In this document: one piece after another, positions 1-54,229 of the stretch
Numbering within the stretch: position 1 is the first letter of the stretch
How the letters are laid out: each line of letters starts with the position of its first letter
IMG/VR virus record: IMGVR_UViG_3300030433_002535
Location: 1 to 54,229 of that record
Source: a virus
Taxonomy: Duplodnaviria; Caudoviricetes
Direction: 5' to 3' (one strand)
DNA: 54,229 bases
Translations under genes and position numbers: made by a program
Notes under the pieces: model-generated
Seen by the model: the letters and a program-made list of their open reading frames with translations, nothing else
Told to the model about the DNA's origin: nothing
Database searches by the model: none

Positions 1-4
1 TCCG

Positions 5-25
5 ACCCCCCGAAGGGGGTACCCC
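5..25. repeat. Overlapping short inverted repeats (ACCCCC-CGAA-GGGGGT hairpin; GGGGTACCCC palindrome)
   Basis: ACCCCC(5-10) pairs with GGGGGT(15-20); GGGGTACCCC(16-25) is a perfect palindrome. Function unknown; it lies at the window edge. Confidence 0.5.
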
Positions 26-60
26 TTAGGAGTGGAAGTGCCTGACTTATAAGTAAAAGA

Positions 61-204
61 GCAATAATGTCACGGCGTGACGTTAAAGTAAGGTTCCCTT
101 CCATATGGTAGGGACATTAGGGCAGAAGGATAACGTCACGACCTGTAACGTCACGACCCTGCAATAACGTCACAACCTTGGAGATGCGTTGCAATAACGT
201 CACG
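61..204. repeat. Iteron-like cluster of six TAACGTCAC copies (one mismatched, one inverted)
   Basis: TAATGTCAC at 65, inverted copy GTGACGTTA at 77, and TAACGTCAC at 131, 146, 165 and 195. The copies at 65, 165 and 195 are preceded by GCAA. The region is non-coding. Confidence 0.85.
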
Positions 205-232
205 TCGGGGTTCTTAACCACGTGCGTTCTAC

Positions 233-300
233 AGCAAATTTTTTGCTCAAAATGGTATTTCCCGTTTGCTGCAAAACAAAATTTTTGGTAAAATTTCTTA
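233..300. other. AT-rich A/T-tract segment next to the repeats (possible unwinding/bent DNA or promoter region)
   Basis: AGCAAATTTTTTGCT (imperfect palindrome), CAAAACAAAATTTTTGG and AAAATTTCTTA, visibly more AT-rich than the coding regions. Confidence 0.55.
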
Positions 301-328
301 GCGAAAAGCCCCTCCCAGAGACGGTAAT

Positions 329-928
329 ATGGCCCTGAATGAGGCGTGGAACGTGCTAAAAAGCGGCAATATGCCCCCTCCTAGCCCTCCATACGACCCA
401 AATGACCCAGATAACCCCGAAAATGACGATACGGTGATGGATAACTCGCGAAATTACTGGATAGACTCGTCTAAGTGCCCTTCTTGCGAGCAACCGAGGC
501 TTGGACGAGACAATACTACGTCATCCTACTTCAATAACCCCTCAACGCCTTGTTCGACGCCCGGATGCCCGGAAAATCCCCAAACAGTCCGAGGAGATGA
601 GTGGCTCGGCAACAATTACCCACATCGAAGAACTCCTCAGCCGTCTGCTGAGATTACAGAAGACGACGCACCTGCATGGGAGAAGTATTTGGAAGATTTG
701 CTACGAAGGAGGAAGTATCGTAGACTTGCGGGGCAACTACACGAGGCCACACGAGGTTTGGACCCGAAAACATTAGATGTATTGAGGAATTTGCCCCCAC
801 TGATGGGCAAGAAGGACCTGCTACCACCCGAAAACACGCCTGCTACCAAAGGACCTGACTATGAGAAGTACCGCGAACGTCAAAATGCGATGCGTAGATA
901 TATGAGAGACAGATTCAGAAAAGATTGA
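329..928 (+). CDS. Hypothetical protein with N-terminal ALNEAWNVLKS tag and a CxxC...CxxxxC zinc-binding motif
   Basis: 199-aa ORF starting MALNEAWNVLKS; contains CPSCEQ...CSTPGC. Confidence 0.75.
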   Translation: MALNEAWNVLKSGNMPPPSPPYDPNDPDNPENDDTVMDNSRNYWIDSSKCPSCEQPRLGRDNTTSSYFNNPSTPCSTPGCPENPQTVRGDEWLGNNYPHRRTPQPSAEITEDDAPAWEKYLEDLLRRRKYRRLAGQLHEATRGLDPKTLDVLRNLPPLMGKKDLLPPENTPATKGPDYEKYRERQNAMRRYMRDRFRKD

Positions 929-965
929 GCAAAAAACTCATAATTAAGCCCTCTTTCCACTAGTC

Positions 966-1427
966 GTGGTCGAATATGAGCCATGTGACTGCTGCTCTCC
1001 CTTGCAACAAGCCTCAGTTGCCATAATCGAGGGTTATTTTGAGAAAGGGAACAATTTATTCGATAATATCCGCGCTAAGAGGAAAAGAGGCGGAAAAAGA
1101 GCCAAACCGGGCGATGAGGACTACCCAGACCCGAAAACTTGGGATAAAGTCACCAAAGCGAAGAAAAAGAAGGACAATAAGCCATTTCACGGCTATAATC
1201 CCAATAAGCACAGTCGGAAGGGCGGTTTGAACGCCAAAGGGCGTGCGAAGTTCAAGCGAGAGGAGGGTGCGAACCTGAAGCCTCCTGTGACGGAAAGCAA
1301 TCCAAAGGGCAAGAGAGCGGCTAGAAAGAGGTCGTTTTGCGCTAGAATGAGTGGCGTCAAGGGGCCTACGAGCAAAGATGGCAAGAAGACTCCCAAAGGC
1401 GCTGCATTGGCAAGGTGGAAGTGCTGA
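966..1427 (+). CDS. Basic phage protein resembling small domains of marine T4-like cyanophages (DUF6321-like C-terminus)
   Basis: KGGLNAKGRAKF..EGANLKPPV..RKRSFCARMSG..ALARWKC is a pattern I recognise from marine phage proteins; N-terminal CDCC; GTG start. Family name is from memory. Confidence 0.7.
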   Translation: MVEYEPCDCCSPLQQASVAIIEGYFEKGNNLFDNIRAKRKRGGKRAKPGDEDYPDPKTWDKVTKAKKKKDNKPFHGYNPNKHSRKGGLNAKGRAKFKREEGANLKPPVTESNPKGKRAARKRSFCARMSGVKGPTSKDGKKTPKGAALARWKC

Positions 1428-1627
1428 TGGGCAAAGCGGATGCCCCTAACTACCGAAGAGCCACTACTGGGAAGAAGTGCGGCAATTGCAAGGCTTGGGA
1501 CTCAAGCACCACATCCGACCCCATGACTGGCTACTGCAAGATGTATGACTTCAACTGCCATGCAGACTACACTTGCGATGCATGGACCCCAATGACCATG
1601 AAGAAGATGGTCGGAGTGGTACGATGA
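1427..1627 (+). CDS. Small Cys-rich protein with HiPIP-like Cys spacing
   Basis: ATG at 1427 overlaps the upstream stop (TGATG). Sequence NYR...KKCGNCKAW...GYCKMYDF..CHADYTCDAW. Confidence 0.65.
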   Translation: MGKADAPNYRRATTGKKCGNCKAWDSSTTSDPMTGYCKMYDFNCHADYTCDAWTPMTMKKMVGVVR

Positions 1628-2199
1628 CCGCGCTAGAGGAAGCATGGCTAGTGCTGAAGGCTGGTGCACCTCCACCTGCTTGGACTCGACGTGAAAATCA
1701 ATTTGACATACCCGAGGAGTCGAGGGGTACAGAATGGGACCACGGAACAACAATAGAAACCAATCCCGCCTTGGACAGAATGAGTGACGGCAAAGGGGCT
1801 TTCCTCTCCAGTCCGTATGACAAACTAGGAGAAGAACTGCGCCACCCTTCCCACTACTCCAAAGATGACTACCTTGAACCTAGCCCTCATGGAGGGGTCC
1901 GAAGGTACCGGACGAGCCCGAAAAGGCGAAGAGCGATAAAAGTGGCCCCAAGGCCCGCTGTTGGAAGGGGGTCTTCGTCGGTTTTCGACGATGATAAAAT
2001 GACAACAGACGAACCTGACACTAACAATGTAGGTATGCCTTGGTCTTTATCAGAAGAGTACCCGACTCGTGGAGACATCGCATTTGCTGTAGCGGGCGAC
2101 AACGTTCGGAGGTACAAGGCAGGAGAAAGGAATCTGCCTTCCAGTTCGGAAGTGGCTGCCAATTGGGAAGACCCTCGTAGTCAACGCTCGAAACAATAA
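1624..2199 (+). CDS. Hypothetical protein with N-terminal ALEEAWLVLKA tag
   Basis: ATG at 1624 overlaps the upstream stop (ATGA) and places the tag at the N-terminus (MTALEEAWLVLKA). The rest is low-complexity and probably disordered. Confidence 0.7.
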   Translation: MTALEEAWLVLKAGAPPPAWTRRENQFDIPEESRGTEWDHGTTIETNPALDRMSDGKGAFLSSPYDKLGEELRHPSHYSKDDYLEPSPHGGVRRYRTSPKRRRAIKVAPRPAVGRGSSSVFDDDKMTTDEPDTNNVGMPWSLSEEYPTRGDIAFAVAGDNVRRYKAGERNLPSSSEVAANWEDPRSQRSKQ

Positions 2200-2229
2200 T
2201 CTCTTAGGTTGACCCCTACTGCGACGTGT

Positions 2230-2676
2230 GTGGCCCTAGAGGACGCTTGGAACCTCCTTAAGTCACTCTGTCCTTGGTGTGAGCAGTTGTCTACTACCAG
2301 AGATGAAGCGGGTAACATAGTGTGCACCACCCCCGGTTGTGGGTACCAAGGCCCTGCTGACACAAGCCAAGTCAGCCTGCCCACTATCAGGACTGAAACC
2401 ACCTACGGCCCTGAAAAAGATGAGACTGACGATGAGTTCATGCGAAATAGATATGGGCCCTCGCCAGAATTCAAAGCACCAGATTTCAAGGCAAACATGC
2501 CTGAGAAGATACGTGAGAAGATGCAGGCTGAGCCAAATGCTGGGGAGATATGCCCTCAGTGCGATTCGATGAATGTCAAGCACACTCACACTCAACAGAC
2601 TCGGTCTGCTGACGAGCCGGAGACCAAGTTCTACCAATGCAATGACTGTGGAAAACCGTTCAGGAGTTACGCCTGA
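2230..2676 (+). CDS. tfs: Archaeal transcription factor S (TFS)/TFIIS-like transcript cleavage factor with N-terminal tag
   Basis: C-terminal zinc ribbon CPQC...QQTRSADEPETKFYQCNDC carries the diagnostic QTRSADEP acidic hairpin. N-terminal ribbon CPWC...CTTPGC. GTG at 2230 gives (M)ALEDAWNLLKS. Confidence 0.9.
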   Translation: MALEDAWNLLKSLCPWCEQLSTTRDEAGNIVCTTPGCGYQGPADTSQVSLPTIRTETTYGPEKDETDDEFMRNRYGPSPEFKAPDFKANMPEKIREKMQAEPNAGEICPQCDSMNVKHTHTQQTRSADEPETKFYQCNDCGKPFRSYA

Positions 2677-5600
2677 TGCAAAGCAAAGATTGGTGGAACG
2701 TCCTCAAGCGGCGAAAAGACGACGATGACGAGGACCATGGTCAGTATGACAGGATGGACGTCCCGTCTGAGTTCGGTCCTGCAGCAGATGAGAGTGAACA
2801 GGACGAGGAGAAGGCAGAAGACGCTTCTATGACCATGGCAGACATGGTTAATCTAGATGCTCTCGAAGAATTAGGGGTTCACACTGAGAATATCGCCCAC
2901 CCTTTTGACGGCGGAGAGCCATACGATGACACTGCTTTGGCTAACTCCATGAAGCAATGGGTCGACAATGGGATGGTGAGGGAGGGCGAGGAACTTCCGG
3001 GTAATATCAAGGATATACTCCTGTCAGTGTTCCTCCTAGGCACTTCTAATCTCAAGGGAGTGGACTCACTAGGGCGTGCTTATGGAGGTTCTGACAAGTT
3101 CGGTAGGGGAAGGGACGTCATGGCTCTCAAGGACTTCTTGAGGCTCACCACCGAGTTATACGCCAAAGACCCAGACTCGGGAGAACTGGTCCTGCGCACT
3201 AATAGGAGAATCGGAGAGGCCCAAGACAGGCTTGATGAGGCTATACGGCAGAGAGCGGAGGACGAGAGTTCCGTCCCGGAACGCCAGATTGAGATGCTCG
3301 AATTCGACCTGAGTCAGGCTCGAGAGGCCGTCGATGCGCAGATTGCAAGGAGGGATAAGTTGAAGGAAGACGCAGAGAAGTCCCTCAATGACCTCGTAGG
3401 GCAACTAGGTGGACGGTTCTCAGAACCTGCCATGCTAAGCCTGATGGCGAAGTACTGGGCACAGTACGTCCACGGCGACGACTGGCTCATGGAAGGGCTC
3501 CAAGGCAAGGAATACTTCGATGCAGAGGCGTGGCAGGAGCACAATGATGCGCTCGTCGAGCAATTGAAACTGGTAATGTCACTACAGGACGAAGACGCAA
3601 TCCAGAGAGTGCGAGCATCGCTTGACGAGCACAAGGAGAGCAAGTACAAGATGGGCAGTGAGGAGTTCAAGAAGGAGAGGATGAGAAAGAGCCGACTCTT
3701 CTCCTCATTGCAATCGATATACGCTGACATGTGGAGGGACATATTCAATCCGATACTGACTTGGAACCAACGACAGCAGGGAGAGAGGCTGATAGCGAGG
3801 GCCCATGATGTCATAGAGAGCGGAAACCTGCCTAATTTCTGGAATACCGACCTAGATACCATATACGGAGTCGAATCTGATAAGGGGCGCCCGCATACTT
3901 ACTCCTCCTACAACCCAGAGTTGTTCAACCCCCAGCATTACGAAGCAGGTGGTCCGCTCTCGGAGGAGATTCTGTACTCCGAGACTGCCGCTGATGCTGT
4001 ACGAAAACTCATGGAGCGGTTTCCGACTATGCAGGGCTGCCATGCCACTACAGACCTCCTAAATCGATTGGAAAGGGGCGCCGAGTCGAAGAACACCCAA
4101 GTGAAGGAGTGGTTGGAGCACATACGCCACCCTGCCACTCTCGACAATGTGATAGGCACGTCCCAGACCTACCAAGGCCATTTATCCGGGCTCTCTCATG
4201 GCCATATATGCCCTGAGTGCCAGAATGGCAACCACGACCACTTCCTCAAGGACGATGCTTCTCCATTCCAGCCTCGCTTGCTCAATCCCAATAGCGACCA
4301 GCAAGCCTCGAAACTAGCAGGTGCTCCTTTCAGCCAGTCAGAGGGAGCCATGAGGGTCATACGAGCAGTCAATGAGAAGAGGGAGACGTACCGGGAATTG
4401 GTGAAGCAGAGCGAGAAACTAAAGCGTGAAGCAGAGAAACTCTACGCTCAGGGGGATGAACAGGGGGCTATTGCGAAGAGAATGGAATTCGACCGAGTCA
4501 GGACATCGCTCTTGTCTAGGGACCAACTCCATGCAATGGCGGCTGAGCCACCCCCGGAAGGCACTGTGACATTGACAGACAGCGAAGGCAACGAAGTCCC
4601 CATGGACTTCGTCCGCATACCTTCCTTTGAGTCATTCGAGGATGAGGCTCTCGAAGCAGCAGCACAATCAGGAGAACTAGCCACTCCTTCAGGATACGCT
4701 GACATTGACCCCGATACTGGACTCATTCGCGATATCGTACTAGGGGCTAAGCAGAAGGGGAAAACCAGACCATCGATTCTCCGCAACGCAGTAGGCCTCG
4801 AAAGGGACATCAATGACATAATGATGAGAGTAAGAGACCCAGAGGGGGAAGAGGTCGAACCCATCAGTTCCGAGTTGTGGTCCATACAGAGAGACAAAGG
4901 AGATAGGCTGCCGGGCACGGAGGACAGGGAACGGCAACTCGCCAGAGCGCATTCCCACTTAGGTGAGAGAGCAGGCCATTCCTTGGATTACACTCCTCAA
5001 GTGGCTGAGTTGCAGAGCACTTGGGCATTCATCAAAGAGCGCATGGATTCCTTGCGAGGATTGAGAGAAGCAGTCAGCAAGGGAGAGAGCCCGAACACCG
5101 AAGGCTCATTCATCCATGACTGGGACGATGCACTCAGGCAATGGACGATGAGCAAGCGGACAGGTGAGATAGACCACTATGACATCTTTGCTAGACTGAA
5201 GACATTGGAGGAGGCGGATAGCGACAACGAGAAACTATCAAAACTCGCCAAGGAGACGGGTATGAAGACCAACGCTCTCAAACAGAGCCTTCGAGAGCCT
5301 CTGCAATTCCACCGTGAGTTGGCTTATCTGATACATGACTTGAGCACGAGGACCTCGATGCCCCCGAGGGCTTGGAAGGAGAACCAGCAAAGACTCGGAC
5401 GTGACGAAGACATGCCTCTAGGCAAGTTCGACAGCAGCATGCAGGGCATGGACGTTCAGAGAGAAGCAGGCATGCAGGCACCAACGAGAGAGCGAGTCCA
5501 CTCTAGTCAAAATATAGACCCTTTGCTCCGTTTCGTCTATGAGACAAAGGAGAACAACCGCAGTAAGACGGTCATGCAGGAGAAGACTGTTGTGAAAGAC

Positions 5601-8600
5601 GGCAAGAAGCAAACCATAGAAGTGCCTGTTGTAGTGCCTTGGTCTTGGCAAGGCGGTGCGATTCCTGCTGATGACAGAAAAAGGACTTGGACGCAAAGGG
5701 ACCCAGAGGGGGCTATCCCGATGGGAAGGCGCACACTGGCAGCCGCCGATGTCATAGACCCCGAAACAGGAGGGAGATTGCTTCTGAATGAGACTCTCCT
5801 GCGCGACTATCAGACTCGCAATTTACGAATGGGGCCGAAGGATAGAAAGACCCCAGAGGGCAAAGGAGATTTTCCACCTGTCGTTTTGCACCCCCCTCAT
5901 GTCAGGAAGAACAAGAAGGCCCTCGGGTACAATGCAGATATCGAGAATGCGATTGAGGCTAATGTCAATATGCACGTCAACGCTCTTTCGCTCAGAACTC
6001 ACAATAACTACGGGCAACCAGCAGCAGAGCAGATTGGCTACGTGCAGCCTTTTGAAATCTCACCATATTGGGCAGTAGCGCTGCAATACGGCTTCCCTCA
6101 GCACATGATGTCCGATGAAGACGGTACTACTTTCCATGGAGAGGGTGGCTGGCCGATTGACTCCGAAGGCAACCCTGATTACAGCAGGAGGGACGCATTC
6201 CTCAAGATATTCGATTTCGCCATGAGAGGCGGCAGCCTGAGTCAGTATTACTCTCGGGTGAGCCCAGAGACCGGAGAGTTAGAGAGGCTACCCACTATGG
6301 ATGTGTTGAGCCAATGGACCGACTCCAAGGGTATGCCTGTCATCATACCACTCCTCTTGTCTGGCATAATGAATCACATTATGGGCAACAACACGATAGA
6401 GAAGTGGGAGAACACATTCTTACCGGCTGAGGCTGAGGGGAACGTGCCGAGAGGGGAGGATAGCGCGTGGCGTGCTCAGTTCCCACACAAAGCCAACCTG
6501 TATGACGCATTGAAGAAAGACTTGTTGGATTGGGTCGTCAATCCCGAGGCCCATCTTAGGAAACTACAAGCGCAAATGGGAGTGAAGATAGGAGAAGAGA
6601 CTGTCTCTGGTGATGACTTCGTCCCCGGCACCTTATCGATTCAAAGGAACGAGCAGACTAATAGAAACCCGACTGGGGGATTCGAGAGGTGTCGACATTG
6701 CAATAAAGACGGATACATCAATTACGACACTCTAGTAACGAGGGGGATGGCACAAGGCAGCATAGACCCCATGGCTGGTCAAGAGGATAAGGTGGCAGGC
6801 GTGGAGAAGATGCTCGAAGACGGTATCGCAAAAGTATGGGGAGACCAGAATGACTGGAGAGAGCAGTACAAGGCAGAGGCTCCCCATCTGAACAGGCCTG
6901 CCGCGAACGTGCATATCACAGGGGTGCGCTTCACTTGTCCCGATTGTGACGGTACTGGACTGTGTGGAGGGCATCACCCTGAGCGCAACCAAGGGACTGA
7001 ACTACCAGACAACCTGTCTCACATATATTCTGGACTGCTCGATAAGGCCCATGACTATCGGACCGCCGATGCTGCGATGGCGACTAGCCTGATGTCTCCC
7101 GGCCCTACTTACATCCTAGGCGAGACGATGGAGGATTTCTTCGCGAGAAACCCAGAGTTAGACCCTTCGCTGTCTGATGACATCGATAGCAAGTACTGGA
7201 TGTCCTCATACTTCCAATCCATGGGTCACGGAGAGCACCAATCTTCATTCTTCGGCACAGGTGAGATGAGTTTCAGAGAGGCAATCGAGGCTGCGATAGC
7301 AGGGCATTCTGCGCACGAGGCTGATAAGATTCGTTCTGCCGATTTCACAAAGAGGGGGGAGGAATTCGGTCAGAGGTTCCGAAAGCCCGAGCCAGAGAGC
7401 GAGGAAAGCAAGGAGGTCTTGGAAATACAGCATCAATTGGAGCGAATCAATGAGAAGATGCACGAATTCTCAGAGAGGGATTACACCCATCGTGAGATGA
7501 CGAGGCGAAACGCCCAAGGGACTTTGAAGACTGTCAAGAAAAAAGGAAAACCACCTGTGTGGTCAAAGGACCCGGAGAACGTAGGAGGGCCATTGAGCCA
7601 AGCAGAGCAAGAAAATTTCATGAAATTGAGGCATCTCAGGGACAGGCTGCGTCGTAGATTGCACTACATCAACGCTGGTGACAGTGCTGAGACCGCTGCG
7701 GAAAAAGCAGAGCAAGAGCATGCTGAGAGACTATCCCGATTCCAAGAGCAACCAGAAGTCGAACCTGTAGAGCGGAAGAGCAGAGTGTACGAGAAAGGGC
7801 CGGGAGTCTACCACGGGGCAGATTCCAATGGCGTTCTCTATCGATGGGCGGCTGATAAGAACAAGGTGTTTGGCACTGCAAGTCAATGGGGGCTCGTAGG
7901 CGACAGCCCTCATATGCTGCAATACGACGACGCTACGATGAAGTACATCGGCCATAAGAAGAAAATGGACGCACTGCAGAGGGAGATGTGGGACCCAGAT
8001 TTACCTGAGAAGGAACTCAGAGAAAAGCAAAAACAGCATGCTAAGATGATGCAAGAAGGAGAGGAGTTGTTCCGAAAAGCCCCATTCCACATCGATTTCG
8101 AGACTCATTTCAATACTGTCAATAGACTCATGGGCATCTTGCGTGACTCCTCACAGAGTGACGAAGAGAAGAACGAAGCCGCTCTACAACTGAGCCTGAT
8201 GCCACCTCTCTCCAGAGTGCTTGTCCAGCATCAAGATGAGAAGAGTGGAAAGATGAAGTACAGTTATCTAGTCTATCCCCGAATCGACGGCGCCACTCCG
8301 GCTGAGGTACTAGGATTCGACTATGTTAGTGACCTCATGGGTGAGGAGTACACAAAGCAGGTAGACTGGTCTGGCAAATTGAGAGAATTGCAGAAACAAG
8401 CCGAACTCCATGGCAGGCTCTCGGAAATGCTCGAGCCAATCCTCGATGTCATGGGTCGTAGCGGTAGGACCAGTGATGACATAGCAAATATGAGTGCAGA
8501 AGAGTTCAAATCCGCTTTGGATGACCTCGGAGTGACAGATAGATACGGTGCTCCAGTCCTAGGAGTGACAGACAGAGGGGGCTATCCCTTGATGTCTAAA

Positions 8601-10448
8601 ATCCAAATCACCGCCCCAGAGCGAAAGTTCATCGACCAATACAGCGTGTACAGGGATATTCTGAATAACGAGAAGTCGACGGAAAAAGAGAAAGAGGATG
8701 CTCAAGAACAACTGGAGATTATGATGAAGCAATACGAAAAGGGCGGAGTCGCAGAAGAGAGGGTTGGTGTGTCATACCACCCGAATCTCGGTTTTGCCAA
8801 GAGCCCCATCGATAAACTGCTCGAGGAATTGGGCTATCGCTTCACTGACAGAGAAGGAACTGGGTCGCAAGCCTACAATCTGGAGCAATACGGAGAGCCA
8901 AGCGCTCTATCAGATTTATGCTATGTGCAAGCCCACCCGATGGATTTCAATGAGATAGAGACTGAGACGGGCAGTTTCACTCCACATAGCCTCATAATGG
9001 CTCTAGCCTCCGCCGCTTTGTATGGCGAAACCGCAGATTTACCGGGCTCCTATGACCGTGAGAGTGGGTGGTCAAACTTCACATACGCACCGAGTGCGGG
9101 TGATGGTGGGTCACTAGACAAGTTGAGAGAGAAAACCAAAGTGGAATTCAACAAGATAGTTCAAGAAATGGCAAAATGGCAGCCCAATACCTTATTGTCA
9201 TTGATGAGGCACGGGGGGCTCACTCACTTAGCAGGGAACCCCGAAGTGAGAAACAACTTGGAGAAAATGGTCAGTGCCACGCACTACAATCTAGATTTAG
9301 GTGGTGCTAGGACAGACCGTGATAGATGGCAAGAAGCCGTTCCCCTCAATAACGTGCATGAGGTAAAAGCGGCAATACGTGACCATGCCCACCATGCCAA
9401 AATGATTAATGATATTATTGAGGAGGTCAACATGCTCAAGCAAGCCAAAGAGAAGCATAGGTCATCATTAGATGAATTGATAGGCAGTGGCGCTGACCAA
9501 GCGCGGATAGCAGCAACGCAGGACGCCTTGGATGTGACCAATGGGCATCTACGCAGACTTAACGATGAACTCAGAGCACTCAGAGGCGACAAGGCTCTAG
9601 AACTTCCCGCGGACAGCGACCCCGGTGTCGATTTCTTATGGGACGATGGCAATCCTTGGACAATCTCCGGCGATAATCTCGTGAAGAACGTACGTTTCGT
9701 AGAAGGAGGATGGGAGAGCGAAGACCAGCAAATGGCCGAACGCGCATCTTTAGATGAACCTGAAGGAATGGTACCACGCTTCTACCAAGAGACTTACACT
9801 GATGCAAACGGTCATTCTCGAGTCCGCTTGGTCCCGAATACCAATTTCGACAAGGAAGTGGAAATGCTAAGTCAAGCAATTGAAGGGGTAGGTAGTACGG
9901 GACTAGGCAGTTTCCCATTCACTCCCGAGTCGTTCCAGAGGTTCCCGATATCAAGATTAGATGAGCAAGAAAGAAGCAGTTACATGAGATATCCCTCTGG
10001 GGTAGTCACCAATGACAAACCTACAGCACCAAGCCGCGTGTACAGCACAACTGGTATAGGACCAAGTACAGTAGTGCCACAGGAAGAGTGGCTAGACCCA
10101 ATCCACGGTGTAGATACTAGACCCCCTCTGCCAGCAGTGGGCAGCATAGTCACTAGAAAGGGAGTAGAGAGGCCATACACAGAGGAAGATAGACTGCAAG
10201 ACCTCAGGGATGCTATAAAAAGAGGGCATGGAACTACGAAATTCGCAGGTGACGGTGATGACATCGAACCAGCCCCGCATCAGGTCATGGACGGCGGTGG
10301 GTACCTCTCTCCTCAACGAGGTTACTTCCACCCTGAGTCAATAGCATCGAGAATGTCTGATGATAGTGAAGACGACATTATAGAAATGAGTTGGAAAACT
10401 GGTGACCCCTTAGAGGATGCCATGAGAATTCTCAAGATTCTTTCATAA
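2676..10448 (+). CDS. Giant (2590 aa) orphan protein, possibly an internal virion/ejection protein
   Basis: Uninterrupted ORF coupled to tfs (TGATG). Has coiled-coil segments, CPEC and CRHCNKDG...CPDCDGTGLC Cys motifs, and tag variants at both ends (DWWNVLKR; GDPLEDAMRILK). Function is inferred. Confidence 0.85.
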   Translation: MQSKDWWNVLKRRKDDDDEDHGQYDRMDVPSEFGPAADESEQDEEKAEDASMTMADMVNLDALEELGVHTENIAHPFDGGEPYDDTALANSMKQWVDNGMVREGEELPGNIKDILLSVFLLGTSNLKGVDSLGRAYGGSDKFGRGRDVMALKDFLRLTTELYAKDPDSGELVLRTNRRIGEAQDRLDEAIRQRAEDESSVPERQIEMLEFDLSQAREAVDAQIARRDKLKEDAEKSLNDLVGQLGGRFSEPAMLSLMAKYWAQYVHGDDWLMEGLQGKEYFDAEAWQEHNDALVEQLKLVMSLQDEDAIQRVRASLDEHKESKYKMGSEEFKKERMRKSRLFSSLQSIYADMWRDIFNPILTWNQRQQGERLIARAHDVIESGNLPNFWNTDLDTIYGVESDKGRPHTYSSYNPELFNPQHYEAGGPLSEEILYSETAADAVRKLMERFPTMQGCHATTDLLNRLERGAESKNTQVKEWLEHIRHPATLDNVIGTSQTYQGHLSGLSHGHICPECQNGNHDHFLKDDASPFQPRLLNPNSDQQASKLAGAPFSQSEGAMRVIRAVNEKRETYRELVKQSEKLKREAEKLYAQGDEQGAIAKRMEFDRVRTSLLSRDQLHAMAAEPPPEGTVTLTDSEGNEVPMDFVRIPSFESFEDEALEAAAQSGELATPSGYADIDPDTGLIRDIVLGAKQKGKTRPSILRNAVGLERDINDIMMRVRDPEGEEVEPISSELWSIQRDKGDRLPGTEDRERQLARAHSHLGERAGHSLDYTPQVAELQSTWAFIKERMDSLRGLREAVSKGESPNTEGSFIHDWDDALRQWTMSKRTGEIDHYDIFARLKTLEEADSDNEKLSKLAKETGMKTNALKQSLREPLQFHRELAYLIHDLSTRTSMPPRAWKENQQRLGRDEDMPLGKFDSSMQGMDVQREAGMQAPTRERVHSSQNIDPLLRFVYETKENNRSKTVMQEKTVVKDGKKQTIEVPVVVPWSWQGGAIPADDRKRTWTQRDPEGAIPMGRRTLAAADVIDPETGGRLLLNETLLRDYQTRNLRMGPKDRKTPEGKGDFPPVVLHPPHVRKNKKALGYNADIENAIEANVNMHVNALSLRTHNNYGQPAAEQIGYVQPFEISPYWAVALQYGFPQHMMSDEDGTTFHGEGGWPIDSEGNPDYSRRDAFLKIFDFAMRGGSLSQYYSRVSPETGELERLPTMDVLSQWTDSKGMPVIIPLLLSGIMNHIMGNNTIEKWENTFLPAEAEGNVPRGEDSAWRAQFPHKANLYDALKKDLLDWVVNPEAHLRKLQAQMGVKIGEETVSGDDFVPGTLSIQRNEQTNRNPTGGFERCRHCNKDGYINYDTLVTRGMAQGSIDPMAGQEDKVAGVEKMLEDGIAKVWGDQNDWREQYKAEAPHLNRPAANVHITGVRFTCPDCDGTGLCGGHHPERNQGTELPDNLSHIYSGLLDKAHDYRTADAAMATSLMSPGPTYILGETMEDFFARNPELDPSLSDDIDSKYWMSSYFQSMGHGEHQSSFFGTGEMSFREAIEAAIAGHSAHEADKIRSADFTKRGEEFGQRFRKPEPESEESKEVLEIQHQLERINEKMHEFSERDYTHREMTRRNAQGTLKTVKKKGKPPVWSKDPENVGGPLSQAEQENFMKLRHLRDRLRRRLHYINAGDSAETAAEKAEQEHAERLSRFQEQPEVEPVERKSRVYEKGPGVYHGADSNGVLYRWAADKNKVFGTASQWGLVGDSPHMLQYDDATMKYIGHKKKMDALQREMWDPDLPEKELREKQKQHAKMMQEGEELFRKAPFHIDFETHFNTVNRLMGILRDSSQSDEEKNEAALQLSLMPPLSRVLVQHQDEKSGKMKYSYLVYPRIDGATPAEVLGFDYVSDLMGEEYTKQVDWSGKLRELQKQAELHGRLSEMLEPILDVMGRSGRTSDDIANMSAEEFKSALDDLGVTDRYGAPVLGVTDRGGYPLMSKIQITAPERKFIDQYSVYRDILNNEKSTEKEKEDAQEQLEIMMKQYEKGGVAEERVGVSYHPNLGFAKSPIDKLLEELGYRFTDREGTGSQAYNLEQYGEPSALSDLCYVQAHPMDFNEIETETGSFTPHSLIMALASAALYGETADLPGSYDRESGWSNFTYAPSAGDGGSLDKLREKTKVEFNKIVQEMAKWQPNTLLSLMRHGGLTHLAGNPEVRNNLEKMVSATHYNLDLGGARTDRDRWQEAVPLNNVHEVKAAIRDHAHHAKMINDIIEEVNMLKQAKEKHRSSLDELIGSGADQARIAATQDALDVTNGHLRRLNDELRALRGDKALELPADSDPGVDFLWDDGNPWTISGDNLVKNVRFVEGGWESEDQQMAERASLDEPEGMVPRFYQETYTDANGHSRVRLVPNTNFDKEVEMLSQAIEGVGSTGLGSFPFTPESFQRFPISRLDEQERSSYMRYPSGVVTNDKPTAPSRVYSTTGIGPSTVVPQEEWLDPIHGVDTRPPLPAVGSIVTRKGVERPYTEEDRLQDLRDAIKRGHGTTKFAGDGDDIEPAPHQVMDGGGYLSPQRGYFHPESIASRMSDDSEDDIIEMSWKTGDPLEDAMRILKILS

Positions 10449-10465
10449 TTCTATTCCAATAATAC

Positions 10466-10490
10466 TCTTCTTTTTTACTAAAGAAAAAGA
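10466..10490 (+). terminator. Putative archaeal oligo-T terminator / TCTTTTT...AAAAAGA inverted repeat
   Basis: TCTTCTTTTTTACTAAAGAAAAAGA in the AT-rich intergenic gap just after the giant ORF. Confidence 0.5.
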
Positions 10491-10569
10491 TAAGAAAATC
10501 AATAACACGGTCAGCCTTACAACAGGAGGGTATATGTGCTAGTTGTTTTTCGGAGTCTCAAGGAGAGCA

Positions 10570-11121
10570 ATGAGCATGCAGTCCCTACCCCCATTACAAC
10601 CAAATGATTCTAGCGCTGACGAGATACGAGTTCTAGGACTGATAACCTTCGTATCTATTCTGGTCGGAGCAGCCATAGCCGTCTTTGATGCTGGCTTGTG
10701 GTTGAGGATGGAGGGAGATGTAAGAACCAACGCGGCGACTTACTCAATGGGAGCCTTCACTCTTCAGGGAATGTCATTCGTTCTGTACAAACTCCTCATG
10801 CAAGAGAACCTCGACCATCGTGCGACATTCGCGAGGATGGACAGGGACAGGGCTCGTAAGATGCAGGGCATGCAGCAAGCCATGGCTAACAAGCAGATGG
10901 AACTCGAGATGAAGATGCAGGAGGCTCAGTTCATGAGGCAATTGAGCATGATGGAGCATCAGAATGAGATGCAGATGGGCGATATGGACTCTGGTTTGCC
11001 TCAACACGGCCCTGAGGACAAGGGTGGTATAGACCTCGGTGGGAGCAAGGCCGTGACAAAGAGTCAGAGTAATAAGCATGATGCTCGTGACAAGTCTGGG
11101 AAGTTCTCTAAGAAGGCTTGA
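10570..11121 (+). CDS. Membrane protein (2 predicted TM helices plus Met/Gln-rich coiled coil)
   Basis: Hydrophobic segments VLGLITFVSILVGAAIAVF and YSMGAFTLQGMSFVLY, followed by an M/Q/E-rich helix. ATG at 10570 is preceded by AGGAG. Confidence 0.75.
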   Translation: MSMQSLPPLQPNDSSADEIRVLGLITFVSILVGAAIAVFDAGLWLRMEGDVRTNAATYSMGAFTLQGMSFVLYKLLMQENLDHRATFARMDRDRARKMQGMQQAMANKQMELEMKMQEAQFMRQLSMMEHQNEMQMGDMDSGLPQHGPEDKGGIDLGGSKAVTKSQSNKHDARDKSGKFSKKA

Positions 11122-11369
11122 TTATGGGTTGGTTATTTCACACACCGAGCGATGACACCACCGAAGCGACCCTGAGAGGGTTGCACATGGCAAACACCCT
11201 AGACAACTATTACGAGTATGGCTGGGGCTGGGCTCGCACTCTTCTCTTCACTGTCAGTGCTGTTTTCATCACGTCCTTCGTCGAGAAGACGATGGACATC
11301 AGCGTTTGGGACAGAACGATAGAGTGGTTCATCGAATATGCTCAAGACAAAGTGAATGGATGGACGTGA
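11118..11369 (+). CDS. Small membrane protein
   Basis: 83 aa with hydrophobic segment WARTLLFTVSAVFITSFV. TTG overlaps the upstream stop (TTGA); ATG at 11124 is an alternative start. Confidence 0.7.
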   Translation: MIMGWLFHTPSDDTTEATLRGLHMANTLDNYYEYGWGWARTLLFTVSAVFITSFVEKTMDISVWDRTIEWFIEYAQDKVNGWT

Positions 11370-11377
11370 TTTGTTGA

Positions 11378-12097
11378 ATGGTGGGAGTAGCAGGCTCAGT
11401 GCTGATGGGCGCAGTGGTGTACGGCAAGGAACTCTACAACTTCCTAAAACCTCGAAGAATTGGCGTGTACGGGCCGTCAATGGTTGGAAAAACTACGTTA
11501 GACAGGTACATGACGACTCCGGGAGAAATGGCAGACGTAGAAGAGAGGACTACGCATACAAGCCGCCTAGTAGGGGGAGGTCACGTACTCCCCAAGGCTA
11601 CAAGGAAAAGAGTGAGATGGCATGGAGAGAAGAGAGTCATCCATTCGGCGGACCTCGGAGGCCAGCAGAGATTCTGGAACCTGTGGGTGGACGACATGGT
11701 AGAAAGACAGGTGGAGGTAGTGGTATTCCTGATAGACGACAGAGGGAAGAATGGCTCAAATGCAGACATAATAGACGCAGTGGGAGGTCTAGACTACCTC
11801 GTAGACTCATTAATCGAGAGGAATTGGAGGTATCGAAGCCTCAAGACTTGGTGGAAGGGACGAAAATACGCCCCGAAGCAGATATGGGTAATCGCCAACA
11901 AGGCCGACAAGTGGTGGGACCAGAACGCAAACATCCTGTGGCAGGCCAAGAGGCTTCGGGAGCACAACATATTCGACCCTTACAGGGAATCCATGGTGAA
12001 ACTCCAAAAGGCAGGCATTCCCTGCAGAGTCAACATGATGGCGACCAAGATAGGGTGGAACGTCGAGCAGAGCCTCCTCGAGATGCTCAGTTGGTGA
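11378..12097 (+). CDS. Small Ras-superfamily (Arf-like) GTPase with hydrophobic N-terminus
   Basis: G1 GPSMVGKTT, G3 DLGGQQRFWNLW (compare Arf DVGGQ..RPLW), G4 NKAD, and a G5-like MAT; N-terminal MVGVAGSVLMGAVVY. Confidence 0.88.
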   Translation: MVGVAGSVLMGAVVYGKELYNFLKPRRIGVYGPSMVGKTTLDRYMTTPGEMADVEERTTHTSRLVGGGHVLPKATRKRVRWHGEKRVIHSADLGGQQRFWNLWVDDMVERQVEVVVFLIDDRGKNGSNADIIDAVGGLDYLVDSLIERNWRYRSLKTWWKGRKYAPKQIWVIANKADKWWDQNANILWQAKRLREHNIFDPYRESMVKLQKAGIPCRVNMMATKIGWNVEQSLLEMLSW

Positions 12098-12101
12098 AAT
12101 A

Positions 12102-13097
12102 ATGGTAATGAACACAATGAATCCCTTTGGACAAACCGCCGGACAGCCTCTAGCAACGCAGACCAGTCAAGAAATGGTGAACCTAGCAGCGAATTCGCAG
12201 GTCCCGCTTGCTCAGTTGCAGCAGATGGCTCAAGCCCAGAACATGATGCAGGACGCTGCCATGCAGAGACACATAGAGATACCCAAGGTGAACTTCTATC
12301 CTTCCAACCATCCCAATCCCAAGAAGGCTAGAAGGGCGGACATCCGACAAGCCTACAAGTTGCTCGCTCCTACCAAGAGGAGCATTCTCTCACCTAGGAG
12401 ATACTGGTTTGGTGGCAAGTACGCTTTCGTAGGAGATGCGACTCGTTGCGTCGTCGACGGCTGCGATATCGATGAACTGCTCAGGGCTGCTGGGAACGTC
12501 TATGACATGATAAAAGACGAGGACACTGGGGAGTCCCTGTACGACCTGTACTTCAAAGACCCAGTGACAGGAGCGCCTCAGGCCTTCCAAGCAAGGGAGC
12601 ACGTCACGAGTGGTAGGTTGCTACGAGGGACATATTGCCCCGAGCATCTTCATCTCTACCATCTTCTCACCAAGTGGGAGAGGGCAGAGCAAGAAGAGGA
12701 GAGCGGCAGTACGAGCAGTCTCAAGACCAAACTCAACAAAGGGGTGTCTATGGTCACTGTACCAGTGACTGGCTTTGCCATGAAGGACAACACCCCTCCA
12801 CAATTAGCCCCTTACGAGCCCTTCTTCAATATGCTCAAACAGGATAACATCCCAGTCGTACGCATCAAGGATGCCATGAAGAGAGACAAGCAAGTGATAG
12901 TCATCTTCGACATGGACCAATTCCAGACTGGCGCTAATAATCGTCTTCTGACAGACGCTGAGATGAGTGCGCCTCCCCTGCCTACGGAAAGCGTCACTGC
13001 CAATACCATGGGTCTCGCGGAACTGTTAAGCCAAACGGCCCCTGCCCCTCCACAACCAGAAGCGGTGGAGAATGCGGAGTCAGAGGTGGTAGAATGA
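12102..13097 (+). CDS. Hypothetical protein with dispersed Cys/His metal-binding motif
   Basis: 331 aa; Q/M-rich N-terminus; CVVDGC...YCPEH; same operon as the GTPase. Confidence 0.75.
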   Translation: MVMNTMNPFGQTAGQPLATQTSQEMVNLAANSQVPLAQLQQMAQAQNMMQDAAMQRHIEIPKVNFYPSNHPNPKKARRADIRQAYKLLAPTKRSILSPRRYWFGGKYAFVGDATRCVVDGCDIDELLRAAGNVYDMIKDEDTGESLYDLYFKDPVTGAPQAFQAREHVTSGRLLRGTYCPEHLHLYHLLTKWERAEQEEESGSTSSLKTKLNKGVSMVTVPVTGFAMKDNTPPQLAPYEPFFNMLKQDNIPVVRIKDAMKRDKQVIVIFDMDQFQTGANNRLLTDAEMSAPPLPTESVTANTMGLAELLSQTAPAPPQPEAVENAESEVVE

Positions 13098-13714
13098 GTC
13101 TTTTCGGTAGTAGCCCTGACATGTCTAACACTCTTTCTCTAGGCCTGCCTAATGGGCAGCAGAGCCTCCCATCACAATCTATGGGAATGGGGGGATGGGG
13201 TGCACCTCCCATGTACGACCAGAGTGGAGCGTCATTCGGTGCTGGTCTCATGGGGGCTATGGGCATGCAGCCAGCAGCGCCCATGGCACCACCATCGGAT
13301 TTGGAAGTAATGGCTGCTTTGATACAAACCAGCGCACCAGTGGATAGGTGGTTCTCAGGGCCTAACATGCAGACGCTAGTCTCCCTCATGTACAAGGTCA
13401 GCAGCCTAGCCACTATCGAGGTGCTCAAGAATGCCAAGATAGTCGAAGACGATAACGGTGACATGGTGTTCGATTTCACATCATTCTCCACTGCACCTAC
13501 TTCTGATAGCGTCACCATGGAGGCAAACAACCTACAGACTGCAGCACAAGCGCAAGTAACTGCGGCTCATCAGCAACAGCAAGCCATCCTCAACATGGTC
13601 CAGCAGAACCTCATGAGCGGCGCTTTGAGTGCGGCAATGGCGAATCCGGGCATGATGGAGAGCGTAGGCAGCGGTGTGGGTAGCGTGTTCAGAAGCATGA
13701 TGGGGGTGCGATGA
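13094..13714 (+). CDS. Hypothetical Met/Gly/Gln-rich protein with amphipathic C-terminus
   Basis: 206 aa with ATGA overlaps at both ends. Confidence 0.75.
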   Translation: MSLFGSSPDMSNTLSLGLPNGQQSLPSQSMGMGGWGAPPMYDQSGASFGAGLMGAMGMQPAAPMAPPSDLEVMAALIQTSAPVDRWFSGPNMQTLVSLMYKVSSLATIEVLKNAKIVEDDNGDMVFDFTSFSTAPTSDSVTMEANNLQTAAQAQVTAAHQQQQAILNMVQQNLMSGALSAAMANPGMMESVGSGVGSVFRSMMGVR

Positions 13715-13956
13715 TGCCCATAGACACCTTCAATGATATGATGTACGGCATGTACGACATGACCCAGATAAAGAAGTCGTCGCTCATAGACATGATAATG
13801 GTGCAGGTTATCAGTCTCACTTTGGGGGCATTCATACTGATTGCCTACTCGGCTTATGACATGAACCAGACGGAACTCATGTACTCAATGGGAATCCTGT
13901 TCTCTAGCCTGCTCCTCACTGGCACTGTCTACAAGCGCCTCGGAGACAAGGCCTGA
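13711..13956 (+). CDS. Small 2-TM membrane protein (holin-like topology)
   Basis: 81 aa, two hydrophobic helices and a basic C-terminus YKRLGDKA. Holin function is only a guess from topology. Confidence 0.7.
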   Translation: MMPIDTFNDMMYGMYDMTQIKKSSLIDMIMVQVISLTLGAFILIAYSAYDMNQTELMYSMGILFSSLLLTGTVYKRLGDKA

Positions 13957-14226
13957 CCACTTCCCCACAGGGCACTCGCTGTTTCGTAGTTTTGCTTTGT
14001 AACTTATGAAACAACCACAGAGGTCGCATCTCGCCTCTCTCCGATGCTCACAGGTCATGCAAGTCTCCTCTCGCGCCTTCCGTATTTCCTCAGGGGCATG
14101 ACTCCCTGTGATTATATCCAATCCTGCCCTTCTCAGGTCTCCTAGAGTGCGTTTCGTCAAAGGCACCCCCATCACTTTTTTCGCGCGGCCCAAACGAAAG
14201 GGCTTAGAGCGCGGCCCTTGTCTCAC
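13885..14226 (-). CDS. Small Cys-rich protein (DUF6171-like); the only convincing minus-strand gene
   Basis: R...CMTCEH..RCDLCGCFI..KAKL..SECPVGKW pattern, common in phages. The start could be ATG at 14172. Confidence 0.75.
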   Translation of the reverse strand: MRQGPRSKPFRLGRAKKVMGVPLTKRTLGDLRRAGLDIITGSHAPEEIRKAREETCMTCEHRREARCDLCGCFISYKAKLRNSECPVGKWSGLVSEALVDSASEEQAREQDSH

Positions 14227-14231
14227 ACGCT

Positions 14232-14915
14232 GTGAGCGGGCGCGTTACACGTCAATCTTGCGCTTTTTGTCAGCACGGGGACCGTGATTCTCTGGAAGAA
14301 GGGCTATTGCAAGGCAGCATATTGCCGAAGACACTAGACAAGGACATGGGATGGCGTGAGGGAACTGCAGACCGACACTTCAGGAATCACATGGGAGAGT
14401 TCCATATGGGGTCGAACAGCGATTGTGTGGTCTGCACTCATCCTGAGAGGGCTGAGTTGGAACAAGCCTACTTCACTGGTGGCATGAATAGCGAGGCCAT
14501 AGCAGAAATAATCGGATGTAGCGAGTCAACGGTCTACCATCATCTGAAGCATCACCTGAAGCCTCTCGTGCAGAAGAGCGCTGCAGACATAATATCGATT
14601 GCAACAGGGAAGGAAATGGATATGATGCGTTCCAATCTAGAGAGGGTGAATGGTGAATTAGGGCTCTTCCTCGATGACGCTGATAGAAACGACCCCTCCT
14701 ACATCAAGAATCTAGTCAGTCTCCACAAGGAAGTACGCGACACCCTCACAACCATGGTCAGGTTCCAAGAGAAGGCCATGGGGGAGAACAGCCAAAGCAT
14801 TCAAGCCGACACTGTGAACATCCTCAAGGTCGAACTGTCCAAGGAATCACCCGAGGTCTGGAAGAGAGTGCGTGCTAAATTACTCGAAGAGGAGGAAGAA
14901 GTCATTGAATCCTGA
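14232..14915 (+). CDS. Tandem Zn-finger/HTH DNA-binding protein with C-terminal helices; candidate terminase small subunit
   Basis: Two repeats of CxxCxH...HTH...Hxx(x)H (CAFCQH..RHFRNH; CVVCTH..SEAIAEIIGCSESTVYHHLKHH). It heads the operon leading to TerL. The TerS role is inferred. Confidence 0.55.
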   Translation: MSGRVTRQSCAFCQHGDRDSLEEGLLQGSILPKTLDKDMGWREGTADRHFRNHMGEFHMGSNSDCVVCTHPERAELEQAYFTGGMNSEAIAEIIGCSESTVYHHLKHHLKPLVQKSAADIISIATGKEMDMMRSNLERVNGELGLFLDDADRNDPSYIKNLVSLHKEVRDTLTTMVRFQEKAMGENSQSIQADTVNILKVELSKESPEVWKRVRAKLLEEEEEVIES

Positions 14916-15354
14916 TAAACTGGCGACCAGCGTGGAGACTCCAGTAAGCGAGTTGATATGCTTCGATATGAAGATGTCCAGCATACTGAGGGACTCTGGG
15001 CCGATACATGCGAAGGAGATGCCCTTCTTCTTGTCTCTACTCGATGACGTGGTGAATCGTTGGTATGGGGCGATAGGGCAGATGAATCAAAAGATATACT
15101 CATCCTACCATGAAGACGTCGGGCTCATAGCCTCCCTCAGATTCTCCTTCGACAAGTTCCTCAGGTGTGATGACGAGAACACCTTCGTCATACGCAAGGA
15201 GTTGTACGAGATATGCCACGCTGTCATTAGAGTCGTTGACAAAATGGCAAACGTGTTCTCAGGGCCTGTGGAACTGAAAGACTTCTACCACAATATCAAT
15301 AGCCGCCTGCTAGGCACCTTGGAAGCCATCCCGGAGGGCAAGCATGGCTGGTAA
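14905..15354 (+). CDS. Hypothetical helical protein
   Basis: In-frame TTG at 14905 is preceded by GAGGAGG. The ORF track starts it at 14872. Confidence 0.65.
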   Translation: MNPDKLATSVETPVSELICFDMKMSSILRDSGPIHAKEMPFFLSLLDDVVNRWYGAIGQMNQKIYSSYHEDVGLIASLRFSFDKFLRCDDENTFVIRKELYEICHAVIRVVDKMANVFSGPVELKDFYHNINSRLLGTLEAIPEGKHGW

Positions 15355-16651
15355 GATATTCGTCAAGAATGCAGGAGGTGGCCTGAGAGGCTCCACCTCT
15401 GGCCTTAGATTCAATCCTCGAGAGGCTCCTGAGTTCGTCGAAGAGGACCGCACATACGCTCGCGGGGATGAGCCTGAGAAGAAGGTTCTCGAGGAGGAGA
15501 AGAAGAGGCGTGAGAAAGAGCACAGGCAGAAGAAGATAACAGGTTTGCAACACGTCACTCTCACATCGAAGAAGACTCGCCGGGGAGAGAGGGACGACGC
15601 TCGTAATGACGAGGAACTGTCTGAGATGACAGGGCCTGCTAGTAGCACTGGCTATCCATTGGACGTAGCATCTGGGGCAAAGACAGGAGGTGGCTCGGCT
15701 ATGGGAGGAGCCCCAGTCAACATCATGACCAGCGATGACCGATTGGCTCCCTTCGATGTGCTCAGGAAGAAGGTCTTCGAGAGAAAAAACGAGGCTGAGC
15801 CTCTGAGAGTGGACAAGCCGTTCCAGAGCACCATGGGGCAGCCCGGCGTGATGACCGAGAGGCCCAAGGACGAGACCACTGAGCAGGCTAGGTTCCGCTC
15901 TGACCCCACTAAGAGGCGTGGCAAGTTGAGAGTATTCGGTCGTAACCCGAATAAGCACAGCACTATCAGTGGGTTGGCCAAAAGGACCGTCGAGGCTCTG
16001 AAGAACAGTTTCTTCAACAGAATCACCCAACTCCGACTGAGGGGTAGCGGAAGGCCCAAGATAAGTTGGGACCCTAGAGCGAAGAACTCCTCCATCATGT
16101 TCCAAGACAGCCAGAGAAGGCTCCCGGTCACAGATACGAACCCAACTATCCCTTTCCAGTCGGGTAGGAGGGAGAAGAACTTGAATCATGGTGGTAGGGG
16201 TCGTTCCTTGTATCGGCATTTCAAGGCCCTGATGACCCCAAGGAAGCCAAGAGTCCCAATGGGAATGGGCCACTCCAAAGCCTTGGAAAGTCCCACTGCA
16301 CCCCCAAAGGGCCCAAATCTAGGACGTGGTATGTCACATATCAACTTCAATCTTGGTGCACCAAGACCTGTTGCCAAATCACTCGATACAATAGCCAAAG
16401 CGCAGTTGTCACAGACAGACATCTCCGAGTTCAAATGGCTAATCCGAGAATTGCGGAGAATCCTACGTGGTGCATCGCTCTTCAAGAGCCTAGAAGACGC
16501 GGAGCATGATGAGGAGAGACCAACTCCCAATGCTCATCGACTCACTACTTCCTCACCTACGGGTGCTACTGAGGTAGACCCTGACGACGACCCTCGTTAC
16601 TGGGGCTCTCATCCGATAGGCCTACTAGTCGCTAGAAGGGGGCATATGTGA
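15344..16651 (+). CDS. Basic, largely disordered hypothetical protein (possible DNA-associated head protein)
   Basis: 435 aa, R/K/P-rich; contains IMTSDDRLAPFDVLRKK and VAKS, IAKA, LFKS sites. Confidence 0.75.
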   Translation: MAGKIFVKNAGGGLRGSTSGLRFNPREAPEFVEEDRTYARGDEPEKKVLEEEKKRREKEHRQKKITGLQHVTLTSKKTRRGERDDARNDEELSEMTGPASSTGYPLDVASGAKTGGGSAMGGAPVNIMTSDDRLAPFDVLRKKVFERKNEAEPLRVDKPFQSTMGQPGVMTERPKDETTEQARFRSDPTKRRGKLRVFGRNPNKHSTISGLAKRTVEALKNSFFNRITQLRLRGSGRPKISWDPRAKNSSIMFQDSQRRLPVTDTNPTIPFQSGRREKNLNHGGRGRSLYRHFKALMTPRKPRVPMGMGHSKALESPTAPPKGPNLGRGMSHINFNLGAPRPVAKSLDTIAKAQLSQTDISEFKWLIRELRRILRGASLFKSLEDAEHDEERPTPNAHRLTTSSPTGATEVDPDDDPRYWGSHPIGLLVARRGHM

Positions 16652-18282
16652 TGTCCTATCCCATAATCAAGGGCCAAGGTGTCACTTGGGATGACGACGA
16701 TGGGAGGTTCATGATGTCCTTTCCCGACCCGAGCGGAATGACTGCAGATGGCATCTCCCATGCAGAAATCAACCCCTTCTTCATTCATCCCAAGACCGGG
16801 CAGTTAGTGGACCAGAACCAATTCCCCCATCGTTGGCCCATGGAAGGCCTAGCACACAGTGCTGCGCTCGATGTCATGCGCAAGTTCCCCCAGTTGGATT
16901 ACGCTAAAGCCTTGGGCTGGGTGAAGCAGAAACTCAATCAATCAGTCATTGATTTCAATAAGGAGATGGACGAGAAGGGTGATTCCTCTCACAGGCTCCC
17001 TCTCTACTTCGATGAGTTCGGGAACTTGAATGCCGATTGGGCTAGAGTCAATTATGGCAGTTACCAACCCAAGAAAACTCCTACTCACGAGAGGCAGACC
17101 AAGAACGCAGATGGGGTGGTGACCTTCCATACCAATAGCCACAAGGTAATCATCAACGGGCAGGACATGGGATACTTTCCAGAGAGCGGTGCATTTCCCA
17201 CATGGGAGTTTTTCAAGAGATACATCGATGCTTTAGACATACCCACTAACACAGTCACCAAGCCCCATGTAGACCCACAGGAGATGGTCATAGGTGACCA
17301 AGGGCAGAAAGGCCCAGTGACAAGGCACCTCAAGACTTGGGCTGCTCCCATGGGAGAATACGGAATGACACAAGCGGAGAAGGGTGGGAGGGAAATGTTG
17401 CATGTCGACCAAGCCATAGCAGGACTGGACCCCGCTTTCTTCTTGGATAGGGAGCAGCCACTAGAGCCTAAGGCAGAGCAAGAGCGGCTGAGCAATCTCC
17501 AAGCCGCAGGTCTCACTCCCCAAGAGTCTCAAGCGGTCTCTAGGTCAGCAGTCGGCTCCTTCTTCAACAGGGATTCAGCGAAAGGGCAGACTAGTGGCGT
17601 TAGCAGCGTCCTCACCCAACTCACTCGGAATATCATGGCAACGACTCAAATGAGCGCAGAGGACGTCCGACTGATGGCTCAGAAATACGTCAGGGGATAC
17701 CAAGCCCGAGGCATGGAAGACCGTGGCATTCATCACGAAAATGCTTCCGCTCTCATCGAAGCGCTTGCTCTCTCGCAAGTCGCTAGGGACATGGGAGCGG
17801 CTACGGGCCACGTGCCGACCTATTCGAGAGAGGCCATGAGAAGAGTGTCTGGTGGGGCGGAGATGCCACGATTAGTGCCTCGTGACGCTCCAGTGCGTGA
17901 CATGGATTTCAGCCATGTGAGGGGCGAGATGGAAGTCCCGCCATACCTACCCATGCAACCTGCATTAGTGGATACCCCCACTGTCGGACCCGGACGCTCT
18001 GAAGGAGAGGAATATGGCTCAGATACGAGATACATACAGACTTCAGCAGACAACATCAGTCAGTTGATGGAGCATCTCCAAATGGCTGACGCTCAAATGG
18101 ACACGAGCATCATGAAAGCCGTGTCCACCATCTCCGCTCCAGATGATTTGGCTAAAGCGTATGACCTGAGTTTGAACGACATCAACCTCATCAGGACAGC
18201 AAGAGGCGATTGGGAGCGTCTCGCGAAAACTCTAATGGTGACACCCCATGTCGTCAAGGTAGTGAAACTCTCACTCAGGTGA
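16648..18282 (+). CDS. Hypothetical protein with C-terminal tandem HTH-like region
   Basis: 544 aa; starts YPIIKG; ends DLAKAYDLSLNDINLI..WERLAKTLMVTPHVVKVVK. Confidence 0.75.
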   Translation: MMSYPIIKGQGVTWDDDDGRFMMSFPDPSGMTADGISHAEINPFFIHPKTGQLVDQNQFPHRWPMEGLAHSAALDVMRKFPQLDYAKALGWVKQKLNQSVIDFNKEMDEKGDSSHRLPLYFDEFGNLNADWARVNYGSYQPKKTPTHERQTKNADGVVTFHTNSHKVIINGQDMGYFPESGAFPTWEFFKRYIDALDIPTNTVTKPHVDPQEMVIGDQGQKGPVTRHLKTWAAPMGEYGMTQAEKGGREMLHVDQAIAGLDPAFFLDREQPLEPKAEQERLSNLQAAGLTPQESQAVSRSAVGSFFNRDSAKGQTSGVSSVLTQLTRNIMATTQMSAEDVRLMAQKYVRGYQARGMEDRGIHHENASALIEALALSQVARDMGAATGHVPTYSREAMRRVSGGAEMPRLVPRDAPVRDMDFSHVRGEMEVPPYLPMQPALVDTPTVGPGRSEGEEYGSDTRYIQTSADNISQLMEHLQMADAQMDTSIMKAVSTISAPDDLAKAYDLSLNDINLIRTARGDWERLAKTLMVTPHVVKVVKLSLR

Positions 18283-18286
18283 ACCC

Positions 18287-20176
18287 ATGCAGTTGCCAGA
18301 TGACATAGAAGTCTTTCGCATCGCCTATGGTGATGAGCGTGCAGTCATCAAGTTCATGCTCCGAGAAGGAGCCAATTACGAGGAAATTCACCAAGTCATA
18401 TACGGGGAGGACCCTATCCTCAAAGCCACAAGGGAGGGCGACAGGACTCTCGTTGACACTGAGAGGTACGGGCAGTTGAACTTTCCGGGAGGGCATGGCA
18501 CTAGAGAGAACTACGCAGCGCGTCGAAGGTGGCTGAGGAACCAGCCAGAGTTGTACAACCCGGAGACTAGGCAGTACGAGCATCCTAATGTGGGTGTGGC
18601 CAAGCCCGGCATGTTCGATAGGCTCAAGCGATGGCATAGCACTAGGAGAGCGAACCAGAAACGAGCCGAAGAGAGGCACAAAATCGGTCGGGACTTGTAT
18701 CGAGGTCTAACTCACATACTATCGGACGAGTCAATTACTCACGAGCAATTGATGGAACTTCTCAGTGGTATGAATTGGACTGCTGCAGAGCACGGAGCAG
18801 GCGGGTTCCTCGACGAGGAGACACCTGAGAGAGACCCAGCGACAGACCCCACCCTCACGCAGGCAGTTGCATCAGTCACTGAAGACGCGAAGAAAAAGAA
18901 AAAGGAAAAGGAGAGAACTGGAGAGGGGGGTGAAGAGACAGCAGCACCTGTCCCCGCTGATGGGAGTGAAGGAGGGGTAGACACAGAGGCAGTCGTCGAA
19001 GATGCAATCGAACGTCGAATAGAGGAAGGAGACAGTCCTGCAGAAGCGATAGAAACCGTGCTTTATGCGTTGCACGACCCTGATTATGCAAAGGAGAAGG
19101 GCCTAGAAGGCCATCACTTCGCTTACAACATGGGAGTGCACGGACTCATAGGAGCAGAGAAGGGTGCAGACCCGGACCCAGATTTGGCCCCTCCACCATT
19201 CTGGAATAAGGAGTCCAGAAACTGGCCGCCGATACACGTAGGCGATGATGGTGGGATAATCAGATACAATCCAAATCAAATCCGCGACGAAGAGCCTCCG
19301 TGGATGGAGGCCCTCAGGGAGAGAACAGGTACGAGAGGAAGTGGGAAGCGTGGTGTTGGGGCCATGACTAACCCAACAGTCGCTAGAGTGCTCACTGGTC
19401 ATATGATAGGGCAGGAAGGCGCTTCCTCGCTACTCGCTCCGAAAGAGGACAATAGCATTGACTTCAAAGGGCTCTACAGCGCTTTAGACAGAGCCAAGCA
19501 ACACTTCAAGGGAGACCCGTACAACTTGCGTGAGAGGTACAACATACCCGAAGGCGAGGGCAGGGGCTGGCCTCTCGGAGTGTTTGATAATCAAATGATA
19601 GGGGCCAAGCCATTGCACTGGGTCAAAGACATACTCCCAGCGTGGTTGGATGACCCGAGGATGCTCCAAGAGGGCTACCCGCTCCACCTATTGGGGGTCA
19701 CGCCCGAGAACGCAGGCATTCTCAGAGAGGCGATGGCCAAGGAGACTGCTAGGCTGGAAGAGATTGAGGCAGAGAGGAAGAGGAAGCGCAGAATAGGAGT
19801 AGGGAACTTCAGTGGGCCATCAACCGACGAAGCCGGAGAAGAAAGTGGAGGGACACCGCCCGGAGGGTCACCGCCCGGAGGGTCACCGCCCGGAGGGACA
19901 GCCCAAGTTGACCAAACTAAAATCGCAGATATTGCCGCTGAAGTGGAGGAGGCTTTGGGCGCGGGGCCCCCTGTAGAAGGAGGAGCCATGACCACTTCTC
20001 CGATGTGTGCGTCTTGCGCTCAGCCTGTCCCTCTCACTCATGTTGAGCCTGAGACAGGAGGCCAGATTTGCACAGCGTGTGCTCAAGAGAGAGGCCTCAT
20101 TCAATCCTCAGATACGCAAATGAGCCTAGACCCCTTCAATCTTGCATGGGGGCGCCTCTTGAAGGGGCGTGATTGA
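18287..20176 (+). CDS. Hypothetical protein with C-terminal zinc finger and C-terminal tag
   Basis: 629 aa; DPILKA near the N-terminus; GG[TS]PP repeats; CASC..CTAC; ends IQSSDTQMSLDPFNLAWGRLLKGRD. Confidence 0.78.
   Translation: MQLPDDIEVFRIAYGDERAVIKFMLREGANYEEIHQVIYGEDPILKATREGDRTLVDTERYGQLNFPGGHGTRENYAARRRWLRNQPELYNPETRQYEHPNVGVAKPGMFDRLKRWHSTRRANQKRAEERHKIGRDLYRGLTHILSDESITHEQLMELLSGMNWTAAEHGAGGFLDEETPERDPATDPTLTQAVASVTEDAKKKKKEKERTGEGGEETAAPVPADGSEGGVDTEAVVEDAIERRIEEGDSPAEAIETVLYALHDPDYAKEKGLEGHHFAYNMGVHGLIGAEKGADPDPDLAPPPFWNKESRNWPPIHVGDDGGIIRYNPNQIRDEEPPWMEALRERTGTRGSGKRGVGAMTNPTVARVLTGHMIGQEGASSLLAPKEDNSIDFKGLYSALDRAKQHFKGDPYNLRERYNIPEGEGRGWPLGVFDNQMIGAKPLHWVKDILPAWLDDPRMLQEGYPLHLLGVTPENAGILREAMAKETARLEEIEAERKRKRRIGVGNFSGPSTDEAGEESGGTPPGGSPPGGSPPGGTAQVDQTKIADIAAEVEEALGAGPPVEGGAMTTSPMCASCAQPVPLTHVEPETGGQICTACAQERGLIQSSDTQMSLDPFNLAWGRLLKGRD
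19847..19900 (+). repeat. 15-bp tandem repeat (GGAGGG[AT]CACCGCCC) x3.6 encoding GG[TS]PP
   Basis: Read directly from the sequence. Confidence 0.9.
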
Positions 20177-21579
20177 GTGTGTCCAACAATATCCCGCAAG
20201 TCATAGAGGACATAGACTGGGAGATGGCCAAGAAGGACTTCAAGTTCTTCTTCGAGGAGATACTAGGCTGGCAGTTGGCTGACCATCATGCCAAGTGGTT
20301 CCACAACCTCAACACCCACAAACGATACTGCGTGAAAGCATCTCGAGACCACGGCAAATCTACTTTGTTCCTTGGCTATTTGCTATGGAAGGTCATATTC
20401 ACCCCACGCTTGGATACGATGATTTTCAGCCACAGCCTCGACCAATCCATCAGGCACATGAGAGGTCTCAATGACTTGATTGAGTCCAGTCCCATGCTAG
20501 CGAAGATGAAGGACAAGGACGCTTGGTCCAAGACGTTCTTCGGCTTCACCAACGGTTCGAGAATCAACGCCAAGTCAGTCGGTGGTGGTGTCAGAGGTGC
20601 TCACCCGGACCTGATTCTGCTGGATGACATACTCTGGGGGACCACGGACACCGAACTGCAGCGTGTCGCATCTTGGTTCTACGAGGTTCTAGTCCCCACG
20701 CTCCACCACACATCCCAACTCTGCATAGTGGGTACTCCGTTCACCCCTACTGATTTGTACACCGAATTGGAGAGGAGAGAGGGTTATCTCGTCGAGACCT
20801 ATCCTGCTATCAATGAGAAGGGGGAGCCCCTATGGCCATGGCGCTGGTCCTTGGAGGCACTGGATGCTCGAAGGATGGACATGCCAGCCATTGCCTTCAC
20901 TCGTGAGTACCTCTGTGAGCCAATGGACGACATGTCCAGCCTCTTCCCATCCACAGTGGTCAATGCCTGCAAAGACCCCCATCTGACTCTCATAGATAGG
21001 AGGCACGATGACGACGACAGTCAGTACTTCATAGGATGGGACCCTGCCATATCCTCGGACAGACAGGCTGATTTCACAGTGATGCTAGTGCTACGTAGAC
21101 CATCTGATGCACCAGAGACTCTGGAAATCGTCCATGTCGTGCGTCGCAAGGGCATGGACTTCCGAACTCAAATCATAGAAATACAACGCCTGAATAGTAA
21201 GTTCCGTCCTGATGTAATAGAACTTGAAGCAAACCACTTCCAACGTGTGTTCGCTACCGAACTGAGGGCGGATACAGATTTGCCCATCAAGACTTTCATC
21301 AGTACCAAGCAAAGGCGTGAGAGTCTTCTTATGGGTCTAGTACTTCGGTTCGAGCGAGAGCAGATTCGCTTGCCATGGGGAGATGAGAGGTCACGAGAAC
21401 TAATCAGCCAATTGGAGCACGAACTAATCATGTTTGGTATGAGCAAAGAAGGCAAGTTAGACAGCATCGCCCGTCATGACGACTTCGCCATAGCCCTCGC
21501 TCTGGGCAATTGGGCTACCACTGAGTTCCGTGAGAGAATCATAGACTTGGATGCACTCATGTCGGGGTTGATAGACTGA
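20173..21579 (+). CDS. terL: Terminase large subunit
   Basis: Walker A ASRDHGKST, GGGVRGAH, Walker B LILLDD, coupling motif VGTP, RNase H-like nuclease IGWDPA and C-terminal HDDFAIALAL. Confidence 0.95.
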   Translation: MSVSNNIPQVIEDIDWEMAKKDFKFFFEEILGWQLADHHAKWFHNLNTHKRYCVKASRDHGKSTLFLGYLLWKVIFTPRLDTMIFSHSLDQSIRHMRGLNDLIESSPMLAKMKDKDAWSKTFFGFTNGSRINAKSVGGGVRGAHPDLILLDDILWGTTDTELQRVASWFYEVLVPTLHHTSQLCIVGTPFTPTDLYTELERREGYLVETYPAINEKGEPLWPWRWSLEALDARRMDMPAIAFTREYLCEPMDDMSSLFPSTVVNACKDPHLTLIDRRHDDDDSQYFIGWDPAISSDRQADFTVMLVLRRPSDAPETLEIVHVVRRKGMDFRTQIIEIQRLNSKFRPDVIELEANHFQRVFATELRADTDLPIKTFISTKQRRESLLMGLVLRFEREQIRLPWGDERSRELISQLEHELIMFGMSKEGKLDSIARHDDFAIALALGNWATTEFRERIIDLDALMSGLID

Positions 21580-22946
21580 CGTGGGGCACTCTAGTCATAG
21601 GAGACGACTACGACTCAATAGTCAAGCAGGAAGACGCTGACCGCTATTGGGTCACTAGTCAATTGCTACAGCACCCACTCTTGAAGAGCGGTGTCATTCT
21701 CGATGAGGGTCTGGAAGTAAAGCCGCAGTTTCGTTCAGAGACCCAGAAGGCTGAGCCTAGCGACCTTACTGTGGGGTGGTTCGACTCAACTTTCGGTATC
21801 GATGCCAATGACTTGGTCAAGAACCTCCGACGCAGGCGCCGAGTGCACAAAGCCTATCGTGACGAAATAGACGACACCATTTCCCTCATTCGCCTTCTCA
21901 AGATGATGGAAGTCGATTCCACTCTGCAAGCCATACCGTGGATTGATGGCTATGAAGACACAATCAAGAGTCTTGGAGTCTCCGACCGGGATTTGAAGTC
22001 ATTGAGAAAATTCGCGATAAGCAGAGAGGTCTCTCTCAAGCAAGCGTGCTTGCAATGGGACAATGCCAACGAAGTGATTACCAAACTCACAGCGATAGAC
22101 GACCTCAACGCAGACCAGAGGAGCCTATGGGCAGAAGCGGCAGAGCAGAGGCTCGACGCCAAGAAGATGTGGAGAAACACACTGCATCAGACTGATAATC
22201 TCAACAAGGATGAAAATTTTTGGCTAGCGGAGGCTTCTAGTCTGCTTTTGGAGAATGGCCCCATGGCCTCTAGGCAGATAGTAGAGCGCCTGATTGACCA
22301 TGATGCACGAAACAAGAGCCTGACCGTGCAGAAGATGGGAGCCCTCCTGAAGATGTACGGAGGGGAATACGACATCGTGAGAAATGGCACTCGATGGGAG
22401 TGCGAGGAGATAAATCAGGATTTGCTGCTCAAAGACCCATGGGCCTATGCTGCTGGCTTCTTAGACGCTGACGGTTACATCACCATCACCAAGAGGGGTG
22501 AGCCCAGAGCAGGCATGATAGCGACTGGCACCAGAGGGAGAGTGCATTGCGAGCAGATGCACAAGACCTTGGGTTGTGGTGTACTGCAACTAGATTTGAA
22601 GATACACAAGAACAGCCGTCGCAGTCAGCACCGCCTTCAATTCTATGGTGCCGATGACTTGAGAAAACTTCTCAAGGGGGTAAGCCCCCATCTCCGATTG
22701 AAGAAAACGCAAGCAAACGCAGTTCTGGAACTGCTGAGCCTGAGAGGGAGAGGCAGTGACATCGCCAAGAATCGCAGAGTCGATTTGTACCGAGTCGTGA
22801 AATATGCGAATTGGCAAGACGTCAGAGGGAAAGAACTCCTAGATGAGTGGAAGGTTGATGAACAAGACCTCATCTCAATGGAAGCGATAGACCCTGAGGT
22901 CATACGTCTGGTTGATGACGCTGAGAACTTAATGAGTGATATTTAA
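21576..22946 (+). CDS. Multidomain protein: helical region, winged-HTH-like region, C-terminal LAGLIDADG domain
   Basis: YAAGFLDADGYITI is a LAGLIDADG helix, followed by LGCG..PHLRLKKTQA. The frame is open from 21534; the likely start is CTG at 21576 (ORF track uses TTG 21663). Confidence 0.8.
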   Translation: MTWGTLVIGDDYDSIVKQEDADRYWVTSQLLQHPLLKSGVILDEGLEVKPQFRSETQKAEPSDLTVGWFDSTFGIDANDLVKNLRRRRRVHKAYRDEIDDTISLIRLLKMMEVDSTLQAIPWIDGYEDTIKSLGVSDRDLKSLRKFAISREVSLKQACLQWDNANEVITKLTAIDDLNADQRSLWAEAAEQRLDAKKMWRNTLHQTDNLNKDENFWLAEASSLLLENGPMASRQIVERLIDHDARNKSLTVQKMGALLKMYGGEYDIVRNGTRWECEEINQDLLLKDPWAYAAGFLDADGYITITKRGEPRAGMIATGTRGRVHCEQMHKTLGCGVLQLDLKIHKNSRRSQHRLQFYGADDLRKLLKGVSPHLRLKKTQANAVLELLSLRGRGSDIAKNRRVDLYRVVKYANWQDVRGKELLDEWKVDEQDLISMEAIDPEVIRLVDDAENLMSDI

Positions 22947-24805
22947 TGGCAGAAGAAAGCAGAATTACTCGTTTCCTCGATAGGATGACCAAGCCCTTCC
23001 GGCGCAAGACCACTCCCGAGCCGATAATGCCCCTCTGGAAATCGGGCATACAGGAACCAGTCCTAGTCCAAGGAGTCAGCATACCCGCTCTCTATGCCAC
23101 GGTCCAAGAGAGCATAATACTGAGAACCACCATGAATACCCTGTGTCAGGAGATATTCAGGAGGGGCTTCTACTGGAAGAGGAAGTTCCACAAGAAGTGC
23201 CTTTCCTGCGATGAGGAGTACCAGCATGACGTCGATGAGTGCAAACTCTGTGGTAGTGACGAACTCAAAACAGCAGACCCCGACCAGATAATCTACCCTC
23301 GCTGGTTCATCCAGCAGCGCAATGGCATGGACCAGTCCTTCATGGACGTCCTCCGTGAGATTGAGTGGGACCTGAACATCGTAGACGACGGGTTCTACAT
23401 ATTGGTCAAGGACTACTACTTGGACCCCAAAGACGGCAGCATCCAGTTCTACCGAGTCCGTGACATGGTGCGAGGCGACCCCACCTTCATGCGCATCGTG
23501 TCGGACAAGAGGGGAGTCAGAGGGGGCCGTTATCTCGTATGCCCCGTCCACAGAGACAAGACCTACCCCCACAGCCATGAGAGTCAGAAGTGCGAAGTGT
23601 GCAATCTAGACCTCCAAGACGTCCATTTCATCAATACTGCAGGGTCAGGCAAGACCCAGTACTACATCGAAGGTGAAGTAGTCCACGTCTCGAAGTTCAA
23701 TCCCTCGAAACTCTATGGTCGAAGCCCAGTGGCCACGCTCTGGAGGCAGGCAATGACATTGACTGCCATGGACAACTACATGTACCTCGCTTACCAGAAG
23801 AGGAGAATACCTCGAGGCGTCTTGGCCATAACCACTGACAACATACAGTCCACTGCCTCATTCTGGAAAGGCGCAGAGGAGAAGATGGAGCGTGACCCGA
23901 ATTACATTCCCAAGGTTGGCATAGAATCAGCCACAGGCAGGGGTCGAGTCGAGTTCGTGCGCTTCATGGACTCCCTCGATGAGATGCAGTACGGAGCAGT
24001 TCGTGATGAGTTGAGAATGCGCATAGCAGCCTTCTATGGGGTCTCCAACATCTTCATGATGGATAGCGGGAAAGGGGGAGGGCTCAACAACGAAGGGTTG
24101 CAGATTCTCGTTACCAATAGAGCAGTCGAGTTCGGACAGAAGTTGTACAAGAGAGATGTCTTCCCTCGCATATTCAAGGAAATGGGCATGACAGACTGGG
24201 AATTGACTCTCTATCCGAACGAGGAGGAAGACGACGTCACCCGCCTCCGTAGAGATGAGATGGAAGTCAATATCGCTCAGAGAATGCAACAACTAGGTTT
24301 CCAGCCTGAATTGACAGAGGATGCAGGCAGGGATATCCGCTTCGTGTACCGAAAGCCCTCCCCAGAGGAAATGCAGCAGCAAGAGGAGTTGCAGAACGTC
24401 CAACAACCCGGTGGTGGAGGTGCAGCGCCACCACCAGCGCCACCACCAGCGCAGGCTCGTCCAGCAATGCCAATGGCCCCCGGTGGCATGCCTATGGCCC
24501 CCGGTGGCATGCCTATGGGAAGAGTCCCAATGAGGGGACCAATGGGGCCGACCGGGATGCCATTACCACAGGGTGGAGCACCACCTCCCGGCGGAGTTCC
24601 AATCATGATGATGGAGAAAGGAGTGACTGGAGTGCAATCACCCGGCTCTACAGGTAGGGACCACCAGTTGTCTGGAGGGCGCAAGAAGACCAAGCAGCGA
24701 GGAGAGGAGGACTCTCCCGAAGTCAAGGCCCAGAAACAGATAGAGCAAGCCATGGAACAGGCTCAAGACCCCATGGGCAAGCAACCCAAATCCAATCTCT
24801 CCTAA
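22946..24805 (+). CDS. Portal protein with zinc-ribbon insertions and Pro/Gly/Met-rich tail
   Basis: Position after TerL; portal-like LYGRSPV, IPRGVL and RIAAFYGVS motifs; CLSC..CKLC and CPVH..CEVC insertions. Confidence 0.88.
   Translation: MAEESRITRFLDRMTKPFRRKTTPEPIMPLWKSGIQEPVLVQGVSIPALYATVQESIILRTTMNTLCQEIFRRGFYWKRKFHKKCLSCDEEYQHDVDECKLCGSDELKTADPDQIIYPRWFIQQRNGMDQSFMDVLREIEWDLNIVDDGFYILVKDYYLDPKDGSIQFYRVRDMVRGDPTFMRIVSDKRGVRGGRYLVCPVHRDKTYPHSHESQKCEVCNLDLQDVHFINTAGSGKTQYYIEGEVVHVSKFNPSKLYGRSPVATLWRQAMTLTAMDNYMYLAYQKRRIPRGVLAITTDNIQSTASFWKGAEEKMERDPNYIPKVGIESATGRGRVEFVRFMDSLDEMQYGAVRDELRMRIAAFYGVSNIFMMDSGKGGGLNNEGLQILVTNRAVEFGQKLYKRDVFPRIFKEMGMTDWELTLYPNEEEDDVTRLRRDEMEVNIAQRMQQLGFQPELTEDAGRDIRFVYRKPSPEEMQQQEELQNVQQPGGGGAAPPPAPPPAQARPAMPMAPGGMPMAPGGMPMGRVPMRGPMGPTGMPLPQGGAPPPGGVPIMMMEKGVTGVQSPGSTGRDHQLSGGRKKTKQRGEEDSPEVKAQKQIEQAMEQAQDPMGKQPKSNLS
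24425..24518 (+). repeat. Coding tandem repeats in the portal tail (GCGCCACCACCA x2; 21-bp ATGGCCCCCGGTGGCATGCCT x2)
   Basis: Read directly; they encode APPP and MAPGGMP repeats. Confidence 0.85.
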
Positions 24806-24843
24806 GCAATAGATTAATGAGCGAAGCGGCTCTGGACGGAGCG

Positions 24844-25197
24844 ATGTCGGACCTCATCGTCAAACTAGACCCCATGGTCAGAAAACTAGAAACCAGTATT
24901 TCTGAATTCAAAAGCGCACTCCAGAACAATGACTTGGTCGCTGCTCAGCAGTTCCTCAGGTCGATTGCCCAGACCAGCGATTACCTCTCTGAGGATGTCA
25001 CTTCCATCTACAAATCAGATACCGAGGCAAACAAGGCCGTTGGAGTGAATGACATCTATGCCGGAGGTGTCCCAGTCATGGAATTCAAAGACCAAGGCGC
25101 TATCATCAAGGGTGACAGGCCAGCAGGTTACATAGGCCCCGATGGCATTCAATCTAATTGGCGCCCTCAGCACGGATTCGGTCAGAGGGTAGACTGA
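24844..25197 (+). CDS. Small head-module protein
   Basis: ATG at 24844 lies ~30 nt after GATTAATG (ORF track start 24817); IYKS, ANKA and IIKG sites. Confidence 0.7.
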   Translation: MSDLIVKLDPMVRKLETSISEFKSALQNNDLVAAQQFLRSIAQTSDYLSEDVTSIYKSDTEANKAVGVNDIYAGGVPVMEFKDQGAIIKGDRPAGYIGPDGIQSNWRPQHGFGQRVD

Positions 25198-25553
25198 TGT
25201 CAGACGATGTCAACACACTAGTGGGTGCTCTCATCACCAAGATGGAACGCATGGATAGTGACATAGACATACTCAAAGCGCAGAATGTCATACTCAAGGG
25301 CATGGTCGATAACCCTGAAACCCTGCTAAAGCAGGCTGGGTTCATCAAAGCGACCACTCCTGCTACCGAGGACGTATGGGGAGACCCTCTCAGAGGCGAG
25401 AGGAACGAAGTCATAGAGAAAGCCGCCATCGCCATAGATGGGGTAATGGTCATGCCTGAGTCCAATGCCGATTGGCATGAGATGGACTGGGATGAGATTC
25501 ACGCGATGGCTAATGATGCCGCGCAAGCAGAAGGAAGGCCGGTGGACATATGA
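25197..25553 (+). CDS. Small coiled-coil head protein with scaffold-like C-terminal motif
   Basis: TGATG coupling; ends EMDWDEIHAMA, similar to the protease/scaffold end QMSWDDVHRLA. Confidence 0.75.
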   Translation: MSDDVNTLVGALITKMERMDSDIDILKAQNVILKGMVDNPETLLKQAGFIKATTPATEDVWGDPLRGERNEVIEKAAIAIDGVMVMPESNADWHEMDWDEIHAMANDAAQAEGRPVDI

Positions 25554-26269
25554 AACCAATGAAAGTAACAGCAGGGGAGCACGCTCCTGACCTAGATGAA
25601 TTGCTAGAGAAAGCCCAAAGCATGGATGATATGCTCGCTAAGGTTGCAGATTTGAGAGACGATTCGCAAATGCGAAACATCACTGGTGTCGAAGAGGCTC
25701 CTATGACTCACTACTGGACTAATCAAATGCAACCGGAAGAGGGAATAGAGTCAGTTGCAAACAAGGGTGCACACAGTGAGACCATCTCCTTCGACACCAA
25801 CACCAACCCACACCAGACGGGCTCCACTCTATCGGCTCATGAGAACACCGCTGGTGGCATCCAGAAGGCTTCCAAGAAACCAAAGCCAGACTATCTAGAC
25901 ATGGATGGTGATGGTAATAAGAAAGAGTCCATGAAAGACGCTTTGAAAGATGACAAGAAGGTCAAGAAGGCTGGGCCTCTAGACGCTCTACTCAGTGGTG
26001 GAGGAGGGCCACCCGGCGCAGGCGGGCCACCCGGTGGTATGCCAAAGCCCCCTATGGGTGGTGACAAGCCCCCCATGGGCGATACGGACGACATGGGCGA
26101 TGATGACCCAGACGAACTCGCTGACCGAATCAAAGGGCTAGTCGATAAACTAGCAAGCAAGTCAGGTGGGCCAGAGAAGATGCCACTGCCACCCGGAGGG
26201 CCACCCGGCGCAGGCGGGCCACCCGGTGGTATGCCAAAGCCTCCCGGACCACCCGGCGGACCGATGTGA
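25550..26269 (+). CDS. Low-complexity head-module protein with EF-hand-like DxDxDG loop and Gly/Pro repeats
   Basis: KPDYLDMDGDGNKKESMKDAL; duplicated GGPPGAGGPPGGMPKPP. Confidence 0.78.
   Translation: MKPMKVTAGEHAPDLDELLEKAQSMDDMLAKVADLRDDSQMRNITGVEEAPMTHYWTNQMQPEEGIESVANKGAHSETISFDTNTNPHQTGSTLSAHENTAGGIQKASKKPKPDYLDMDGDGNKKESMKDALKDDKKVKKAGPLDALLSGGGGPPGAGGPPGGMPKPPMGGDKPPMGDTDDMGDDDPDELADRIKGLVDKLASKSGGPEKMPLPPGGPPGAGGPPGGMPKPPGPPGGPM
26003..26241 (+). repeat. Perfect 47-bp direct repeat (26003-26049 and 26195-26241)
   Basis: GGAGGGCCACCCGGCGCAGGCGGGCCACCCGGTGGTATGCCAAAGCC occurs twice. Confidence 0.9.
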
Positions 26270-26287
26270 TGTTGAGGTGGTGACGGT

Positions 26288-29200
26288 GTGTCTAGCGAGA
26301 GTCCTCAGCAGTTCTATCTAAGGGCTCGTGAAGACTTCATCAAATCACCCGGACTCAATGAAGCCGCCAATCTCTACTTTGCTGTCCAGAACCTCAATAA
26401 CCATGGAATAACCTATCATGTGGCCCCTTCCACGATACACGCATTCTCCATCCTGAAGAACGAGGATGCCATTGACGGCAGCGAAGGCCCAGAGCCTGTT
26501 GACTTCGGGGGTCCGAATTACGAGACTCCTCAGATGAAGAGGGACAGGAGGCAACTCGCGAGGGAGAAGTCCCAGTTGGTCGCCAGAAAAGCAGGGACCA
26601 AGTATCGGAGGATAGACACTCCCGGCAAGCACCCACCCCTCATGCCAGCCTTCGATGCAGTCAATCTGCCCTTGAGCGATTTCTGGAGATACCAGAATCG
26701 AAACTTGCGTGACCTATGGGAGCATCTGGCGACGGACCCACAAGTCAAGGGCATACCTAATGAGATGGTCGATGCCTTCTACCACTATCGACCTTCTGGA
26801 GAGCACCCACTAGCAAGCATATTCGACGAAGGACTCAATGGAAATCCAAAATGGCATACCCTGATGGACAGGCTCTACACCTCCACGAGCCCTGACAATG
26901 CGGCCACGCTTGACTCGAAGATGAGGAGGCATGACGAGAAGTTCGGCGCCATGGTCGAGTCTGGTGCCTTCTCGAAGGACCGCTCCTACGAGGAGATGTA
27001 TGGCAAGTTCGACGACAACAGCGTCGGCTTGCATGACATGTTCCTGCATGGCCTCAATAGATGGAGGGTGCTCCATGGTCAGAAATATGGGAAGGAAGGT
27101 GACATAGACAGTTATCTGGCCTATCTCAAGATGAGCATGGAAGGCGTCCCCTTAGATGTGATAAACGACACTCTGTTCACGGACGAGGGAAACCTCCGAA
27201 GTGACCACAGCAGGCGTTCCAAGACCGCTATCAAGAATGCTGGTGACCCCTCACAGCAGATGGGGCTCCTTCCACTCCTGCTTGGTCTGGAGAACCTCAG
27301 CATGAAAGACGGCAAGACTGCAGTCAAGTGGTTCATGGATGGAGCGCAGGGTAGTTTCAAAGACGACCCGGAATCTGCCAAATCCACTAGTTTCCTAGAT
27401 GGGCAGAAGGACCCAGAGTCACTTCTCTCTCGAGTATGGAAGAAGCGACTAGGCGCCATCACTTCCGCTATGACTTCTCCTTTGATACAAGCGGGAATAC
27501 AACAACCGCCTACGAGAGCGAAGGACCTAGACCCGAAGAGAGACACCGGGGGGACTAGAAAAAACGACATGAAAGGAGAGAGCATGACGAGGTCCGCTCG
27601 TGACTCAGACTTGTGGCATCGCGCTCTCATGTGGTGCAGGGCGGACAAGGACGGGGTTCACAGGATGGACCGCGGGAAAGGTCCCTCTGTCTTCAATCAG
27701 TTGATGAACAGGTTCGGGATACTCCCCAATGGCTCTGGTCATTACGGCACCTCCCATCCTGAAATCAACGAAAAACTCGTGGACGACTGGTTGCGCAACA
27801 AGGTAGGTGGTGTGACCAAGGAGCAAATAGCGAAACTGAAGGAATGGAGGGAGAAGGTAGAGAAGTACGCCAATAAAGACTGGACGAAGACCGCTTGGGC
27901 TGCACCCTTCTCGGGACCGCTGACCGAAGAGGGAAAGCCGTCATTCGCGAAGGTGTACCATGATGTATTCGCAAGCGAGAGCGGAGGGCACAGCATGTCC
28001 CCCGCAGACATGATGCAGGCCTTCCATGACATGTTCGGTGGACTCTTCACAATGCCACCCCATTACGAGCAGAGCCAGTTGCAAGGTGAGAACAAGAAGA
28101 CCGTTCGTCAAGTTATCTTCGATGAGGATGGTGAGGATAAGAGGAGAGGGGGCTCCGATGACTGGGAGGCTGCTACGCGGCTAATCGGGGAGACCGGACT
28201 CGTGCCTCTCGCTGGTGAGGGTGAGATGGGTGACGAGCGAGTGGGGATGGACTACAGCCCTTGGTTCGGCATGTTCATGCCCAAGGACCGGGACATCATC
28301 AGCAACATGGAGGGCACAGGCTCTCAGTTGTTCCAGAATAGCAGTCTCACCAACTTCGCAGCCCTCCCTAGACTGCCATTCTCCCTCAGGGACTACCACA
28401 ATCAGAAAAGGTCTCTGGGATTGAGGGCTGGTATCAGATTCGGTGACAATCATCAGCATTCTGATAGGAAGATACGGAGTGCCGATGCCGCCCAACTTAG
28501 TTACAACCTCGGTTCCACCTATCCTCACAAGGAAGAGCACGACTTGGGTGAGGCTAACAGGATGACCCACCTGCTCGACCTAGTCATGGGGATGTTTCAC
28601 GAGCACGGCAACTCCCACTCCCTCTACGACATGTTCCAGTACGGCCCAGAGGTGTTCCTCTCAGAGTTGCTCGCTAGGAGAGGAGACCCACTTACCCCAG
28701 ACATATCCTCCCCGCACGGCTCACCCAATCTTGTCACCATAGGCAGATTGCTCGAAGGAGCGGACCTCATGCGTTACATCACCGATAGCGAGACAGGCAC
28801 CGAGAAGATAGCAGATTCTCCTTATGACGTCATGGGCGACCGTCACGCCATCTACTACCATCATGACGATGGTAACTACGCTATGGGGGAGAAGGGCATG
28901 CTACATGGCTTGGAGCCTAACAATGGAAGGTCCGATGCCATACCTCTCAGGCTCGATGAGTTCACTGCCTCGCCCGAGACAGTCCCCATCGAGAGACTCT
29001 TGATACATCCCCATATGAGAATGCGAGCAAATGCGCTCGGTCGTGTAGCGGAATTGCGCTCCATTCTGAGAGATGACGTCACCCTCCCCGAATCTAGGAA
29101 CCCCGGCTTTCATCAAAAGAGGCTCCTAGACACCATACGAGCCGTAGGCAGAAGAGAAGGGTGGGGTCCAGAGCGCCTACAAAAGGAAATCGACATAGTA

Positions 29201-32200
29201 CTAGGAAAGCAAGCCCCAGACGACCCGTCTGTGTTCGACAGGTATGGTGGTTGGGCCATTGCTGATGGAATGGAGGACCATGACAAATACCCCATTCTAG
29301 ATGCGACATCCGATGCCTTGTGGGAAGGTGGCATGGGCAGGCCGTCGCACGCCGAAGGCCCTCTGTCAATGGATGACACTGGGTGGAGTGACATGAATGA
29401 ATACAATTACAGCAAGAACTTCCCTCACTATCTTCTTACTTCCGGTGCCTATCGAAAGTACAGAAAGGCACCTACTCAAAAATCACAGGTGGAAGTCGGT
29501 GACGGGCCCCAGAGAAGTTTCATGGATATGCTGTCGGAGACAGAGTTCGCGGACCCTGAGGAAGACGACGGTGAATCCGGGTACCTGCTTGCACCAGAGC
29601 CCTTCGCGTTGATGTCCAATCACATCGAGAGATTGCGTGATTTCGCCTTGACCTTCGATGAGGACTCAGTGGCTAGGAGGAGAGTGGAAGAGGCCATACG
29701 CCAACAACAGATGATGCAATTTGACCTCGCTTACTCAGATGGCAGTGCCTTCGATGCAAGTGACGCGCAGATAGGCCGCATGGGTCACGCTCACATGCTA
29801 CTGAGGATGGTAGCCGATACGCTGCACCACACTGGAATCGTGGCACAAGCACTCAAGAAGCACCACATAGCACAGGACCAGAATAACGCTGCTCTCTATG
29901 ACGTGCCCAATGATGACTCCATAGCAGCCGAGGCCTACGCCAATCACATGGAACTGCTGCATTTCGCGAATAGCCTCTTGCATCACCCTGACCAGTCTTG
30001 GAGAGAAGCGCTGGCCAAGGAGATGGACAAGATGGGCGAGACTAGCCTCTCACAGCAACTGCGCGAGCCTAGGAGCCAATCGACTTACATATCCCCACAG
30101 ATTCAAGGCGGTTCGTACAACCCAGAGACAGGGGAGTACGAAGTTGCCGATGCTGATTCTGAGGCCTACGAGCGCCTTCTCGGCCCCTTCGCGGACAAGC
30201 AATGGGTGAAGGGGACAGACCTCGCTAGGCACTACATCGAGAATGGCCATCACGGCAGTTTCGATGATGAGGGCAACGTCGAAAGCGATGTTGTCGCACG
30301 TGCTTTGCGGGCACTGAGAACATTGGACAAGTACAACGACACTGACCATGTCGTCGAGAAAATAGAAGATTTGTTTGGGGAGGGAAGCAAATACTTCAGG
30401 GACGACGACGAAAAACTCACCGGGTTCACACTGACTCCCAAGAACAGAACTCGTGATGACTTCAATGCCCTCCTGCACGTTCTCGGAGACATGAGGAGAG
30501 ACAGTGCGAATACGACGAGAGTCAGGAGCGTCTCAGACAACGGCTTCCTCGCTGATTGGGCTCCCTCTACCTCGTATTCCAGTTCTACCGGGTTGAGCAA
30601 AAATGCACGAAGGAGTCGAAATCTAAACATCACCCGAGAACTTTCTCGTTTGCTGCACAACTACGCATGGGACCATGAAGGTGGGCAAGGCAGGCTCACC
30701 ATGACTGAGTCTGACCTGCCAAAAACCGTGCCATTCGGAGGAATGGAAGGCTTAGCACCATTATCTCTATTCTCGTCTGCTACACTCAAGAACAAAGCAT
30801 CAACACCGACTAGGGCTAGCATCGTCCCAACTTACAACGGTGGGTTGCCTCAGATGACATCAGCCGTTGGCATGCCTGCTCACGACAGGCCTAGGGTCCA
30901 CGTAGCGCATAACGTGCTCAGTGGTATAATGGGAGAGGATTTGAGCGCCTTCGCAGGTAGGACGATGGGACCCGAGGCTGGTGATTGGTATGATGCCGAA
31001 GGGGCGAGGACGCAGGCGCAGAGGGCAATGCAGACAATGCCACCGAACGAGACGTTAGGTGATGGCAGTATCATGGCAAGCCTCGATTTGGACTTGGACG
31101 TCCTCACTGACGAAGACCTGCTGCACAAGAAGGACGAAGGGGACCCAGTGCCCATCAAGCCCATGCATCGCATATTCAGCCTCGATGACCTAGAGCATCT
31201 CAGAGGCTTCTCTGGGGATTGGGTAGTCACCTCTTGGCCTGAAGGAGAGCGTGTCATAGTGCACAAGAAAGACAAGAAACTGGTCATCACCAATGGAGGG
31301 GGGAAGAAGGTGACTATACCCAATCAAGTGCGAAAAGACGTGAGAAAGGCACATGACTCCGATTTCATAGTGGATGCCATATGGGACGAGGAGTGCTTGC
31401 ACATCATCGACATCATAAAGATAGCAGATGAGAAAGTGTCAGACGAGCAGACCAAAGACAGAAATCGTTTGTTACGTGCGAAATTTGAGGCTACCGATAA
31501 CGTCTCCATACCAGCACCAATCAACACCAAGAGAACTGACAATGATGGACTGCAACGCGCATATGACGATTTGATGAAGGAGAAGGGAGTCAAGCAGGTC
31601 CTCCTCAGAGACGCAGGGGCTACTTACATGAGAGGGGAAGCGAGACATCCGAAGTGGGTCTTGTGGAGACCAGACAGGACGATTGACGTGAGAGTGGTCT
31701 CATCTTCAGGCGCTCAACACTGCTTGGGAGTAGGCCCTATAGACGAAGAGACGGCCAAGAAGATTGGCAATCGCAGTCAGGAGTACGACGGTGAGCATTA
31801 CATGGATGTCGGCTCACTCTACAATACCAAGGTGGAAGAGGGCGATTACATTACCATAGCAGTGTCCAGTACCTCTGTTTCCACTCGAAGCAAAGAGCAA
31901 GTCTACCAAGTCAACGCCCCTCGCTACCTTGGTCCTTCAGAGAGTCATGCTACTGACAGCATAGAGACCTTAAGAATACTCTCGCCTGTTACAGAGCAGA
32001 ATATACCCCATAAGGTGAGAGTCAACAAAGGCAACGTACTACTCTCATTCCCCCTAGGAGATGTGACGTATGAGACGGAACCACTAGGCCATGCTTTCAT
32101 CATCAAAGCAGTAGATGCGCCATCGGATTACCTAGGACGAATCGCAGAGACTCAGAGACCTTACTGGGGCCCTCTCGCAGCAGTTCTTCTCAGGAGCGAC

Positions 32201-32671
32201 AAGGAGAAGATGAAAGTAGTGGAGGAAGACAGTGATGCGGTGGAGCCTGAACCACCTGCCAATCATGACAAGAAGCCGAAGAAAGTCCTGAAGCCTTCAG
32301 AGAGACTGCTGAAGGACCCGGAGTTGACTAAATCAATAGTAGTCTCTTTGCATCGAGTGGAAGAACTACTGAAGGAGAAGATTACTTGGACTGGGCCCAA
32401 GGGGCTGGGCATCGACCATGGCAGTCCCATAGAGAGTCCGTCTGGCCCCACTGAGAACACCGAAGGATACAATCTGCCAGACCATGACCCCGGTCATAGG
32501 GCTGAGAAGCATGGCGCTTGTTGGTGTGGAGCGGAGAAAGGGCAGTCCTGCGAACAAGGCAGGGCACATAAAATGGAAGACTGTCCCATAGCACACCCTC
32601 CTAGAGATGAGAGCAAGGACCCTAAGCACCTCCAATTTTCTCATAGTTCTCGTTCTGATTCTTCCGTGTGA
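26288..32671 (+). CDS. Giant (2127 aa) head-module protein with C-terminal degenerate ATP-dependent DNA ligase-like (adenylation + OB) region
   Basis: Ligase motifs are in the right order but degenerate: WVVTSWPEGERV (I), FIVDAI (III), LHIIDII (IIIa), VKQVLLRD (IV), YMRGEARHPKWV (V), then an OB-like IDVRVV..LGVGP..DVG..PRY. GAGGTG precedes the start. Confidence 0.8.
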   Translation: MSSESPQQFYLRAREDFIKSPGLNEAANLYFAVQNLNNHGITYHVAPSTIHAFSILKNEDAIDGSEGPEPVDFGGPNYETPQMKRDRRQLAREKSQLVARKAGTKYRRIDTPGKHPPLMPAFDAVNLPLSDFWRYQNRNLRDLWEHLATDPQVKGIPNEMVDAFYHYRPSGEHPLASIFDEGLNGNPKWHTLMDRLYTSTSPDNAATLDSKMRRHDEKFGAMVESGAFSKDRSYEEMYGKFDDNSVGLHDMFLHGLNRWRVLHGQKYGKEGDIDSYLAYLKMSMEGVPLDVINDTLFTDEGNLRSDHSRRSKTAIKNAGDPSQQMGLLPLLLGLENLSMKDGKTAVKWFMDGAQGSFKDDPESAKSTSFLDGQKDPESLLSRVWKKRLGAITSAMTSPLIQAGIQQPPTRAKDLDPKRDTGGTRKNDMKGESMTRSARDSDLWHRALMWCRADKDGVHRMDRGKGPSVFNQLMNRFGILPNGSGHYGTSHPEINEKLVDDWLRNKVGGVTKEQIAKLKEWREKVEKYANKDWTKTAWAAPFSGPLTEEGKPSFAKVYHDVFASESGGHSMSPADMMQAFHDMFGGLFTMPPHYEQSQLQGENKKTVRQVIFDEDGEDKRRGGSDDWEAATRLIGETGLVPLAGEGEMGDERVGMDYSPWFGMFMPKDRDIISNMEGTGSQLFQNSSLTNFAALPRLPFSLRDYHNQKRSLGLRAGIRFGDNHQHSDRKIRSADAAQLSYNLGSTYPHKEEHDLGEANRMTHLLDLVMGMFHEHGNSHSLYDMFQYGPEVFLSELLARRGDPLTPDISSPHGSPNLVTIGRLLEGADLMRYITDSETGTEKIADSPYDVMGDRHAIYYHHDDGNYAMGEKGMLHGLEPNNGRSDAIPLRLDEFTASPETVPIERLLIHPHMRMRANALGRVAELRSILRDDVTLPESRNPGFHQKRLLDTIRAVGRREGWGPERLQKEIDIVLGKQAPDDPSVFDRYGGWAIADGMEDHDKYPILDATSDALWEGGMGRPSHAEGPLSMDDTGWSDMNEYNYSKNFPHYLLTSGAYRKYRKAPTQKSQVEVGDGPQRSFMDMLSETEFADPEEDDGESGYLLAPEPFALMSNHIERLRDFALTFDEDSVARRRVEEAIRQQQMMQFDLAYSDGSAFDASDAQIGRMGHAHMLLRMVADTLHHTGIVAQALKKHHIAQDQNNAALYDVPNDDSIAAEAYANHMELLHFANSLLHHPDQSWREALAKEMDKMGETSLSQQLREPRSQSTYISPQIQGGSYNPETGEYEVADADSEAYERLLGPFADKQWVKGTDLARHYIENGHHGSFDDEGNVESDVVARALRALRTLDKYNDTDHVVEKIEDLFGEGSKYFRDDDEKLTGFTLTPKNRTRDDFNALLHVLGDMRRDSANTTRVRSVSDNGFLADWAPSTSYSSSTGLSKNARRSRNLNITRELSRLLHNYAWDHEGGQGRLTMTESDLPKTVPFGGMEGLAPLSLFSSATLKNKASTPTRASIVPTYNGGLPQMTSAVGMPAHDRPRVHVAHNVLSGIMGEDLSAFAGRTMGPEAGDWYDAEGARTQAQRAMQTMPPNETLGDGSIMASLDLDLDVLTDEDLLHKKDEGDPVPIKPMHRIFSLDDLEHLRGFSGDWVVTSWPEGERVIVHKKDKKLVITNGGGKKVTIPNQVRKDVRKAHDSDFIVDAIWDEECLHIIDIIKIADEKVSDEQTKDRNRLLRAKFEATDNVSIPAPINTKRTDNDGLQRAYDDLMKEKGVKQVLLRDAGATYMRGEARHPKWVLWRPDRTIDVRVVSSSGAQHCLGVGPIDEETAKKIGNRSQEYDGEHYMDVGSLYNTKVEEGDYITIAVSSTSVSTRSKEQVYQVNAPRYLGPSESHATDSIETLRILSPVTEQNIPHKVRVNKGNVLLSFPLGDVTYETEPLGHAFIIKAVDAPSDYLGRIAETQRPYWGPLAAVLLRSDKEKMKVVEEDSDAVEPEPPANHDKKPKKVLKPSERLLKDPELTKSIVVSLHRVEELLKEKITWTGPKGLGIDHGSPIESPSGPTENTEGYNLPDHDPGHRAEKHGACWCGAEKGQSCEQGRAHKMEDCPIAHPPRDESKDPKHLQFSHSSRSDSSV

Positions 32672-32680
32672 TTCATATAG
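32670..32680 (+). promoter_or_regulatory. Putative TATA-like promoter for the protease-capsid operon
   Basis: GATTCATATAG lies ~32 nt upstream of the GTG at 32704, which has no SD. This spacing fits leaderless archaeal transcripts. Confidence 0.45.
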
Positions 32681-32703
32681 CATGAGAATAAATAGGCGAA
32701 TTT

Positions 32704-34107
32704 GTGCTCATGCTGGAACAGCAGGTTCTTGACCCCGTTCTACTGAAAGGGAGGTCCAGTGACCTAGTAGTCGCTGGTTACGCTTCAGTAGAGATGGTAG
32801 ACAAGCAAGGCGACCTCATTACCCGTGACGCTCTCAAAGACGCTTTCGGGAAATTCATGAAGTCCCCCGGATTCAGAAACGTCCAGTTAGCACATTCCAA
32901 TATACAAGTGGGTGAGGTAATACCCAGTTACGAAGACACATCTGGTAGGATGTGGAAGTCAGAGGTTGATGACACCGGCATGTTCGTCGTCATCAAACTA
33001 CGCAATGACATAGAGAAGGCCAGAGAAGTGGCCGCAGAAATTCGCAAGGGGAACCTTAAGTCGTTCTCCATCGGTGGGCAGGCTTTCGAGCGTGTCAATA
33101 AGCACGATGGCACCAGAGGTGACTATCGTGAGATAAGCCGCATGGAGTTGCACGAGGTGACCATTTGCGAAAAGGGCATCAATCCCGAGGCCCAGTTTAG
33201 AATCCTAAAGGAGGATACAACAAATAAAGGTGATACAATGACAGACCCAATGAATGAACTGCAAAATGTGCTGGAGCGCTTGTCTAAGCGCCTCGACGAT
33301 GCCGACGCCACTCAGGCTGAGGCTACTCTGAAAGCAAAGGATGAAGAAAAGTCGGCAGATGCTGACGCTGAAAAATCCGATGACAAAGAGAAGAGCGAGG
33401 ACAAAGAGAAGATGGCTTACGGCAAAGATATGAAAGAAAAAGAAAAGATGAAGAAAGGCGATGACCTAGATGACGTGATTACCACGGATTATCTAGACTG
33501 GCTCGAGACGACCGTCAAGTCCGCTGGGTTCGACCCAGAGGCAGCACGCGGTCACTTCGAGGACCCTGAGGGAGTAGAGAAATCTTACCTACAAGAAGGT
33601 AAGCACGGCTACGACCACAGGGGTCAGGGTAGCATCGAAGGCGCTGGAGAGGATGACTCTGGTAAGAGGCCAAAGATGAACTTCGGTTCCGCACCAAGCG
33701 GGAACAAGAACGTCATCAAGGCTGAAGATTACATCAGCGAGAACGATGTAGACCCCGCTCAGATAGAGGAGGCTTACCAAGTCTACAAGGCTGCTGCAAT
33801 GGAGCAGCAGTTCAAGACTGACCTTGGTAACCAATTCTCGATGAGGTTCCAGAAGGAGATGGCTGCTGAGGCAGAAGCCGAGGCTAAAACCGCCTACGAC
33901 GCGAGGGACCCAATCGCAGACCTCCAGAAGGCTGTACTAGCCATGTCTGAGAGGATTGACAACTTCGGAACAACTGGTGAGACTATCAACAAGTCCGAGA
34001 TGGCAGCCCCATCAATTAGTATTCCTGAAACCACCGAGATGGCTCAGATGTCGTGGGACGACGTCCACAGGCTAGCAGGTAAGGTTCTACAGGGAGGTGA
34101 CAACTGA
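32704..34107 (+). CDS. HK97-type prohead maturation protease fused to a C-terminal scaffold
   Basis: VAGYASVEMVDKQGD..LAH..VG..FSIGG..LHEVTICEKGINPEA; acidic/coiled-coil C-terminal half; directly upstream of the MCP. Confidence 0.92.
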   Translation: MLMLEQQVLDPVLLKGRSSDLVVAGYASVEMVDKQGDLITRDALKDAFGKFMKSPGFRNVQLAHSNIQVGEVIPSYEDTSGRMWKSEVDDTGMFVVIKLRNDIEKAREVAAEIRKGNLKSFSIGGQAFERVNKHDGTRGDYREISRMELHEVTICEKGINPEAQFRILKEDTTNKGDTMTDPMNELQNVLERLSKRLDDADATQAEATLKAKDEEKSADADAEKSDDKEKSEDKEKMAYGKDMKEKEKMKKGDDLDDVITTDYLDWLETTVKSAGFDPEAARGHFEDPEGVEKSYLQEGKHGYDHRGQGSIEGAGEDDSGKRPKMNFGSAPSGNKNVIKAEDYISENDVDPAQIEEAYQVYKAAAMEQQFKTDLGNQFSMRFQKEMAAEAEAEAKTAYDARDPIADLQKAVLAMSERIDNFGTTGETINKSEMAAPSISIPETTEMAQMSWDDVHRLAGKVLQGGDN

Positions 34108-35252
34108 TGGCACGTAATTATGTACGAACAATACAAGATATGGAAAGATACTACTACGGTGGTACAGCAACGACCGGGTACACCTACAGCAGTGGAGACA
34201 TACTCAAGGCCGACGCGCCTTTACTGTCCACTACGGCTGGTACCTACCAAGCAATCTACGGAAGGAAAGTTTGGTCGCAACTGAACCAAGAGTTCAATGC
34301 GTTTAGCATACTTCCAAAGAAGCCTTGGGAGCGAAGTGGGTGGAGAATCATAACCTCCAAGCCTTCCTTCAACGTAGGCGGCGGACTGGCTGAGAACGCT
34401 ACTCTGCCAGACACCACCAAGCCTGACTTCCTACACGTGGCTGCAAAGCCCAAGACCATCGGTCACTCGTTCGACCTGAGCGAAGTGTCCATGTTCCTTT
34501 CTGACAAGGATGACGGTCTTGGAGACGTGCGCCAAGTGCTGAAGGAAGAGATGGGGAAGCACCACGCTGACCACATCAACAGGATGCTTCTAGAGGATGT
34601 CGAGACTCCAGCAGGAAACGACCTAGAGTCCCTCGACAGGCTAACCACAGACCCAGACAAGATGACGACCGGCACTGGTCACGTGAGCGCAACCACAGAC
34701 CACGACCTGTACTCCATCACTCGAGATGGAAGTGCAGACTTCCACAGTGCAGAGGTAGATGTCTCATCTGCGGCTAACACTAACAGGAACCTGAGCCTGA
34801 ACCACCTTGACGGTCTCTTCCAGCAGATTTGGAAGCGTGGTGGTAACCCCAAGGTCATGCTGACAGGGTACGATACCCTAATGCGCGTCCAGCAACTCCT
34901 ACAGAGCCAGCAGAGGTTCATGGAGTCGAAGAGGGTTACACCAACCTACAACGGCGTGAAGGGTGTTCCCGGTATTGAGGCTGGTTTCATCGTGGCTACC
35001 TACAACGGTGTGCCACTGATTCCATCCAAGGACGTAGTGACTGATACCTCCGGTATCTCGAGGATTTACTACTTCGATACGGATTACCTGTGGTTCCAGA
35101 CCGCTATCCCGACTCAGTACTTCGAGTCTGGTATCGAGACTGGTGACCCGTTTGCCATCAACAGACTAGGACAGGAAGGACTCTACCGAACCATGGGTGA
35201 GGTATGGGACTCCTTCTTCGGAGCAGGAGGTTCAATCCGTGACCTTGCTTGA
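34107..35252 (+). CDS. Major capsid protein (HK97 fold, archaeal-virus type)
   Basis: 381 aa, coupled to the protease (TGATG) with a GGAGGTGA SD. YGRKVWSQLNQE..FSILPKKPW..GWR, ESLDR and YNGVPLIPSKD resemble halovirus/magrovirus capsids. Confidence 0.9.
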   Translation: MARNYVRTIQDMERYYYGGTATTGYTYSSGDILKADAPLLSTTAGTYQAIYGRKVWSQLNQEFNAFSILPKKPWERSGWRIITSKPSFNVGGGLAENATLPDTTKPDFLHVAAKPKTIGHSFDLSEVSMFLSDKDDGLGDVRQVLKEEMGKHHADHINRMLLEDVETPAGNDLESLDRLTTDPDKMTTGTGHVSATTDHDLYSITRDGSADFHSAEVDVSSAANTNRNLSLNHLDGLFQQIWKRGGNPKVMLTGYDTLMRVQQLLQSQQRFMESKRVTPTYNGVKGVPGIEAGFIVATYNGVPLIPSKDVVTDTSGISRIYYFDTDYLWFQTAIPTQYFESGIETGDPFAINRLGQEGLYRTMGEVWDSFFGAGGSIRDLA

Positions 35253-35283
35253 GGTACATGGGGAGATAACAGAGGTGATATGA

Positions 35284-35682
35284 ATGGTAGGAACAGTAGT
35301 AACAGACAGTGAATACAGAGGAATAACTTACACAACCAGCGGAAGCGCCACAGTCACAATGGACTTGGACTTGGACTTGCAGGGTGGTGTGGACCAAGAT
35401 GAAACGACATGGATTTCGGCTTACCCCGGAGCCCTAACCGACTTCGCGGCGAGACAGACAGACGGAACAAACAGGTACAACCCAAGAATCCTGAGCATCA
35501 GGCTTGGGTCGATGGCTGCGGCTGAGACGCTAACCCTTTCAGGGCAAGTCTCAGTCATCCTAGGATACGCATGGACGCCAGCAACGGCGAACGACAGCGG
35601 CATAACTAGGACCAGCGACCTTGTTCTGACCCACGATAGTAGTGCAACAGAAAGCGGACACATGCTTCTTTTGGTGGCCTAA
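35284..35682 (+). CDS. Virion structural protein (possible capsid decoration)
   Basis: 132 aa, T/S/A-rich and beta-like; GAGGTGA SD; immediately follows the MCP. Confidence 0.65.
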   Translation: MVGTVVTDSEYRGITYTTSGSATVTMDLDLDLQGGVDQDETTWISAYPGALTDFAARQTDGTNRYNPRILSIRLGSMAAAETLTLSGQVSVILGYAWTPATANDSGITRTSDLVLTHDSSATESGHMLLLVA

Positions 35683-35699
35683 TTAAGGGGTGACCTAAC

Positions 35700-36038
35700 A
35701 TGCCAACACTATACTGGGCAGGGACGGACATGAGAGTCCGAACCAAGTACGGCGAGTTCAGCAGGAACGAAGGAACCGTCGTGTCGCAGGAATGGTTGGA
35801 TATGAGACGCGGTGCTTTCGACGCCACTCATTGGCGCATCGAAGAAGACTACCCCGGCGTCCTTTTTACGCAAGACGATGGTGACGGAATCCCGGACATG
35901 AATTGGCTCAAGGCAGACATTCAACAATGGCTGTACGAGCGAGGAGTAGAAATGTCCGGGCTCCGCGCCACGAAAGCGAAGATGCTGGAAAAGGTTGATG
36001 AAGTACTAGCGGCTGAGGTCGTCACAGAGGAGGAATAG
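35700..36038 (+). CDS. Small protein with C-terminal HeH/SAP-like helix-extended-helix
   Basis: WLKADIQQWLYERGVEMSGLRATKAKMLEKV; GGGGTGA SD. Confidence 0.7.
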   Translation: MPTLYWAGTDMRVRTKYGEFSRNEGTVVSQEWLDMRRGAFDATHWRIEEDYPGVLFTQDDGDGIPDMNWLKADIQQWLYERGVEMSGLRATKAKMLEKVDEVLAAEVVTEEE

Positions 36039-36040
36039 AT

Positions 36041-36283
36041 ATGGCAATTAATTTTGACGATAGACCTATCACAATAGGCAGCATACTACTACTGACTGGG
36101 ACATGGGCCAATGGTGACACAAGCGTGGACGCATCAGATTACTTATCTGAAGTGCTTCACTTCGACGTGACCGCCAACAGCGCCACTGAGCAGGCTAACC
36201 CGACTGGATTCGTGGGAACCACGTGCCACTTTACGGAGTCTGGCAGCGATGGTGGCCGGTTCATCATCCTAGGTCGACGCTGA
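36041..36283 (+). CDS. Small virion structural protein
   Basis: 80 aa, beta-rich; GAGGAGG SD. Confidence 0.7.
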   Translation: MAINFDDRPITIGSILLLTGTWANGDTSVDASDYLSEVLHFDVTANSATEQANPTGFVGTTCHFTESGSDGGRFIILGRR

Positions 36284-36299
36284 TTGGGGGGAATACCCC

Positions 36300-54229: not shown

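Follow-up and report, generated by a model that had tools for sequence, protein, structure and literature searches.

A tagged homologue of the transcript-cleavage factor TFS encoded by a magrovirus

Introduction

Cells have transcript-cleavage factors of the TFIIS family, and so do giant eukaryotic viruses that possess their own polymerase. The archaeal member, TFS (also TFS1; TIGR01384), consists of two four-cysteine ribbons, a linker and a Q-T-R-x-x-D-E-P hairpin. According to the available text of PMC5715097, cleavage by TFS1 requires exactly the two acidic residues of this hairpin. The same text describes TFS4 of Saccharolobus solfataricus, a host-encoded member of the family engaged in virus–host conflict, in which the acidic pair is lost and a shorter hairpin carries three lysines. 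In the accessible part of a 2022 review, the viral RIP and the cellular TFS4 are the sole two known direct inhibitors of archaeal RNA polymerase in virus–host conflict (PMC9501531).

The halovirus HCTV-1, a tailed virus of archaea with a capsid module akin to the magrovirus one, encodes a small zinc-ribbon protein annotated as 'TFIIS-type domain-containing protein' (UniProt R4TMF6; counterpart in HCTV-5). Nucleocytoplasmic large DNA viruses (NCLDVs; iridovirus, marseillevirus, pithovirus, and vaccinia with Rpo30) encode TFIIS proteins of the same ribbon family; their hosts are eukaryotes and they have a multisubunit polymerase of their own. Phage T4 delivers Alt, which modifies the host RNA polymerase, via capsid targeting. 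The T4 capsid targeting sequence is a short terminal peptide that, in the available text of PMC3012670, is the sole common feature of diverse, fast-changing accessory proteins encoded near the head genes.

The virus described here is presumed to infect Poseidoniales. It is a magrovirus, and magroviruses rank with the most abundant viruses in surface ocean waters; to our knowledge, neither they nor their hosts are in culture. The available text of PMC5434244 lists a thermosome subunit, an SNF2 helicase and an archaeal replication set as traits of magrovirus group A, and a clamp, a clamp loader and a chaperonin as encoded by magroviruses. It further describes a capsid protein ~33% identical to those of haloarchaeal siphoviruses only, and a homing endonuclease within the structural module. 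We found no prior report of a full-length TFS in an archaeal or bacterial virus. Likewise, no link between a TFS/TFIIS gene and an archaeal virus was found in the literature, including PMC5434244, PMC11706807, PMC8651126, PMC10160649 and PMC5867849, although supplementary gene tables, which lay outside this survey, may list one.

Results

The window, that is, the whole stretch of DNA analyzed (54,229 nt), is half of a magrovirus; the assignment to magroviruses agrees with the preliminary description. Its capsid protein matched archaeal tailed viruses in 11 of 11 cases among deposited viruses, with a best identity of 33–34%. A complete 118-kb relative (G003), whose capsid protein and terminase are 97% and 89% identical to those of the window, encodes a thermosome subunit, PolB, a clamp-loader-like ATPase and an SNF2 helicase, which are group A traits; the replication traits were seen in G003 and not in the window. 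In the window, the terminase and the portal flank an HNH/homing-endonuclease-like ORF, and an S78-type protease is encoded at 32704–34107. The first 400 nt of the window had no blastn match in G003. A Pfam search of five related virus records, one of them complete, yielded neither Rpb1 domain 2 nor Rpb2 domain 6.

The gene studied here and the parts of its product are as follows.

2230–2676, plus strand: TFS-like gene, 148 aa, GTG start, TGA stop
2230–2265, plus strand: N-terminal tag MALEDAWNLLKS, residues 1–12, predicted short amphipathic helix
2269–2355, plus strand: N-terminal zinc ribbon with Cys14, Cys17, Cys32 and Cys37, followed by GYQGP, identified by alignment to Poseidoniales TFS
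2356–2550, plus strand: linker, 70 residues from the last Cys of the first ribbon to the first Cys of the second
2422–2460, plus strand: virus-specific acidic/aromatic stretch E-x3-EFM-x2-RYGP in the linker, protein residues 65–77
2551–2649, plus strand: C-terminal TFIIS-type zinc ribbon with Cys108, 111, 137 and 140 (PF01096)
2596–2619, plus strand: acidic hairpin QTRSADEP, with D128-E129 at 2611–2616

The surrounding ORF opens at a TTG (2209–2676, the 155-aa reading). The peptide MALEDAWNLLK forms the first residues of the homologues of the protein, and a GTG immediately precedes the tag in all nine sequences compared (the window and loci L002–L009), as expected from the start at 2230 that had been proposed with the tag included. 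None of the nine contains a start codon between this GTG and the first Cys codon, and in five of the eight sequences with a visible upstream stop the GTG is the sole candidate start. The tag is therefore translated whenever the first zinc ligand is.

The C-terminal ribbon matched PF01096 with an E-value of 5.9e-13 (48.9 bits, cut-off 21; residues 115–152 of the 155-aa reading), and a six-frame search gave 51.9 bits for the same family. The closest solved structure by sequence was 1qyp (5e-7), and RPA12 and TFIIS chains also matched. The hairpin aligned to that of cellular TFS without gaps, and the D-E pair was present in 11 of 11 viral rows. For the N-terminal ribbon there was no Pfam match at E ≤ 0.1; the family profile nevertheless aligned over positions 13–140 with cellular TFS (P0008 and P0010). 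Both ribbons match cellular TFS column for column, and the N-terminal one shares the columns F-C-P-x-C and C-G-Y with it. The equivalog TIGR01384 (NCBIfam) scored 41.7 bits, below its cut-off of 64.75, over profile positions 53–100 in the C-terminal half only. The TFS proteins of three Poseidoniales genomes also fell below this value (61.4, 59.0 and 49.6 bits), so the cut-off fails to separate true TFS of that lineage.

Predicted structures were in line with these matches. An AF2 model placed strands at residues 20–23, 29–32 and 40–42 of the N-terminal ribbon. All of the best 50 PDB matches listed by Foldseek were titled RPA12, RPB9, RPC10, TFIIS, TFS or TFS4, the TFS4 chain 7oqy_Y being match 39 among them, and alignments with two-ribbon subunits spanned 136–146 columns. 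Among predicted viral structures, NCLDV-type TFIIS occupied ranks 1–25, and 6rfl_S appeared among the solved chains; these NCLDV proteins matched mainly the C-terminal ribbon, with 53–97 aligned columns in most rows. Collectively, PF01096, the solved chains, the profile alignment and Foldseek bear out the initial assignment to the TFS/TFIIS family, with two zinc ribbons and an intact QTRSADEP. Judged by its sequence, the gene product is a full-length archaeal TFS homologue that keeps the eight zinc ligands and the Asp-Glu hairpin.

The linker had been thought longer than that of cellular TFS. This holds against canonical TFS (36–53 residues in 31 other archaeal rows, median 39) but only narrowly against Poseidoniales, where 18 Poseidoniales-like rows have 52–61 residues (median 60, compared with 70 here); the 11 viral rows range from 57 to 115. 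Most of the long linker is thus a Poseidoniales trait, and the excess over the likely donor lineage is only ~10 residues. Within it, E72, E76, F77, M78, R81, Y82, G83 and P84 (155-aa numbering) are invariant. Poseidoniales TFS lacks the acidic/aromatic stretch, P0007 and P0009 contain motifs related to it, and the AF2 model predicted a linker helix at residues 67–75 (block pLDDT about 90).

Pairwise dN/dS values of 0.31–0.50 against four relatives show that the TFS-like gene is under purifying selection. The start, the tag, the eight cysteines and the D-E pair are kept across nine sequences that are 60–99% identical, and further tagged versions of the protein (P0007, P0009 and P0016) share 30–36% identity. 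The gene is rare and dispensable. It was found in none of the four other tag-bearing virus records, including the complete G003, which has no TFIIS domain, and pattern-plus-tblastn scans (queries: the protein, its alignment, P0016 and P0007, with a few exact peptide patterns) returned no other IMG/VR carriers. A tblastn search of 50,697 deposited phage and archaeal-virus records with the viral protein, Poseidoniales TFS (P0008) and canonical TFS (P0013) also gave no match, and no PHROGs family matched at E ≤ 1e-4. The divergent ribbon of HCTV-1 surfaced by structure only, which shows that tblastn can miss weak relatives.

The best full-length matches of the viral protein were clusters named Thalassarchaeaceae, Poseidoniales or Thermoplasmatota TFS. 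Among the best 80 of 587 confirmed genome loci, 30 were named Poseidoniales and 42 carried vague archaeal names, the rest being four Thermoplasmata, two Thermoproteota and two labelled bacteria. In a TFS tree (60 rows, 110 columns), the viral and Poseidoniales rows were set apart from the 30 other TFS rows by a branch supported at 99/94. The viral rows stood beside, not within, the sampled Poseidoniales clade (97/87 without the viral rows); the viral side was supported at just 89/71, and three viral rows had long branches. The proposed host derivation is thus upheld insofar as the nearest cellular relatives are Poseidoniales TFS, but the viral proteins are not nested in the sampled clade, which indicates either an old capture or fast evolution of the viral copies.

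The TFS-like protein shares its tag with other products of the window.

329–928, plus strand: tagged protein MALNEAWNVLKS, 199 aa
1624–2199, plus strand: tagged protein MTALEEAWLVLKA, 191 aa from the ATG at 1624
2676–10448, plus strand: 2590-aa protein with the N-terminal tag variant MQSKDWWNVLK and the tag-like C-terminus ...PLEDAMRILKILS
18287–20176, plus strand: 629-aa protein just upstream of the large terminase, with the C-terminal tag ...FNLAWGRLLKGRD
36754–37152, plus strand: tagged protein MNPLDKSWDVLKM, 132 aa, between head and tail genes
37197–37400, plus strand: possible tagged protein MGSGNLLSTTWQVLKN, start uncertain (alternative start 37113)

In total, at least eight otherwise unrelated window proteins bear the tag N- or C-terminally, so that, as in T4 capsid targeting, one short terminal peptide is common to proteins that are otherwise unrelated. 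The 37 predicted proteins (17,294 aa) contained six copies of the strict motif W-x-[VLI]-[LI]-K, each within the first 15 residues; the binomial P for this terminal placement was ~1e-9, with the starts at 1624 and 37197 chosen to sit near the motif. Shuffled proteins gave a mean of 0.245 matches. BLASTP likeness of the TFS-like protein to the ORFs at 329 and 1624 was limited to the 12–14 tag residues. ORF329 had been a candidate paralogue by its C-x2-C...C-x4-C pattern, and was rejected on this tag-only likeness, its ribbon-like parts giving E-values of 1.6–30. In the tag, the window differed from L004, L005 and L007 by four synonymous changes and one non-synonymous change, showing that the tag is under protein-level selection. 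The AF2 model predicted the tag helix at residues 3–10.

In G003, about ten proteins carry the tag at the N-terminus, the C-terminus or both, and a Nudix hydrolase is tagged in a relative. The tagged gene set is hypervariable: the window ORFs from 329 to 10448 had no tblastn match in G003 at E < 1e-4, compared with a capsid protein 97% identical. Tagged genes lie on the same strand and in the same genome half as the packaging, head and tail genes, and none occurs in the G003 replication module. The strict tag DNA pattern was absent from all 61 Poseidoniales-order genomes searched, and the tag is therefore not a copy of a host docking motif in that form. No credible terminal tag copies were seen in the structural half (50–100 kb) of the related halovirus HVTV-1. 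A complex prediction, run without controls, of TFS-like residues 1–50 with the capsid protein, the protease ORF (C-terminal half) and the ORF at 25158–25553 returned 0.00 and 0.00 against a mark of 0.32, which counts neither for nor against contact.

The TFS-like gene is preceded by a conserved DNA motif and overlaps the gene that follows it.

2200–2216, plus strand: conserved DNA motif TCTCTTAGSYTRACCCC, ending 13 nt upstream of the start codon

The motif has a single exact copy in the window. A GAGGTGA-type ribosome site is absent before the TFS-like gene and present at structural genes. The stop TGA (2674–2676) overlaps the ATG of the 2590-aa neighbor, and the gene order with its TGATG overlap was kept in all six loci reaching that far (L002–L007), which suggests that the two genes are co-transcribed. 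The 2590-aa protein matched no Pfam family, and its residues 1–1300 gave no usable match in the ESM Atlas.

Discussion

Similar to archaeal TFS, and to that of Poseidoniales in particular, the viral protein combines two four-cysteine ribbons, a linker and the Q-T-R-x-x-D-E-P hairpin, and aligns with the profile over its full length. It differs in being virus-encoded, in its identity of only 30–37% to archaeal TFS with a score below the TIGR01384 cut-off, and in a linker that, although long in both, is ~10 residues longer and has its own acidic/aromatic stretch. Thirteen residues, including the 11-residue helix, precede the first cysteine, compared with two in 17 of 18 Poseidoniales-like rows. 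The HCTV-1 protein has a single C-terminal ribbon (PF01096 10.9–12.4 bits, below the cut-off of 21, over profile positions 27–39 only) and lacks the N-terminal ribbon, the D-E hairpin and the tag.

We favor, with a probability of about one half, a captured and cleavage-competent TFS that acts on the RNA polymerase of the host and is directed to one common viral destination. Action on the host polymerase in the manner of cellular TFS is probable, because neither the virus nor its complete relative shows an RNA polymerase of its own. The N-terminal ribbon would dock near the polymerase lobe and jaw, the linker would guide the C-terminal ribbon into the NTP-entry channel, and the two carboxylates would trigger cleavage of backtracked RNA, so that viral transcription stays processive. 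Just two residues separate the tag from the first zinc ligand, and it could get in the way of the N-terminal ribbon as this docks on the polymerase. Of the benefits suggested initially, help in transcribing very long genes is weakened by the giants of G003, which are at least as long (3040 aa) in a genome where a TFIIS domain is absent. Competition with inhibitory factors found no support: the three Poseidoniales genomes checked contain one TFS match each and no second paralogue.

As for the destination, the 11-residue helix may tentatively be viewed as an address peptide that docks tagged proteins to one viral receptor, most likely inside the assembling capsid. It would be joined to either end of a changeable set of unrelated proteins, namely TFS, two giant proteins and the Nudix hydrolase of a relative, and a packaged TFS would reach the next cell together with the DNA. 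We infer virion packaging of TFS solely from the tag that it shares, by analogy with the T4 peptide. Indirect pointers are the place of the tag on either end of unrelated proteins, the hypervariability of the tagged set and the strand common to tagged and morphogenesis genes. Unlike the T4 capsid targeting sequence, to which it has no sequence similarity, the tag is also carried C-terminally and by proteins as long as 2590 and 3040 aa. A rather speculative extension is that an archaeal tailed virus loads an exchangeable tagged set into its particle and injects a cleavage factor, a Nudix hydrolase (in a relative) and giants tagged at both ends along with its DNA.

The tag might instead dock proteins to an intracellular viral hub, such as a sliding clamp, the chaperonin or the giants themselves, with TFS made after infection and recruited to a replication–transcription center. 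T4 offers a similar case, in which late transcription factors bind the sliding clamp via terminal peptides. The tag sits at one end of a protein or the other, and sometimes at both, as would befit a generic docking peptide; in relatives, the tagged genes differ from structural genes in having an upstream motif of their own; and in six of six loci translation of the TFS gene is coupled to that of a tagged giant gene. Potential hubs also exist, as genes for a clamp, its loader and a chaperonin are described for magroviruses (available text of PMC5434244) and G003 encodes a thermosome subunit and a clamp-loader-like ATPase, although Pfam identified no clamp gene in G003 even at E ≤ 1. However, every tagged gene found belongs to the half and the strand of the genome that hold the morphogenesis genes, with none in the G003 replication module, and the strict tag is missing from the 61 Poseidoniales-order genomes. 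We regard such a hub as unlikely, if not strongly so, and keep to the capsid as the tentative destination.

Readings that change what the protein does to transcription are less probable still. As had been noted at the outset, and as the available text of PMC5715097 describes, TFS4 is a virus-induced inhibitor that acts at the polymerase site presumably bound by the viral protein; the NTP-entry channel is thus a proven target (also PMC9501531, in its accessible part). A viral protein that competes in this channel and slows or redirects host transcription through its linker and N-terminal helices would fit the virus-specific acidic/aromatic stretch, absent from Poseidoniales TFS and predicted as a high-confidence helix, and would explain why a host that owns a TFS is given what otherwise seems a duplicate of little use. 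TFS4 inhibition depends, in the same text of PMC5715097, on loss of the acidic pair and on the shorter hairpin with three lysines, whereas all 11 viral rows keep D-E in a full-length, ungapped hairpin, and we consider inhibition of this kind improbable. Even more doubtful is a cryptic viral RNA polymerase within the giant proteins (2590, 2127 and >2900 aa), which TFS would serve as TFIIS does in giant eukaryotic viruses. The coupling to the 2590-aa gene in six of six loci, the missing family assignment of that protein and the NCLDV TFIIS proteins that head the viral structural matches are compatible with it, but Rpb1/Rpb2 domains are absent from the five related records, the giants contain no D-x-D-G-D and show D-x-D-x-D only in acidic or low-complexity stretches, and G003 has comparable giants without TFS. 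That the gene is a recent host-derived passenger without a role, as its rarity and its absence from a close complete relative might suggest, is scarcely credible given the start, tag, cysteines and D-E pair kept in nine sequences, the dN/dS values and the more distant tagged versions. Accommodating these observations, a cleavage factor directed at the host polymerase is the reading that we retain.

A complete, seemingly catalytically competent factor in a virus without a recognizable polymerase would mean that the virus adjusts elongation by the host enzyme, not just initiation or shut-off, and would add a likely positive viral factor acting directly on archaeal polymerase. Small, soluble and assayable with heterologous archaeal polymerases, the viral TFS offers a rare experimental handle on uncultured magroviruses. 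The tag in turn defines a whole class of accessory proteins in magrovirus genomes and, should it prove to be a loading signal, could serve to put foreign proteins into archaeal virus particles. Should packaging hold, the system would be an archaeal counterpart of the T4 internal proteins and the first case of a polymerase-less virus that delivers a TFIIS-family factor; with injection, the host polymerase would meet a viral elongation factor from the first minute.

The motif TCTCTTAGSYTRACCCC may act as a promoter, giving an mRNA with a short leader or none, or it may mark the junction of a cassette. With an upstream motif of their own and without the ribosome site of the late structural genes, the tagged genes in relatives possibly form a different temporal class. 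The motif also lies upstream of several tagged genes in L004–L008 and L011.

A complete TFS homologue encoded by the virus

The C-terminal 45 residues of the TFS-like protein (window 2230-2676, +, 148 aa) form a TFIIS-type zinc ribbon (PF01096, 5.9e-13, 48.9 bits, cut-off 21). The ribbon contains the following feature:

2596-2619, +, acidic hairpin QTRSADEP

Sequence comparison with solved structures gave as closest relatives the TFS ribbon of Thermococcus celer (1qyp, 5e-7), RPA12 from yeast and human TFIIS. The N-terminal part gave no Pfam match, and the NCBIfam TFS model covered the protein only with its second half, at 41.7 bits and thus below the 64.75 cut-off; Poseidoniales TFS likewise score under this cut-off. 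A viral-family profile run against 1.84 billion representative proteins yielded 369 matches at E<=1e-3, several of them cellular proteins spanning profile positions 13-140. In the N-terminal ribbon, the viral C-P-W-C...C-T-T-P-G-C-G-Y aligned with the cellular F-C-P-E-C-G...C-x-x-x-x-C-G-Y. The AlphaFold2 model (66-row alignment, mean pLDDT 83.1, pTM 0.37) has a helix at 3-10, three strands per ribbon and two linker helices. All of the best 50 Foldseek matches listed from the PDB were RPA12, RPB9, RPC10, TFIIS, TFS or TFS4 chains, most spanning 136-146 columns and hence both ribbons. Since profile, alignment, model and Foldseek reach both ribbons, the protein is a complete TFS homologue rather than a C-terminal ribbon alone, which bears out the two-ribbon identity and intact hairpin reported in the preliminary description. 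A conserved linker stretch, E-x3-EFM-x2-RYGP, is virus-specific, with counterparts in two distant tagged viral forms (P0007 and P0009), and was modelled as a helix (block pLDDT near 90).

Ancestry of the viral gene

The best full-length cellular matches carried cluster names of 'transcription factor S' from Thalassarchaeaceae, Poseidoniales or Thermoplasmatota archaea. A GTDB search (one genome per species), with a pattern biased towards TFS carrying this hairpin, gave 602 matches, 587 of them confirmed; the best 80 of these 587 loci were kept and comprised 30 Poseidoniales (or its families), 42 vague archaeal, 4 Thermoplasmata, 2 Thermoproteota and 2 labelled bacteria. The tree contained 60 rows (11 viral, 45 cellular, 4 unnamed database) and 110 columns, with no outgroup beyond the sample; its cellular rows were those left from 110 after removal of near-duplicates (about 85% similarity), locus L082 having yielded no sequence. 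One branch (99/94) parted 30 other TFS rows from the viral and Poseidoniales rows. A 19-row clade (97/87) held all 11 rows titled or ranked Poseidoniales, 8 vaguely named ones and no viral row, and the viral rows, three with long branches, made up one side of a weaker branch (89/71). Because of the 99/94 branch and the clade free of viral rows, the viral gene shares ancestry with Poseidoniales TFS but does not nest within their sampled diversity; either an old capture or fast evolution of the viral copies would account for this. We assign a probability of about 0.9 to a TFS homologue of Poseidoniales ancestry. The proposal that the gene is host-derived thus holds in that Poseidoniales TFS are nearest, but the viral rows do not fall inside the sampled clade on these 110 columns.

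A linker longer than that of cellular TFS had also been described. At 70 residues it does exceed those of other archaea (36-53, median 39), but Poseidoniales-like rows already have 52-61 (median 60), and the length is mostly inherited.

The start codon and the terminal tag

The ORF list opens the frame of the TFS-like gene at a TTG (2209). MALEDAWNLLK, a short terminal peptide hereafter called the tag, is the N-terminus of five close metagenomic homologues (60-89% identity), and a GTG stands immediately 5' of the tag in 9/9 sequences (window and eight related loci). Between that GTG and the first Cys none of the nine has a start codon, and the GTG is the sole candidate start in five of the eight sequences with a visible upstream stop. 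Since the GTG is conserved and no later start precedes the first Cys, the previously proposed coordinates 2230-2676, with the tag in frame, are right. An alternative start without the tag would also cost the first zinc ligand, so that the tag cannot be excluded without this loss. At its other end, the gene's stop and the ATG that opens a 2590-aa gene overlap as TGATG. The dS of the C-terminal ribbon (2545-2673) was 0.22-0.40, versus 0.7-1.2 elsewhere in the gene (compared with four relatives); constraint on the nucleotide sequence ahead of the giant gene's coupled start may explain this, or few-site noise.

Across 37 predicted proteins, the tag in its strict form, W-x-[VLI]-[LI]-K, occurred six times and never beyond residue 15 (P about 1e-9; 0.245 occurrences in shuffled proteins, with two of the six starts chosen by the analyst). 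The carriers are:

329, +, ORF with strict N-terminal tag
1624, +, ORF with strict N-terminal tag
2230, +, TFS-like gene, strict N-terminal tag
2676, +, ORF with strict N-terminal tag
36754, +, ORF with strict N-terminal tag
about 37197, +, ORF with strict N-terminal tag

C-terminal tag-like peptides were found in the 2590-aa protein and in a 629-aa protein immediately upstream of terminase. The tag core [AS]-W-x-x-[LV]-L-K lies at the N-terminus, C-terminus or both of at least eight proteins (329-10448, 18287-20176 and 36754-37400). G003, a complete viral relative, encodes about ten tagged proteins (L014-L015 1-24206), those of 3040 and 507 aa being tagged at both ends; one carrier is:

L014:1008-1481, Nudix hydrolase (PF00293, 1.2e-14), N-terminal tag (MALGVAWDFLKM)

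Between tagged proteins, similarity stops at the tag. The 12 tag codons showed 4 synonymous versus 1 non-synonymous difference, which therefore indicates selection on the peptide. The strict tag DNA pattern was absent from all 61 Poseidoniales-order genomes searched.

Predicted activity on the host polymerase

Pairwise dN/dS of the TFS-like gene against four relatives was 0.31-0.50, and every one of the 11 viral rows, three of them distant (30-36% identity), retains the D-E pair and all eight Cys. As described in part of a study of Saccharolobus (PMC5715097), TFS1 activity depends on two acidic residues, TFS4 is an inhibitor with a shorter hairpin and three lysines, and exchanging the tips exchanges the activities. 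The viral protein keeps the D-E pair and hence falls in the TFS1-like class; by this hairpin rule it is predicted to be cleavage-competent. Rpb1 or Rpb2 domains were found in none of five records (window and four relatives, one complete), so its target is most likely the host polymerase, on which we consider stimulation of cleavage somewhat favoured. The preliminary description had called for a survey of magroviruses. Among the four other tag-bearing records, G003 and three partial relatives, none had a TFIIS domain, and the gene is, judged by gene content, dispensable. The suggestion that it aids transcription of very long genes is weakened, as G003 has the 3040-aa gene with no TFIIS domain.

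The homology is easy to see, because JGI automatic annotation already labels family members 'RNA polymerase subunit M/TFIIS'. In the papers covered by literature searches, no TFS gene was reported in an archaeal virus, and tblastn turned up no TFS homologue among the 50,697 records deposited for phages and archaeal viruses. The nearest archaeal-virus counterpart is one C-terminal TFIIS-like ribbon in haloviruses HCTV-1 (L140 1198-1572) and HCTV-5 (L139 1252-1575), far under the Pfam cut-off and, unlike the protein here, with neither N-terminal ribbon nor acidic pair; in UniProt the HCTV-1 protein bears the label 'TFIIS-type domain-containing'. What appears new is a TFS-family member in an RNA polymerase-less virus, joined to a putative terminal address peptide.

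Proposed destination of the tagged proteins

The tag very probably serves as a common docking peptide. It resembles the capsid targeting sequence of T4 internal proteins, a diverse set for which the cited part of PMC3012670 gives that sequence as the only shared feature. Because of this likeness, and because all tagged genes lie in the half of the genome devoted to morphogenesis, the docking target could be the procapsid, with TFS thereby delivered alongside the DNA; we hold this virion-cargo proposal, made by analogy, only tentatively. Docking to another viral hub would be expected to leave an identical sequence pattern. Pointing towards a hub, tagged genes in relatives carry their own upstream motif: a conserved 17-nt TCTCTTAGSYTRACCCC (2200-2216; also in L004-L008 and L011) ends about 13 nt 5' of tagged-gene starts, a looser TTCTTAGCGAAAAGCCCCTCCC precedes ORF329-type genes, and the tagged genes of relatives lack the GAGGTGA-type ribosome site seen at structural genes. 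These two features suggest that tagged genes may be expressed at another time. TCTCTTAGSYTRACCCC itself may act as a promoter of leaderless mRNAs or mark a junction at which gene cassettes recombine. The set of tagged genes is hypervariable and differs wholly between two viruses with 97% identical capsid proteins; the window ORFs at 329-10448 have no match in G003 despite that identity.

The first 400 nt of the window likewise found no match in G003. The left end of the contig carries a 15-nt unit (ATAACGTCACGACCT-like) in five direct copies (64-208), several also inverted. An AT-rich stretch and the first tagged gene follow downstream, and the repeats may serve as binding sites in packaging, at an origin or for a regulator. 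Separately, a 131-aa ORF (25158-25553) and the protease ORF (32704-34107) have similar C-terminal peptides, M/D-W-D-D/E-I/V-H-x-L/M-A, a second shared terminal motif that may be a capsid-binding tail of scaffold-like proteins.

Viral setting

Every long gene of the window, an IMG/VR contig with an estimated completeness of about 51%, is on the + strand, among them large terminase, portal, S78 prohead protease, HK97-type capsid protein and tail tube. The capsid protein matched 11 deposited records, all archaeal tailed viruses, the best being haloarchaeal siphoviruses (33-34% identity). G003 (118,155 bases), recovered by an IMG/VR scan with the tag DNA, has the same gene order, with capsid protein 97% and terminase 89% identical. 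It encodes a thermosome subunit, family B polymerase, clamp-loader-like ATPase, SNF2 helicase, ERCC4 nuclease and Cas4-like nuclease, the trait set of magrovirus group A in the cited part of Philosof et al. (PMC5434244), which adds a capsid protein with 33% identity to haloviruses and, within the structural module, a homing endonuclease. The capsid matches and these traits support the magrovirus assignment, the replication traits being seen in G003 and not in the window.

Untagged neighbours include a DUF6321 protein (966-1427, 6.8e-19) and a 70-aa Cys-rich protein (1415-1627); a SAP-domain protein (42039-42464, 2.2e-13) is encoded amid tail genes. Residues 1641-1790 of a 2127-aa ORF (26288-32671; stretch 31208-31658) gave two weak matches, one at E 0.01 to the adenylation domain of ATP-dependent DNA ligases and one at E 0.002 to the cap-binding domain of snurportin. 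The former would fit the ligase embedded in the magrovirus structural module, as described in part of Philosof et al. (PMC5434244); here such a ligase would make up the C-terminal portion of a giant protein whose gene sits between those for portal and protease.

Follow-up and report, generated by a model that had tools for sequence, protein, structure and literature searches.

A magrovirus-type archaeal tailed virus carries a compact operon of six genes (g1 to g6), and the third of these, g3, encodes a very divergent Arf-type GTP switch. The operon fills positions 10570–13956 of the window, by which we mean the whole 54,229-nucleotide stretch of viral DNA that was analysed. In our judgement the cassette is highly probably a GTP-switched membrane module. 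Our full proposal is that a virus-only, Arf-like GTP switch would act at the cytoplasmic membrane of the host, egress included, and this we put a little short of an even chance.

The operon and its boundaries

The six open reading frames lie on the + strand and are tightly joined: the first three junctions measure 2, 8, and 4 nt, and the other two (g4/g5 and g5/g6) are ATGA overlaps. A compact six-gene cluster, bounded by an AT-rich gap and a convergent gene, had been noticed from the sequence, and the ORFs, the junctions, and the GC content agree with this description. The intergenic gap upstream of the cassette (10449–10569, + strand) has a GC content of 0.347, as compared to 0.524 for the whole window. 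No other gap in the window is AT-rich: among those of at least 40 nt, the remaining seven have GC contents of 0.49–0.55. The promoter region likely lies within this gap, and a Shine-Dalgarno-like site (AGGAGA) precedes the ATG at 10570. (A sigma-70-type promoter scan of the gap carries no meaning with an archaeal host.) The regions upstream of the cassette in relatives are AT-rich and align poorly.

On the other side, the cassette is bounded by g7 (13885–14226, – strand), a convergent gene outside the operon that shares 72 nt with the end of g6. It encodes a Cys-rich protein of 113 amino acids that matches phrog_13558 (E = 2.2e-13) and, weakly and under the curated cut-off, DUF6171 (E = 3.3e-5). 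It is present in 74 of the 80 related loci that we compared. Beyond it is g8 (14232–14915, + strand), a helix-turn-helix protein of 227 amino acids. We excluded g8 from the cassette, but it is a constant downstream neighbor (80 of 80 loci). Its matches to helix-turn-helix families (E = 1e-4) are under their cut-offs, and its PHROG matches are to the DNA-binding protein phrog_664 (E = 1.3e-5) and to a small terminase (E = 2.8e-3). By these similarities, g8 is possibly a DNA-binding or small-terminase-like protein.

The original prediction that this is a magrovirus-type virus is borne out by its complete relatives, which are about 100 kb long and carry PolB and a chaperonin, as magroviruses do. 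It had also stated, correctly, that all six cassette proteins lack the AWxxLK-type tag, which six of the window's other ORFs do have, and that the window has no visible endolysin. We scanned the 29 larger + strand ORFs (the window has 78 ORFs of at least 100 amino acids) and found no lytic enzyme family, and neither an endolysin nor a spanin. No S-layer-degrading enzyme was found either.

A virus-specific Arf-like GTPase

g3 (11378–12097, + strand; 239 amino acids) had been described as an Arf-like GTPase with complete G1, G3, and G4 motifs, and its motifs, the family profile, Pfam, and the fold ranking all agree. It contains G1 (GPSMVGKT), G3 (DLGGQ, within DLGGQ..RFWNLW), G4 (NKAD), and a G5-like motif (MATKIGW). 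Across 71 distinct relatives, the P-loop is retained in 70, NKAD in all 71, and MATxIGW in 70. When the family profile was compared to the sequences in PDB, the best match was GerdArfR1 (8OUN, E = 2.9e-10), followed by 8OUM and Arl8. These Asgard ArfR proteins (GerdArfR1, 8OUN/8OUM; HodArfR1, 8OUK) have an amphipathic helix, according to the available part of the source (bioRxiv 10.1101/2024.02.28.582541). Pfam's Arf family matches 8 of 15 members of the g3 family (best E = 5.2e-9), with the window's own g3 under the cut-off (12.3 versus 22.3 bits). MMR_HSR1 (50S ribosome-binding GTPase) matches 9 of the 15 weakly (best E = 4.8e-4), and SRPRB matches 3 of the 15 (best E = 5.9e-6).

The AF2 model of g3 has a pLDDT of 70.7 and a pTM of 0.71. 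Its best match by VIA is Arl8b (Z = 15.7, rmsd 2.7 over 161 residues), and rows 1–12 and 14–36 of the best 50 are Arf, Arl, or ArfR chains (the title of row 4 is incomplete). Other scores include 14.9 for Arl1, 14.4 for HodArfR1, and 14.0 for SR-beta (2fh5_B); no Rab appears before rank 43 (Z = 13.6). Foldseek alone puts Rab chains on top, with the mimivirus Rab 5xc5 at rank 16. Because Foldseek favors Rab and the VIA scores of the best 50 rows span a narrow range (15.7 down to 13.4), Arf is only modestly preferred to the other small GTPases. Judging from its sequence and its predicted structure, g3 is a genuine small GTPase whose nearest relatives are Arf, Arl (Arl8), and Asgard ArfR.

With Arf, Arl8, and ArfR, g3 shares the Ras-like G domain, G1, G3 (DxGGQ), G4 (NKxD), and the G5-like motif. 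Switch II of Arf carries an LW pair at a fixed offset after GGQ, and g3 has the pair at the same offset. As in ArfR, a helix lies ahead of the P-loop, and the profile alignment of the g3 family with 8OUN extends across it and pairs it with ArfR's amphipathic helix. However, g3 is only 14–20% identical to its Arf neighbors. It is longer by about 60 residues, which lie in the switch I/interswitch region and beyond strand 4, and alanine or serine replaces the tryptophan that precedes DxGGQ. Also, unlike in Arf and ArfR, switch II often lacks the catalytic glutamine, with glutamate or aspartate in its place in 28 of the 71 relatives (and glutamate in 24 of 54 from a second virus group, discussed below), so hydrolysis by g3 may be slow or dependent on a partner.

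A hydrophobic N-terminus had been proposed as well, and both the AF2 model (a helix at residues 3–23) and the hydropathy confirm it. This helix is not amphipathic but hydrophobic throughout (hydrophobic moment 0.18–0.35), which is another difference from Arf and ArfR. The hydrophobic part, at around 15 residues, is too short for a standard transmembrane segment, and g3 has no segment above our hydropathy threshold of 1.5 for calling one.

Another difference from Arf and ArfR is that g3 is found only in viruses. The g3 profile had 86 matches among 1.84 billion representatives, and its three matches in 185,579 species genomes were misbinned viral contigs. As far as these sequence searches reach, the lineage is virus-only. 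Giant viruses also encode proteins with the small-GTPase fold (for instance, the mimivirus Rab 5XC5), and the 50 viral matches to g3 listed from BFVD are all from giant viruses or nameless. But the giant-virus genes closely copy the Rab, Ras, and Ran genes of eukaryotic hosts, and the names listed agree with this, while g3 is an orphan lineage in an archaeal tailed virus, with its own fixed partner genes.

The partner proteins

g1 (10570–11121, + strand) has 183 amino acids if translated from the ATG; its frame opens with a TTG at 10543. It comprises a strong transmembrane segment (residues 21–39, hydropathy 2.65), a weaker second hydrophobic helix, a Met/Gln-rich region that resembles a coiled coil, and a basic C-terminal tail. 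Its alignment has ten invariant residues (G23, I25, G33, W44, N54, T57, Y58, K74, E113, and L156). g2 (11124–11369, + strand) has 81 amino acids from the ATG, or 83 from the TTG at 11118. A highly conserved soluble N-terminal peptide (MGWLFKTPSDDATEATLRALH..N..D..YE) is followed by one moderately hydrophobic helix; G4, F7, D12, E16, T18, N26, D29, and Y32 are invariant in the alignment. Neither g1 nor g2 matches any family in Pfam or PHROG. g6 (13711–13956, + strand) is a holin-sized membrane protein of 81 amino acids, with a strong segment of hydropathy 2.2. A conserved DMIMVQ opens its first helix, Y-x-R lies near the C-terminal end, and D27, M30, V31, and Y74 are invariant in the alignment.

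g1 and g6 had been described as having two transmembrane segments each, and g2 as a small transmembrane protein. One strong segment holds up in each of g1 and g6. The other helix in each of these two, like the helix of g2, is hydrophobic with a score under 1.5, so the two-segment architecture is only partly shown, and g2 falls short of the threshold. Elsewhere on the window's + strand, strong membrane segments are confined to a multi-TM ORF of 409 amino acids and a small out-of-frame nested ORF.

g4 (12102–13097, + strand; 331 amino acids) is a Cys/His protein, as originally described: C116, C179, H182, and H184 are invariant in the alignment, as is the motif TYCPEHLHLYHLL. It is probably metal-binding. 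AF2 predicts a confidently folded core at about residues 65–205 (the blocks within 71–200 have pLDDT of 85–95). This core has no known fold in PDB by Foldseek (best E = 0.66), and VIA-align against 48,161 chains gave a best Z of 4.3, with none at 5 or above. The relatives of g4 form 651 clusters; the 120 listed are all unnamed or "hypothetical protein," and no Pfam domain was found among them. A search for GAP, GEF, roadblock, or ESCRT-like folds had been suggested, and we found none in the proteins that were folded (g3 and g4).

g5 (13094–13714, + strand) is a Met/Gln/Gly/Ser-rich protein of 206 amino acids. Its composition (9.8% Met and 9.8% Gly) fits its earlier description as Met/Gly-rich. 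Its N-terminus is of low complexity; next come a PPSE motif and a conserved middle part, and the C-terminal segment, of small residues, ends in G-x-R. It has no match in the Atlas, Pfam, or PHROG families. Methionine is also abundant in g1 (9.9%) and g6 (12.5%): these three proteins have 9.8–12.5%, versus at most 7.1% in the other 33 ORFs.

A GTPase followed by a Cys/His protein is reminiscent of ArvA. In the available part of its description, ArvA belongs to the Arf-like GTPases, carries an amphipathic helix at its N-terminus, and has a Zn-ribbon protein as its partner; it works at the archaeal cytoplasmic membrane and drives vesicle budding in Haloferax (PMC10927574). The same text states that ArvA is annotated with PF01926 but best matches the profile of PF00025, and that the next gene encodes the Zn-ribbon protein, a proposed GAP. 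By description, the euryarchaeal ArvA-ArvB-ArvC operon (PMC10927574) and the viral cassette both join an Arf-like GTPase, with a helix at its N-terminus, to a Cys-rich protein that binds metal (probably so for g4) and to other partners. By analogy, the cassette might cause vesicles to bud from the infected cell or its envelope to be remodelled, for instance for decoys, receptor removal, superinfection exclusion, or non-lytic release. The viral family does match the same two Pfam families, MMR_HSR1 and Arf. However, the window has no ArvB (OapB, PF09846), no cassette protein matches OapB or OapC (DUF2072) at E up to 1, and the fold searches with g4 gave no Zn-ribbon. The partners of g3 are instead three small membrane proteins and two orphans, and the system is viral, not cellular. 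We consider this analogy quite unlikely to give the cassette's role.

We also considered that g3 might resemble SR-beta (PF09439), as a membrane-anchored receptor that targets or inserts viral membrane proteins, with the Met-rich proteins (g1, g5, and g6) binding hydrophobic segments. In SR-beta too, a hydrophobic anchor at the N-terminus precedes an Arf-like G domain. Besides the SRPRB matches and the score of 2fh5_B, one g3 relative carries the source name "signal recognition particle receptor subunit beta," and the N-terminal helices of g4 align with the M domain of Ffh/SRP54. But those alignments (Z = 4.2 and 3.9) are at noise level by the aligner's own notes, Arf and Arl chains outscore SR-beta, and no partner resembling SR-alpha/SRX or SRP54 was seen. 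Also, the window encodes few membrane proteins for such a system to serve. SR-beta has a histidine at a position in switch II; among relatives of g3, only some distant members have it. This reading seems very unlikely.

Phage holin cassettes are another possible comparison, as they are compact late-region blocks with holin-sized membrane proteins (here g2 and g6, 81 amino acids each), and this virus too must get through a membrane. But the core of this cassette is a GTPase with two large soluble orphans, there is no endolysin or spanin with it, and the holin-sized g6 matches no holin family and is the least conserved member.

Conservation and possible role of the cassette

The original prediction had set the co-occurrence of the genes in relatives as a test beforehand. 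In 80 viral loci kept from 196 relatives, the genes are present in the same order in 71–80 loci (g1, 77; g2, 79; g3, g4, and g5, 80 each; g6, 71). Some of the misses arise because three loci begin at or just before the GTPase. Within the neighborhood, conservation is highest for g3, with 55–97% identity over the 80 loci.

Homologs of g3, g4, and g5 also travel together, behind two small look-alike membrane genes, in a second virus group that is deeply divergent (80 loci kept from 140 relatives). One locus of this group (L089) and one of a third group (L165) both have two membrane genes, the GTPase, a g4-like gene, and a g5-like gene. With the ORFs of L089 as blastp queries, counterparts were found in 77 (g1'), 78 (g2'), 75 (g4'), and 74 (g5') of the 80 second-group loci. 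By hhalign, g4 and g4' are related with 91.3% probability (E = 9e-7) and g5 and g5' with 88.9% (E = 2.4e-6), as compared to at most 20.7% in 12 cross comparisons that served as controls. g1 and g2 and their distant counterparts (0.3% and 1.2%) do no better than the controls and are alike in build only. g6 was not recognised in either distant group.

This conservation bears on whether g3 could be a soluble regulator, of translation, packaging, or host takeover, whose linkage to membrane genes is incidental. The lack of a transmembrane segment above the threshold would fit, as would MMR_HSR1, the Pfam family that matches most members. However, the gene order is fixed, the core recurs in the second deep group and invariably follows two membrane genes, and the hydrophobic N-terminal helix is retained in the most distant relatives examined. 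We view a soluble role as highly improbable.

The neighbors of the cassette vary. Here it lies between an ORF of 2590 amino acids and the helix-turn-helix, terminase, and portal genes; in L089 it comes directly after capsid and SAP-domain genes; and in L165 it adjoins a chaperonin gene. Because the neighbors are head genes in one group and a chaperonin in another, the cassette is not tied to a lysis module by position. Its place within the morphogenetic block, or bordering it, here and in L089, is compatible with a membrane-anchored platform, in which g3 would recruit or position viral factories for assembly or for genome replication and packaging, and no membrane would be breached. Small GTPases such as MglA and Arf commonly serve as spatial landmarks, and the constant neighbor g8, with its weak small-terminase match, could be seen in the same light. 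But the linkage to packaging genes is not constant, as shown by L165, and contact with a structural protein is conjecture. Nor is a need for a membrane in head or tail assembly known for tailed viruses. We consider the platform unlikely.

We prefer a GTP-switched membrane module that contributes to egress. Like Arf, Arl8, Sar1, and ArvA, g3 in its GTP form would sit on the membrane via the N-terminal helix. The membrane proteins g1 and g2 would receive or position it, and the invariant cytosolic N-terminal peptide of g2 is the best candidate for the docking site. g4 would be a regulator or an effector of g3, and g5 and the holin-sized g6 would be the output parts. As the most likely output, the host membrane would be breached or remodelled at a set time, and progeny released. 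This proposal takes the host to have no murein wall. Egress as the cassette's role is tentative, clearly short of an even chance.

In the magrovirus literature that we searched, we found no mention of a GTPase, and in the literature searched we found no description of this cassette. For archaeal tailed viruses, the egress system is called "completely uncharacterized" in the available part of PMC10791045. The cassette is a candidate for the means by which tailed viruses of abundant ocean archaea act on, or exit through, the membrane of their hosts.

The GTPase cassette and the viruses that carry it

The six plus-strand genes at 10570–13956 form one fixed operon, which joins a virus-only, Arf-like GTP switch (g3) to small membrane proteins (g1, g2, and g6) and two orphan proteins (g4 and g5). 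In order, these are g1 (starting at 10570; 183 amino acids), g2 (81 amino acids counted from the ATG), g3 (239 amino acids), g4 (331 amino acids), g5 (13094–13714; 206 amino acids), and g6 (13711–13956; 81 amino acids). The genes are separated by gaps of 2, 8, and 4 nt, followed by two ATGA overlaps. The ATG of g1 is preceded by an AGGAGA site, and the 121-nt gap upstream of the cassette has a GC content of 0.347, which makes it the only AT-rich gap among the eight gaps of at least 40 nt in the window (the others range from 0.49 to 0.55, and the whole window is at 0.524). Aligning the upstream regions of relatives revealed no conserved promoter motif beyond the close relatives. A scan for sigma-70 promoters and terminators gave results near the shuffle expectation, with a sigma-70 model that is unsuited to an archaeal host. 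At its other end, the cassette meets g7 (13885–14226, minus strand), a convergent, Cys-rich ORF of 113 amino acids that shares 72 nt with the 3' end of g6. g7 is similar to DUF6171, below the cut-off, and to phrog_13558 (E = 2.2e-13).

Among viral contigs, we found 196 relatives of g3 and kept 80 loci (55–97% identity). Using tblastn with the window's proteins, we found that gene order and strand are identical throughout the kept loci, so the six genes do co-occur in a fixed order. g3, g4, g5, and the downstream helix-turn-helix gene g8 (14232–14915, plus strand) are present in all 80 loci, g2 in 79, g1 in 77, g7 in 74, and g6, the least conserved member of the cassette, in 71. Some of the misses arise because three loci begin with the GTPase or slightly upstream of it. 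In some relatives, additional DNA separates g3 from g4. For instance, the insert at L065 (a locus from the window's group) contains two small genes (6721–7047 and 7040–7534) that each start with an AWxxLK-type tag, as well as a third small ORF without the tag.

None of g1–g6 has this tag, as originally predicted, versus six other ORFs in the window that do. An [ED]AW.[VL]LK-type tag lies near the N-termini of the ORFs at 329–928, 1573–2199, 2209–2676, and 36754–37152, and near the C-termini of those at 2676–10448 and 18287–20176. Examples are EAWNVLKS, EAWLVLKA, DAWNLLKS, and SWDVLKM; DAMRILKILS ends the 2590-residue ORF. The tag might act as a signal for targeting or packaging.

We also searched with three distant GTPases. 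P0020 has 140 viral relatives, of which we kept 80 loci (the second group); P0006 has 4 viral relatives; and the search with P0007 found no viral locus. In the second group, each of four partner genes is found in 74–78 of the 80 kept loci. Across 84 distant loci, HMMs from the window's group recognized g1 in only 4, g4 and g5 in 7 each, and g2 and g6 in none. At L089 (from the second group) and L165 (from a third group), the layout is a coiled-coil membrane protein, a small membrane protein, the GTPase, a protein with a GTYC..H motif, and a Met/Gln/Gly-rich protein. In profile-profile comparisons, g4 and g5 matched their second-group counterparts (probability 91.3%, E = 9e-7, and probability 88.9%, E = 2.4e-6, respectively), with all 12 cross controls at or below 20.7%. 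Homology of g1 and g2 to the second group is unsupported (0.3% and 1.2%). In a mid-point-rooted FastTree of 47 GTPases that leaves out Arf, Rab, and MglA references, the window's group and the second group are separate deep clades, and single distant sequences fall between them. Magrovirus groups that diverged deeply have a core of g3, g4, and g5 in common.

The flank of the cassette differs by group: capsid and SAP-domain genes at L089 (with the SAP-domain gene, 4487–4981, just upstream), a chaperonin gene at L165, and the 2590-residue ORF in the window. Because the flanks vary, we conclude that the cassette moves as a unit. The gene immediately upstream at L165 (2820–4481) encodes a thermosome-like group II chaperonin of 553 amino acids. 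SAP-domain proteins occur in both virus groups (L089:4487–4981, and 42039–42464 in the window, E = 2.2e-13).

Magroviruses (order Magrovirales; tailed viruses linked to Marine Group II archaea) have genomes of about 90–100 kb that combine an HK97-type morphogenetic block with an archaeal-type replication block. The latter includes a family B DNA polymerase (PolB), and a chaperonin is often present too. The window's record is linear, 54,229 bp, and rated as 51% complete, so the replication half of the genome lies outside our view. The window encodes a large terminase (TerL), a portal, an S78 prohead protease, an SU10-type capsid protein, and a TFIIS-type zinc ribbon. We examined five records of 98–118 kb that carry this GTPase family: PolB is encoded in all five and a chaperonin in four, and PMC5434244 describes these genes as hallmarks of magroviruses of Marine Group II archaea. 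The morphogenetic genes of the window and the PolB and chaperonin genes of these larger, cassette-bearing records agree with the original prediction of a magrovirus-type genome. By analogy of gene content, the host would be a Marine Group II archaeon, an assignment that we take from PMC5434244. The window also contains three giant ORFs: two without a match in Pfam (2676–10448, 2590 amino acids; 26288–32671, 2127 amino acids) and one that runs off the window (45522–54227, over 2902 amino acids), whose sole Pfam match is a Laminin_G_3 domain at its start.

Relationships and distribution of the GTPase

g3 has GPSMVGKT, DLGGQ, and NKAD in the order that is expected for a Ras-like small GTPase (TRAFAC class), and its G1, G3, and G4 motifs are complete, as had been claimed. 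Of 71 relatives, 70 retain the P-loop and all retain NKAD. The AlphaFold2 model from the family alignment (pLDDT 70.7, pTM 0.71) has a helix at residues 3–23 that precedes a Ras-like G domain containing insertions. Foldseek against PDB gave at least 500 small-GTPase matches at E ≤ 1e-3, with Rab chains on top. Upon re-alignment with VIA-align, 993 of 1000 chains had Z ≥ 8, the top match was Arl8b (Z = 15.7, rmsd 2.7, 161 residues), and ranks 1–12 and 14–36 were Arf, Arl, or Asgard ArfR chains (the title of the fourth is incomplete). A Rag-like Asgard protein was at rank 13, SR-beta (Z = 14.0) was at rank 37, and Rab chains first appeared at rank 43 (Z = 13.6). Because the spread in Z is small (15.7 to 13.4), this preference for Arf is modest.

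A profile of 15 diverse members of the family, compared to solved structures, had GerdArfR1 as its best match (8OUN; E = 2.9e-10), with an alignment that runs through the N-terminal helix of g3; 8OUM and Arl8 were next. Among these 15 members, Pfam's Arf model matches 8 at E ≤ 1 (best 5.2e-9), MMR_HSR1 matches 9 weakly, SRPRB matches 3, and NCBIfam gives only the generic small_GTP domain, in 8. The window's g3 itself misses the cut-off for PF00025 (12.3 bits vs. 22.3; E = 0.12). The profiles and the model suggest, with a modest preference, that the closest solved relatives of g3 are Arf, Arl, and ArfR rather than Rab, Ras, or Rho. The original prediction of an Arf-like GTPase stands at that strength, and we consider g3 to be putatively Arf-like in action, yet outside formal membership of PF00025. 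(A phmmer search of g3 against PDB sequences gave only chance matches, such as glycine N-methyltransferase with E = 0.16.)

Arf proteins have a WDxGGQ signature in switch II and an interswitch toggle, in which the register shifts by two residues. g3 retains the GGQ and the downstream LW, with Ala or Ser replacing the W before the D. The Gln position is occupied by Q (43), E (24), or D (4) in the 71 relatives of the window's group and by Q (30) or E (24) in the 54 proteins of the second group; single distant members have H, A, F, or D. Intrinsic GTP hydrolysis may be weak or partner-dependent.

In Arf proteins, the N-terminal helix is amphipathic, docked on the core with GDP, and inserted into the membrane with GTP. 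The helix of g3 is hydrophobic, not amphipathic (moment 0.18–0.35). In Arf, Arl8, and Sar1, an N-terminal helix binds the membrane in a way that depends on the nucleotide. The archaeal protein ArvA also does this, according to PMC10927574. By analogy with the helices of these four proteins, we infer that the g3 switch would act on the host's membrane. A Ras-like G domain could also have a soluble role that is unrelated to membranes; with a hydrophobic helix ahead of that domain, we see only a slim chance of this.

We did not find any cellular homologue of g3 among genomes for 185,579 prokaryotic species or among 1.84 billion representative proteins. A profile of 24 GTPases had only 86 matches at E ≤ 1e-3 in the representative proteins, so it did not reach the cellular Arf or Rab families, which would have given a far higher count. 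Ten full-length distant matches that we examined share the hydrophobic N-terminus and the motifs, and some of the distant clusters are on contigs of 80–98 kb. Among the prokaryotic genomes (one per species, searched with GTPase alignment A1), three contigs of 8–16 kb matched. These contigs (L166, L167, and L168) were binned into the genomes of two bacteria, named Maricaulis and Parvibaculum, and of an Asgard archaeon. Since each holds the whole cassette and g8, they are most likely misbinned viral fragments. g3 had no match in 50,697 phage records, and the 50 matches listed from BFVD were all from giant viruses or unnamed (giant viruses of eukaryotes carry genes for Rab-, Ras-, and Ran-type GTPases).

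The partner proteins

ORF reading, hydropathy, composition, and alignments bear out the earlier description of the six products overall. g1 has a Met/Gln-rich, coiled-coil-like region; C116, C179, H182, and H184 of the Cys/His protein g4 are invariant; and the Met/Gly-rich protein g5 is 9.8% Met and 9.8% Gly. The description of g1 and g6 as two-helix membrane proteins holds in part: each has one strong membrane segment, and the second helix is only weakly hydrophobic. The single helix of g2 is among the weaker hydrophobic ones; it follows an N-terminal peptide of 35 residues that is strikingly conserved. On the plus strand, strong membrane segments are found only in g1, g6, a multi-TM ORF of 409 amino acids, and one small, out-of-frame nested ORF. 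The 409-residue ORF (43092–44321) lies in the tail gene region, has several strong membrane segments at residues 180–297, and is possibly a membrane protein for ejection or one associated with the tape measure.

It had been suggested that GAP, GEF, roadblock, or ESCRT-like folds might be found among the partners. For g4, fold searches did not match any known fold. Its core is confidently folded (blocks within 71–200, pLDDT 85–95), and it had no match to a solved structure with Foldseek against PDB (best E = 0.66). In a wide VIA-align search of 48,161 chains, the best Z was 4.3, and the only matches were to helical hairpins (for example, homeodomains and the Ffh M domain). The ESM Atlas gave no usable match, and Pfam and PHROGs gave none. 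The g4 family comprises 651 clusters at E ≤ 1e-3 among 8000 candidates scored; the 120 of these that were listed are named "hypothetical protein" or are unnamed, and none has a Pfam domain. g5 had no match in the ESM Atlas and only a weak match to SpaA_4 (E = 0.073). A prediction of the complex of g2, residues 55–280 of g4, g3, and GTP had a score of 0.00 and a mark of 0.32, with no folded controls, and it argues neither for nor against binding.

The Met contents of g1, g5, and g6 are the highest in the window (9.8–12.5%, versus at most 7.1% in the other 33 ORFs). In SRP54, Met-rich surfaces bind hydrophobic peptides. So we considered that the cassette might have a targeting role like that of SR-beta, which would also fit the SRPRB matches in the g3 family. 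We think this is very unlikely; Arf-family structures rank ahead of SR-beta.

The original prediction noted a holin-sized protein and the lack of an endolysin. Holins are small membrane proteins with a charged C-terminal tail and an adjoining endolysin gene, and they form lethal membrane lesions. g6 has 81 amino acids, one strong and one weaker hydrophobic helix, and a short basic end (YKRLGDKA). It does not match any holin family, and there is no endolysin adjacent to it or among the ORFs scanned. The lack of an endolysin was upheld, as lytic enzyme families are absent from the 29 larger plus-strand ORFs that we scanned (the window has 78 ORFs of at least 100 amino acids).

Proposed role of the cassette

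We tentatively favor egress as the output of the cassette. According to PMC10791045, the way in which tailed archaeal viruses exit has yet to be characterized; a lytic enzyme was not found in the ORFs scanned; and most membrane proteins of the 54-kb window are encoded in the cassette. Egress is weakened because conservation within the cassette is lowest for the holin-sized g6, because the cassette's neighbors vary, and because nothing links the cassette to timing. If the GTPase does act at the membrane, then g1 and g2 would receive it there, and g4 would be its regulator or effector. The cassette could instead form a membrane platform for assembly or packaging, which we consider unlikely. We also considered a structural role in the virion for the cassette's products and found no support for it.

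Another alternative is vesiculation or envelope remodeling, as by ArvA. ArvA and the viral GTPase family have the pattern of PF01926 and PF00025 in common. However, the neighboring genes for ArvB and ArvC in the ArvABC system are missing here. A search for ArvB (OapB, PF09846) detected it in the Haloferax and Methanosarcina controls and nowhere in the window. For g1, g2, g4, g5, and g6, neither OapB nor OapC (DUF2072; ArvC) gave a match with E ≤ 1. The absence of both homologues argues against an ArvA-like role, which we consider quite unlikely.

Egress could also be stated more boldly, and in this form we regard it as a doubtful possibility: the cassette might be the exit machine that is missing for tailed archaeal viruses. 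It would then be a counterpart of the holin clock that is timed by GTP and built from a eukaryote-like membrane-trafficking switch. The virus-made, Arf-like GTPase would be a nucleotide-driven timer. It would gather at the host's membrane via its N-terminal helix and the g1 and g2 receptors, and, with g4, g5, and g6, it would open or shed the membrane of a wall-less marine archaeon.

The main texts of three magrovirus papers (PMC5434244, PMC11706807, and PMC10160649) and of a survey of archaeal tailed viruses (PMC8651126) do not mention a GTPase. Full-text searches on small GTPases of archaeal viruses and on GTPases of Poseidoniales viruses yielded no description of the cassette. For Asgard archaea, a preprint (bioRxiv 10.1101/2024.03.22.586370) reports putative integrated elements that carry Arf GTPases. 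The cassette is real and strongly conserved, and it appears to be undescribed in print. It is a putative viral version of the Arf-type membrane switch, and its partners are new.

PMC5434244 counts magroviruses among the archaeal viruses that are most abundant in the surface ocean. A virus-only, Arf-like GTPase that is locked to membrane proteins across deep lineages offers six concrete, testable genes for the question of how these viruses exit. Arf-type membrane switches are usually discussed for eukaryotes and Asgard archaea; the cassette extends them to viruses of Euryarchaeota, which bears on the spread and the pre-eukaryotic use of such switches.
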